Part shown: one piece after another, positions 1 to 64,000 of the stretch
How positions within the stretch are numbered: position 1 is the stretch's first letter
Layout: every line of letters begins with the position of its first letter
Source of the DNA: Cyanophora paradoxa CCMP329
Taxonomy: Eukaryota > Plantae > Glaucophyta
NCBI GenBank assembly: GCA_004431415.1
Contig: QPMI01000629.1
Coordinates: 62,001 to 126,000, forward strand
Length of the DNA stretch: 64,000 nt
Direction of reading: 5' to 3'
Notes under the pieces: model-generated
Told to the model about the DNA's origin: nothing
The model's input: the letters and a program-made list of their open reading frames with translations, nothing else
Database searches by the model: none
Made by a program: the position numbers and the translations under genes

Positions 1-3000
1 ATATGTGTAAACGAAAGTGGGCGTGGAAGGTTTGGAGCTAGATTCTTGCACAACGATCGCGAGCCGCTGAGCTATAGATCTAGATTTCGGCGAAAGCTCT
101 GGAGGTGCAGGTGGGCGATGCCCGCAAACGATGTAATATTTTGTTAGCTTGGTGCGAGGAGCTCGCGATCGAGCTCGAGCCCGGGGGCCCGGGGCGGGCG
201 GACCTTGACGGTCGCCGTGGTCACGCCAGCAGTGAAGGTGGCCTCCACGGCGGCGAGCGCAGCCGCGCCCTTTGGCGTGCACGTGACGGCGGCCTTCGTC
301 GCCGTGTTGACTACCGTCAGGGTGAACTCGACCTTCCCGTCGGCGTCGCGCGGCTTGTCGATTCCAGCGGTGGGGGCCGTGATGGTCGGAGCGACGGGCG
401 CTGCAGATGCAGCGGCCGTGGTGAAGGTTACTGCCGCGGATGCGCCGGAAGTTCCCGACGGGTCCGTCTGAGTGGCAGTGCACGTGTGCTCGGTGCCGGC
501 CGCGAGGGCGACCTGCGCGCACGCAAACCGTGAGCTTGCACCGATTACAATCTCCACATGCACAGGTCTAGATCTACACACAGATGTTAATATCATGAAT
601 AGCTAAATATAGGATCATATGTGTAAACGAAAGTGGGCGTGGAAGGTTTGGAGCTAGATTCTTGCACAACGATCGCGAGCCGCTGAGCTATAGATCTAGA
701 TTTCGGCGAAAGCTCTGGAGGTGCAGGTGGGCGATGCCCGCAAACGATGTAATATTTTGTTAGCTTGGTGCGAGGAGCTCGCGATCGAGCTCGAGCCCGG
801 GGGCCCGGGGCGGGCGGACCTTGACGGTCGCCGTGGTCACGCCAGCAGTGAAGGTGGCCTCCACGGCGGCGAGCGCAGCCGCGCCCTTTGGCGTGCACGT
901 GACGGCGGCCTTCGTCGCCGTGTTGACTACCGTCAGGGTGAACTCGACCTTCCCGTCGGCGTCGCGCGGCTTGTCGATTCCAGCGGTGGGGCCGTGATGG
1001 TCGGAGCGACGGGCGCTGCAGATGCAGCGGCCGTGGTGAAGGTTACTGCCGCGGATGCGCCGGAAGTTCCCGACGGGTCCGTCTGAGTGGCAGTGCACGT
1101 GTGCTCGGTGCCGGCCGCGAGGGCGACCTGCGCGCACGCAAACCGTGAGCTTGCACCGATTACAATCTCCACATGCACAGGTCTAGATCTACACACAGAT
1201 GTAAATATCATGAATAGCTAAATATAGGATCATATGTGTAAACGAAAGTGGGCGTGGAAGGTTTGGAGCTAGATTCTTGCACAACGATCGCGAGCCGCTG
1301 AGCTATAGATCAAGATTTCGGCGAAAGCTCTGGAGGTGCAGGTGGGCGATGCCCGCAAACGATATAATATTTTGTTAGCTTGGTGCGAGGAGCTCGCGAT
1401 CGAGCTCGAGCCCGGGGGCCCGGGGCGGGCGGACCTTGACGGTCGCCGTGGTCACGCCAGCAGTGAAGGTGGCCTCCACGGCGGCGAGCGCAGCCGCGCC
1501 CTTTGGCGTGCACGTGACGGCGGCCTTCGTCGCCGTGTTGACTACCGTCAGGGTGAACTCGACCTTCCCGTCGGCGTCGCGCGGCTTGTCGATTCCAGCG
1601 GTGGGGGCCGTGATGGTCGGAGCGACGGGCGCTGCAGATGCAGCGGCCGTGGTGAAGGTTACTGCCGCGGATGCGCCGGAAGTTCCCGACGGGTCCGTCT
1701 GAGTGGCAGTGCACGTGTGCTCGGTGCCGGCCGCGAGGGCGACCTGCGCGCACGCAAACCGTGAGCTTGCACCGATTACAATCTCCACATGCACAGGTCT
1801 AGATCTACACACAGATGTAAATATCATGAATAGGATCATATGTGTTTCAAGTGGAAGGTTTCAAGTTTGGAGCTAGATTCTTGCACAACGAGCCGCTGAG
1901 CTATAGATCTAGATTTCGGCGAAAGCTCTGGAGGTGCAGGTGGGCGATGCCCGCAAACGATGTAATATTTTGTTAGCTTGGTGCGAGGAGCTCGCGATCG
2001 AGCTCGAGCCCGGGGGCCCGGGGCGGGCGGACCTTGACGGTCGCCGTGGTCACGCCAGCAGTGAAGGTGGCCTCCACGGCGGCGAGCGCAGCCGCGCCCT
2101 TTGGCGTGCACGTGACGGCGGCCTTCGTCGCCGTGTTGACTACCGTCAGGGTGAACTCGACCTTCCCGTCGGCGTCGCGCGCTTGTCGATTCCAGCGGTG
2201 GGGGCCGTGATGGTCGGAGCGACGGGCGCTGCAGATGCAGCGGCCGTGGTGAAGGTTACTGCCGCGGATGCGCCGGAAGTTCCCGACGGGTCCGTCTGAG
2301 TGGCAGTGCACGTGTGCTCGGTGCCGGCCGCGAGGGCGACCTGCGCGCACGCAAACCGTGAGCTTGCACCGATTACAATCTCCACATGCACAGGTCTAGA
2401 TCTACACACAGATGTAAATATCATGAATAGCTAAATATAGGATCATATGTGTAAACGAAAGTGGGCGTGGAAGGTTTGGAGATAGATTCTTGCACAACGA
2501 TCGCGAGCCGCTGAGCTATAGATCTAGATTTCGGCGAAAGCTCTGGAGGTGCAGGTGGGCGATGCCCGCAAACGATGTAATATTTTGTTAGCTTGGTGCG
2601 AGGAGCTCGCGATCGAGCTCGAGCCCGGGGCCCGGGGCGGGCGGACCTTGACGGTCGCCGTGGTCACGCCAGCAGTGAAGGTGGCCTCCACGGCGGCGAG
2701 CGCAGCCGCGCCCTTTGGCGTGCACGTGACGGCGGCCTTCGTCGCCGTGTTGACTACCGTCAGGGTGAACTCGACCTTCCCGTCGGCGTCGCGCGGCTTG
2801 TCGATTCCAGCGGTGGGGCCGTGATGGTCGGAGCGACGGGCGCTGCAGATGCAGCGGCCGTGGTGAAGGTTACTGCCGCGGATGCGCCGGAAGTTCCCGA
2901 TGGGTCCGTCTGAGTGGCAGTGCACGTGTGCTCGGTGCCGGCCGCGAGGGCGACCTGCGCGCACGCAAACCGTGAGCTTGCACCGATTACAATCTCCACA

Positions 3001-6000
3001 TGCACAGGTCTAGATCTACACACAGATGTAAATATCATGAATAGCTAAATATAGGATCATATGTGTAAACGAAAGTGGGCGTGGAAGGTTTGGAGCTAGA
3101 TTCTTGCACAACGAGCCGCTGAGCTATAGATCTAGATTTCGGCGAAAGCTCTGGAGGTGCAGGTGGGCGATGCCCGCAAACGATATAATATTTTGTTAGC
3201 TTGGTGCGAGGAGCTCGCGATAGAGAGCGAGCCCGGGGGCCCGGGGCGGGCGGACCTTGACGGGCGCCGTGGTCACGCCAGCAGTGAAGGTGGCCTCCAC
3301 GGCGGCGAGCGCAGCCGCGCCCTTTGGCGTGCACGTGACGGCGGCCTTCGTCGCCGTGTTGACTACCGTCAGGGTGAACTCGACCTTCCCGTCGGCGTCG
3401 CGCGGCTTGTCGATTCCAGCGGTGGGGGCCGTGATGGTCGGAGCGACGGGCGCTGCAGATGCAGCGGCCGTGGTGAAGGTTACTGCCGCGGATGCGCCGG
3501 AAGTTCCCGACGGGTCCGTCTGAGTGGCAGTGCACGTGTGCTCGGTGCCGGCCGCGAGGGCGACCTGCGCGCACGCAAACCGTGAGCTTGCACCGATTAC
3601 AATCTCCACATGCACAGGTCTAGATCTACACACAGATGTAAATATCATGAATAGCTAAATATAGGATCATATGTGTAAACGAAAGTGGGCGTGGAAGGTT
3701 TGGAGATAGATTCTTGCACAACGATCGCGAGCCGCTGAGCTATAGATCTATATATAGATTTCGGCGAAAGCTCTGGAGGTGCAGGTGGGCGATGCCCGCA
3801 AACGATGTAATATTTTGTTAGCTTGGTGCGAGGAGCTCGCGATCGAGCTCGAGCCCGGGGCCCGGGGCGGGCGGACCTTGACGGTCGCCGTGGTCACGCC
3901 AGCAGTGAAGGTGGCCTCCACGGCGGCGAGCGCAGCCGCGCCCTTTGGCGTGCACGTGACGGCGGCCTTCGTCGCCGTGTTGACTACCGTCAGGGTGAAC
4001 TCGACCTTCCCGTCGGCGTCGCGCGGCTTGTCGATTCCAGCGGTGGGGGCCGTGATGGTCGGAGCGACGGGCGCTGCAGATGCAGCGGCCGTGGTGAAGG
4101 TTACTGCCGCGGATGCGCCGGAAGTTCCCGACGGGTCCGTCTGAGTGGCAGTGCACGTGTGCTCGGTGCCGGCCGCGAGGGCGACCTGCGCGCACGCAAA
4201 CCGTGAGCTTGCACCGATTACAATCTCCACATGCACAGGTCTAGATCTACACACAGATGTAAATATCATGAATAGCTAAATATAGGATCATATGTGTAAA
4301 CGAAAGTGGGCGTGGAAGGTTTGGAGCTAGATTCTTGCACAACGAGCCGCTGAGCTATAGATCTAGATTTCGGCGAAAGCTCTGGAGGTGCAGGTGGGCG
4401 ATGCCCGCAAACGATGTAATATTTTGTTAGCTTGGTGCGAGGAGCTCGCGATAGAGAGCGAGCCCGGGGGCCCGGGGCGGGCGGACCTTGACGGGCGCCG
4501 TGGTCACGCCAGCAGTGAAGGTGGCCTCCACGGCGGCGAGCGCAGCCGCGCCCTTTGGCGTGCACGTGACGGCGGCCTTCGTCGCCGTGTTGACTACCGT
4601 CAGGGTGAACTCGACCTTCCCGTCGGCGTCGCGCGGCTTGTCGATTCCAGCGGTGGGGGCCGTGATGGTCGGAGCGACGGGCGATGCAGACGTCGTGAAG
4701 GTTACTGCCGCGGATGCGCCGGAAGTTCCCGACGGGTCCGTCTGAGTGGCAGTGCACGTGTGCTCGGTGCCGGCCGCGAGGGCGACCTGCGCGCACGCAA
4801 ACCGTGAGCTTGCACCGATTACAATCTCCACATGCACAGGTCTAGATCTACACACAGATGTAAATATCATGAATAGCTAAATATAGGATCATATGTGTAA
4901 ACGAAAGTGGGCGTGGAAGGTTTGGAGCTAGATTCTTGCACAACGAGCCGCTGAGCTATAGATCTAGATTTCGGCGAAAGCTCTGGAGGTGCAGGTGGGC
5001 GATGCCCGCAAACGATGTAATATTTTGTTAGCTTGGTGCGAGGAGCTCGCGATAGAGAGCGAGCCCGGGGGCCCGGGGCGGGCGGACCTTGACGGGCGCC
5101 GTGGTCACGCCAGCAGTGAAGGTGGCCTCCACGGCGGCGAGCGCAGCCGCGCCCTTTGGCGTGCACGTGACGGCGGCCTTCGTCGCCGTGTTGACTACCG
5201 TCAGGGTGAACTCGACCTTCCCGTCGGCGTCGCGCGGCTTGTCGATTCCAGCGGTGGGGGCCGTGATGGTCGGAGCGACGGGCGATGCAGACGTCGTGAA
5301 GGTTACTGCCGCGGATGCGCCGGAAGTTCCCGACGGGTCCGTCTGAGTGGCAGTGCACGTGTGCTCGGTGCCGGCCGCGAGGGCGACCTGCGCGCACGCA
5401 AACCGTGAGCTTGCACCGATTATGATCTCCACGGGTCTACACAAAGATCTAAATCAAATATCATGAATAGGATCATATATGTGTAAACGAAAGTGGGCGT
5501 GGAAGGTTTGGAGCTAGATTCTTGCGCAACGAGCCGCTGAGCTATTTATATAGATCTAGATTTCGGCGAAAGCTCTGGAGGTGCAGGTGGGCGATGCCCG
5601 CAAACGATATAATATTTTTTTAGCTTGGTGCGAGGAGCTCGCGATCGAGCTCGAGCCCGGGGGCCCGGGGCGGGCGGACCTTGACGGTCGCCGTGGTCAC
5701 GCCAGCAGTGAAGGTGGCCTCCACGGCGGCGAGCGCAGCCGCGCCCTTTGGCGTGCACGTGACGGCGGCCTTCGTCGCCGTGTTGACTACCGTCAGGGTG
5801 AACTCGACCTTCCCGTCGGCGTCGCGCGGCTTGTCGATTCCAGCGGTGGGGGCCGTGATGGTCGGAGCGACGGGCGCTGCAGACGTCGTGAAGGTTACTG
5901 CCGCGGATGCGCCGGAAGTTCCCGACGGGTCCGTCTGAGTGGCAGTGCACGTGTGCTCGGTGCCGGCCGCGAGGGCGACCTGCGCGCACGCAAACCGTGA

Positions 6001-7018
6001 GCTTGCACCGATTACAATCTCCACGGGTCTACACAACGATCTAAATCAAATATCATGAATACGATCATATGTGTACATGTAAACGAAAGTGGGCGTGGAA
6101 CGTTTGGAGCTAGATTCTTGCGCAACGAGCCGCTGAGCTATAGATCTAGATTTCGGCGAAAGCTCTGGAGGTGCAGGCCTAGGTGGGCGATGCCCGCAAA
6201 CGATATAATATTTTGTTAGCTTGGTGCGAGGAGCTCGCGATCGAGCTCGAGCCCGGGGGCCCGGGGCGGGCGGACCTTGACGGTCGCCGTGGTCACGCCA
6301 GCAGTGAAGGTGGCCTCCACGGCGGCGAGCGCAGCCGCGCCCTTTGGCGTGCACGTGACGGCGGCCTTCGTCGCCGTGTTGACTACCGTCAGGGTGAACT
6401 CGACCTTCCCGTCGGCGTCGCGCGGCTTGTCGATTCCAGCGGTGGGGGCCGTGATGGTCGGAGCGACGGGCGATGCAGACGTCGTGAAGGTTACTGCCGC
6501 GGATGCGCCGGAAGTTCCCGACGGGTCCGTCTGAGTGGCAGTGCACGTGTGCTCGGTGCCGGCCGCGAGGGCGACCTGCGCGCACGCAAACCGTGAGCTT
6601 GCACCGATTACAATCTCCACGGGTCTACACAAAGATCTAAATCAAATATCATGAATACGATCATATGTGTGCATGTAAACGAAAGTGGGCGTGGAACGTT
6701 TGGAGCTAGATTCTTGCGCAACGAGCCGCTGAGCTATAGATCTAGATTTCGGCGAAAGCTCTGGAGGTGCAGGCCTAGGTGGGCGATGCCCGCAAACGAT
6801 ATAATATTTTGTTAGCTTGGTGCGAGGAGCTCGCGATCGAGCTCGAGCCCGGGGGCCCGGGGCGGGCGGACCTTGACGGTCGCCGTGGTCACGCCAGCGG
6901 TGAAGGTGGCCTCCACGGCGGCGAGCGCAGCCGCGCCCTTTGGCGTGCACGTGACGGCGGCCTTCGTCGCCGTGTTGACTACCGTCAGGGTGAACTCGAC
7001 CTTCCCGTCGGCGTCGCG
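1..7018. repeat. Tandem array of ~600-620 bp exon+intron units (~11.5 copies visible)
   Basis: Near-identical units including introns. The four full exons at 4.5-6.6 kb lack 9 bp (TTSA vs TTAAASA). Confidence 0.97.
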
Positions 7019-7230
7019 TAGTGGCGAGGCTCCGGCGGTCGGGGAATCGATCGTTGGGGCATTCGGCGTCGTTTGAGCTGTGCATTGATATTCATGATTA
7101 GCATATATAAGCACCAGCAGCTGCAGTAATCGTATTACGTACCTCGGCAGGTGTGCGCCGCGAGAAGAATCAAAGCAACAACGTTAACCAGAAGGACTTT
7201 GGCGGTCGCGCGCACTGGGTGCACATGCAT
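1..7230 (-). CDS. Secreted/surface protein with tandem bacterial-Ig-like repeats (5' part; continues beyond the left edge)
   Basis: Exon 1 is 7230-7143 (MHVHPVRATAKVLLVNVVALILLAAHTCR, signal-peptide-like). A 65-bp GT-AG intron (7142-7078) follows, then exon 2 at 7077-6872 in frame. Eleven repeated phase-0 exons follow (e.g. 512-204, 309 bp: VALAAGTEHTCTATQTDPSGTSGASAAVTFTT...VTCTP...TTATVK), each with a gcgcgcag acceptor and a gtccgc donor. APTITAP...HTCTATQTDxxG..S..VTFT resembles bacterial Ig-like (Big) repeats. Three exons carry a 1-bp G loss, probably assembly error. Confidence 0.85.
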
Positions 7231-7613
7231 ATTGCTTCTCCTCCTCATCGCGATATACATGGCCAGGGGCCTCGCGATCGATGCGATCCGATGATCCGAC
7301 GATCCTACGTATACCGTAGTACGCATACTAGGCTAGCTAGGCCTGCAGTGATCCTATATATGATCCGACGATCCTATATAGCTAGCTAGGCCTTCAGCCA
7401 ATGGGCCACGCTTGACGAGGCCGAGAACTTGAATCGAGATTCGAGATGCATATGCCTCGCCAGGCTCGCGATCATAGGATCGCGAGTCGACTATGACGCG
7501 ACTCGGCGATATCGCCGAGTCCGACGGTCGACGCGTACCGTAGTACGGCCCGTGACGGTATACCGTAGTACCGTACCGCCGGTACCGGTCATGATCACCG
7601 GCCCCGCCGGCCC

Positions 7614-10087
7614 AAAAAGGTTTGTGTGGCGGAAATCGCGCCATAGAGCCATAACTCGGAGCGCGGGTGAGGTGCCCAGTGCCCACCGTCAGAATCGAAT
7701 AGATCGAACTCGGTTACCCGATTCTTGATGCTTTATTCTTCGTTATCTCTCGGTTCTGCTGTTCAACGGTTTTGTATCGCGTTTAAAAATTTACACCGTG
7801 GCACCGTGGCACTCCGTTTTCCGCCTCCAAGGGTGCCCAACGTACCCCCCCTACAGGGTATTGAAACCATTCGATCGAATACGCAGACCGATCGAACCGA
7901 ATCGAACGAACCCGACCCTACATTCGATACTCACCCCTACGTGGCACTGCCCACTGGGCCACTGCCCACTAGCTTATACTATGGGCCAACTAGGGCACTG
8001 GCCGGCGGGTCTAGAAGCTTGCACCGGGGCTGGCCCAAAATTCCGAAAGCTTGCACCGGGGCTGGCCCTAGCGGCTTGTAGTTAGGGATATGGCCGGGGG
8101 GGTCAACCATTGGCCAGCGGCCCAGCCCAAGCCGCCAAAACTCGGCCGCTGGCCCGGGGCTGGCCGCCAGCCTCCAGCCAGAACTTGGCCGGCCAGCTGG
8201 CAACCAGCCTCTTGCTAGGAGTCCAGGGCTTGGTCGGCCAGGCTGGCCAGCCGGCCAGCCTTAGAGCCCGCCTTGTTTTATAAAAACCTTGACATGAAAC
8301 TGCTCTTATAGCTGATTTTTAGCGCCTGATAATAACAAGCTCTGTTGATATTATCAAGCCTCCTCGTCAAGCCCCACCTCTAGCCTCGAGCCTGCGCCCC
8401 AGCCAGCCCCACCGGCCGGCTGGCCGCCTCATAAAGCCGAAAAGGGCTGGCCCGGCTGGCCGAGAAATCGGCGGGCTGGCCCGGGGGTCAGAGCCTTATG
8501 CCAGCCGGCCAGCTGGTCGACCAGACCAGCGGCCATTTCCCTACTTGTAGTGTGTATCCGAAACTAAATATTCCCTTCAATGCACATGATCGCCGGTAGC
8601 TACAGCTTGAGATTTCAAGCGGACGTGGACGCTTTGCTGAAGGCCCCGCGGCCATCACCGTTCTAAATGAGCCGTACTTGACGCACTTTTTTAAAAGCTT
8701 GCGATCTGAGCGCGGCGATTCGATTTAGCATTTTTCTTCAGCCCGGCGATTCGTTTTAACAATGCCTTCGATTGAAATGCTAAGTTTCTCGTCGACAAAC
8801 CGTCTAATTTGCATGTGAAATCTTGCGAATCTCCTACGACTAGCTCCTTGTTCATGCTCGTGATCGTTTCAATCATTCGGAGGTTTAGCTGAAGGCTCTT
8901 AGCAACTGCGCGTCACGCTAGCGCTGTGGAGTCCCTGAGCCGCGGCGCGGCCGCTATCAGAACTTTAGTACAGTAACGTTGGCTTGCCAAGTTGATCTAT
9001 AGTACTAGTGCTGTACCGATCGCGATCGGATTGCATACTATGATATTGCGATGGCCGACGCTAGCGCTAGCAGGATTGTTCATAGCTACTCAACCCAGCG
9101 CTAGCACTGGCCGCGAGCCTGTGACTTGGCGCCGAGCCTCGGAGTCGACGCAGCGCTCTACTAGGCTAGCATGAATACGAGCCTGGCTTGCCGGTCCGCG
9201 ATCTGAGTATTGTGGCAGGCTGGACACTGGAAGGGCTGGAGCGTCTACGTCGACGTGCGGACTCACTGCCCCACTCATTGGCAGTCTTGAGCCGTACTCG
9301 GGGACCGCTGCAGTAGCTGCTGGGCTTCGCCTACCTAGCACTCTTCAGCTATCTTCCAGCTCGCGTTGGAAGTAGATTTCTCTCATCTTTGAAGTTTAGC
9401 CTTCCTTTAGGCCTTAGTTTCGCTCGCGGTGCGTGTGTGCAGCTAGGGCCCGCTTTCCCCGCTTGCGCCGCGCCTAGATCAGCTGCCGGAGCCTGCCGCC
9501 GTGTATTTATGTATAAGGGGCGCGCTGAGCTATCCCGGGCCACCTCCACAGGCTTGGCGGCTCCAAAATTTCGGCTGGCTTGCCAGCGGCTTGCCAGTTA
9601 CTATGGTACCGGTGGCCAGCGCGGCTTGGTCTGGCTTGGTGCAGCTCGCGCTAACTTCACCTATGCTTCGTTCGCCGGCTCGATTGCGAGCCCCGGGCTT
9701 GCTGACTTGGCTGACAAGCCGGGGAAAACCGGCAAAACCCCTGGGCTGGCAAGCCGGGGTTTCGGCTGCCTAGGCCTAGCCCAGGCGCCCCCCGCTCAAA
9801 TTGGCCGGCTAGCTAGCCGGCTTGGCCAACTTCCGAAGTTCAACTTCAGAATCCGAAGTTCAACGGTTCAACTTGCAATTGGCAAGCTAAGGCCGCCGGG
9901 CTTAACTTGCCGCAGTGCAAACTTGAATTCGAAGTTCGAACTCGCTGTCACCGTGGCACAGTGTCAGCCTGGCAGAGTCGCTGACTCAGTGAGCGGCCGC
10001 GGGCCGCGCGCTGAATTCATGAACGCAGTGCCGCAGTCGCTACGAGTTATGGCTCTATGGCGCGATTTCCGCCATACAAACCTTTTT
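7614..10087. repeat. 45-bp inverted repeat pair (7614-7658 / 10043-10087), probable DNA-transposon termini
   Basis: aaaaaggtttgtgtggcggaaatcgcgccatagagccataactcg matches the reverse complement of cgagttatggctctatggcgcgatttccgccatacaaaccttttt with 1 mismatch. Confidence 0.75.
8083..8543. mobile_element. hAT-type MITE (461 bp) with 8-bp target-site duplication
   Basis: TIRs tagggatatggcc...ggccatttcccta (1 mismatch). Identical 8-bp flanks cttgtagt at 8075-8082 and 8544-8551. TAGGG ends and an 8-bp TSD are hAT hallmarks. Confidence 0.9.
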
Positions 10088-11299
10088 CCGAGTCAAGTTG
10101 ATTGACTCAACTCGGCAGAGCTCTCGACCAATGGCCGCCCGGTGCCCGGTTTCGAGTCAAATTAGTGTTGCCAGGTGCCCGCGTTTTCCCCGTACTAATT
10201 CGACTTGAAAATGCCAGTGTTTTCTGATTGGGCACGTGCCGGTATATTTCGCATGCTATATAAAAGCTGCTGTTGGCAGTTACTAGACGGCGGTTACTAG
10301 GACTATACCAGGTTGCTACTAGAACCGTACCAGGTACTAATTTACATAAGGGCAGGATCTGCCAGTTTCGCCCATGGCCAGGAAATTTTCTTCCTAGGCG
10401 CCAACTCGTAGCGTGCCGCAGTGCAAGTTCGGAATGCGGCCCGGCCGCGCGCTGACAGTGACTCGCTGTCGAGTCGCTGACTCGACGCTGAGCTCGACCG
10501 TACGTATACCGTATACGCGTCGGACGGTCTGCTTTCACGCCGTGACGCCGGACGGTCACCGGGTCATGATCATCCCTGATTCCCGGACTCCGGGAGTCCG
10601 ACGGTCCTTCATTGACTCAGTGACTAACAATTTACACTGTGACATGAAATTTCAGCCGCGCCGGCGCCGGCCCGGCGTTTTTGATACTGTAGATCGGGAA
10701 ATATTTAGTATATATACTAGTACTGGATCTTTTTAGTGCCAATTAAAGTCTTGAGGGCTGAGTACTAAATATTTACCGTGTATTAAACCTGAACCGCGTG
10801 GGGGGGTACCGTAGTACATTTATGTGCTCGCGATCGATCAGTGGTATCGATATCCCCTCTGGAACGAGGACGAGATCTAGCTATCGGCTAGAGCCGAACG
10901 TCCGCGCGGCTTGACTTGACTAGAGCCGGGGGGGGGGGGCTCCGAGCTAGCCGCAAGGCTAACCCCCCGTATACGTATACGTAGCCGGCGCCTGGGGCCG
11001 TCGGTAGTGATATTAAGGACAACAAAGTAATTAAGTAATTAATGTAATAAACTTGCATGATAAGTCAGTAATTAACGAGAACCGGGCTCCGTAACGCCCT
11101 CGGGTGGCGCTGTTTGGAGACAAGGTATAAGGGGACAGGGGAAGCAGCATTGGCCCGGAGTCAGGTGGGCCGCCGATCTTTCCCGGAGTCAGGCATGGGG
11201 AGCAGTAATATTGGTGTGAGATCAAGATATGTGACATGTGATAAATTGAACAAACTGATATTGCATAGCTAAATGGCGCGTGCGGCGGGTCCCGCGGCG

Positions 11300-12325
11300 G
11301 CCCGATCGCGAAGCCCTGCGGCCGGCGAGCGAGCGCGATATCGAGCGGCCTGCAGCTGAGGGCAATTCGATCAGAGCTCGTCTGCACTAGACGCAGGGCG
11401 TGCCAACGGCTCACCTGGTACAGCGAGCGAGATCTGGCGCTGCGGATACGCCGCCCGAAGCCCTTCGGCCGGCGAGCGAGCGCGACCGAGCGACCTGCGC
11501 GCAGTTCGATCAGAGCTCGTCGGCACTAGACGCAGGGCGTGCCGCCGGCTCACGGCTCACCTGGTACAGCGAGCGAGATCTGGCGCCGCCCGAAGCCCTT
11601 CGGCCGGCGAGCGAGCGCGACCGAGCGACCTGCGCGCAGTTCGATCAGAGCTCGTCGGCACTAGACGCAGGGCGTGCCGCCGGCTCACGGCTCACCTGGT
11701 ACAGCGAGCGAAATCTGGCGCCGCCCGAAGCCCTGCGGCCGGCGAGCGAGCGCGACCGAGCGACCTGCGCGCAGTTCGATCAGAGCTCGTCGGGACTTGA
11801 CGCATGCAGGGCGTGCCGCCGGCTCACGGCTCACCTGGAACAGCGAGCGAGATCTGGCGCGGCGGGTCCCGCCGCCCGAAGCCCTGCGGCCGGCGAGCGC
11901 GCGCGACCGAGCGACCTGCGCGCAGTTCGATCAGAGCTCGTCGTCACTAGATGGAAGGCGTGCCGCCGGCTCATGGCTCACCTGGAACAGCGAGCGAAAT
12001 CTGGCGCTGCGGGTCCCGCCGCCCGAAGCCCTGTGGCCGGCGAGCGAGCGCGACCGAGCTGCCTGCGGGCAATTCGATCAGAGCTCGTCGGCACTAGACG
12101 CAGGGCGTGCCGCCGGCTCACGGCTCACCTGGAACAGCGAGAAACTGGCGCCGCGGCCGCGGGCCCCGCCGCCCGAAGCCCTGCGGCCCGCGCGACTGAG
12201 CGACCTGCGGGCAGTTCGATCAGAGCTCGTCGGCACTAGACGGAAGGCGTGCCGCCGGCTCACGGCTCACCTGGAACAGCGAGCGAGAAACTGGTGCCGC
12301 GGGTCCCGCCGCCCGAAGCCCTGCA
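11300..12325. repeat. Minisatellite, ~135-150 bp unit, ~7 copies
   Basis: The marker ttcgatcagagctcg recurs at 11366, 11505, 11640, 11775, 11926, 12073 and 12215. Confidence 0.92.
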
Positions 12326-13097
12326 GCCGAAAAGCGAAAGCGCTAGCGTGCAAAGAGCGAGCTGAAGCGTTCAGAAGCATCACTTCTGCATCTGCTGCAG
12401 CCGCTGAGCTGTTTCGACCGTTTGCAATCGACGGGGGGTACGCTTGGCCCTTACTGGCCTTTTTTTGGCCGCGCAAACGGGCGAGGGCGATCTCAGCTGC
12501 TGCCGCTCGTTAAGGGCTGCCGCTCGAGAATGCACTTCGTATAGTGCTCATTGTCATTTTCGGCGCCCAGGCTGCGCTCCGCGTGCGCCCGGAAGCGAGT
12601 GTATGTCGATATGCAATCCCGAGGTCGCTTAGGACGCGTCTTTCAGCGGCGCTGGTCGGGGCTATGAGGTCCTTAAACTTGAGGCTATCCGGAAACTGGC
12701 GCCGTTACGCGGGCGTTGATGTCTCCGTCTCAGGAAGTTGGGTTCCGTTAGAAAAAAAACCGAGAACCCAGCGAAAACTAGAAAAAGTTATCGGATCCGA
12801 GACTATTACTATGTATTTAACTTGCGACTTGCAACTTGCATCTTCAGATGCATGGTCGATCCGTTAACCTTGACCGGACCGTTAATTATAACCTTGACCC
12901 GGGACCGTGACAAGCTTTCAAGTTTGAATTGATCTACATATAGCTATATTTAGCAAACGGCCATTTGATTCATTGCGCATGCGTATGCATATACCGTAGT
13001 ACGTATATATATATATACGCGTACGTATGTATTTCTTGCACAGACTAATCACTAATCATCAAGTCAGGTAATATTTAAGACCCCAAAATAATTAGTA

Positions 13098-13420
13098 ATC
13101 AGGCGAAGCCTCTTTCAGGCGAAGCCTATTTCAGGCGAAGCCTCTTTCTCAACCCCAAAAACCGCCGATGAGAATTTCTTTTTTAACCTTTTTTTCCACT
13201 CCAGATCCACCCTGCCGAATAATTTCCGTGTCGCACCCCCTCCAGGCAGAATTATTAATTCTGCCTCGACACGGACGCGATCGAGCGCATTTGACTCGGC
13301 CGCCCGAACCCCCACAGACCTCTCTAGATCCATTTTTAGCGTCCTGGCTCCCCTAAGACGACCGCTCGCCCGCGCGCGTCGCGCGAAATCGAATTTCACC
13401 CTGGATCAATTCCGGTACTT
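13098..13420. repeat. Solo partial copy of the 20.8-26 kb composite repeat head
   Basis: caggcgaagcctctttc...aattattaattctgcctcgacacggacgcgat...ctggatcaattccggtactt matches 20825-21129. Confidence 0.85.
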
Positions 13421-13762
13421 GAACCCCGACAAACGCGGTCCGTCGGGTCCAACACTGACACCACGCTGAATTCGAAGACCGACGAGCAGCCTCTCAGCGG
13501 CACGTGCCTCTCGCTGCCCTGCTACGAGACCATGCCAAGACTGGCGAGCACTTCGTCTTGACGGTGCCCGAGGCGAACGCCGACAGGCCCGTGGCCAGCG
13601 TCGTCCACCGCAAGCTTCGAATTCCCCAAGTTCCCCTCAAGTCCGTTAATCAGCGCATGGAAGGCAAGCCGGGGAAATTAAAGCCGGCAAAACCCCTGGG
13701 CTGGCAAGCCAGGGTTTCGGCCGCCTAGCCCGTCGCCCCCTGGCCCAAATTGGCCGGCGAGC

Positions 13763-14116
13763 TAGCTATAGCCGGCTTGGCCGCCGGCCAGTGCCCTAGC
13801 TATAGGCATGATCAAGCGATGATCATGAATCGCTCGGATTCGCAATGTTCGATCGCCGGTTCAAGGGTGGCAATTTAACACTCAATGGCCATTGGCCATC
13901 AATTGCCCATCATGGAAGGACCATTAAATTTCAAGTCGGTAGCTATAGCCGGCTTGGCCGCCGGCCAGTGCCCTAGCTATAGGCATGATCAAGCGATGAT
14001 CATGAATCGCTCGGATTCGCAATGTTCGATCGCCGGTTCAAGGGTGGCAATTTAACACTCAATGGCCATTGGCCATCAATTGCCCATCATGGAAGGACCA
14101 TTAAATTTCAAGTCGG
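13763..14116. repeat. Near-perfect 177-bp tandem duplication containing a hAT-like end (ggccagtgcccta)
   Basis: Units start at 13763 and 13940. The gtgcccta end is the reverse complement of tagggcactggcc at 7991. Confidence 0.85.
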
Positions 14117-15239
14117 CTCAAGTCAAGCCTGGCAAGCCAAGCCCGGGGCGCTCGCGGCCAAGCCAAGCCAAGCCGGCCGGCCGGCCCGGACAAGCGCTTT
14201 GCCACTTGCCGCGCCCGGGTCAAGCGCTTGGCCCGGCTTGAGGCAAGCCGAAGGGGGGGTACGGTTTCACAGGCCCTACGCGCCGCATGCGCAGCTGCAG
14301 CGAATTCGCGCATGCGCATGCGCATGCATATATATGATCATGATCAGCTTCGAATTCGAAAGCCTTTGAAGAAACACGCCGTGCCGCGCGCGCGGCGCCG
14401 GCGCACCGTGGCACCTGCAGGTGCTCCGATCCATCACCTACGGCTGCGCCGCAACTACCGTAGTACGGCTGCGCCGACGCGACAGAGCTATGTACCCCCC
14501 CCACACACACGGTTCAGGCCGGTTTAATATACGGTAAATATTTAGCACTCAGCCCTAGTGGTATTAGGTCGTGCTACGACCTCCCGGATTTCCGGGTTCG
14601 GTTCCTGCTGTTTCCGCTTCGTTGTACTTCGGATCCTCGTGATTCCCGATACCGTGACTTGTATCCTCGTTGTGTACGTATACTACGAGTGGGTACGCCC
14701 ACCGTAGATCTTAAAAAACAAAAACTTTGGTACTAAAAAGATCCAGTATACTAAATATTTCCCGATCTACAGTAGGCTAGCCTATATATAGTAGTTCGAA
14801 CTTGCCAGTTGACTCGGAAGTTGTTCGGGAACTTGGGAACTCGGAAGTTGCCCGCCCGGCCGCGGGCCGCCGGGGCGGCCGCGGGGCCCGGGCCGGGGGC
14901 TGCACATGCTGCACCGTAGCCAGAGGGTCCGTAGCTCAGCTATATCATAGTATATCAAAGTATAGACCGTCGGACTGCAGCTGTATAGGCAGTGGTAGGC
15001 AGTGCCGCAGTACTAGTGGTAGGCACTAGTACTGGCCCAGTGGTAGGCAGTACTGCCGCAGCAGTTGGCAACTTGGCACAGCGCGAAACCCCCCGCGCGT
15101 GTTACCGTATCGCGTAGTACGACGCGTACCGGCGCCAGCCGCTTAGCGGATTCGCAGCAGCCTGGCAGCAGCGGCAGCCGCTGAGCAGGCGCACACGCAT
15201 CCGAGGATCCGATCGCGAGGATCCATGTACACCCCAAAA

Positions 15240-18200
15240 ATGCCGCGGCCGGCTGTCTATGTCTTCGTGGTTGCAGCCGTGTTGCTGGCAGCCATCGACT
15301 GGGCGGACGCGCGCCCCAGCTTCCCGCCCGTCGCAAGCCTCCCCTTCCACTCGCCCGATGCGGGCTTCGTTGCGATTGACGAAGACGCGGCCGGGGTTTC
15401 ATCCGTGGGTGGAGTCGGATCCAAGTCCGGTCCATCGATTGCGCCACGAACATTCGACCCAATGGACCCCCGACGCCCAGACCCCCGCCTTTCGCGTGCG
15501 CACCTGCTCACATTTACAACGAGCCCTTACAATGATGCATGCCCTCAAATATCTAGCAGCTGCCTCCCGTACGCGTGTACATGTGATCATTTTTTATGCA
15601 CGCGCGCGCAGAATCATCCCCCAAAAAAGAAAGTGCACCTGGAAGCACAAGCCCTCCACGAGTGCTCTTCTCGGCCCGTGGGCAAAAACTTCGGAATAAC
15701 TTCAACGAAAGCGGGATGCGCTTCATCTATGATGTGCAGGTTCCCGAGGACAGCATCCTTCTCGATTACGAGTTCTCAGTCGACAGCATTGAGTGTGCCA
15801 TACTCCAGCGCTTCGAAGTTCCCTCAAACGACGCGGCGGTGAGCTAAATTTAGCAAACATCCGTGCTTCTCCTCTCTCACCACGCGCACCTGCCAGCCCG
15901 AGTTCAAGAACAAGACCACGACTCTTTTCTCGGCATCCCTTGTGATCCACTTCGTTGAAGGCTACGCCTTCAATGCGTCCGATTGGCGCGTCGGTGTGCT
16001 GTTGAGCGGTGGTCCGGAATGGGGCTGCATCGCCGACGAGGATGGCGATGGGGTCCCGGAGCTCCCCATGAGCATCCTCCATAACATTACGGAATCCGTT
16101 TTCGACCCGGTTCGTCTCTTCCTTTCGTGTTCTTCGTCTTCTTGGTTCTTTGTATTTCGGTTGAGTATTTTCAACAGACTGGAAACAAGCTCCTCGTTCA
16201 GGCTCAACCTATCCACCCAAGCCATGCTTCAATGGTCTCAGCCCGTCCAGAGGGGGCCGGGCTTGCGGTTATTTCTGCAGCTGAACGCGAAAATCACCGA
16301 ATCATCGATCGCAGGCATTCTACAGGCAGCAAAAGACGGAGCTCGATTTCGATCTCTCCTCACCTCCACCCGCAACTGAGGAGGCCCGGATGCGGCACCT
16401 GCGGCAGAAGTTCAGGTGCGCATGCGCTGTCCAAAATTAAAGCAGCCGCCCGAAAGCACACGTCGACCATGCATGTGCGCAGGCGCGGGCTGCGGGTTTC
16501 GGACTCCTGGGGTCAAGACCTTCTAAATTTCAACTACGATTCAGTCAACAAACGGGCCAAAACCTCGGAACTGAACGTTGACCTTGGTTGCTCGGGACTT
16601 TCGGTGGTTTGCAGGGAGTGCTTCATGTGGGCAGGGTGGAGACTTCACTACGAAGTCGACTACTGTGCGTCGACGTCACACACCATGATCATGATCATGA
16701 TCATGATCACACCGCACGGCCTTTGTTGATGCTTTCGAATTCTCGCCAGCTGTCACGGGTCTCGACGTGTGGGCTTACGGTTCGCTGTACGGGGGCGTCG
16801 ATTCAAATTTTGACGTCGAAGTTCAACTGAGAAACCCGTCCTGTGCGAAGACTCTGTTCCTTAGCTCGTGAGCTCCGATTGATCATGATGAGCGCCTGAT
16901 GAGCTTGAGCTTGCGCCTGCTGATCATGAGCTCGACTGTCTGTTACAATCAGATTCTCAAAGTCATGGGAAATTTACTCCTTTTCAATACTAGGAATAGG
17001 AATCTCAGTGCGTTTTAAATTTGGAAACAGGTAACGCTGCAATTTACGCCGATGCTTCACTACGAAATCAGCGGCACCATCGACGCTCGTGCTAGAACTG
17101 GAGCGTACGCGAAGGTCCGTCTTGTCCGATCGCAAAGCAGCGCGAAACGGATCACAAAGCCGGCACTGATTATGACAACCGATATCGATCGCGATTTCAA
17201 TTGATTAGGCCACCGCCGATTTTGCAGCCAAAATCAGCTATCAGGTGCACAAGTTTCAATTCGAATTCTGCACAATTGCCATGACCATGACATGCGTATG
17301 ACATGCTGCAGAATGGATTTCAAACGACTAAGGATCTGGTTGGCCCCACATGGGGCACTTATCCACTGCGGTACGGAGTTAGCGGCCCTCTGGGTGAGCC
17401 TGCATCGCGGTCTCTGTCGGCTTCAAAAAGCGCCAAAGCGTTTAAAATCATGCACCCCAGAGGCTTCAATGATTCTCGGAATTGGAATGCGGGCCACAGT
17501 TTCAGTGGGTATCGTGTACTTGCGGGCCACCCTGCTTGAGAAGGCGAAAGTTGACGTTCAGGTGAGATCTCATTCTTCGCAATGCATCTCCCGGTAGGAA
17601 CCCACACTCACAAATTAAAATCAAACCAGGGGACACAAAATGCGATCGGATCAACGGACATCACCGGCCAAATCCGGCTGGCTCCGGACCTGACGATCAG
17701 TGCAGGCTACAGAGCATTTTCGGTCACTATTGGTATCTGGCCGTTAGCAAAAACAATTGGCCTCGGTGGAAACGACTGGAGCTGGAATGTCCTCACGGCG
17801 ACCTTTGGGAGCGCACCGGATGCAACGTTTTCCCTGAAAGGTGTGCATGTGCACAAAGGACTGATTTGAATTCGGCGTGCGCATGCATATGCATCAAACT
17901 AATCGAGGCGCTACCAGCCCCAACGGTTGAACAACCGGCAGCATTGCCGACCGCAAGCAACCCGGGGAAAGTGACCCGTCCTCTCGATTCGTCTCCAAGT
18001 CAGAAATGGTCGGCCCCGGTCATTATCAACCTTGTACTGGACGCCGCGAACAGCGCAATCATGTCGATTGTTCAGGCCAGCTCGACCAACACAACCAAGC
18101 TTCCAGAGAACGGCGTCACTTTCTTGAGTTTGCACGCTTGCGTTTGTGCCATCAAAAACATTATCATATTTTGCATTTATATATCATCTGACAGATCTGG

Positions 18201-19912
18201 CTGGTTGGACGGCGGAGCAAATCAGCCGCATCAATTTCAACGACGAGAGCACACTCACCATACCACCTGCAGCTGCAGCAAAGCGGCATCTTGCGGCGGC
18301 TGCAGCGACCACGTCTGCAGTGGCCGTCAGCGTTGACACGTCCGCTGCGCTGGGCGTCGTCGGCGTGTCCGTCTTGGCACAGGATTCCAACTATCTCAAG
18401 ACCGTCCTTCCCCTCGCCTTCAACATTCAGCCGGCCCCGACGCCGTCACCGACCCCATCGCCCTCGCCCTCGCCCTCGCTCTCGCCGTCTCCGTCACCCA
18501 GCCCATCTCCCAGCAGCACGCCGACACTGAGCCCTTCGCCATCCGCAAGCCCTTCTCCCACGACCAGCCCCACGCCAACACCAGAAGCAGACGAAGCTGC
18601 AGCCGGTGTCAGCGGAAATGATAATATTAGTGGAGGCGGTGCCGACGGCAGCGGGGGCAGTGCCGATGGCAGCGGGGGCAGTGCTGGGGACGCCAACAAC
18701 GGGCAGCCCACGGCTGCGGCTCCGATGCCAAGCCCCGCGGCTCAAACTCCATCCTCGCTGCCTCTCCGAGTTCAAGTCAAGACGACGATTGTCGAGACGT
18801 ATCTGTCCGTGAAAATGGACAGCCTCGAAAAATGCTTCGCCCTAACTTCTACGGAGCGGATCGCCGAGGTCAGCCTTCCCAGACAACATAAATTCACCGA
18901 CAAACATTAAAATTATGTTCAGATCCAGTCGAGCATCGCTGGCCAATTGCGCACCCAAACCTCCTGCGACAGCAGCCAGATTGAGGTATGATGCATCTGT
19001 ACCTAGCACGATATCGATCGATCGTCCTAATTTTATAATGAGGTGGCTCTCAAATTTCCTTTCGTAGGTGGGGACTCCAAAGTGCACATCGTCCACTCAG
19101 CGTCGCGCAATGCGAGAGGCTGCAAGCCTCGTCATCTCTCTTCGAATCTACGACAACCTCGCGGCCCAAGCGGGGACGTCGACGTCTTCGAGCTCAGCAA
19201 ACGCAAAGTCCGTCTCGGCCATGGACATCATAACCGCTGTCCAAGCGATGGCCGAGCCAACGGCAGCTACCCCGCTGGTTGTCGCTGGCTACCGCGTTTC
19301 GTCCGTGGCTCCCCCCACCGTCAAGGAAAACCAGATCGCGACCGTTTCTTTTTCTCCCGGCGTGCGCATACATATATATAAAAACTGTTGCATCTGAAGA
19401 AGAGTTTAAATTTACACTTCTCGGGCGCAGCAACCTGCATCCGTGGCCGTCGATTCTGCAGCTACAGCCGCAGCGGCCGCGGGTGGCTCTGATTCGGGCA
19501 GCGCTGCAGCAGGTGTCGGTTCCAGCTCAGGGTCCACGGCGCCGACTGGGTCCGGAGCGGCTGCGGCTGCTTCCAGTTCGGGAGCCGGCCAGCCATCTGC
19601 ATCGAGTTCAGGCGGATCCGGATCATTCCCCGTCGCGGCCATTGGCGCAGGTCAAGTCCACTCGCGAACTTCGGAAGCAGCTGCCTTCCAATTGCTGCCG
19701 CCTGATTTTTTGCCTCGCGCGCAGTCGCTGGAGCGTTGATTGCAGTTGGGGTTGCCGTGGTTGTGGCGATCGTCATTGTCAAGCGGAAGCGGCGCGCAGC
19801 CGCTGTCGTTCATCCTGTTCAAGTTGTCGTGCATCCTGTTGTCGTTCCAGCAGCCGAATCGGTGCCGGCGGCAGCAGTTGCTCCAGCGCGCGACGCAAAT
19901 GTGCACGTGTGA
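15240..19912 (+). CDS. Multi-exon type I membrane/cell-surface protein with Ser-Pro repeat and Gly/Ser/Ala-rich stalk
   Basis: The N-terminus MPRPAVYVFVVAAVLLAAIDWADA is signal-peptide-like, and many gcgcag/gtgag splice sites follow. Internal exons include FIYDVQVPEDSILLD and LLNFNYDSVNKRAK..VVCRECF, with a (PS)n tract at 18430-18580. The last intron (ggcgcag|gtcaag...gcgcgcag|tcgct) gives a TM helix VAGALIAVGVAVVVAIVIV followed by KRKRR and TGA at 19910-19912. Internal exon borders are not fully resolved. Confidence 0.75.
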
Positions 19913-20824
19913 TTCAAAAATCAGCAGTTAACGTTGACATTATTCTAGCATTGATATATCAAGTCTGACATTGTGCACAATTTCAGCCCCGACATCATTC
20001 TGAAATCATCTTTATCCGACTGGACGTTATTCTCGCAATAATATCAATCTGACATCAGAATATTAATATTGTTGACGTCTTAATATATGCAGTACTGCGC
20101 CCGTGCCACCACACTTGCTGCCACCCGCGCTAGCGCTGCCACGCTTGCTTCCGATCCGCCCCTGCAAAAGAGGAGCACAGCGGCAAGCCACGATCAAGCA
20201 CGCGGCCAGCCAGCCAGGCGTTCCAAGTAAGGCCGAGGCGGAGCGGAGGCGCTAACGTTTAACATAAGGCCGAGGCCGGGTGGGGTTGAGCGGGGAAGAA
20301 GGCAGGGAAGCAGCAGGTCGCGGGCGTGGAGGCGGCGGGAGGTGATCATGAGGCCGGCGGCGTCGAGGTCGCGGGCGGAGAGGCCATGGCCAGGGCCGGC
20401 GATCGCGAGGCCGGGGGATAGGAGGCCGCGGGCATGGTTCCGGGCGCAGCAGCCGCGGCCGCAGGCGGAGTCATGCTGGGACTGGAGGGCGGAGCAGCAC
20501 GTGTACGAAGAGTCCAGTGACACACGTTTGAATCACACTCGGGGTCATATTTACTTTCCATAGTCTTCACTCTTCGCAGAGGTGTTTGAGTTTCTTCGTG
20601 CGCGATGTACGCCTGGGACCCCGGCGGCCGTATTCCGATCCGCCAATTACCCCCCCACCCCCCCACCCCTCCCCCTCTCCACTCCCCCTAGCCTTTCTCC
20701 CTCCCCCCGCCCCAGGTCTTAGGCATCCGGATGATCCGCGGCGAAAAGCAATGATCCGGATGATCCGCGACGATGTTTAATTTTTATATATATATATATA
20801 TATTGGCCCCCCCCCCCAAATTTT

Positions 20825-23800
20825 CAGGCGAAGCCTCTTTCAGGCGAAGCCTCTTTCTCAAACCCAAAAACCAACGAGCCAAATTCCTTTTTTAACCTTT
20901 TTTTCCACTCGAGATCCCCCCTGCTAAATAATTTCCATGTCGCACCTCCTCGAGGACGAATTATTAATTCTGCCTCGACACGGACGCGATTGCCGCAAAT
21001 AACACACCTACTCTAACCCCCACAGACCTCTCTAGATCCATTTTTAGCGTCCTGGCTCCCCTAAGACGACCGCTCTCCCGTGGGCGTCGCGCGAAAATCG
21101 AATTCCCCTCTGGATCAATTCCGGTACTTAACCTCCGACAAATGCAATCCGAATCAGAAGGTGGGACCCGGTCCCGCCCGGTCCCGCGACGGAACGCGCC
21201 AGGAACACCCCAGAGCGATACAAAATGACGCGCGAGCGCGAGCGCATCGCCGCAAGCTCGATTTCGGGCGCCCTCGACGCTCCAGTGCGACGAGTCGGCC
21301 GAAAATTTGATCCGGCCGGTTCCGGCCGGTCCCGCGACGCGCACGATCGAGGTGTACTGGCGCGCATAGACATAGCAGGGCCTGCGCACCCCCGAAATCC
21401 GCTTTTCGGAGGCCGAACAGCGCAGGAAGGCTCCCGGCAGCAAAAATTCGATCCTGCACGGCCCCGGACATCTTTCCGCGCGTCCACGCCGCGGCGCATG
21501 CGCGGACCGATAGCATAAGCATTTAAGATGTAGAAGAAGCATTCCGCACGCTTTGCAGATGCGCCGGGCCGCGAGGACCCAGCCGACCCCGAAAATTCGA
21601 TCCTTCACTGACCTGCACGTCTTTCCGCGCGCCCTCGCATCCTCACGCATGAGAATCGCTACAATATTCATTTTAGATTTTATCAAAGCCTTCCACAAGC
21701 TTCGAAGACGCGAAAGAGCACCAGAACCCAGCCGGCGGCAAAAATTCGATCCTGCACGGGCCCGGACATCTTTCCGCGCGCCCACGCCGCGGCGCATGCG
21801 CGGAACAATAGCATAAGCATTTGAGATGTAGACAAAGCATTCCGCACGCTTTACAGATGTGCCGGGCCGCGAGGACCCAGCCGACCCAGAAAATTCGATC
21901 CTCTTCAGACCTGAACAACTTTCCGCACGCCCTCGCACCCTCGCGCATGCGCATCGCTACAATATTCATCTAAGATCTTTTAAAAGCCTTTCGCAAGCTC
22001 TGCGGACGCGACAGGGCGCGGCAATCCAGCCGACGCAAAAATTCGATCCTGGCCACGCCTGCACATCTTTCCGCGCGCCCTCGCCTCCGCAGCCCTGCAC
22101 ATCGATGCTATATGCGTTCGAGATTCTGTTTAAGCGATTCGCAAGCTCTGTGCATGCGCCTGGCCGCGAGAACCTCGCCCCTCCCGGCCGCGGGCCTCCT
22201 TCCCAACAATATTATATAATTAATCTCCTCTCAATCTGCTCCACCCTTTATTTCCTCAGTACATTAATATTCCTCTAGCCGGCCAGCCCTAGCTGGACTG
22301 GCCGTCAGCCAGCCAGCTTCCACCCAGAAAGCTGTTCGCGATCGGCCAGGCCGCTGGCCAGTCGCTGAGTGCCCTATATATATAGCCTAGTAGGCCTACT
22401 GTAACAGCCGCGAGGGCGTCCGCGAGGCTTCGCCGTACTTAGTGCTCCGCAGGAGCACGGATCTTGTCTCAAACCCAAAAACCGCCGATATAAATTCCTT
22501 TTTTTACCTTTTTTTCCACTCAAGATCCCCCCTGCTAAATAATTTCCGCGTCGCACTCCCTCGAGGACGAATTATTAATTCTGCCTCGACACGGACGCGA
22601 TTGCTGCTGGTAACACAGCTCCCCGAACCCCCACAGACCTCTCTAGATCCATTTTTAACGTCGTGGCTCCCCTAAGACGACCGCTCGCCCGTGGGCGTCG
22701 CGCGAAAATCGAATTTCCCTCTGGATCAATTCCGGTACTTAACCTTCAGGCGAAGCCTCTTTCAGGCGAAGCCTCTTTCTCAAACCCAAAAAGAAACGTG
22801 CCAAATTCCTTTCTTATCCTTTTTTTCCACTCGAGATCCCCCCTACTAAATAATTTCCATGTCGCACCTCCTCGAGGACGAATTATTAATTCTGCCTCGA
22901 CACGGACGTGACCTGGTGGAGACAACACAGCTCCCCGAACCTCTACAAACCTCTCTAGATCCATTTTTAGCGCCCTGGCTCCCCTAACACGACCGCTCTC
23001 CCGTGGGCGTCGCGCGAATTTCGAATTTCCCTCTGGATCAATTCCGGTACTTAACCTCCGACAAATGCAGTCCGAGTCAGAAGGTGGGACCCGGTCCCGC
23101 CCGGTCCCGCGACGAAATCGCGCCAGGGGCGCCCCAGAACGATACCGAATGACGCGCGAGGGCGAGCGCATCGCCGCAAGCTCGAATTCGGGCGCCCTCG
23201 ACGCTCCAGTGCGAAGAGTCGGCCGAAAATTTGATCAAGCCGGTCCCGCCCGGTCCCGCGACGCGCGCAATCGATGCGTACTGGCGGACAAAGACATAGC
23301 AGGGCCTGCGCACCCCCGAAATCCGCTTTTCAGAGCCGGAACAGCGCAGGAAGGTGCCGGACGGCAAAAATTTGATCCTGCACGGGCCCGGACATCTTTC
23401 CGCGCGCCCACGCCGCGGCGCATGCGCGGGACAATAGCATAAGCGTTTGAGATGTAGAAGAAGACTTCCGCACGGTCTCTAAATGCACCAGGCCGCGAGG
23501 ACCCAGCCGACCCCGAAAATTCGATCCTGTACGGACCCGAACATCTTTCCGCGCGCCCTCGCATTCTCGCGCATGCGCATCGCTACAATATTCATTTGAG
23601 ATTTTATCAAAGCCTTCCACAAGCTTCGAAGACGCGAAAGAGCACGAGAACCCAGCCGATGGCAAAAATTCGATCCTGCACGGACCCGGACATCTTTCCG
23701 CGCACCCACGCCGCGGCGTATGCGCGGAACAATAGCATAAGCATTTGAGATGTAGAGCAAGCGTTTCGCACGCTTTACAGATGTGCCGGGCCGCGAGGAC

Positions 23801-26015
23801 CCAGCCGACCCCGAAAATTCGATCCTGGACGGACCTGAACATCTTTCCGCACGCCCTCGCATCCTCACGCATGCGCATCGCTACAATATTCATCTAAGAT
23901 CTTTTAAAAGCCTTTCGCAAGCTCTGCGGACACGACAGGGCGCGGCAATCCAGCCGACGCAAAAATTCGATCCTGGCCACGCCTGCACATCTTTAATTTC
24001 CGCGCGCCCTCGCCTCCGCAGCCCTGCACATCGATGCTATATGCGTTCGAGATTCTGTTTAAGCGATTCGCAAGCTCTGTGCATGCGCCTGGCCGCGAGA
24101 ACCTCGTCCCTCCCGGGCCTCCTTCCCAACAATATTATATAATTAATCTCCTCTCAATCTGCTCCATGGCCATTGGCCACCCTTTATTTCCTCAGTACGT
24201 ATACATTAATATTCCTCTAGCCGGCCAGCCCTAGCTGGACTGGCCGTCAGCCAGCCAGCTTCCAGCCAGAAAGCTGTTCGCGATCGGCCAGGCCGCTGGC
24301 CAGTCGCTGAGTGCCCTATAGGCCTACTGTAACAGCCGCGAGGGCGTCCGCGAGGCTTCGCCGTACTTAGTGCTCCGCAGGAGCACGGATCTTGTCTCAA
24401 ACCCAAAAACCGCCGATATAAATTCCTTTTTTAACCTTTTTTTCCACTCGAGATCCCCCCTGCTAAATAATTTCCGTATCGCACTCCCTCGAGGCAGAAT
24501 TATTAATTCTCCCTCGACACGGACGCGATTGCTGGTAGTCACACAGCCACCCGAACCCCCACACACCTCTCTAGATCCATTTTTAGCGTCCCGGCTCCCC
24601 TAAGACGACCGCTCGCCCGTGGGCGTCGCGCGAATTCTTTTTTTTATTTCCCTCTGGATCAATTCCGGTACTTAACCTCCGACAAACGCAGTCCGAGTCA
24701 GAAGGTGGGACCCGGTCCCGCCCGGTCCCGCGACGAAATCGCGCCAGGGACGCCCCAGAACGATACAGAATGACGCGCGAGGGCGAGCGCATCACCGCAA
24801 GGTCGATTTCGGGCGCCGTCGACGCTCCAGTGCGAAGAGTCGGCCGAAATTTTGATCCGGCCGGTTCCGGCCGGTCCCGCGACGCGCGCAATCGATGCGT
24901 ACTGGCGCGCATAGACATAGCAGGGCCTGCGCACCCCCGAAATCCGCTTTTCGGAGGCCGAACAGTGCAGGAAGCTTTAAGGTACCGGACATCAAACATT
25001 CGATCCTGCACAGGCCCGGACATCTTTCCGCGCGCCCACGCCGCGGCGCATGCGCGGAGCAACAGGATAAGCATTTGACATGTAGAAGAAGACTTCCGCA
25101 CGGTTTGCAGATGCGCCGGGCCGCGAGGACCCAGCCGACCCCGAAAATTCGATCCTCCACGGACCTGCACATCTTAAGCTTTCCGCGCGCCCTCGCATCC
25201 TCGCGCATGCGCATCGCTACAATATGCATTTGAGATTCTATCGAAGCCTTCCACAAGCTTCGAAGACGCGAAAGTGCACGAGAACCCAGCCGACGGCAAA
25301 AATTCGATCCTGCACGGACCCGGACATCTTTCCGCGCGCCCACGCTGCGGCGCATGCGCGGAACAATAGCATAAGCATCTGAGATGTAGATCAAGCGTTT
25401 CGCAAGCTTTACAGATGTGCCGGGCCGCGAGGACCCAGCCGACCCCGAATTCGCGAAAATTCGATCCTCGTCAGACCTGAACAACTTTCCGCGCGCCCTC
25501 GCATCCTCGCGTGTGTGCATCCCCACAATAGTAATTTGAGATCTTTGTTAAGCTTTTCGCGACCCCCGAGGACGCGACACGGCGCGAGAATCCAACCGAC
25601 CCTGAAAATTCGATCCTGCATGGACCTGCACACCGGTACCTTTCCGCGCGCCCTCACCTCCGCAGCCCTGCACATCGATGCTATATGCGTTCGAAATTCT
25701 GTTTAAGCGATTCGCAATCTCTGTGCATGCGCATGCGCCTGGCCGCGAGAACCTCGCCCCTCCCGGGCCTCCTTCCCAACAATATTATATAATTAATCTC
25801 CTCTCAATCTGCTCCACCCTTTATTTCCTCAGTACATTAATATTCCTCTAGCCAGCCAGCGCTAGCTGGACTGGCCGTCAGCCAGCCAGCTTCCAGCCAG
25901 AAACCTGTTCGCAATCGGCCAGACCGCTGGCCAGTCACTGAGTGCCCTACTAAGTATAGGCCTACTGTGACAGCCGCGAGGGCGTCCGCGAGGCTTCGCC
26001 GTACTTAGTGCTCCG
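20825..26015. repeat. Three diverged ~1.6-kb composite units (plus a partial head at 22467) with internal 149-bp subrepeats, each ending in a hAT-like terminus
   Basis: Heads tctcaaacccaaaaa at ~20856, 22467, 22778 and 24395. aaaattcgatcc at 21443, 21592, 21741, 21890 and 22038. Units end in ...gagtgcccta...gcttcgccgtacttagtgctccgc. Confidence 0.9.
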
Positions 26016-26310
26016 CGAGGCTTCCCACTGGGCCAGGTGCCCGTCCGAATTTATCCTGAGGGCACCTACCCGGCAACCCTCCCCTCAACGCTGCCCCCAC
26101 CGTCCCCACACCGTGCCCTATCGGTGCCCGCTCGGTGATTGGTCGGTGTCGCCTACTTCCCTCTCATATATTGGTCGGTGTCCCCTACTTCCCCCGGTGT
26201 CGGTGTGAGGGGCCTGTGTAAATTGAAACAAGGAAATCGAATATTTTTTTCGTTGCAACTAGCCCGGCGAAGGTGGGAACCATGTCATCCGGTACCCGGT
26301 CTAGAGCGCG

Positions 26311-28241
26311 ATGGCCGGCGAGGCCAGCGCCGCGCCGGAGGCGCCCGGCAAGCAGCGCGGAAGGGTTGATAAGCATGCGGCACGACCTAGGGCACCCCGC
26401 GGCTCGAATCGGAGCACGAATCACATGCAGGCGATCATCGGATGCGGGACAAGCTTGGTGCGCAGAATCCCTCTCTACCGTTCGGCCCAGACGCTCAGCA
26501 TAGGTAGAGAACATCATATAACACCCGTACGCGCAAGACGGGAAGATCAGTAGAGAGGGATTTCATCAGCGAGGCTGCCGACGGGGACTATAGCTAGAAT
26601 CTGATTGGGACAGCCGCGCTGCGAACGGCCCCGCCTGCATAGCAGCACGGCTATAGCTAAGGTTTCCAGCCTATCCGCACGCCTAGAGCCCGCCGCGCGG
26701 GGCTCCTTCGGTCCCTTCCTCGGGAGAGCGCCGTTGAAACAGGAACCACGCACCCGCCGTCTTTCGCAGCCTTAGAGCGCTGCGAGGGGTCTTCTATTCG
26801 CACGTACATCACAACGCGCACGCTAGAAGCCCCGCGCGCAGGCCCCTCGCGCGTGCCGCCAACATTTCAAAGAGATTTGATCCGGTTTCTCCCTTGTGCA
26901 GATGCTAAGCGGGGCATCGTTCGCGGCCCCGAGGCCGCCTCGAGCGGCGTGGACGCTGCCGACGCCCTTCCCGACCCAGGCATGCCGCCGTGCCGCCGTG
27001 CCCCGTCGCCCGTGCCGCGAAAGTGACCCGCGCACCTCAGGGACAGGGCAGAGTGAGGATTCCGAGAACAGGGATCCACAGCAGTCTGCGGAGGGGAGCC
27101 CCGCGAGCAAGCGGCGGCGGTGGAGCGTCGCGGCGCCGGGAGGGGCGCTCGAGCTCGCGGCCGCCGCGGCCGCCGCCTCGCCCGCCCGCCGCAGCTGCAG
27201 CCCGTCCCGGGAGCCGTCCTCGTCCGCTCGCCCGACCGCCGCGTGCTGGGGACCTGCAGCCGACAGCCGAGCAGCAGCTGCAGCTGACTCTGCTGCCGAT
27301 GCCGCCGCCGCGCCAGCCGCCGTCGACGCCGTCGATGGCTCCGCCGCCGCCGCCGCGCCGCACCTCGATGCCCGACCCGGCGCAGCTGCAGCTGATGGTC
27401 GTCGAGCCGACGCCGATGCACGTCGATCCGCAGCCGCCGATGGCCCTCATGCCGCCGCCGCCGCGCCGCAGCGGCAAGCAGAAGCAGACCCTCCTGAAGG
27501 GCCCGTACGAGGCCCTAGGGCGAGTCCCGCCCGACGACCTGAAGAAGGATGGGCTACACATCTTCAAGCGCGGACACCAGACGCACCTGCAGCGGGCGCA
27601 GGACGAGAAGGCCGCGAAGAAGTCCAAACAGGCGAAGGAGGACGGCGTCTGCTTCGTCGGGAAGATCTCAGCGCGCGCATCGGAAGAGTTCGAGGAGGCA
27701 AGGAAGGTGCGGACCCGGGCTCGTCGCGAAGCACGCCCGCCCTGTCCGCGCTCACGCCCGCCCCGCGCAGGTCTACGGGGAGGTGAACAACGTCGAGATA
27801 ACGAGAAAGGAGTACGCGGAGATCCAAACCTCGATGTTCGCGAATCTCATCATGGAGTTCGGGAAGCTCAAGGAGACGAACACCCAGCTGAGGCATGAGA
27901 ATGCGGAGCTGCGGGGGCACCGCCAGGCGCCCCAGCTGCCCGCGCCCCCGCCCACCCGCGCCCACGGCGCCCACGGCTCGGCGACGCCGCCGTCGAGTCT
28001 CTGCCCGTCGCCCGATCCGCCACGGCTGCCGCTCCGCCCCTGCCCCGGTGCCGGCCGACGCTTCGCCCTCCGCCTCCACCCCGCCAGCTCCGCCTCCTCC
28101 AGCGCCGCCACCGCCGCCGGCTCCGCCTCCTCCAGCGCCGCCGCCGCCGCCGCCGCCGGCTCCGCCTCCTCCAGCGCCGCCTCCGCCCCGCCCGCCGCAC
28201 CACTTCGGGCCGCCGCCCCATCCGCCGTGAGCGCGCGGTAG
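26311..28241 (+). pseudogene. Hypothetical protein with coiled-coil segment; 5' part degraded
   Basis: Coding-like KQKQTLLKGPYEALGRVPPDDLKKDGLHIFKRG...EEARK, then an intron (gtgcgg...ccccgcgcag, ~27707-27770), then VYGEVNNVEITRKEYAEIQTSMFANLIMEFGKLKETNTQLRHENAELR. The upstream part (26380-26690) has in-frame TAG/TAA. Confidence 0.45.
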
Positions 28242-28555
28242 AGGAGCGCTGCTGCAGGAAGCGCGTTTCCCTTGCCATTCTGCGCGTAGCGAAGCGCCCC
28301 CATCATGCTGGGGGTCTGGAAAGGCTTCTGCGTCGTCAACGCCGCGCTGAAAGGCAACTTCGCGACGATTCCGCAGCCCATGTGCTTGTAGGACTTCTTT
28401 CCAAATAACACTGAAGAGCGCGAGCGCAGGAACGTCAGAAAGATGAGCGCAAGAACGTGGGCGCCGAAGCGGGCGACAGCGCCGACGGACCCGGCGGCGC
28501 CCGGGCACTCCCACGCACCGTCTTCGTGTCTAAACGCCATGTCGAGGTCCTCCAT
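27773..28555 (-). CDS. Hypothetical protein with LEEAE repeats, convergent with the plus-strand gene
   Basis: MEDLDMAFRHED, a plausible intron (gtgcgt...ctgac...ttcag), then VLFGKKSYKHMGCGIVAKLPF...AALEEAEP repeats. The 3' end is uncertain. Confidence 0.35.
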   Translation of the reverse strand: MEDLDMAFRHEDGAWECPGAAGSVGAVARFGAHVLALIFLTFLRSRSSVLFGKKSYKHMGCGIVAKLPFSAALTTQKPFQTPSMMGALRYAQNGKGNALPAAALLYRALTADGAAARSGAAGGAEAALEEAEPAAAAAAALEEAEPAAVAALEEAELAGWRRRAKRRPAPGQGRSGSRGGSGDGQRLDGGVAEPWAPWARVGGGAGSWGAWRCPRSSAFSCLSWVFVSLSFPNSMMRFANIEVWISAYSFLVISTLFTSP

Positions 28556-29686
28556 CGTGCTTGCTGCCAGGATCGTGCTTGCTGCCGGGCTGCCGCTTTG
28601 CTTGCGGGGGGGGTGCGATGTTGGCGGCCTGGGCGTGCGCCGGCGGGCCGCCCGCGCCTTCCGACCGATCTAGAGGCATGCTGATGGGTTCCGACCGCCT
28701 CGAGAAGCGCGCAGCGGCTTCGAAAGAGCCCGCCCGCACACGGCGTGGTGAGCAGCGACGCTCCGCCGCTTTCGTAGCGAGGGCCACCCGCCGCACTAGC
28801 TGTAGCCGGCTATAAGTGGCTGCAAGAGCATACTGAGCAACTTTGCCAGCGACAAGACTCCGGCCGGCCGGCTGTGTGACGCGTCCGGGCGCGCCGAAGG
28901 TGCGGTCGGCGGCGCGGGCCCCGGGGAGCTAGCTAGAGCGCCTAGCTGCCTGCCTAGTCCTACTGGTGTGCGCTCTGGGCTCTTCTGTCGTGCCGGTGCT
29001 CAAGTTCGGCGGTGCTCCGGCTGTTCGCGGTACTCCCCCCTAGACATCTGGATGACGATTGCGTGCGCCGATTTCGCTGCACGATATTTATATTCGATTT
29101 CCTTAAATCCCCCCATAGGGGCCCCTCCTGAGGGCACCTACCCGGCAACCCTCCCCTCAACGCTGCCCCCACCGTCCCCGCACCGTGCCCTATCGGTGCC
29201 CGCTCGGTGATTGGTCGGTGTCGCCTACTTCCCCTCTCATATATCATACGCATATATCTTAAGCTTCTACCGGGCTCGACCACTAGCGCACGCTCGCTCC
29301 TGTCACCGGCTATCGGTGCCCAATCGGTGCCCTGTCCGTGTCGCGTGCGTGCCCTTAGGAAGGAATCCTCCCCCCAGATCCAAACCCGGGTCTTCGGCTC
29401 ACGAACCAAGAATCCTAACCGCTGCGTTAAAATTGCCAGCGAAATCGGAAGTTCTCAAGCGGGTATTTATATGGTGGCACCCTGGAAAAATTTCAGTCCG
29501 CCCCGCGATGCAACGCGGCGCCCCAGCGAGCACTGCGAGCAACGCGGCGCATGCTAGATATCGCTAATATACCGCTGGAAAGGTCGAATTCAAGCTCGCA
29601 GTCGATCACCCCGAATTCGAAATTTTGGGATCACCATATGCATCGATCAAATTTTCGGTTGTTAGCCCCACGTAAACGGACAGCCG

Positions 29687-30430
29687 ATGCCCTCCCTGCC
29701 CCGGCAGTGGCCGGCACCCAAGCGCCCACGCCCTGTGCCCTCTCCCCCTTCCGCCCCCGCGCCCGCCCCGCCCACACCTACGGCGAAACGAAAGGCAACC
29801 GGACGCAAGAAGCGTATGACTAAAAAAGCGCGAACAGCGCCAATACCCGCGGGGCAGCCCCCCATCACGTCCCTCCTCGCGCCCGGCGTGTACAAACCCC
29901 TCATGGCGTCGCAAGCAGCCGGCCCGCCCCTCCCTCCCCCGCCCCAGCCGCCCACGCTAGAGGCTGCCCCTCGTCCCCCTCCGGCCTTTCCCCCGGGTCT
30001 CACCGGCCCCCATGTAACAGACCTCCCGCTGGCCTCGGCCACTCCTATGGCTTCGGCCACTCCTAGGGCCTCGGCCCCCCCACCGGCCTCGGCCACCTCC
30101 TCGGCTTCGGCCACTCCCCTGGCTTCGGCCAACCCTATGGCTCCGGCCACCCCCCTGGCTCCGGCCAACCCCCCCACTCCTCCTGACCCCTCCCGACCCC
30201 TCGCAACCCACCTCGCCTCCGCACTCCCAGCCCTCTGCGCTACCTGTCACTGTTCGCGCTCCCTCCACTCTGTTGTACCGGCTCCCCTCCCCACCCTACC
30301 CCGCATCCGCTGCCCCTCCCCTGCTGCCGCCTCCGCCCACTCCCTCTCCTTCCTCATATCCTCCTCCTACCACCTCCTTCACCTCGACACCACAGGGCAC
30401 GGACTAATCTGGGCCCTGGGGCGCAGGTGA
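29687..30430 (+). CDS. Pro/Ala-rich ORF with basic NLS-like segment; possibly the 5' end of a TE gene
   Basis: ATG after an AT-richer segment, KRKATGRKKRMTKK, and 18-bp ASATP repeats. No recognisable domain. Confidence 0.25.
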   Translation: MPSLPRQWPAPKRPRPVPSPPSAPAPAPPTPTAKRKATGRKKRMTKKARTAPIPAGQPPITSLLAPGVYKPLMASQAAGPPLPPPPQPPTLEAAPRPPPAFPPGLTGPHVTDLPLASATPMASATPRASAPPPASATSSASATPLASANPMAPATPLAPANPPTPPDPSRPLATHLASALPALCATCHCSRSLHSVVPAPLPTLPRIRCPSPAAASAHSLSFLISSSYHLLHLDTTGHGLIWALGRR

Positions 30431-30717
30431 GGAGGAGGGAGGAGGCGGAGAGAGGAGGAGGGGGGTGGCAGAGTGGCAGCAAGGGAGGGCGGAGGACTGC
30501 GAGACATTTGCCACCCAGACTCCAAGCTGGTTAAAAAAGGATATACCTGAGACTTCTGCACAGAACTAAGGCATTGTAAAGCGCACTACAGGCTCCAACA
30601 TCCAGAATAAAATAGCAGTTCCATGCAGGGGCCTAATTTTGAAGTCTCGTCAAAATGCCCCCTCGAGCACCCTCCCCCCTCCCACTTCCGGGTACCCTGG
30701 TGAGAACGAGGGGTGGG

Positions 30718-32405
30718 GACGGACCGGCCGCTCCTAGGGCCGCGTGGCGGGTTCCGGGTACGGCGCATGTACCCCCCGCTCTGGGCCTGCAGGCGGGCGA
30801 AGATCTCTCAAAGTCGAGCGAGAATTCGAAGGGAGCGAGGCGAGGGCGGACCGGCCGCTCCTAGGGCCGCGTGGCGGGTTCCGGGTACGGCGCATGTACC
30901 CCCCGCTCTGGGCCTGCAGGCGGGCGGGCAAAGATCTCTCAAAGTCGAGCGAGGAGGGAGCGGGGTGAGGCCGTACGCGTACGCCTACTGCCGCGGTTGC
31001 GATTGCGATCGAAAACGTGTAACGTCACCAGTGAATTTGCCCTGAGCCTCGGCGGCCTGCGCCGCGGCGCGCGAGCTTCAAGCCACGCGCTTGCAATCAG
31101 CTATGAGCGGTGCCATGGCCGATAAAGCAAAAATACACGCACGCGTACACGTGCTGTATTCGCGTTACAGGAATCTTACACCTTGTCTCGGCACATCTAC
31201 AGGGGGCCGCGGGCCGGTCAATCGCAGGTGGAGGCTGGTCGATCGAAATCAGAGCTTGGGGAGACGGCGAATCGACCGGTACCCGTTCCTAGAGGAAATT
31301 GGCGGGCTCCGGGTACGGGACCTGTAACCCGTGGGCGCTTTGGTATCGGGCGCTGGGCTTCGGCGGCGGCGGGAGGGGGCGGGGAGAGGAGGGGGTACGG
31401 ACGGGGGGGCGGGCATTGCCGCTCAAGGCCCGCCTGGTCGATTCCGGCTACGGCGCCTGTACCCCTTGTCGTCGACGGGTCTGCGCGCTCTCGGTGAGAA
31501 GAGGGAGTTGGCAAAAGCGTGAGGGGGTGGGGAAAGGAGGGGGTAAGGGCGAACCGAGCCTCGCCGCTTAAGGCCCGCCTGGTCGATTCCGGCCACGGGG
31601 CCTGTACCCGAGTTTGATTCTCGTTGGGAGAAAAGAGGCCAGCAGATGACAGTCGAGGCGTGGCGGCGGAGGAAGGGAGAAGGCAGTGTGTGAGAGAGAG
31701 GGGTACACAAACCGTGCCCGGAATCGACCACGCCGCCTAGAGCACGAGCTGCGCATGCGAGTTGATTGAGCGGTCCGGGCCGCCGAGTGAGAGGCGGGCG
31801 GAGAGCGCGAGAAGAGGGCGAGAGAGGGGTACACAAACCGTGCCCGGAATCGACCAGGCCGCCCCTAACGCAGGTCGACGTCAGCGGCTTAAGGAGACGG
31901 CAAATCGACCCGCGGCCGCTCTGAACTTCGAGCAAAGTGGCGGGTTCCGTACGGGACCTGTACCCCGCGTTTTGGCGCAGGAGGAGGCCGGTCGATCGAA
32001 ATCAGAGCTTGGGGAGACGGCAAAAATAGATTTACTGAAATCGACCTGGCCCACTCTAAGCGAACTTTGCGTACGCCCACGGCGCCGCGCGCGGCATGCA
32101 AATGCGCGGCTGCCGCAGTGCAGCGCTATAGCAGGCCGGAGGCCGGAGATCTAGTTCAGACCTCGCCTCGCTCCCTCCTCGCTCGACCTTGAGTGATCTT
32201 TGCCCGCCCGCAGGCCAGAGCGGGGGGTACATGCGCCGTACCCGGAACCCGCCACGCGGCCCTAGGAGCGGCCGGTCCGCCCTCGCCTCGCTCCCTTCTC
32301 GCTCGACCTTGAGTGATCTTGATTTAGCTTCGCCCGCCCGCAGGCCCAGAGCCGGGGGTACATGCGCCGTACCCGGAACCCGCCACGCGGCCCTAGAAGC
32401 GGCCG
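30718..32405. repeat. Inverted pair of ~130-bp dimers (30718-30962 vs 32161-32405) enclosing degenerate copies of the GGTCGATTCCGG motif
   Basis: ggaccggccgctcctagggccgcgtggcgggttccgggtacggcgcatgtaccccccg x2, with reverse-complement copies x2. Motif copies at ~31436, 31581, 31701 and 31827. Confidence 0.85.
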
Positions 32406-32519
32406 GCGGGGCATTCGCGTGCCAGCACGGGCGGCGAGCGAGCACGTGCTGCGCTGCTAGGGGCGCTCTCCACCTCGGGAACCTCTGGGTAGCCGTTAGA
32501 GAGGGGGTGCGAGTCAGTG

Positions 32520-35500
32520 ATAGATGAGGCGAGCGGCGGGGGGCAGGGGAAGCAAGGGCACGGACGGAAAGAGCCTGGCCGCTTATGGCCCGCCTGGTCG
32601 ATTCCGGCAACGGCGCCTGTACCCCTTCGACGGCTGCGGGGCTTAAGCCTGCGGGCTCTCAGTGAGACGAGACGCGGGGGGAGGGGTGCGGGTCGCGGGT
32701 AGGGGAAGGTACGACGGACCGAGGCTCGCTGCTTATGGCCCGCCTGGTCGATTCCGGCAACGGCGCCTGTACCCCCTCGGCGGCGCCCCTGCTGCGAGCC
32801 AGGCTGCGAGACGGACAGAACGCCGAGTGAGCGAGGACGGGGCGCGCGAGGGGGCGCGAGGGGGGTACACGGACCGTTGCCGGAATCGACCAAGATGCCC
32901 CTAGTGCGAGCTAGGGGCGAGGGGCGCGGGTCAGGATAGGGGAGGGTACGGACGGAAAGAGCCTGGCCGCTTATGGCCCGCCTGGTCGATTCCGGCAACG
33001 GCGCCTGTACCCCTTCGACGGCTGCGGGGCTTAAGCCTGCGGGCTCTCAGTGAGACGAGACGCGGGGGGAGGGGTGCAGGTCGCGGGTAGGGGAGGGTAC
33101 GACGGACCGAGGCTCGCTGCTTATGGCCCGCCTGGTCGATTCCGGCAACGGCGCCTGTACCCCCTCGGCCGCGCCCCTGCTGCGAGCCAGCTGCTGCGAG
33201 CCGTACGGGCCGTCGAGTGAGCGAGGGCGGGGCGCGCGAGGGCCGGGGACGCGAGGGGGGTACACGGACCGTTGCCGGAATCGACCAAGACGCCCCTACT
33301 GCGAGCCAGCTGCTGCGAGACGGACAGGCCGCCGATTGAGCGAGGGCGGGGCGCGCGAGGGCCGGGGACGCGAGGGGGGTACACGGACCGTTGCCGGAAT
33401 CGACCAAGACGCCCCTACTGCGGGCTAGCGCTGCGAGACGACCGGCCGCCGAGTGAGCGAGGGCGGGGCGCGCGAGGGGGCGCGAGGGGGGTACACGGAC
33501 CGTTGCCGGAATCGACCAAGACGCCCCTACTGCGAGCCAGCTGCTGCGAGACGGACAGGCCGTCGAGTGAGCGAGGGCGGGGCGCGCGAGGGCCGGGGAC
33601 GCGAGGGGGGTACACGGACCGTTGCCGGAATCGACCAAGACGCCCCTACTGCGAGCCAGCTGCTGCGAGACGGACAGGACGCCGAGTGAGCGAGGGCGGG
33701 GCGCGCGAGGGCGCGCGAGGGGGGTACACGGACCGTTGCCGGAATCGACCAAGACGCCTTTACTGCGAGCTTCGGGGGGCCGAGCCGCTGAATGAGGGTG
33801 GCCCTTCCCGCGCTGCTGCGGGGCCGTGAGCGTGCCGGCGCAGGCACCGAGCGAGCGCGGGCGGCGCTGCGGGGGGCGCGCACAAGCTCGGGGTTCAAAG
33901 GAAGGGTGCAGCGGAAGGCGTTGCAGAACCCGCCCAAAATTCGAAGCGCCGAGGGGAGCACGAGTCAGTGCTCACGGCGGACGGCTTGGCCGCGGGCGGG
34001 GTGCATAGTGGGCGCCACAGCTCGAACTTCGCGCCAGAGAGCTCGTCTGGCCGATACCGACCACGGCGCCTGTACTCCTCGACGGGCCTGACTCAGTGAC
34101 GGAGCTCTCGATTAGATGAGGCGAGCGGCGCGGGGCAGGGGAAGCAAGGGTACGGACGGAAAGAGCCTGGCCGCTTATGGCCCGCTTGGTCGATTCCGGC
34201 AACGGCGCCTGTACCCCCTCGACGGCTGCAGGGCTTAATTATAAGCCTGCGGGCTCTCGGCCGCGGTGTAACGAGACGCGGGGGGAGGGGTGCAGATCGG
34301 GATAAGGGAGGGTACGACGGACCGAGGCTCGCTGCTTATGGCCCGCCTGGTCGATTCCGGCAACGGCGCCTGTACCCCCTCGGCGGCGCCCCTGCTGCGA
34401 GCCAGCTGCTACGAGCCGTACGGGCCGTCGAGTGAGCGAGGGCGGAGCGCGCGAGGGCCGGGGGCGCGAGAGGGGTACACGGACCGTTGCCGGAATCGAC
34501 CAAGACGCCCCTACTGCGGGCTAGCGCTGCGAGGCGAGACGACCGGCCGCCGAGTGAGCGAGGCGGGGCGCGCGAGGGCCGGGGACGCGAGGGGTACACG
34601 GACCGTTGCCGGAATCGACCAAGACGCCCCTACTGCGAGCCAGCTGCTGCGAGACGGACAGGCCGTCGAGTGAGCGAGGGCGGGGCGCGCGAGGGCCGGG
34701 GGCGCGAGGGGGGTACACGGACCGTTGCCGGAATCGACCAAGACGCCCCTACTGCGAGCCAGCTGCTGCGAGACGGACAGGCCGTCGAGTGAGCGAGGGC
34801 GGGGCGCGCGAGGGCCGGGGGCGCGAGGGGGGTACACGGACCGTTGCCGGAATCGACCAAGACGCCTTTACTGCGAGCTTCGGGGGGCCGAGCCGCTGAA
34901 TGAGGGTGGCCCTTCCCGCGCTGCTGCGGGGCCGTGAGCGTGCCGGCGCAGGCACCGAGCGAGCGCGGGCGGCGCTGCGGGGGGCGCGCACAAGCTCGGG
35001 GTTCAAAGGAAGGGGTGCAGCGGAAGGCGTTGCAGAACCCGCCCAAAATTCGAAGCGCCGAGGGGAGCACGAGTCAGTGCTCACGGCGGACGGCTTGGCC
35101 GCGGGCGGGGTGCATAGTGGGCGCCACAGCTCGAACTTCGCGCCAGAGAGCTCGTCTGGCCGATACCGACCACGGCGCCTGTACTCCTCGACGGGCCTGA
35201 CTCAGTGACGGAGCTCTCGATTAGATGAGGCGAGCGGCGCGGGGCAGGGGAAGCAAGGGTACGGACGGAAAGAGCCTGGCCGCTTATGGCCCGCTTGGTC
35301 GATTCCGGCAACGGCGCCTGTACCCCCTCGACGGCTGCAGGGCTTAATTATAAGCCTGCGGGCTCTCGGCCGCGGTGTAACGAGACGCGGGGGGAGGGGT
35401 GCAGATCGGGATAAGGGAGGGTACGACGGACCGAGGCTCGCTGCTTATGGCCCGCCTGGTCGATTCCGGCAACGGCGCCTGTACCCCCTCGGCGGCGCCC

Positions 35501-38500
35501 CTGCTGCGAGCCAGCTGCTACGAGCCGTACGGGCCGTCGAGTGAGCGAGGGCGGAGCGCGCGAGGGCCGGGGGCGCGAGAGGGGTACACGGACCGTTGCC
35601 GGAATCGACCAAGACGCCCCTACTGCGGGCTAGCGCTGCGAGGCGAGACGACCGGCCGCCGAGTGAGCGAGGGCGGGGCGCGCGAGGGCCGGGGACGCGA
35701 GGGGGTACACGGACCGTTGCCGGAATCGACCAAGACGCCCCTACTGCGAGCCAGCTGCTGCGAGACGGACAGGCCGTCGAGTGAGCGAGGGCGGGGCGCG
35801 CGAGGGCCGGGGCGCGAGGGGGGTACACGGACCGTTGCCGGAATCGACCAAGACGCCCCTACTGCGAGCCAGCTGCTGCGAGACGGACAGGCCGCCGAGT
35901 GAGCGAGGGCGGGGCGCGCGAGGGCCGGGGGCGCGAGGGGGGTACACGGACCGTTGCCGGAATCGACCAAGACGCCCCTACTGCGAGCTTCGGGGGCCGA
36001 GCCGCTGAATGAGGGTGGCCCTTCCCGCGCTGCTGCGGGGCCGTGAGCGTGCCGGCGCAGGCACCGAGCGAGCGCGGCGGCGCTGCGGGGGGCGCGCACA
36101 AGCTCGGGGTTCAAAGGAAGGGGTGCAGCGGAAGGCGTTGCAGAACCCGCCCAAAATTCGAAGCGCCGAGGGAGCACGAGTCAGTGCTCACGGCGGACGG
36201 CTTGGCCGCGGGCGGGGTGCATAGTGGGCGCCACAGCTCGAACTTCGCGCCAGAGAGCTCGTCTGGCCGATACCGACCACGGCGCCTGTACTCCTCGACG
36301 GGCCTGACTCAGTGACGGAGCTCTCGATTAGATGAGGCGAGCGGCGCGGGCAGGGGAAGCAAGGGTACGGACGGAAAGAGCCTGGCCGCTTATGGCCCGC
36401 TTGGTCGATTCCGGCAACGGCGCCTGTACCCCCTCGACGGCTGCAGGGCTTAATTATAAGCCTGCGGGCTCTCGGCCGCGGTGTAACGAGACGCGGGGGG
36501 AGGGGTGCAGATCGGGATAAGGGAGGGTACGACGGACTGAGGCTCGCTGCTTATGGCCCGCCTGGTCGATTCCGGCAACGGCGCCTGTACCCCCTCGGCG
36601 GCGCCCCTGCTGCGAGCCAGCTGCTACGAGCCGTACGGGCCGTCGAGTGAGCGAGGGCGGAGCGCGCGAGGGCCGGGGGCGCGAGAGGGGTACACGGACC
36701 GTTGCCGGAATCGACCAAGACGCCCCTACTGCGGGCTAGCGCTGCGAGGCGAGACGACCGGCCGCCGAGTGAGCGAGGGCGGGGCGCGCGAGGGCCGGGG
36801 ACGCGAGGGGGTACACGGACCGTTGCCGGAATCGACCAAGACGCCCCTACTGCGAGCCAGCTGCTGCGAGACGGACAGGCCGTCGAGTGAGCGAGGGCGG
36901 GGCGCGCGAGGGCCGGGGGCGCGAGGGGGGTACACGGACCGTTGCCGGAATCGACCAAGACGCCCCTACTGCGAGCCAGCTGCTGCGAGACGGACAGGCC
37001 GTCGAGTGAGCGAGGGCGGGGCGCGCGAGGGCCGGGGGCGCGAGGGGGGTACACGGACCGTTGCCGGAATCGACCAAGACGCCTTTACTGCGAGCTTCGG
37101 GGGCCGAGCCGCTGAATGAGGGTGGCCCTTCCCGCGCTGCTGCGGGGCCGTGAGCGTGCCGGCGCAGGCACCGAGCGAGCGCGGGCGGCGCTGCGGGGGG
37201 CGCGCACAAGCTCGGGGTTCAAAGGAAGGGGTGCAGCGGAAGGCGTTGCAGAACCCGCCCAAAATTCGAAGCGCCGAGGGGAGCACGAGTCAGTGCTCAC
37301 GGCGGACGGCTTGGCCGCGGGCGGGGTGCATAGTGGGCGCCACAGCTCGAACTTCGCGCCAGAGAGCTCGTCTGGCCGATACCGACCACGGCGCCTGTAC
37401 TCCTCGACGGGCCTGACTCAGTGACGGAGCTCTCGATTAGATGAGGCGAGCGGCGCGGGGCAGGGGAAGCAAGGGTACGGACGGAAAGAGCCTGGCCGCT
37501 TATGGCCCGCCTGGTCGATTCCGGCAACGGCGCCTGTACCCCTTCGACGGCTGCGGGGCTTAAGCCTGCGGGCTCTCAGTGAGACGAGACGCGGGGGGAG
37601 GGGTGCAGGTCGCGGGTAGGGGAGGGTACGACGGACCGAGGCTCGCTGCTTATGGCCCGCCTGGTCGATTCCGGCAACGGCGCCTGTACCCCCTCGGCCG
37701 CGCCCCTGCTGCGAGCCAGCTGCTGCGAGCCGTACGGGCCGTCGAGTGAGCGAGGGCGGGGCGCGCGAGGGCCGGGGACGCGAGGGGGGTACACGGACCG
37801 TTGCCGGAATCGACCAAGACGCCCCTACTGCGAGCCAGCTGCTGCGAGACGGACAGGCCGCCGATTGAGCGAGGGCGGGGCGCGCGAGGGCCGGGGACGC
37901 GAGGGGGGTACACGGACCGTTGCCGGAATCGACCAAGACGCCCCTACTGCGGGCTAGCGCTGCGAGACGACCGGCCGCCGAGTGAGCGAGGGCGGGGCGC
38001 GCGAGGGGGCGCGAGGGGGGTACACGGACCGTTGCCGGAATCGACCAAGACGCCCCTACTGCGAGCCAGCTGCTGCGAGACGGACAGGCCGCCGAGTGAG
38101 CGAGGGCGGGGCGCGCGAGGGCGCGCGAGGGGGGTACACGGACCGTTGCCGGAATCGACCAAGACGCCTTTACTGCGAGCTTCGGGGGGCCGAGCCGCTG
38201 AATGAGGGTGGCCCTTCCCGCGCTGCTGCGGGGCCGTGAGCGTGCCGGCGCAGGCACCGAGCGAGCGCGGGCGGCGCTGCGGGGGCGCGCACAAGCTCGG
38301 GGTTCAAAGGAAGGGTGCAGCGGAAGGCGTTGCAGAACCCGCCCAAAATTCGAAGCGCCGAGGGGAGCACGAGTCAGTGCTCACGGCGGACGGCTTGGCC
38401 GCGGGCGGGGTGCATAGTGGGCGCCACAGCTCGAACTTCGCGCCAGAGAGCTCGTCTGGCCGATACCGACCACGGCGCCTGTACTCCTCGACGGGCCTGA

Positions 38501-40400
38501 CTCAGTGACGGAGCTCTCGATTAGATGAGGCGAGCGGCGCGGGCAGGGGAAGCAAGGGTACGGACGGAAAGAGCCTGGCCGCTTATGGCCCGCTTGGTCG
38601 ATTCCGGCAACGGCGCCTGTACCCCCTCGACGGCTGCAGGGCTTAATTATAAGCCTGCGGGCTCTCGGCCGCGGTGTAACGAGACGCGGGGAGGGGTGCA
38701 GATCGGGATAAGGGAGGGTACGACGGACCGAGGCTCGCTGCTTATGGCCCGCCTGGTCGATTCCGGCAACGGCGCCTGTACCCCTCGGCGGCGCCCCTGC
38801 TGCGAGCCAGCTGCTACGAGCCGTACGGGCCGTCGAGTGAGCGAGGGCGGAGCGCGCGAGGGCCGGGGCGCGAGAGGGGTACACGGACCGTTGCCGGAAT
38901 CGACCAAGACGCCCCTACTGCGGGCTAGCGCTGCGAGGCGAGACGACCGGCCGCCGAGTGAGCGAGGGCGGGGCGCGCGAGGGCCGGGGACGCGAGGGGG
39001 TACACGGACCGTTGCCGGAATCGACCAAGACGCCCCTACTGCGAGCCAGCTGCTGCGAGACGGACAGGCCGTCGAGTGAGCGAGGGCGGGGCGCGCGAGG
39101 GCCGGGGGCGCGAGGGGGGTACACGGACCGTTGCCGGAATCGACCAAGACGCCTTTACTGCGAGCTTCGGGGGCCGAGCCGCTGAATGAGGGTGGCCCTT
39201 CCCGCGCTGCTGCGGGCCGTGAGCGTGCCGGCGCAGGCACCGAGCGAGCGCGGGCGGCGCTGCGGGGGCGCGCACAAGCTCGGGGTTCAAAGGAAGGGGT
39301 GCAGCGGAAGGCGTTGCAGAACCCGCCCAAAATTCGAAGCGCCGAGGGGAGCACGAGTCAGTGCTCACGGCGGACGGCTTGGCCGCGGGCGGGGTGCATA
39401 GTGGGCGCCACAGCTCGAACTTCGCGCCAGAGAGCTCGTCTGGCCGATACCGACCACGGCGCCTGTACTCCTCGACGGGCCTGACTCAGTGACGGAGCTC
39501 TCGATTAGATGAGGCGAGCGGCGCGGGGCAGGGGAAGCAAGGGTACGGACGGAAAGAGCCTGGCCGCTTATGGCCCGCTTGGTCGATTCCGGCAACGGCG
39601 CCTGTACCCCCTCGACGGCTGCAGGGCTTAATTATAAGCCTGCGGGCTCTCGGCCGCGGTGTAACGAGACGCGGGGGGAGGGGTGCAGATCGGGATAAGG
39701 GAGGGTACGACGGACCGAGGCTCGCTGCTTATGGCCCGCCTGGTCGATTCCGGCAACGGCGCCTGTACCCCCTCGGCGGCGCCCCTGCTGCGAGCCAGCT
39801 GCTACGAGCCGTACGGGCCGTCGAGTGAGCGAGGGCGGAGCGCGCGAGGGCCGGGGGCGCGAGAGGGGTACACGGACCGTTGCCGGAATCGACCAAGACG
39901 CCCCTACTGCGGGCTAGCGCTGCGAGGCGAGACGACCGGCCGCCGAGTGAGCGAGGGCGGGGCGCGCGAGGGCCGGGGACGCGAGGGGGTACACGGACCG
40001 TTGCCGGAATCGACCAAGACGCCCCTACTGCGAGCCAGCTGCTGCGAGACGGACAGGCCGTCGAGTGAGCGAGGGCGGGGCGCGCGAGGGCCGGGGGCGC
40101 GAGGGGGATACACGGACCGTTGCCGGAATCGACCAAGACGCCCCTACTGCGAGCCAGCTGCTGCGAGACGGACAGGCCGCCGAGTGAGCGAGGGCGGGGC
40201 GCGCGAGGGCCGGGGACGCGAGGGGGGTACACGGACCGTTGCCGGAATCGACCAAGACGCCCCTACTGCGAGCCAGCTGCTGCGAGACGGACAGGCCGCC
40301 GAGTGAGCGAGAGCGGGGCGCGCGAGGGCCGGGGACGCGAGGGGGGTACACGGACCGTTGCCGGAATCGACCAAGACGCCCCTACTGCGAGCTGCGGGGT
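32520..40400. repeat. Higher-order satellite: ~1.0-1.1 kb units of oppositely oriented motif-bearing monomers
   Basis: Unit marker gattagatgaggcgagc at 34110, 35219, 36326, 37435, 38519 and 39503. Each unit has GGTCGATTCCGGCAACGGCGCCTGTACCCC copies followed by several GGGGTACACGGACCGTTGCCGGAATCGACC copies ~119 bp apart. Confidence 0.95.
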
Positions 40401-40869
40401 GTACAGGTCTTCGAGTGAGAGGGGGCGGACGCTGACGAGGCGCTAAGGCGGTAGAATGGACGTACCCGTAATCGACCGTGGCGCCTACACTGCGAGCTGC
40501 CTTGAGAGACCGGCCGCCGCGCGCTCTAGATCTGAGTCTGCACGCGCTGGCCATGGCGCAGCGCGTCATGCATGCATTGCACGCACGCGCAGAAGCGTGC
40601 GCATGCAGCTCTGACCCTACGCCTGTCGGGAGTCCGGAGGCTCCCGGGAATCCGGAAGCCGCCGGGAATCCCGGTCTGCGGCGCGGGATTCCCGCGCGCC
40701 TAGCGCTGCCGGGAATCCAAAAGCCTGCCACGTGCACCGGGAACCCCGAAGGCGCTGGGAATCTCGTAAGCGTGAGATATTGCTTTCCGACGGCGCGCGC
40801 CCGCGGCCGAGCAGCCGAGCTCACGCGCGCCCGAGCTCGCGCTCGAGGCGCGGGCGCGGCGGGCATCTA

Positions 40870-41142
40870 AGAGCGAGGGGACGGTGGTCAGCGCATGCCA
40901 CAAGCTCTAATGGGATCTTATTTACCGCTTGGAGGGCCGAGGAGCCCGTTGCTGAGAGAGTCAAAGTCGATGGTGCGCCGGCACACCATCGAAACGTTGC
41001 AAACTGGCCAGGGGGGAGCGGTGGGGGGGAGGGAGTAGGGGGGGTGGAACTGGAGCCACGTTGTCGCTACAACGTGGGTCAGATCTCAAGCCTGCGATCA
41101 GAATTTGAGGAACCAGAAGTTGCGAAACTACTACTACTACTA
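40870..41142 (+). mobile_element. Possible 3' end of a non-LTR retroelement with (CTA)5 tail
   Basis: Abruptly lower-GC segment ending gaagttgcgaaa(cta)5 at 41128-41142. Confidence 0.3.
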
Positions 41143-41727
41143 GGCTAGCCAAGGCGGCATGTAGGCGGCCTTGTTGCAATTGCCGCATGCGCATGCGCAG
41201 TGCGCCTTAGCTATAGAGCAATTACAACTACACGTGCACGTAGCCTAGCTATAGTAGCTTCGCCTAGTAGGGTAGTATGATCGATACGCGATATATGCCA
41301 TACCGGACGTACCCCCCGTGAAGTAGGGGTTAGATGAATTAATGGACCCGCACTAACACCGCGCAAGACGTCGGGGGGGCCCCTTCTAGCCCCTGGTATT
41401 TTTAGTGCGGCATAATGACCCGGTCCTGGGACCCTCGATCACGACTTCCGGGGGAGCCCCTTCCCTAGGAGAGGGGGGAAAGACGCGAGCAAGCGAGCCG
41501 GCGACGCCGGATTCGTGCACTACGCTCCCGGCTGCGCTAGTAGCGCGCTTGCAGCCGGCAGCGGGCGAGCCGGTGCGGCGGTGGGGCGAGATCAAATCGA
41601 GAGCGACTCCTGATCACCGAATCGGTGACTCACGAGTCGCTATGGGGGGGGGGTACAGCTAGCCGTTGGCGCGGGGGCCCCGGCGGGCGCCCTTAAAGAG
41701 ATCCCGGGAGCGGCTCGAGGCTCGGGG

Positions 41728-44700
41728 ATGGCAGAGGGGCGCGCGGGAACGCCCGTGGGATGTTCTCCGTGGTGACAGACACCTACGAGAGGGCCGAGTT
41801 CCAGGGGCCCTACGGGTGGACGGGCCTGGTCGTGCTCCGCACCGACGCGGGGCCGAGCGTCTGCGTACCCGAGCTCAGGCGCCTCATCGCGTTCACGGGG
41901 GGCGACGCGCGCCTCGGGGAGACCTTTGGGGTCCCGACGCGGCCGCTGCGGGATGAGAACACGATCCTCCTCCTGGAGCACCTCGCCGCCCTCCCCCGCA
42001 AGCACTACGACGCGCAGGAGCGCCCGCCGCACGTCCTCGCCCTGCGCTACGTCGAGACGGTCATAGGCAACTCGTGGGAGCGCTCGCAGGACGTGCGCAT
42101 GCCCCGGGCGGCGGCGGAGCTCTATGCGGCGCTGGAGAGGAGAAAGCAGGGCACCTTGCAGCGGCTCGAGATGCAGTTGATTCGGACCGGCGGCGATCGG
42201 CTCCTGGCCGTCCGGGCGCGGCGGATCGAGACGCCGGAGCTGCAGTGGTGGATCCCGCTCGCGAGCCTCGCCGAGGCGGCGTACGGCGACTCGCGCAGCA
42301 CGAACTGCGTGCGCCAGGAGATCGTGAGGAAGCACCCCGACCTCGCGGTGGGCGGGCCTCACCGGTTCGAGGCGAGCACGCGGACGGTGGGGCGCGAGCG
42401 GCTCGCCCTCCTGACCCGCACCCTCGTCCACTACGGCGGCCTGGGCGCTGACGTGGCGACGTACGGCTCCGCGCGCCGCTGGGCGTTTATCAGCGCGCTG
42501 GGTGCGAAAAGGTGCTGGCGGGGCTGCCGGACCGGGCCCCCGGGCTCGCCGCCGAGTTTAAACGAGCGCGGCTCCTCCTGGAGGGGGCCGACCCCGCGAC
42601 GCTCGACTCGGCCCCGTCGCTGCCGCTCGCCCCGGCCCCGCGCGTCTCCATCTTCGGACGCAAGACCTGGCTAAAGGTGAGCGGGGCCTCGGCGAGGTGG
42701 GGGGTAGGGAGGCGGGGAAGGGGGGGGGAGGGAGGGGGGGGGTACCGACCACGCCGCAGGACGCCGAGATCGCCAACGTCCTCTCGCTCCTGCTCCTCCG
42801 GGCGCACGCGGGGGACAAGGTCAGGGCCCTGTACCCATGCACGTCGAGATTCTCGCCTCGCTCCTCCGGCGGTACGCGCGCGCCGACGAGGCCAGGCGCG
42901 CGCGGGAGCCCTTGGCGCCGCCGAGCGCGGCGCCTGCGTGCTCTGCCCGTCAGCGTGGGCAACCTGCGGCGCGGCGGGGAGCGCACAAAGGGATGGGCCT
43001 CGGGCGCCACTGGACCCTCCTCGCCGTCGACGGGAGCGCGAAGCGCGTGGGGTACTGGGACTCGCTCGGCGCGGACCCCGAGCCGAAGCTGCAGCACGCG
43101 GCGATGGCGGCCTTTCCGCGCTTCCCGTTCGTCGTCCAGACGGGCGGCCGCCTGCAGGTGGGGACGGGTATCAGTGTGCGCGCTCGCCCGCCCCCCTCCT
43201 CCGGCCCCCTCCCCCGCGCGCCCGCGCCCCCCCTCACCTCGCCGCCGCCGCCGCCGCCGCCGCAGGCGGGCCGTGGACCCTCTGGTTCGCCGAGGTGAAG
43301 ACGCAAGAGGTGCTCACGGGCTTTCCCTGGTCCGACGAGATCGAGAGCGGGTGCCTCTCGTACGTGTACCCTGGCGAGGCTATCTCGTCGGCGATCGCGG
43401 CGGAGAACGGGCGGTTCATCGCGGAGAAGCGCGAGGCGTACCGGACGATGCTGGAGAGCGGCGTCGTCGACCAGGCCGTGGCGCTCTTCGACGAAGACTC
43501 GCTGCCGGACGCGGAGCGCGTCGTCCTCCCGCCGTCCCCGCCACGGCCGCCGCGGCGGCGGCGGCGGCCGCCGCCGCCGCCAAGTCCGTTCGAAAGGCCG
43601 GCAAGGCCGCGGCCGCGGCGGCGGCGGGGGGGCCCTCCATCACCGTCCTCTCCTCGTCCTCGTCCTCGCCGTCCTCCGAGGACGGCGGAGAGGGAGACGA
43701 GGACGGGGAAGAATCCGAGGGGCGCGCCGACGGGGACGGGGCCGACGCGCCGGCGGGGACAGAGGAGGCCCTCGCCGAAGAGGTGCACGAAGATGGGGAG
43801 CCGGGGCCGAGCGGCTCGCGCCCTACGCCCTGCGCGAGTCGGAGATGTCACGGGAGCTGAGGAACCAGCTCGCGGCGTTTCAGACGTGGCGCACCTCGGC
43901 CCTCAACCCCGACCGCCAGGGCGGCGCCGCCGAGCGCTCGACGGTCCTCGTCAACGACGTCGGCACGATCTGCCGCCTGCTGGGGTACGTCAAGGAGCGC
44001 GAACAGGTCGGGCCGCTCACGATGGACCTCTTCGCGCGCACCGATTTCGAGGAGATCTACCTCCGCTTCCTCGGCTACCTCCGCTCCGAGCGCAGGCTCG
44101 CGGCCGGCACCCTCGCGGGGTACACGCAGAGCGTGATGCAGGCCTACGCGTTCGTTCACAGCCGAACCGCCGGGGCCGAGGCGGGGGCCGATCGAGAGGG
44201 TCCGCACGCCCGCCCGCTCCGGAACCTGAAGACGCAGTTGGAGAAGGAGAAGAAGCAGCAGCGGGGGTGGAAGAAGCGCGGACCGAACTGGGTCTCGTTC
44301 GAGGCCGTCCTCTCGGCGCGGCGCGAGGCCCTCGAGGCGTTCGAGGCGGCGCCGCTCGAGCGGGACAGGGCCCTCGCCCTCCGCGAGGCCGTGCTCATCG
44401 GGTTCCTGAGCATCACGCCGGCCCGCGTGGGGGTCGTGCGGCGCCTGCAGATCGGTCAGACGCTGCGGCGCGACGGCGGCGCGTGGGCGATCTCGCTCAC
44501 CGAGATGCGGCACGAATCGGGGGAGCTGGTGTCGAAGACGGCCAAGTCGCACGGCGCGATCACGGTCCCCATCGCCAGCCCGCTCCAGGCCCCCCTCGAG
44601 ACCTACGTGGAGCGCTACCGCGGCCTCCTGCTGCCCGCCGGGCGCGCCGACGAGGGCTGGCTCTTCGCCTCGAGCAACGGCACCTGCCTCTCGGAGAGCG

Positions 44701-45572
44701 GGTGGGCCGTCTTCGTGCGCAGGGTGATGCTCAAGTACGTGGGCCTCCCGATCACTGCGAAGACGATGCGGGCGATCATCACGACGCACGTGCGGGAGCA
44801 GGCGGCGGCGAACCTGATCGAGAACGAGACCGCGGCGGCCGTCGTCGAGGGCGTCGCCCGCCTCCTCGCCCACACGCCCCAGACGGCGACCCTGCACTAC
44901 GATTACGGGGCGCGCCAGCGCTCGGCGGCGAGCGCCGTGGCGTACCTCGAGCGCCTCGCCCTCCAGCACGAGGCGCGGTCCAGGGGCTCGGCGTCGAGCC
45001 CCACGGGCCTCCCGGGCGCCTCGTCGTCGGCGCCCCCGCCGCCCCCGCCGCCGCTGCCGCCGCCGCCGCCCTCCCTCCCCTGGAGGCCCTTCCCGAGCCG
45101 CCTCCAGATCCCGACCCCGCGCAGCACCCTCCTCCTCTTCCTCCTCCTCCTCGCGATCCGCGCGCGCAGAGGGCCCGGCGCCGTCGCCCGCCGTTGCGGC
45201 GCGGCCGGCCCGCGGCGCGGCCGCCGGGGGGAAGGAGAGCGGGGCGAGGGCCGGGCCGGGGAGCGCCGGGAGCTCGGGGTCGGCCCGGGCCGCCCAGGAG
45301 AGCACCGAGACGAGTTCGGGGTCGCAAGAGGAGGAGGCGGAAGAGGAGGAGGAGGAGGAGGAGGAAGAGGAGGAGGGGAGGAGAGCGGGTCGTCCGCCGA
45401 GCGGCCCCGGAAACCGAAGCGCTTCCACTGGCAGCGCCGCCGCCTCGACCCGGGGACCAGATGGAGCTGGACTCGCCCGGGGCGAGGGCCGCTACTGCGA
45501 GACTGCAAGCGGGTAAGGAACTCCCGCCCGCGACCCCCGAGCACGCGCGCCGCGCACCCTCACCGACTGTAG
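41728..45572 (+). CDS. Bro-N-like / Ulp1-type cysteine protease / tyrosine recombinase fusion protein (2 introns; several 1-bp homopolymer frameshifts)
   Basis: Bro-N-like: VRARR..QWWIPLASLAEAAYG...WAFISALGAKRVL..LAAEFKR. Ulp1: WLK|DAEIAN across intron 42677-42759, LPV..GRHWTLLAVD (His 43008), YWDSLG (Asp 43059), Q-x-G-D-G-Y-Q-C-G-P-W with the Cys codon split T|GC by intron 43176-43265. An acidic linker follows. YR: YALRESEMSRELRNQL, TPAR (Arg 44424), SKTAKSHG (Lys 44535), KTMR (44760-44771), LAHTPQTATLHY (His 44871, Tyr 44898). Start (41728 or 41760) and stop are approximate. Confidence 0.8.
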
Positions 45573-45811
45573 ATCTTCCAGACGGCCGGGGGCCCGCCAG
45601 CACGCCCGGAGCTGTTCCGGCGGGGCGAGCCGCACGCGGGAGAGGCGGGGAGGGGCGCGGGGCACGGGCGAGGGCGCGGGCGGGTGCGGGTCGCCCGCGG
45701 CCCTCCCGCCCCGTGCACGTCGCGCAGCCGGCTTCCGAGGGGCCCCGCCTCCGACCTGGCACCTTCGGTGGGTCAGCGCGAGCCCGTACCCCCGGGCAGG
45801 TCGCGGCGGCG

Positions 45812-46400
45812 ATGGCGACGCACTCGACGGACCCGCTCCGCGGACGGTCTTTGCTCGGCTCGTCCAGACCGTGCGCCTCCCAGCGGCGAGTTCGAGTCCC
45901 GCTGGGTCGTGCTGCGGCGCTTCGGGCCTTCTGGACGCCGGGCTCCGAGGGCAGCGCGCGCGAGTGGAGGGGGTACGGGCGCTCGCGCCCGTCGACTACG
46001 ACGCGAGAAACGGAGCGTGGACATCAGGACGCCCGCCGCCCGCATCTCCGACCTCCTCGGGCTCGGCTCCGGCACGCGGCGCCGTCGCCGCCGCCTCCGC
46101 GGTCCGGGGCGGGAGCCCGGGGCGAGGGAGGGGCCTTTCGGCCGCGGGCCGGCCCCGGAAGCGCCCGGGTACCTGACTCGGGGGGTCGGTTCGGGCCCCA
46201 GCGCCCCAGGCTTGCGGACGCAGCCGGCGCGGTGCGCACCATCGGATCCGCCGTGCTCGAGAGGGGCGGGCAAAACTCCAACGGGTCCTGGGGCGAAGGT
46301 CGGCTCCGGAGGGGAGGGGGGGTACGGGTACTTTGTGCGCACCCCCACGGCGTGCCGCACCTCGTTCGATCGGGAATGACAAGGAGAGTGCGGAGAGGCG
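45812..46400 (+). CDS. Frameshifted hypothetical coding segment downstream of the recombinase
   Basis: Restoring single bases gives RTVFARLVQTVRLPSGEFESRWVVLRRFGAFWTPGSEG..GVRALAPVDYD..KRSVDIRTPAARISDLLGLG with high GC3. Confidence 0.3.
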
Positions 46401-47620
46401 GTCGGCGGGCCTCGGGGTGCCGGGGTCGAGGGGTAGATCGAAAAAACTGCGCGGGGCCGGTCTCGGGACGGGATGGGCGGCAGCGCGGGGCCGGAGGGCG
46501 AGCTTAAAGCGCACCGACGGTGCTGGGCACAACCGGAGCGCCCCGACCCGCGATCGGGCGCGGTCGGGGGATGATGGAGCCCGCCGATCCTCCGTGCCTG
46601 CCCGAACCGACGGACCGCCGCCCGCAGAGGCTCTGCGCCCCTCCCGCGCGTTCTCCGCCCCCGCGACCGGATCCAAAGCGCCAGAAGCGCGCGCCGTGGC
46701 GGAGCAGGGGCCCGCGCTGAGCGGCGGGCGGGCGGCTGCGGCGCCGCCGCGGGGCGCCTGGTCGGGGAGGCGGCTGCGACTCCTGCGAGCCATGTCAGAG
46801 CGTAGCGGGGTGGAATCGGTGCCGAAATCGCACGCGGGCACGCCTCGTCCTCGGGAACGCGTGGGGAGCAGTCGGATGGCGCGGTCGAGCGGGCTGCGAC
46901 GGATCGAGGAGCACGTGGGCGCGAGGGAAGAGCGATCGGGATGGATCGGGGCGCGAGGCGCCGCCGGCCGCTCGCTGTGCGCCGATCGGTGCGCTCGGGG
47001 GTTGGGGCGCCGGGAACAGCACGGTCGAAGCACTCGAATGTGGACGAGCAGGCCGGCCGCGTCCGCAGCAAACACGAATCTCGCCGCGAGAGCTCCCGGG
47101 GGTACGCGGCAGCGGGCGGGGTACAAGGGGATCGTGCTATGCCCGGTCCGCCTGTAGTGTGCGTAAAGCTTAAGGCCGACGAACCCACAAAGTACGATTG
47201 GCCGGCCGTCGAGGCACCTCGGAGCCGAGCCGTCACGAGGTCCGCGCAGCCGCACGCCCGGACGTGCTCTATCGCCCCCGATCCGCCGCGCATCGTTGAA
47301 CGGTCCGCCAGGGGAGCGCCTCGACCGCCTGCGCGGCTCCGCCTCGCCGCGGCGGTTATCGTTGCGAGGTGAGCGGCGCGGGACGCGCCGTCGCGACTTT
47401 GGGAGCTCGAGACGCGACGGTCGTTGGTTGAATGTCCCGTCTTCCCGCAGGAACGGCACTCGCCCCGCCCGCGGGCGCCCCGACCCTGATCACTCGTGCT
47501 GGCCATGGCGCGTGCGCGCGCCGCGAGCGCGCCCGTCGCCGGCCCGTCCGCCTCGCGACTCGGCTCGCGTTTGTCCCACGACCCCTCGCACTCCGTTTGC
47601 CGAGCGCCGCTGCAGAGGTT

Positions 47621-49447
47621 CTCGCGCCCGTACGCGTGCGGCGGGGCCCTGAGGGGCGCGCGGCGAGTTTCCAGCGGGGTCCAGATTTGGAGGCGGGGTA
47701 CGGGACCGCCCTTCTCCTCGCCCGCCCTCGGCTTCTCACGCCCGTGCAGCGGGGCCCTGAGGGGGGCGCGGCGAATTTCCAGCGGGGGAGGGTCGGGTCT
47801 GGAGACGGGTACGGGATTCCCCTTCTCTCCCTCGCCCACGGCTTCTCACGCCCGTGCAGCGGGGCCCTGAGGGAGGCGCGGCGAGTTTCCAGCGGGGGAG
47901 GGTCGGGTCTGGAGACGGGTACGGGACCGCCCTTCTCCTCGCTCGCCCTCGGCTTCTCACGCCCGTGCAGCGGGGCCCTGAGGGGCGCGGGGCGAGTTTC
48001 CAGCGGGGGAGGGTCGGGTCTGGAGACGGGGTACGGGATTCCCCTTCTCGCGCTCGCCCTCGGCCTCTCACGTCCGTGCAGCGGGGCCCTGAGGGGGGCC
48101 CTGCGAGTTTCCAGCGGGGAGGGTCGGGTCTGGAGACGGGGTACTGGATTCCCCTTCTCTCGCTCGCCCTCGGCTTCTCACGCCCGTGCAGCGGGGCCCT
48201 GAGGGGCGCGCGGCGAGTTTCCAGCGGGGGAGGGTCGGGTCTGGAGACGGGGTACGGGATTCCCCTTCTCTCGCTCGCCCTCGGCTTCTCACGTTCGTGC
48301 AGCGGGGCCCTGAGGGGGGCGCGGGGCGAGTTTCCAGCGGGGGAGGGTCGGGTCTGGGGACGGGGTACGGGATTCCCCTTCTCTCACTCGCCCTCGGCTT
48401 CTCACGTCCGTGCAGCGGGGCCTTGAGGGGCGCGGGGCGAGTTTCCAGCGGGGGAGGGGCGGGTCTGGAGACGGGTACGGGATTCCCCTTCTCTCACTCG
48501 CCCTCGGCTTCTCACGCCCGTGCAGCGGGGCCCTGAGGGGGGCGCGGCGAGTTTCCAGCGGGGGAGGGTCGGGTCTGGAGACGGGGTGCGGGATTCCCTT
48601 CTCTTTCTCGCCCTCGGCTTCTCACGTCCGTGCAGCGGGGCCCTGAGGGGCGCGGGGCGAGTTTCCAGCGGGGGAGGGTCGGGTCTGGAGACGGGGTACG
48701 GGATTCCCCTTCTCTCCCTCGCCCTCGGCTTCTCACGCCCGTGCAGCGGGGCCCTGACTGGGGCGCGGCGAGTTTCCAGCGGGGGAGGGTCGGGTCTGGG
48801 GACGGGGTACGGGACCGCCCTTCTCCTCGCTCGCCCTCGGCTTCTCACGCCCGTGCAGCGGGGCCCTGAGGGGGGCGCGGCGAGTTTCCAGCGGGGGAGG
48901 GTCGGGTCTGGAGACGGGGTACGGGACCGCCCTTCTCCTCGCTCGCCCTCGGCTTCTCACGCCCGTGCAGCGGGGCCCTGAGGGGGGCGCGGCGAGTTTC
49001 CAGCGGGGGAGGGTCGGGTCTGGAGACGGGGTACGGGACCGCCCTTCTCTCCCTCGCCCTCGGCTTCTCACGCCCGTGCAGCGGGGCCCTGAGGGGGGCG
49101 CGGCGAGTTTCCAGCGGGGTCCGGGTCTGGAGGCGGGGTACGGGACCGCCCTTCTCCTCGCTCGCCCTCGGCTTCTCACGCCCGTGCAGCGGGGCCCTGA
49201 GGGGGGCGCGGCGAGTTTCCAGCGGGGGAGGGTCGGGTCTGGAGACGGGGTACGGGACCGCCCTTCTCCTCTCCCGCCCTCGGCTTCTCACGCCCGTGCA
49301 GCGGGGCCCTGAGGGGGGCGCGGCGAGTTTCCAGCGGGGGAGGGGCGGGTCTGGAGATGGGGTACGGGATTCCCCTTCTCTCCCTCGCCCTCGGCTTCTC
49401 ACGCCCGTGCAGCGGGGCCCTGAGGGGGGCGCGGCGAGTTTCCAGCG
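47621..49447. repeat. Minisatellite, ~111-bp unit, 17 copies
   Basis: cggcttctcacgcccgtgcagcggggccctgagggg..gcggcgagtttccagcgggggagggtcgggtctggagacggggtacggga repeated. Confidence 0.95.
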
Positions 49448-49462
49448 GCCTCCTCGTACCTT

Positions 49463-50282
49463 CTGGAGACTCGCCACCACACCCGGTGAGAGGGGGGAGC
49501 GCTAGAACTCTGACCGTACCCCACACCCCCTACCCGCCCCCGAGACTCGCCGCCGCCCCGAAAGAGAGCGGCGCTTAATCTCTGACCGCACCCCTAGTCG
49601 CCTCCCTCCCGCCCCCTTGGAGACTCGCCGCTGCCCCCCAGAGAGAGAGAGTGGCGCTTAATCTCTGACCGTACCCCCACTCCCTCCCCCTCCCCCCTGG
49701 AGACTCGCCGCTGCCCCCCGAAGCAAACAGCTCTATAATATTGACCGTACCCCAGCTCCCTCCCCCTCCCCCCTGGAGACTCGCCGCTGCCCCGAAAGAG
49801 AGCGGCGCTTCATCTCTGACCGTACCCCCACCTACCTCCCCCTCCCCATTGGAGACTCGCCGCTGCCCCCCAGAGAGAGAGAGAGAGAGTGGCGCTGAAT
49901 CTCTGACCGTACCCCCACCTACCTCCCCCTCCCCCCCTGGAGACTCGCCGCTGCCCCCGAAAGAGAGTGGCGCTGAATCTCTGACCGTACCCCAGCCCCT
50001 CCCCCCTCCCCCCTGGAGACTCGCCGCCGCCCCTCGAAGCAAACGGCTCTCGAATTTCGGGCGTACCCCCCACGTACCCCCTCGTTCCAACTCCCCCGGG
50101 AGACTCGCCGCCGCCCCCGAGAGGGCGACGCTAGAAGCTCGGCCGTACCCCCAGCTACCCCCTCCCTCCCTCCCTCCCCCCCCCCTCTGGAGACTCGCCG
50201 CCGCCCCCCGAGAGAGAGCGGCGCAAAAGCTCCGAGCCGTACCCCCGGGCAGCCCCACCCCACCCCACCCCCCTGGAGACCC
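49463..50282. repeat. Diverged ~75-90 bp repeats (~11 copies) carrying the same core motifs in inverted orientation
   Basis: ccgtacccc...ctggagactcgccgc is the reverse complement of gcggcgagt(t/c)tccag...ggggtacgg in the adjacent array. Confidence 0.9.
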
Positions 50283-50694
50283 GCCCGACGCCCCAGAACG
50301 AGCGAGCTTCGGCGCCCCCTGGGCCATCGGCGCGGGGGCGCATGGCGCCCCTGAAACTCCTCTACCCCCCTGCCTCTTGCGGCGCGGTACCCCCCTCTCT
50401 CTCGCTTGATCGCCTTGCGGGCGCGACGTCGCGACGACGGGGTTCCCTTGGCGCGCGCAGATCCCTCGCCGAGGGCCCGCAGCCGCACCGCGCTCCGCGG
50501 CCGGGCCGTGCGCCCGCGCCCCGCCCCGCCCCGCCCCGCCCCACCCCCAGCGCCCTCCCCCTCGCCCCCTCCCCTCCCCCCGCCCCCCCCCCACCTCCGC
50601 TCCCCCTTTTCCTCCCGCTCCGTGCGATCGACTCGAATAAAAGGGACCCGATCCGCGTTGGCCCCCGGGGGCGAGAAGAGCGGGGCGGGGCGGA

Positions 50695-52504
50695 ATGAAG
50701 GCGGGCCGGGCCGCGGACCTCCTCCCCCCCGAAGCCCCGCCGGCGGCCCCCGATGCGGCGGTCGCGGTGCTCCTCTCCGGCGACCCCCTCTTCTACGCCG
50801 CCGTCCGAGCGCGCCGCCAGAGCGCGCGGAGGCGGCTCGACGACGTGGAGCCGGAGGAGAGGACGCGCTGCCTCTACCCCTCGCTGCACCGGGCGCGCCG
50901 CACCGTACCGGCCGACCTGGCGCCCTTTTTCCGGTCCTCCGGGGCGCCGCCGCTGCTCTCCGTTTCCGCCCTGCGGCCCCGGGAGAGCGCCTCGCTCGTG
51001 CTCGCCCCGTCGGCCGAGTGGGCCGTCGTCCACAGCTACGAGACCGACGGGTACCGCATCGTTCCCGTCCTCGCCGGCGAGCGGCCGGCGGTCGAGCCCG
51101 AGTCCGCGCCCCCCGTGCCGGGGGCGCCGAGCTGGGGGCCCGCGGCGGGGGATCCCGGCATCCTCTTCGGCCTCTGCGACGGAAGCGTCGCCCTCTACCG
51201 GCGCGGGACCTACCGCGTCGTGCCCCCGGGGGCGGCCCGCCCTACACCACGCCGGGGCCCCTGGGGAGCGTGGGGCCGCCGCGGCCGCCATCCCCGCCCG
51301 CCGCGTGCGGCGCATAGCGGCCCTCGACGAGCGCCGGGTCGCGGTGGCGGTCGGGGGAGCGAGAGCGTGCACGTGGTGGACCTGGAGACGGGGCGCTGGG
51401 AGCCCGTCTTCCGCAACTCGCACGCCTGGCTCGTCGACATGGCGGGGACGAGCGTGGGCGCCTCTGGCTCGAGTACACGAACACGGTGGCCGTCCGCGAG
51501 CCGGGCCCCGGCGGGGCCCTCTGCGTCCGCGCCCCTGGCCCCGCGTGGCCCCTCCCCCCGACGCCAGCCCCTGGGTCGTACACTCCCCCGGGGGTACCCG
51601 GTACTGGTGGTGGGCGGCGCGGTGCTGCCTCTGCGCGGGCGAGTCAGAGGGGCGGGACGCGCACACGACGCTGCGCGACGTCGTCTCCGTGCGCTACCTG
51701 CTCCCCGTCGGGGAGGCGAGGCTGCTCGCCGCCTGCCAGCGCAACTCGTTCGTCTGGGAGCCGCGGCGGCGCCGCGTCGCGTCCCTCGTCCCCCTGACCC
51801 CCGACGCGCCCCCCTCCTGGGCCGCGCCCGGGCGCGAGTCGTACCTGAGCGTCTCGCACTCGTCCTCGTACGTGCTGGGCCTCGCGACGGGCCCCGCCTC
51901 CTGGAGGCCGTTCAGCCCGAAGACGGGGGCGTGGTACCCCGAGGAGCCCGTCGCCGAGACGGCCGCCCGCCCCGATCTCTTCGAGACGTTTGGCGTCCCC
52001 GTGAGCACGTACGCCTACGCGAGCCGCCGCGGCTCCGTCCTCGCCCTCTACCGGCGCCCCCGCTACGATTCGGTCGCCGCCGGCCGGGGTACGAGCGCGG
52101 TCGACGTCTTCTGGCCCCAGCGGGGCCTGCGGGCGGGGCCCTACCGCGTCCCCTTTCGCGTCGAAGGCTCGGTCGCCGTGCACCGCGGCGTGCGCTTCAC
52201 CCCCGACGAGCGAGCGATCGTGATCCCCAGCGCGACGGGGTACAGCATCTTTCCCCTCCCCTACGCCCCCTCGGATCCGAATTCGAGCGCCTCGGCGGTC
52301 TCGAGCTCTAGATCTTGTTCACGATCGGCCGAGCTGGAGGGGCCGGGCGCAGAGCCTGCGGCGCCGCCGGCCGCCGCCGCCGGCACCGGCACCGACACCG
52401 GATCTAGGTCCGGATCCGGAGACGTCGACGCGATTGGCGTGCCGCAGGAGCCCGCGCGAGAAACTCTAGCTAGGCAGGCGCCGGCATGCGCAGGCTTCAT
52501 CTGA
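50695..52504 (+). CDS. Apparently intronless, frameshifted beta-propeller-like protein
   Basis: Stitching frames gives ILFGLCDGSVALYR, VRRIAALDERRVAVAVGGSESVHVVDLETGRW, VRYLLPVGEARLLAACQRNSFVWEP and VRFTPDERAIVIPSATGYSIFPLP, which are blade-like beta-strand patterns. GC3 is very high. Confidence 0.55.
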
Positions 52505-52815
52505 TATATCGATATCGATTGAATTTCGACGACTCGGCGAGTACCGTAGTACATGCGCGCGATCGGGGCCGGACACCAACGCGATTATAAATAAAAACAT
52601 CAATCATAAAACTTGCGAGCGAGCGAGCGGGTCGAATCGAAGAGGAAGGTAGGATGATAAATTTGGTCAAGGCCCGAAAGGAATTCGAAACGAACAGGCA
52701 CATGCCATGATGGCCGGCAGCCTCGAACAAACAGGATCAAACAGAAAAGGAAATTCGAAACGGGACGAGGAACGCATCTAGAGCCTAGGGGGGGCGGGGA
52801 AGGACCCCCTTCTAA

Positions 52816-53700
52816 CCTTCTCGGCCCTTCTGGAAAGAGTGCTTTGATAAATATTGCCGGCTGTCTGGTGCCCTAATTAATCTCGAGAAGTCTAACCTTC
52901 TTCCGCTCCGCGATATTCCTGCGGACGTGTGGCCTAGCGTCGAGGACTGTCCCTGGCGGCGTCTCCAGGTGACGGATCTCCCTCCCGCTGAGAAAATTCG
53001 CAAGTACTTGGGCTTTCCGCTTGAGCCCAATCTGTCTCGATTCTGGCGTAAGAAAAATGCTGCTCTTGATATTCGTGTGCAGCAAGCGAAAACCTATCGC
53101 ATGCCGATGCGCTCCGGCGTTCTCCTTGCCTGGGCGGTCTTTATTGGATCCCTGCATTATGCTCTGTATTTGCTTGACCCCCCCGATGCCCAGTATTCTA
53201 CATGGCAAGAGAAGCTTCGCTCTTTTGCCGGCGTGAGTGGGCAACTTTCGAAGTATATTTCTCCTCTGCCGTGGCATCAAGGTGGTCTCAATTGCCCTGA
53301 TATTCGTGTCTTTTCTTTATCACTGAAAATGAAGTGGGTGGCCTTGTTGGCTGACCCGTCCTGTTCGGCTCCTTGGAAGGAGTACCTCTTGAGCAAACTG
53401 GACGTTCAGCTGGCGCCCTTTTCCTACGGCCCCGCCTTTATCTCGCTTCGTCTCCCACTTGGCGGTCTTGACTTGCCTCCTATTTGGAAGCAGGCTTTCT
53501 CGGAGTGGGCTCAGCGCCAGGGCGTGTGTCAACCTCGTACTTCACTCGAAGTTTTATCCCAACCTCTTTTCTTTAATCCCTTGTTCGATGCTCCGGGTGC
53601 CGAGGTTGACTGGAGTCGCTGTGCACGGTCTGGCTTGCTGCGGGTCTGCGATATCTGGGATTGTACCACCCGGCGATTCCGGACTCCACCAGCTGCCTCC
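52816..53700 (+). mobile_element. L1/Tx1-clade LINE ORF2 fragment (end of RT and thumb region)
   Basis: FDKYCRLSGALINLEKS, RKYLGFPL and LPWHQGGLNCPDI are typical non-LTR RT C-terminal motifs. T-rich composition differs from the flanks. Confidence 0.85.
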
Positions 53701-56700
53701 AAAGGGGCGGGGGCCGAGGCGCGCGACGAGCTCGGATGGGGATTCGGAGGGTGGCGAGGGGTGGGCGGGGGCGGGCGGGCGGGGGGGTACGGGGGCATCG
53801 TGCGGAGCGGTGCTCATCCCACGCCACGAGTCGGATGGGGCATGTACAGTCGAGGTTGGGCGGGGCGGCAGCTGCAGGCTTTTAGGAGGGAAAAAGGTCA
53901 AGATGGGGTGGAGGGAGAGGGGGGAGGGGGGGGAGAGAGGGGGGGGAGGGGGGCGGGGCGGGGAGGGGGAAGGGGGGAGGGGGGAGGGGAGGGGGGGAAG
54001 GGGGAGGGGAGGGGGGGGGGGGGGGGGGGGACGGGAGCACGTTCGGCGGCGGCTCAGACGGCGGAATCGGCGCCCGAGGGGCGCGGCGCTTGCGACGAGC
54101 TCGAGGCGCGCGCGAGGGGCGCCTGGGCGACGGCCGGGCGCTGGGCGCCGGGCTCGCCCTCGGGCGCCCCGGCGGCCTTGCGCTTCGCGCTCGAGGAGCC
54201 CGCCGCGTCGGGCGGCGCGGCGGGAGCCTCTCCGGATTCGTTGATGTGCCCGGCTTCTGCGCACGACGGCGGGGCGGGTCGGAGGGGGCCCAGAGCGCGG
54301 AGGCCGCGCGGGCGCCGCGGCGCGGACCTTGAGGAGCGGCCGCCGCCGCCTGCGTGGACGTGACCGCATCCGCGGCGGGCCGGCGGTCCGCCGCGCCGAG
54401 CTTGAAAGCGGCCTCGCACTGCTTGAGAGAGTCCGAGTGCATCTCCTTTACTGTACCCTCGCGGACCGCCTGTTCGAGCGTGCCGTAATCGATGTCGAAG
54501 GGCCTGCGCGCGCGTTTCGGCCCGATTCACGGCGGCCGTCGCGCGGAGCGGAGCGGGAGGCGCTGCGCGCACTTTTTCTTCGGGAGGATCTGCGTGAACA
54601 CCTCTTCGAAGACTTGGTACGTGAAGCCCCCCGAGATGGCGTCGGACGCGAGCTTGTTGACGTTCTCTCTCGCGCTGCACTCGGGCAGGAAAACTCTGCC
54701 CAGCGCCTCCGGCACGCCCGTTCCCCCAAGCCGCCTGAGCTCCCGGTGGTATCGATCGATGGCCTCGCGCTCCAGCTCGTTGATGAAGCTCAGGATGAAC
54801 ATGCGCCGCTGCTCGGCGTCGGGCGGGCGGATGTAGACGCTGCGGCAAGCCCCGGATGTCAGATCTAGAGGGCGGAATGCCGCGCGGCGGAGGCCTCGGG
54901 TTGGGGGTACGGCGCACTGCTTGGGGAACCGACGGTAGAATTTTCCCTCCAGATTCAAGGGGTAGTTTGTCGCCGCGATCAAGACGGGCCCGCCGCCCGC
55001 GGCGCCAGCCTTGCGACGTGCCCTGAGGTCACGTGCCAGCGCGGACATACCTTTCGCGCACTGCGGGCGGGCCGCGGGCGGGGCACGGTGAGCTCTGGGG
55101 CGGGGCGCGTCGCCGATCGCGACGACCCTCGGGACGTGCACCTGATCGGAGATGTTCTTGTGAAACTTGTCCCCGTTGCCGGACGCGCCGGCCTTCGGGA
55201 AGAGCGTGTCGACTTCGCTGCGGGGCCGGGCGGGGCCGGCGCGTCGGACGGCCGCGGGGCACGGGCGTGGCCATGGAGTGGCGCGGGCCGAAGCGCACTC
55301 GCACAGGAAGACGACGTCCGGGAAGTGCTTGAGAAAGGCGAAGAACGCCTTGACGATGTTCTCAGACTCGCCGTACTGCGCATGCGGGGCAACGTCGGCG
55401 GCGGCGCGTGGGGCCGAAGGTTCCCGGAGCGCGCACATATTTGCTGGTTTGAGTGTGGTCGTACTCCAGGAGCGCAAAGTTCAGCCTCCGCGCGAGCTCG
55501 CTCGCAAACTCCGTCTTCCCCGTCCCCTGCAGCGGCCCGGCTGGTTAGGAGCGGCGAGGGGCGAGGAAGGAAGCGACGCCGGCGGGCGCGCGCACGGGCG
55601 GGCCGTAGAGGAGAATCCCGTCCGGGGCTTTTTGGCGGAGTCGGGGACGTGGGGTCCCGGCGCCGGCAGGATCATCGCCGAGGTATGCGTAGGCGCTCCT
55701 CAGCTCGTCGAAGAGGTCCGCCCGCCCGACTGGCGGGGCGTTCAGCGACGGCGTCGTGTCCCGAACGCGACGGGCGCAGGGGATGCGTACCGTATTCACG
55801 TGCCGTCTGCTGCACGACGTCGGCGGACTTGAAGGCCGCGAGGATGGACTCTCTGGCGAGCGTCCGCACATCGGCCTGCCCGATCACCTGCACCGCCTTT
55901 TCCAGCGCCGCCTCGAGTGCCGCTTCGCTAGACGCACGAAGGCGTGAGACCGCGCGGGGGCGGCGAGGGGCGCCCGCGGCTGGCGGGCGCGCGGGGCGAG
56001 GCACCTGCCACTGGGTCCCGGAGTGAAGAGCGCGCTCTCCGGGTCGAGGACGGGGAGGTCGCCGTCGAGGAGAAACTCGAGCGACTCGCCGTCGCCCTGC
56101 AGCCTCTTGTCCCCCCGTAGACGCAGCTCCACGAGGCGCTCCCGGGCCGCATCGATGAGAGCCTTGGCCTCCGCCAGCGCCCGCGCCTTTGTGCGCTTGT
56201 TCCCGTTCTCCTGTTTCCCCGCCGGGCCAGCGGCGGCCGGCGCCGCGTCCCCCGCCGAGGGGCTGGCGGCGGGCGCCGCATCCCCCGCCCCCACCGGAGG
56301 GCAGGCGGCGGGCGCCGCGTCCCCTGCCTCAGCCGCGGGGCCCGGGGCCGGCGCCGCGTCCCCTGCCTCAGCCGCGGGGCCCGGGCCCGGCGCCGCGTCC
56401 CCTGCCTCAGCCGAGGGGCCCGGGGCCGGCGCCGCGTCCCCTGCCTCAGCCGCGGGCCCGGGCCCGGCGCCGCGTCCCCTGCCTCAGCCGAGGGGCCCGG
56501 GGCCGGCGCCGCGTCCCCTGCCTCAGCCGCGGGGCCCGGCCCGGCGCCGCGTCCCCTGCCTCAGCCGAGGGCCCGGGCCGGCGCCGCGTCCCCTGCCTCA
56601 GCCGCGGGGCCCGGGCCCGGCGCCGCGTCCCTGCCTCAGCCGAGGGGCCCGGGGCCGGCGCCGCGTCCCCCGCCGAGGGCCTGGCGGCGGGGGCCGCATC

Positions 56701-58798
56701 CCCGCCCCCGCCGTCGCCGCAGGCGGGACAGCCGTCGCTTCGGGCGATTCCAGCTCCCGCTTGGCGAGGGCCGCCTGCCCAAGGGAGCGGGAAGGGTCGT
56801 TGAGACGCTTGATGTGCTTTCGGGTCGTGTAGGGGCCGATCTGCCGCAGGGCAGGGAACGCACGCAGCGCCTCGCCGATGTTGCGCATCCTCCGAAGCTG
56901 CGGCGCGGGCGCGGGCGGGATTGGCGGCCGGAAAGAAGGGGAGGGGGAAGGGGGGGGGGGGACGGGAGGGGGGGGGAGGGGAGGGGGGGGGGGGGAGGGG
57001 GGGGAGGGGGGGGAGGGGGGGTTCTGCACGGGCGGACCGCGTCGGCGAGGTTCTTCGCGCCGGTCCGGTCCTCCTTCCGCTCCCCCGCCTCGAGGTCCTG
57101 GTCGGCCTTGCGGGAGATGGTGTTGTCGCGGAACTGCTGCACGCTACCATTCGTCTCGAGCGTGAGCAGCTCCGCAAAGTCGAACGCGAGCTTGGGGGCC
57201 TCCGGATCGCCGGGATCCTTGAGGTTCTCCAACTTGGGGTCTCCCGGATCAGCCTTCTCCCGCATGTTCATCTCGACGATGTTGTTGATCTTCTCGCTCT
57301 TCACCTTCTCGGCCACCTCGAACGAGAATGCGGCCTTGCGCTTCCCCTTGGAGTCGCTCGCTAGCTTTGCGCCAATCCGCCGGCCCTCGGACTCGCAGAA
57401 GAGCGCGATGTACTGCGGGACGGTGCGTATGCGCCATCAGCGTCGATCGCGGCGGCCGGGGCGGGGCGGGCCGGGCGGGCGCGCGGTGGTGGGGACGCGG
57501 AGCGGACCTGGCATGCGATGACAAAGGCGCCGGTGCGCTCCTGCTCGGAGACTTGGAGGATGCGCTGGGTGTTCAGCATGTACGGATCGAGCTCCCTGTA
57601 CCGTGACGCGACGTTCTTGATGTGCGAGATCACGTCCGTCGGAGCGTAGAGGTTCCGGGCCCCCGCGGGGCGCTCGCCGACTCTGACAAGGGTCCCCTCG
57701 CGGGGACCGAGGCCACTCCGGCGATCGCTCGGCCCCGCCCCCTCCTCGCCCGCGCCCGGCGCCGCCGCGTGCATGCCCGGCGCGGCGGCCGCGCCGGGGG
57801 CCCCATCCGGAGCCGCCGATGCCACGCTGGCGGCGACGGCGCCGGCGGCCGGAGGCGACGGGTTGGGCTGCTCATTCTTGTAGCTGTAGGCGTCCCTCCA
57901 GCCCTCGAGGAGGTTGTCGACGATCTTCTCCGCCTTTTCCGCCATGCGCTTCTTCAGGAGCTCGCTCTCGTCGCCTCCGCCGCCCGAGCTCGGCGGCTTG
58001 CCGCTCCTGGAGTTCTTCTTTTTCTTCTTCTCGCCGTCGCCGTCCTCCTCGCTGCTGCTGCTGCTGCTGCCCTCTGCGTCTTCATCCGGATCCTTGTCCG
58101 AACCGCTGGCGCTGGATTCGTTGTCATTGGACGAATTCGGAGCGCCCTTGTTTCTGATCTTGTCCTCGAGCGCTGCCTGGTTGTTCACGCCGTTGGGCGT
58201 GGACAGAGCGCGATCCTTGAACAGCTTCCACTGCGCCTCCTGCTCCTTCCTCTTCTTCTTCGGCGGCTCCGTCTTCGCCGCCTCCGCGTCGTAGCACTCC
58301 ACAAACTTTGCGTGGGTGTTCTCCACCTTTTCGAGCCCCGTGCGCCGGCAGCTGCGCGCGGCGCCGAGCGGTCGGCGCGGGCCCCGACCTGGTAGCGCGG
58401 GGGCTCGTGGGGGGCGTGTGCACCATTCACCCACGGCTCTCTTGTATTTGGCAAATTGCCTTATCGAGGAGAAGCAGAAGATACAGAGCCTGAGGCGCTT
58501 GGGGCACGTCGCCTCGCACAGCGAGACTGGGAGGATCCAGGCTTTCTTGCACCCCGTACAGATGCCGCGGCCGCGGGGGGCCTCTGCGCAGAGGCGCGCG
58601 CGCCTGTCAGGGTCCGCGCGCGGCGGCCGCGGGCGAGGCCTAGGGGCGACCGCGGAGCGCACGGGAGGCTCCAGGTTTGGGTTTCTCGGCGTCAACTTGG
58701 GGACCTTCGCGCTCGCGGGCCGCTGGCGCCTCTTTGCGCCCGGGATCCTCCGGATTCGTCCCCTCGCCGTGCTTGGCGGTCTTGCCCTCGCCGCTCAT
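53700..58798 (-). CDS. Large multi-exon protein with N-terminal Cys cluster and C-terminal Vps4/katanin/spastin-like AAA+ ATPase
   Basis: ATG at 58798 and ICTGCKK..CEATC..CIFC. Then VIGQADVRTLARESI, Walker A GILLYGPP|GTGKT across intron 55595-55527, YGESENIVKAFF, Walker B VVFLCD|EVD, LIAATNYPLNLEGKFYRRF, VYIRPPDAEQR and a C-terminal IDYGTLEQAV..DSLKQCEAAFKLG. The 3' end is uncertain and abuts the LINE fragment. Confidence 0.8.
56310..56670 (-). repeat. Coding 39-bp tandem repeat (GDAAPAPGPSAEA-like) inside the AAA gene
   Basis: ggcgccgcgtcccctgcctcagccg(c/a)ggggcccggg repeated ~9 times. Confidence 0.85.
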
Positions 58799-59094
58799 GA
58801 TCGTCGAGCACCGGCCGTCGGCGCGCGCAGCCGCAGCTGCAGGCTGCAAATGCGGTGATGAGCGCTAGTACGCGTACGGCGTGGCGCACAGCGGCCGGCG
58901 GCGCGGCTACCGTAGTACCGGGGTAGGGCCGCTAGGCTAGCTATCATAGACTAAGATTCGAATTCATAGTACTACGGTACATAGCTAGGTCACAGCCTAG
59001 GTGTGTGCACGTGTGGGCGTATCGCTAATTTTGCGGGGTAATATAAGGCTGCTTCTCATCCGCTAGCCTGAGCTAGGGAATTATGGTGGAGCCG

Positions 59095-59136
59095 GAAATT
59101 AGTGGACTGAGTCAAGATTTTCAGTCCACTAATTTC
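59095..59136. other. Perfect 16-bp hairpin ~300 bp upstream of the AAA gene
   Basis: gaaattagtggactga-gtcaagattt-tcagtccactaatttc. Confidence 0.85.
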
Positions 59137-61344
59137 TGGGTTGGGTACCGGTGCTGCATCACGGCCCTGCATGCGTACGTACGTACGTACGCCCACGTAT
59201 ACGAACGAAATTTTGCAACAGAATTCGAAATAAAAACCTTTGCACCGCATGGGTACTGCGTATACCGCACTACGTATACCGCGTCGTGTGATCATGCCTG
59301 AGTCGGCGTGACTCTCGTGGTGACTCACTGCAGCTGGCTCACTGCCAGCTAGAGTCACTGGTGAGTCGCGTCGCGTATACGTACTACAGTATACCAGGTC
59401 ACAGCTCGCGGAAAAAAGGCGCATAGGCCGGTCTAGGACTTTAATTTCTCCCAGTGAAGATTTTCTCGCGAGCTCCAGCCATTGGATGAAAAAGTTTCAT
59501 TTGCGTACCCCAAACCTTCGTTCGCGCTCGTTCAACATGAAAGCTGCGCACAAAGCACTTCGTACCCACGCCTTCTTGCAGAGTCAGCGCCGCAGCGGAG
59601 AAAGCTGGTCGCCCCGCCGGCTTTCAGCAGCCTCCTTAGGTCCAGTGAGCTTCAGGGAAGCGGCGAAGGCGGCCCCAGGTGGCGGCAGTCCGCGGCGGCA
59701 CTTTTGAGCGCGGAACAGGACCTGTTGACCGCCCACTCTCTTCCCACGCATCGAAGGCAGGTTCTGTATTCACTCTGATGCACTAGGACGCGTCCCGGGC
59801 TCTGGCGGTTCCTCACCGGACTCGCAACCGCAGTGGCACCTCCTTCACAGGCACGCCTCCACGCACGCTACGCGTATACTATGCAAGCTAACGATCATGC
59901 GGGTGCGTGTCTGCACGCGCCGCGCGCTGCCCAGCTGATGCGATGAGGTCGCTCCCCGCCGTGTGCAGTTGTCTCCCAAAGTGCCAGAGCCGGGCCTCAG
60001 CGTAAACGAGTGGATGCTACTCAAGCTACATAAGCTGTAGGCGAGCGAAGAAGGGTCGCTCAACAGCTCCAGTTCCGCGCTAATCGAAAACGCGTTTGCA
60101 GGTCTCCCTAGTCCTTGGCCGCCCGACGACGGGGGCCTCGCCCGCCGGCTGCGCATCGTCGTTTCACGATGTACAGGTGCTATACTTCCTTTCCGCTCTC
60201 TTCTGCGACCATTTCGCCGCCGCCTGATCGACCACCACCACCACCACAGGCGCGGTCCTTCACCTCGGCGGCAGCCCTGGGCGGGAATGACACGCAGCGG
60301 CATTCCGAGGCGTACGCAAGTGTGTTTTATAGCTTCTAGAACACCCCACGCCCCTTCCCCTTCGATGTGGCGCTCGCCCATGTCGCCCGTGTGCAAGGCA
60401 CCTCGCTGTCTCTCGCCGCGCGGGCGGGGCGTGGGCGGCACTCCTTCTGGGCATGTGAGGGCGTTGTACTGCATGCATAAGGGTGGGAAAGCGCACACAA
60501 CAAGACGAGCGGTGCCGGGGCGGCGAAACCGCGCCGGATGGGCGGAAGCCGCGATTCGAACAACCGGGACCGATCCAGCGGCAGTCCTGGCGCCTGGCCC
60601 GCTCTATAGCTCGGGACATACATCTAAAGCACGGTGAGAGCGTTGACGGAAGACGCGCGCCGCAGGATGGCTTTCGAGGAGCGTTTGTCTGCGGCGGGCG
60701 GCGGCAAGCGAGCGAGAGCGTCGCATATACATCCCAAGCGCGCGGAGAGCGCGGAGGCCGAGCGCTGGAGCGAGCGGAGCGAGCTAGCCGGGCGGCAAGT
60801 TTGGGCGAACGAAGGCTTTAGCGGGGGTAGCGCTAGCTAGTTGCACGTGGCTCACGTGCGCTGAGCCAATCCGATTTGCAGGAAGCACCGGATCGCGTTT
60901 CTATTGGCCGACTCGGAATATATATATTCGGCAATTCCCTTGACTTAAAGTCTTGGTATATTTGGGGGGCCCTATATCGTGACTCAACGAGTAACACCGA
61001 ACGGTCGCCCTTTTTTCCGCGAGCTGTGGGTAGTCCGAGTCCGTGCGTGACGCGACGTCGACGTCGCGACTCGCGAGTCGCGATCGACTAACATGCACAT
61101 GCATGCATATGCATATGTACATATTTTAACGTTCATCCAGATTCATGACCGTACGCCGGTCCACTCAAATTAATAATTTTTATATCCGTACGCGTGACGC
61201 GTCGATCGACTTATATAATGTTATATATATACACGTATCAATATCATAGCGCTAGCATATCCATACGCGTACGTCGACGTCCATCGCGCAAATGAATGTG
61301 ACTAAAATTAATTCAGTGTACATGTTAATTTTATAACTGAAACT

Positions 61345-62002
61345 CTACGCCACCGCAGCGGTGCGACGTTCGTGCAAGAATCAACGCCACGTTCCACGGT
61401 TCGGGCCGCTGAATTAATCGGGCGCCGAGCATCGCGGGCGATCTGACGCCACTCACTGAGTCAGGCTGCCTCGCGTTAAACTCGACGCCATAGAGCAGCA
61501 GCTTCCAAGTCGGCGACGCTCGTGTGTGATCCAACGCTACGGTGCGGGGCGCCAAAAGCGGCGGATCCAACGCCACTGCATTGCGTTAAACTGGACGCTA
61601 CGATTCGGGCGCCGAGCATCGCGGGAGATTCAACGCCACTGCCTCGCATTAAACTCGGCAATGATCGTGTGAAATCCAACGCTACGGACCGCCAACGGTG
61701 CGGGGCGCCAAGAGGGGAGGATTCAACGCCACTGCAATGCGACTGTATTGCGTTAAACTGGACGCCACGGTACGGGCGCCAAGCCCCGCGGGGGATCCAA
61801 TGCCACTGCTTCGCGTTAAACTTGACGCCATATTGCAGCTAGCGTTTCCCAATTGCAAGCTCAACCTCGTGTGATCATGAGATCTAACGCTACGGTGCGT
61901 GGCGTCAAGCCGCGGGGGATAAAACGCCACTGCATTGCGTTTGACTCGACGCCATATTCAATGACTGCAGCTTGGCGACGCTCGTACAAGATCCAACGCT
62001 AC
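61345..62002. repeat. Old diverged short repeats (aacgccactg / gcgttaaactcgacgcca / tccaacgctacg)
   Basis: The motifs recur every ~20-60 bp. Probably a TE subterminal region. Confidence 0.6.
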
Positions 62003-63019
62003 GCGTATACGTACGTATACGCGTGCATGGTAAACGTATGCATAGCATTGCATACCCGCCGGCGCCGGGCCGGTATACCGTACGTTGGCCGGTAGTACCG
62101 GTGCGGCCCGGGCGCCGGGCGCCGCGGGCCACGGTAACTAGAACGTTGACGTCGACGTTCACGTTGTCGCAGTTGCAATGGGGTACAGCTGGTCTCGAGG
62201 AAAAAAAACAACGACTTGCAGCAGCAGCAGCAGCCGGCGAGCCGGGCACGGATCGACTCCCATCATCCTCGCACACCACCACGCATCCCAGCTTGCCCAG
62301 CAGCGTGTACGCGCACTCGCGGAGTAGCCCGGCCGATCGGCCAGTGTGCGATCAACGTCGAGGCGCGCCGCGGTACCGGTTTCTAGCACAGATCAAAGAG
62401 ATGCCGCACGCGAGCCGCGCCACTGAGCGGTCCGTGTCGTCGGGGGATTGTCCGAGCGTGCGCGCTCCGAGGTTCGCCCCGCCCGCTCTCGCCTCGGACA
62501 GCCGGGACAGGTCGCCGGGCACGGGCGCTCTTCTGACGCTCGGCGGAACCTCGGGGATCACGCAGACTATCTACTGAAGCTCCGCGGGGATCCCTTGCGC
62601 CCTCGTTGACGTGTGCGTCGCCGCCGGCCTCCGGACGCGTTGGTTGACCTGACCTCGTCGCGCAGCGCTCTCAGGAGCGTGATCGAGCACCGTGCACCAA
62701 AGTCCGCGCCTCTTGACACGCCTGGGACGCGCCGCCGCGACGGGTTCGCTCCCCGCCCGCTCCCGGCCTCGCGCTCTCGATCCCGATCGGGCGCCTCGCG
62801 CGACGCGTCGGCGGCAGGCCTCGTCGACGCGTCGCGACCCTTGGCCGCGCGCGTACGCGACGGAGCGGCGCCCCGGCGGCCCCGCAGAGCGCGCATACCG
62901 CCTGCAAGAAGTGTCCCCCGCGGCCGCACGGACTCTCTTGCATCGCGCGTACTTTCCCACCTCGCCTCTCGTACGAACCCTGACCGTCTTTGCAGCGGCG
63001 TGGCGCGACAGACGACCCG

Positions 63020-64000
63020 CCTCCCGTACCCCTGGCTACGGCGGCGGCAGCGAGGGGGGTAGAGGTGAGCGCGGGAGACTCCCCCCCCCCCAAGGGACCT
63101 GAGCCGCCCCCCTTCTTCCCGCCCGCAGATCCCGCTCCTTCTGGGGCGGCGGGGCGAGTCTCCACCGGCCCCCGTACCCCTGGCTACGGCGGCGGCGGCG
63201 GTGAGGGGGGTAGAGGTGCGCGCGGGAGACTCGCCGGCCCCCCCCCAAGGGACCTGAGCCGCCCCCCTTCTTCCCGCCCGCAGATCCCGCTCCTTCTGGG
63301 GCGGCGGGGCGAGTCTCCACCGGCCCCCGTACCCCTGGCTACGGCGGCGGCGGCGGCGAGGGGTAGAGGTGCGCGCGGGAGACTCGCCGGCCTCCCCCCA
63401 GGGACCTGAGCCGCGCCCCTTCTTCCCCGCCCGCAGATCCCGAGCCTTCTGGGGCGGCGGGGCGAGTCTCCACCTCCCCCGTACCCCTGGTTACGGCGGC
63501 GGCGGCGAGGGGGGTAGAGGTGAGCGCGGGAGACTCGCCGGCCTCCCCCGAGGGACCCTGACCCGCGCCCCGTCTTCCCGCCCGCAGATCCCGCCCCCTC
63601 TAGGGGCGGCGGGGCGAGTCTCCACCGCCCCCCGTACCCCTGGCCACGGCGGCGGCGGCGAGGGGGTAGAGGTGCGCGCGGGAGACTCGCCGGCCTCCCC
63701 GAGGGACCCTGACCGCGCCCCGTCTTCCCGCCCGCAGATCCCGCCCCCTCTAGGGGCGGCGGGGCGAGTCTCCACCGGCCCCCGTACCCCTGGCTACGGA
63801 GGCGGCGGCGGGGGGGGGGGGGTAGAGGTGAGCGCGGGCGACTCGCCGCCCCTCCCCAGGGGACCCTGACTCGCGTCCTTCTTCCCGCCCGCAGATCCCG
63901 CTCCTTCTGGGGCGACGGGGCGAGTTTCCACCGGGCCCCGTACCCCTGGCTACGGCGGCGGCGGCGAAGGGGGGTAGAGGTGCGCGCGGGAGACTCGCCG
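63020..64000. repeat. Minisatellite, ~150-bp unit, continuing past the right edge
   Basis: cccgtacccctgg at 63023, 63171, 63326, 63478, 63631, 63781 and 63937. Nearly every unit holds both ggagactcgcc and its inverse ggcgagtctcc. Confidence 0.93.

What the first reader, a model, noticed from the sequence alone, without database searches (positions are those of the whole stretch)
41728..45572. Hidden Bro-N / Ulp1-protease / tyrosine-recombinase polyprotein with spliceosomal introns
Seen: the ORF track fragments this locus. Removing two GT-AG introns (42677-42759, 43176-43265) and restoring single bases, mostly in C/G runs, gives one reading frame. It contains the Ulp1/SENP motifs WLxDxxI, HWxLL, YWDS and QxxDGYQCG (a complete His-Asp-Cys triad), an acidic linker, and a tyrosine recombinase with R, K, KxxR, H and Y. 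Known: Ulp1-like (peptidase C48, clan CE) domains occur in Mutator-like elements (KAONASHI). Bro-N domains are typical of large DNA viruses and phages. YRs mobilise Cryptons, DIRS, fungal Starships and some Polinton-like viruses. Inference: I do not know this three-domain architecture from any named eukaryotic element. The protease could strip SUMO/ubiquitin-like marks to counter silencing at the integration site, or process the polyprotein.
Basis: partly seen in the sequence, partly recalled or inferred. Interest (0 to 1): 0.92.

Follow-up and report, generated by a model that had tools for sequence, protein, structure and literature searches.

The report
Algal recombinase with built-in SUMO eraser
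A repeated three-intron gene, likely of the alga Cyanophora, is predicted to make one protein that joins a DNA-binding domain, a tag-removing protease, a likely SUMO-binding patch and a DNA recombinase, which would let a mobile element strip host control tags where it recombines, while the RNA found over the gene is spliced on the opposite strand.

Summary
Real, with corrected limits. It is 84% identical over 1,318 residues, without stops, to an intact 1,346-aa Cyanophora paradoxa paralogue. Short-read contigs carry exactly the missing bases in 6 of 6 intervals tested, so those frameshifts are assembly errors. Domains: Bro-N/Dachshund-type fold (Z 9.6), CE-clan protease with His-Asp-Cys (best Z 16.7, a deSUMOylase), a SUMO-interacting-motif-like patch, a tyrosine recombinase (XerC/D, E 1e-7), then zinc-finger-like and AT-hook-like ends. 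The stretch is at roughly 3-5 times flank depth. New here: RNA contigs from two studies skip seven stretches, all GT-AG introns on the minus strand, so a spliced antisense RNA covers the gene; no sense-spliced contig was listed. C48 protease plus YR is already known in oomycete Cryptons, and this scan found the same fusion in other windows of this genome. The YR lacks CryptonF/A and Starship marker domains and belongs to a broad, apparently unnamed eukaryotic lineage; two environmental relatives share the fusion. Element ends are not fixed. New variant of a known kind; interest 0.5.

The parts
41296..46435 (.). Multi-copy stretch holding the gene (left edge = assembly-graph branch; right edge only where cover drops, not a proven end)
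   Evidence: X7 contig 41296-41570 depth 404 against 129.6 for 41129-41325 and 73-80 for unrelated contigs; X1 flank contig 40450-41325 depth 82.8 against 194-326 inside; bin 46432-46625 depth 10.5, but a hole proves nothing and X1 is again at 344 over 47354-47650
41760..42676 (+). Exon 1: start codon, N-terminal domain(s), start of protease
   Evidence: paralogues P0003, P0005, P0008, P0162, P0186 begin MFS at the same place
41772..42164 (+). Bro-N / Dachshund-Ski / APSES-type DNA-binding fold (predicted)
   Evidence: AlphaFold blocks of residues 11-120 at pLDDT 78-89; Dachshund 1l8r Z 9.6, rmsd 2.9, 94 aligned; Ski Z 8.1; Mbp1 Z 5.9; 29 of the top 50 viral matches are named Bro/Bro-N, best E 4.3e-3, none at E<=0.001
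42165..42590 (+). Second conserved N-terminal module, fold not resolved
   Evidence: conserved in paralogues; pLDDT mostly under 50; no repeat of module 1 by hhalign
42677..42759 (+). Intron 1 (GT-AG), predicted
   Evidence: join matches P0003/P0162; not seen spliced in RNA contigs
42650..43531 (+). CE-clan (Ulp1/SENP-like) cysteine protease; His codon 43008, Asp 43059, oxyanion Gln 43155, Cys codon split by intron 2 (43175 + 43266-67)
   Evidence: Pfam C48 20.6 bits on a 54-aa piece, cut-off 20.7; phmmer of P0162 to 9qte E 5.3e-5; model pTM 0.81; best Z 16.7 SnCE1, 14.5 NEDD8 protease, 13.3 Ulp1; codon places
43176..43265 (+). Intron 2 (GT-AG), predicted; splits the catalytic Cys codon
   Evidence: masked in both read layings
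43639..43710 (+). SIM-like patch (I-T-V-L, then serines and acidic residues) in the low-complexity linker 43532-43811
   Evidence: consensus hXhh plus acidic/phosphoserine flank from PMC8616421 (passages)
43812..44990 (+). Tyrosine recombinase: R 44424, K 44535, K 44760 (in place of the first His), R 44769, H 44871, Y 44898
   Evidence: family profile hits XerC-like 4a8e E 1.2e-7, XerD E 5e-7; R 52/52, K 51/52, R 49/52, H 48/52, Y 44/52 in the alignment; no indel in DNA contigs over 43973-44974
45513..45572 (+).
   Evidence: join matches P0162 CERIFQT
45496..46176 (+). C-terminal part: CxxC..HxxxC zinc-finger-like motif, a conserved domain of unknown fold (about 45740-46075), AT-hook-like RGRP tail, stop TGA 46174-46176
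   Evidence: shared with P0004, P0186; the motif names are recalled, no Pfam hit
   Evidence: RNA? runs X18, X19 (study P18) and X20, X23 (study P19); placements; chance of a CT..AC placement 0.7% per skip; DNA contigs span the same places unskipped. Several short contigs, not shown to be one transcript
41348..41410 (.). 9-bp inverted boxes 45 bp apart, 50 bp inside the left edge; possible recombinase or accessory site
   Evidence: no control run, may be chance

Best explanation
This is the repeated, probably intact mobility gene of a likely Crypton-like DNA element: one predicted 1,400-residue protein whose tyrosine recombinase would excise the element as a circle and re-insert it, while the attached CE-clan protease, likely guided by a SUMO-binding patch, would strip SUMO-type tags from host proteins at the recombination site. 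Shown: one collinear frame after three introns, with the checked frameshifts absent from short reads; catalytic residues of both enzymes; several near-identical copies and at least four diverged subfamilies with the same domain order; minus-strand spliced RNA over the gene. Inferred: sense splicing and translation; DNA binding by the Bro-N-type, zinc-finger-like and AT-hook-like parts (end or target recognition); SUMO as substrate (about 0.55, against NEDD8 or ubiquitin); circle excision (by analogy with Cryptons); the antisense RNA as a non-coding brake on the gene.
For: Frame and errors. Domain order kept in 8 of 9 C. paradoxa gene models examined (P0003-P0007, P0009, P0162, P0186; P0008 lacks the protease), YR identity to the window down to 46%; H, D and C motifs kept wherever the model includes that stretch. 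Same protease-YR order in environmental P0033 and P0055, with a shared YPM motif and post-catalytic helix. Protease fold closest to SnCE1 (Z 16.7), described as an efficient deSUMOylase (PMC13125535, abstract). SIM-like pattern upstream of the YR in 6 of 10 protease-bearing proteins against 1 of 61 other relatives, 0 of 2000 shuffles. Other members of this YR lineage carry chromo, PHD or BAH domains, which points to chromatin. Precedent: C48 with YR in Cryptons; Ulp1 on Ginger1/Mutator transposases.
Against: No sense-spliced RNA contig was listed; the contigs over intron 1 are antisense-spliced or read into it. Fold scores do not separate substrates: a deubiquitylase (Z 15.8) and NEDD8 protease (14.5) follow closely. 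The SIM pattern was written after seeing these sequences, the six hits are related sequences, 4 of 10 lack it, and SIM consensus matches are often false. No terminal direct repeats or empty site could be shown. The first catalytic His is Lys (28 of 52 relatives too). Gene models are predictions from an error-rich assembly.
Confidence: 0.68

Rival explanations
1. The gene is the terminal integrase ('captain') of a much larger, 30-48 kb capsid-less or virus-derived element that goes on to the right through the 111-bp array and the genes at 50-59 kb; same enzyme mechanism, larger cargo.
For: The gene starts 460 bp inside the left edge of the multi-copy stretch; X1 depth is again about four times flank at 47354-47650; a related repeat motif recurs at 49.5-50.3 and 63-64 kb; atlas features of the YR match a Preplasmiviricota cluster at 0.97; P0186 runs into a GIY-YIG domain; unchecked scan notes report 33-48 kb units with this fusion.
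Against: No capsid, primase-helicase, histone H3 or GIY-YIG signal in this window: 116 of 300 listed ORFs scanned in Pfam gave one weak unrelated hit, GIY-YIG tblastn best E 0.37, no H3 motif; these tests are weak on short, error-broken exons. No relative in viral contigs. Cover drops after about 46435.
Confidence: 0.35
2. The protease cuts the polyprotein itself (adenain/pS273R/I7L style) to free the recombinase, and host tags are not its main substrate.
For: Viral processing proteases share the fold (adenain Z 13.1, pS273R 12.5, I7L 11.5); a long flexible linker with Gly-Gly pairs lies between the domains in several paralogues; SnCE1 also autoprocesses (abstract).
Against: Ubiquitin-like proteases score higher; by eye no Gly-Gly is kept at one linker position (absent before the SIM-like patch in P0162); most relatives in this YR lineage lack the protease (only 9 proteins scored clearly with the protease profile among 162 held), so the YR does not need it.
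Confidence: 0.12
3. The copies are silenced or decaying relics (or a domesticated gene); the live product of the locus is the antisense RNA.
For: Only antisense-spliced RNA contigs were listed, in two studies; one antisense frame stays open over 162 codons in the 5' part.
Against: No stop codon in 1,318 aligned codons, sense GC3 0.95-0.96, all catalytic residues present, near-identical copies; the antisense piece over the YR has stops in all three frames.
Confidence: 0.15
4. The YR is a resolvase for replication or co-integrate intermediates of an element moved by another enzyme.
For: In marine relatives the YR lies beside a pogo-type DDE gene inside long inverted repeats (L012) or beside a telomere-resolvase gene (L033).
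Against: The DDE gene was found in 1 of 79 loci and not in the window.
Confidence: 0.1

Closest known systems
Oomycete CryptonF-2_PS-type and CryptonS elements (Kojima & Jurka 2011, PMC3212892; passages read, supplements searched without hits)
   Same: Eukaryotic DNA element with a tyrosine recombinase and a C48/Ulp1-type peptidase.
   Different: There the peptidase is 'in addition to' the YR (CryptonF-2_PS; fusion or order not visible to me, the figure is not held) or a separate protein (CryptonS). Here it is fused N-terminal to the YR, behind a Bro-N-type domain; no GCR1_C domain; glaucophyte host; terminal direct repeats not shown.
Ginger1 and Mutator transposases with Ulp1 domains (PMC2836005, passages read)
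   Same: Ubiquitin-like protease fused to the mobilising enzyme; same proposed role in transposition.
   Different: DDE transposases with TIRs, protease C-terminal; here a YR.
Polinton-like-virus tyrosine recombinases (PMC12721341, passages read; atlas)
   Same: YR as integrase; Bro-N genes occur in the same viruses; YR features match a Preplasmiviricota cluster.
   Different: No capsid, ATPase or polymerase gene found nearby; spliceosomal introns; three domains in one chain.
Starship captains (DUF3435; PMC11162782, passages read)
   Same: YR gene at the 5' edge of a possibly large element.
   Different: No DUF3435 match; non-fungal; extra protease.
CE-clan proteases SnCE1 (Simkania), NEDP1/SENP8, SENP/Ulp1
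   Same: Fold and His-Asp-Cys triad; LQxDGYQCG motif shared with SnCE1.
   Different: 24% identity or less; substrate untested; embedded in a recombinase.

Membership tests
Crypton (general) | YR with catalytic R-H-R-Y set as the mobilising enzyme | tested here: met
   R, K, K(H), R, H, Y present; profile hits XerC/XerD; the first His is Lys
Crypton (general) | Repeated in the genome | tested here: met
   contig depth about 3-5 times flank; nine related gene models
Crypton (general) | 4-6 bp terminal direct repeats, no TIRs | tested here: inconclusive
   right end not fixed; no convincing end repeat
Crypton (general) | Excision as a circle, empty sites | not testable with these tools
   no genome held; only contigs laid
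CryptonF | C-terminal GCR1_C domain | tested here: not met
   full-length P0162 gives only C48 and Phage_int_SAM_1 at E<=10
CryptonA / DUF3504 group | YR matches DUF3504 | tested here: not met
   no hit for P0162; not among the 25 of 31 families shown for 52 relatives
CryptonS | YR clusters with CryptonS; conserved C-terminus; TATGG termini | not tested
   no CryptonS sequences were available from the tools
Starship | DUF3435 captain | tested here: not met
Polinton-like virus | Capsid and packaging ATPase genes, TIRs | tested here: inconclusive
   none found in 116 ORFs and no kilobase-scale inverted repeat in the window, but PLV capsids often escape Pfam (recalled) and the element's extent is unknown
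DIRS/Ngaro retrotransposon | RT-RNase H next to the YR, LTR-like repeats | tested here: not met
   no RT hit in the ORFs scanned around the gene; no flanking long repeats
Peptidase clan CE (C48-like) | His-Asp-Cys order, oxyanion Gln, CE fold | tested here: met
Peptidase clan CE (C48-like) | SUMO-specific cleavage | not testable with these tools
   needs an assay; indirect support
Bro-N (PF02498) | Sequence match to the family | tested here: inconclusive
   no Pfam or PHROG hit, but the fold matches Bro-N proteins weakly (best E 4.3e-3) and Dachshund/Ski/Mbp1

The most novel reading that the evidence does not exclude
An unnamed superfamily of eukaryotic tyrosine-recombinase elements, spread through algae and other protists, whose recombinases carry swappable chromatin tools (chromo, PHD, BAH readers, or a SIM-guided SUMO eraser). 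In Cyanophora the SUMO-erasing form captains large capsid-less elements and is held in check by a spliced antisense RNA laid over the whole gene: an arms race between a SUMO-erasing integrase and antisense control in the earliest-branching plastid lineage.
Probability: 0.3. Interest if true: 0.8.

Novelty: new variant of a known kind. Interest (0 to 1): 0.5.

Why it matters
Ulp1-type domains recur on unrelated transposons, and the papers read here only suggest a role in transposition. This gene puts protease, a SIM-like patch and a recombinase on one chain, with intact paralogues and natural relatives lacking the protease, so the question 'do mobile elements erase SUMO to move?' becomes testable with single-residue mutants. 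It also adds a glaucophyte branch of a broad YR lineage that matches no Crypton or Starship marker domain, and shows spliced antisense RNA over a mobile-element gene in a little-studied alga.

Tried and rejected
No whole genome is held, so other copies' flanks, empty sites and the right end could not be read. Word-based homologue search with the YR found nothing within 216-688 aa; the profile library found 235 proteins. No relatives in viral contigs for P0162 (0 of 28 candidate stretches) or the marine clade (0 of 46). The 52-sequence alignment was too variable for the locus search. Atlas gave no usable hit for the N-terminus. A tandem repeat of the N-domain was not supported (hhalign probability 0.1), nor a link to N-domains of marine relatives (0.4 and 1.1). 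No run is on record as RNA; the RNA label is a guess, supported here only by splice junctions absent from DNA contigs. Stretches without RNA cover, and the masked intron 2, say nothing about sense expression. A coding role for the antisense RNA: stops in all frames over the YR, one open in-register frame in the 5' part, which high GC3 alone can give. End search: no direct or inverted repeat over 13 bp between the left edge and 46150-47700. Tree: the careful search did not finish; on a 34-row quick tree (32 of the 66 rows dropped to save time) Cyanophora and the environmental protease group (P0033, P0055 and truncated P0031) are separate, but one clade is not rejected (p-AU 0.083). No Crypton, DIRS, Starship or PLV reference sequences were in the trees. 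Literature: searches listed no paper on this element or on antisense RNA over it; subscription papers and Repbase entries are not searched, and bioRxiv supplements are closed.
Full report
What is there. The closest database proteins are Cyanophora paradoxa gene models, so the window is very likely from this glaucophyte (inference). One of them, P0162 (1,346 aa), is an intact paralogue. It maps collinearly from 41760 to beyond 46150. With introns 42677-42759, 43176-43265 and a third one, 45513-45572, removed, a frameshift-aware alignment gives 1,318 aligned residues, 83.8% identity, no stop and 22 shifts.

The frameshifts are assembly errors where they can be checked. Seventeen DNA runs hold 77-80% of the words; three were laid. 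The alignment needs 6, 5, 1, 0, 0 and 0 inserted bases in 42383-43173, 42589-43173, 43589-43886, 41667-42325, 43973-44513 and 44518-44974; the contigs show 6, 5, 1, 0, 0 and 0 gaps there. In 45472-46253 the contig has 20 extra bases; two lie in intron 3, and the other 18 agree in frame with the 12 net shifts found after 45474, because six fall in a low-complexity linker (my arithmetic). The stretches 43532-43588 and 45017-45159 were masked by the tool, and 45160-45470 was not among the listed pieces, so the shifts there rest on the paralogues only.

Domains. N-terminus: the model of the window's own first 249 residues is confident for about residues 11-120 and matches Dachshund (Z 9.6, rmsd 2.9, 94 aligned), Ski (8.1) and Mbp1 (5.9); 29 of the top 50 viral matches are named Bro proteins, none at E<=0.001. 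So the fold is of the Bro-N/KilA-N/APSES/Dachshund kind (grouping recalled); family membership is open. Protease: a P0162-based model (pTM 0.81) has 29 matches at Z>=8 among 48,161 chains, led by SnCE1 (16.7), OtDUB (15.8), SseL (14.8), NEDD8 protease (14.5), SENP3 (14.1) and Ulp1 (13.3), with a gap to 4.8 below; SnCE1 is also the best sequence hit (E 5.3e-5) and is reported as a deSUMOylase (PMC13125535, abstract only). His, Asp, Gln and Cys are present in the window. Recombinase: a 52-sequence profile hits XerC-like, XerD, Int, XerA and XerH structures (best E 1.2e-7); R 52/52, K 51/52, R 49/52, H 48/52 and Y 44/52 are conserved, and the first His is Lys in 28 of 52. The C-terminal part has a CxxC..HxxxC motif, a domain shared only with paralogues and an RGRP tail (names recalled).

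A SUMO link. The linker has I-T-V-L followed by serines and acidic residues, which fits the SIM consensus hXhh with an acidic or phosphoserine flank (PMC8616421, passages). A pattern for such motifs hits the 130 residues before the YR in 6 of 10 protease-bearing proteins and 1 of 61 other relatives (0 of 2,000 shuffles reach six). I wrote the pattern after seeing these sequences, the hits are related, and SIM matches are often false, so this is a lead that favours SUMO, not proof.

Family. The YR finds 235 proteins at E<=0.001 among 1.84 billion representatives. Eight of nine Cyanophora models keep protease and YR in one chain and form a clade (100). Two environmental proteins, P0033 and P0055, have protease, YR and a chromodomain, and share the YPM motif and the helix after the catalytic core; they are not sister to the Cyanophora clade in quick trees, though one clade is not rejected (p-AU 0.083). 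Other relatives carry chromo, PHD or BAH domains, mostly weak hits. None was found in viral contigs; 79 loci of a marine subgroup came from metagenomes.

Copy number and ends. Contigs inside 41296-46435 have depths of 194-326 in X1 against 82.8 for the left flank, and 218-404 in X7 against 73-80 for unrelated contigs: about 3-5 near-identical copies, taken with the tool's warning that depth is no copy number. The left edge is a graph branch at 41296, with a lesser one at 41129. The right end is open: cover drops after about 46435 but a filter can cause holes, and X1 is at 344 over 47354-47650. No end repeat was found, and no capsid, helicase, histone or GIY-YIG gene in the window (weak tests).

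RNA. All seven read CT..AC, that is GT-AG on the minus strand, with branch-site-like CTGAY/CTCAC words in most; a random skip of these lengths has such a placement 0.7% of the time. DNA contigs cross the same places unskipped. Three introns recur in both studies. No GT..AG joint on the plus strand was listed; the joint table is complete (4 rows) for X20 and X23 at a 15% share, that is cut (15 of 62 rows), and intron 2 is masked. The antisense piece over the YR has stops in all frames; the 5' piece has one open frame in register with the sense codons. I read it as a non-coding antisense transcript; a regulatory role is inferred.

Comparison with what is known. Kojima and Jurka (PMC3212892; passages; supplements searched with no hit; figures not held) report C48 peptidase with YR in CryptonF-2_PS-type elements and as an extra protein in CryptonS. 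Ulp1 domains also ride on Ginger1 and Mutator transposases (PMC2836005; passages). So the pairing is known. The Bro-N-type domain, the N-terminal fused position, the SIM-like patch, the host and the YR lineage (no GCR1_C, DUF3504 or DUF3435) are the differences. Eight searches listed no description of this element. Earlier notes of this scan describe the same fusion in other windows of this genome, some inside 33-48 kb units, and spliced antisense RNA over a helicase gene of another element; they are unchecked and are not counted as support.

Verdict. A real, probably intact, multi-copy recombinase gene that works like a Crypton YR with a built-in ubiquitin-like protease, most likely SUMO-directed; membership in a named Crypton group is not shown. 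New variant of a known kind; interest 0.5.

Noticed in passing
window 41728-41775: Short upstream ORF (15 codons) in another frame overlaps the true start at 41760; DNA contigs show no indel here, so it is real and could dampen translation.
   Followed up: partly
window 1-7100, 21400-25760, 31380-40500, 47680-49530, 62980-64000: Five tandem arrays (about 610, 149, 1100/119, 111 and about 120 bp units); those right of 31 kb are rich in a GGGGTAC word, and a GGAGACTCGCCG word recurs at 49.5-50.3 and 63-64 kb.
   Followed up: partly
window 53900-58800 (-): Multi-exon, frameshifted gene read by eye, with an ATPase-like Walker A stretch split by an intron near 55550-55650; no Pfam hit on the ORF pieces.
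   Followed up: no
window 52816-53700 (+): Lower-GC ORF that looks like the C-terminal part of a non-LTR retrotransposon ORF2 (recalled resemblance; no Pfam hit).
   Followed up: no
window 50700-52310 (+): Frameshifted gene with the same codon bias as the YR gene and no Pfam hit; possible cargo.
   Followed up: no
L012:4323-7460 and 16078-19215: Perfect inverted repeats of at least 3,138 bp enclose a related YR gene and a pogo-type DDE transposase gene; L003, L011 and L017 share the inner repeat edge. A linear element or an assembly artefact.
   Followed up: partly
L033:6531-18571: Related 1,444-aa YR ORF lies near a telomere-resolvase (ResT/TelK) gene (E 4.7e-15) and a DEAD-type helicase: possibly a linear plasmid- or virus-like element.
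   Followed up: no
P0186 (paralogue gene model): Same architecture with a GIY-YIG nuclease appended after the RGRP tail; no such domain found downstream in this window.
   Followed up: partly
window 44272 and 40597-40919: Runs differ from each other (44272 A>G in X7 and X17 but not X1; different flank letters in X17), so strains or lines vary at this locus.
   Followed up: no
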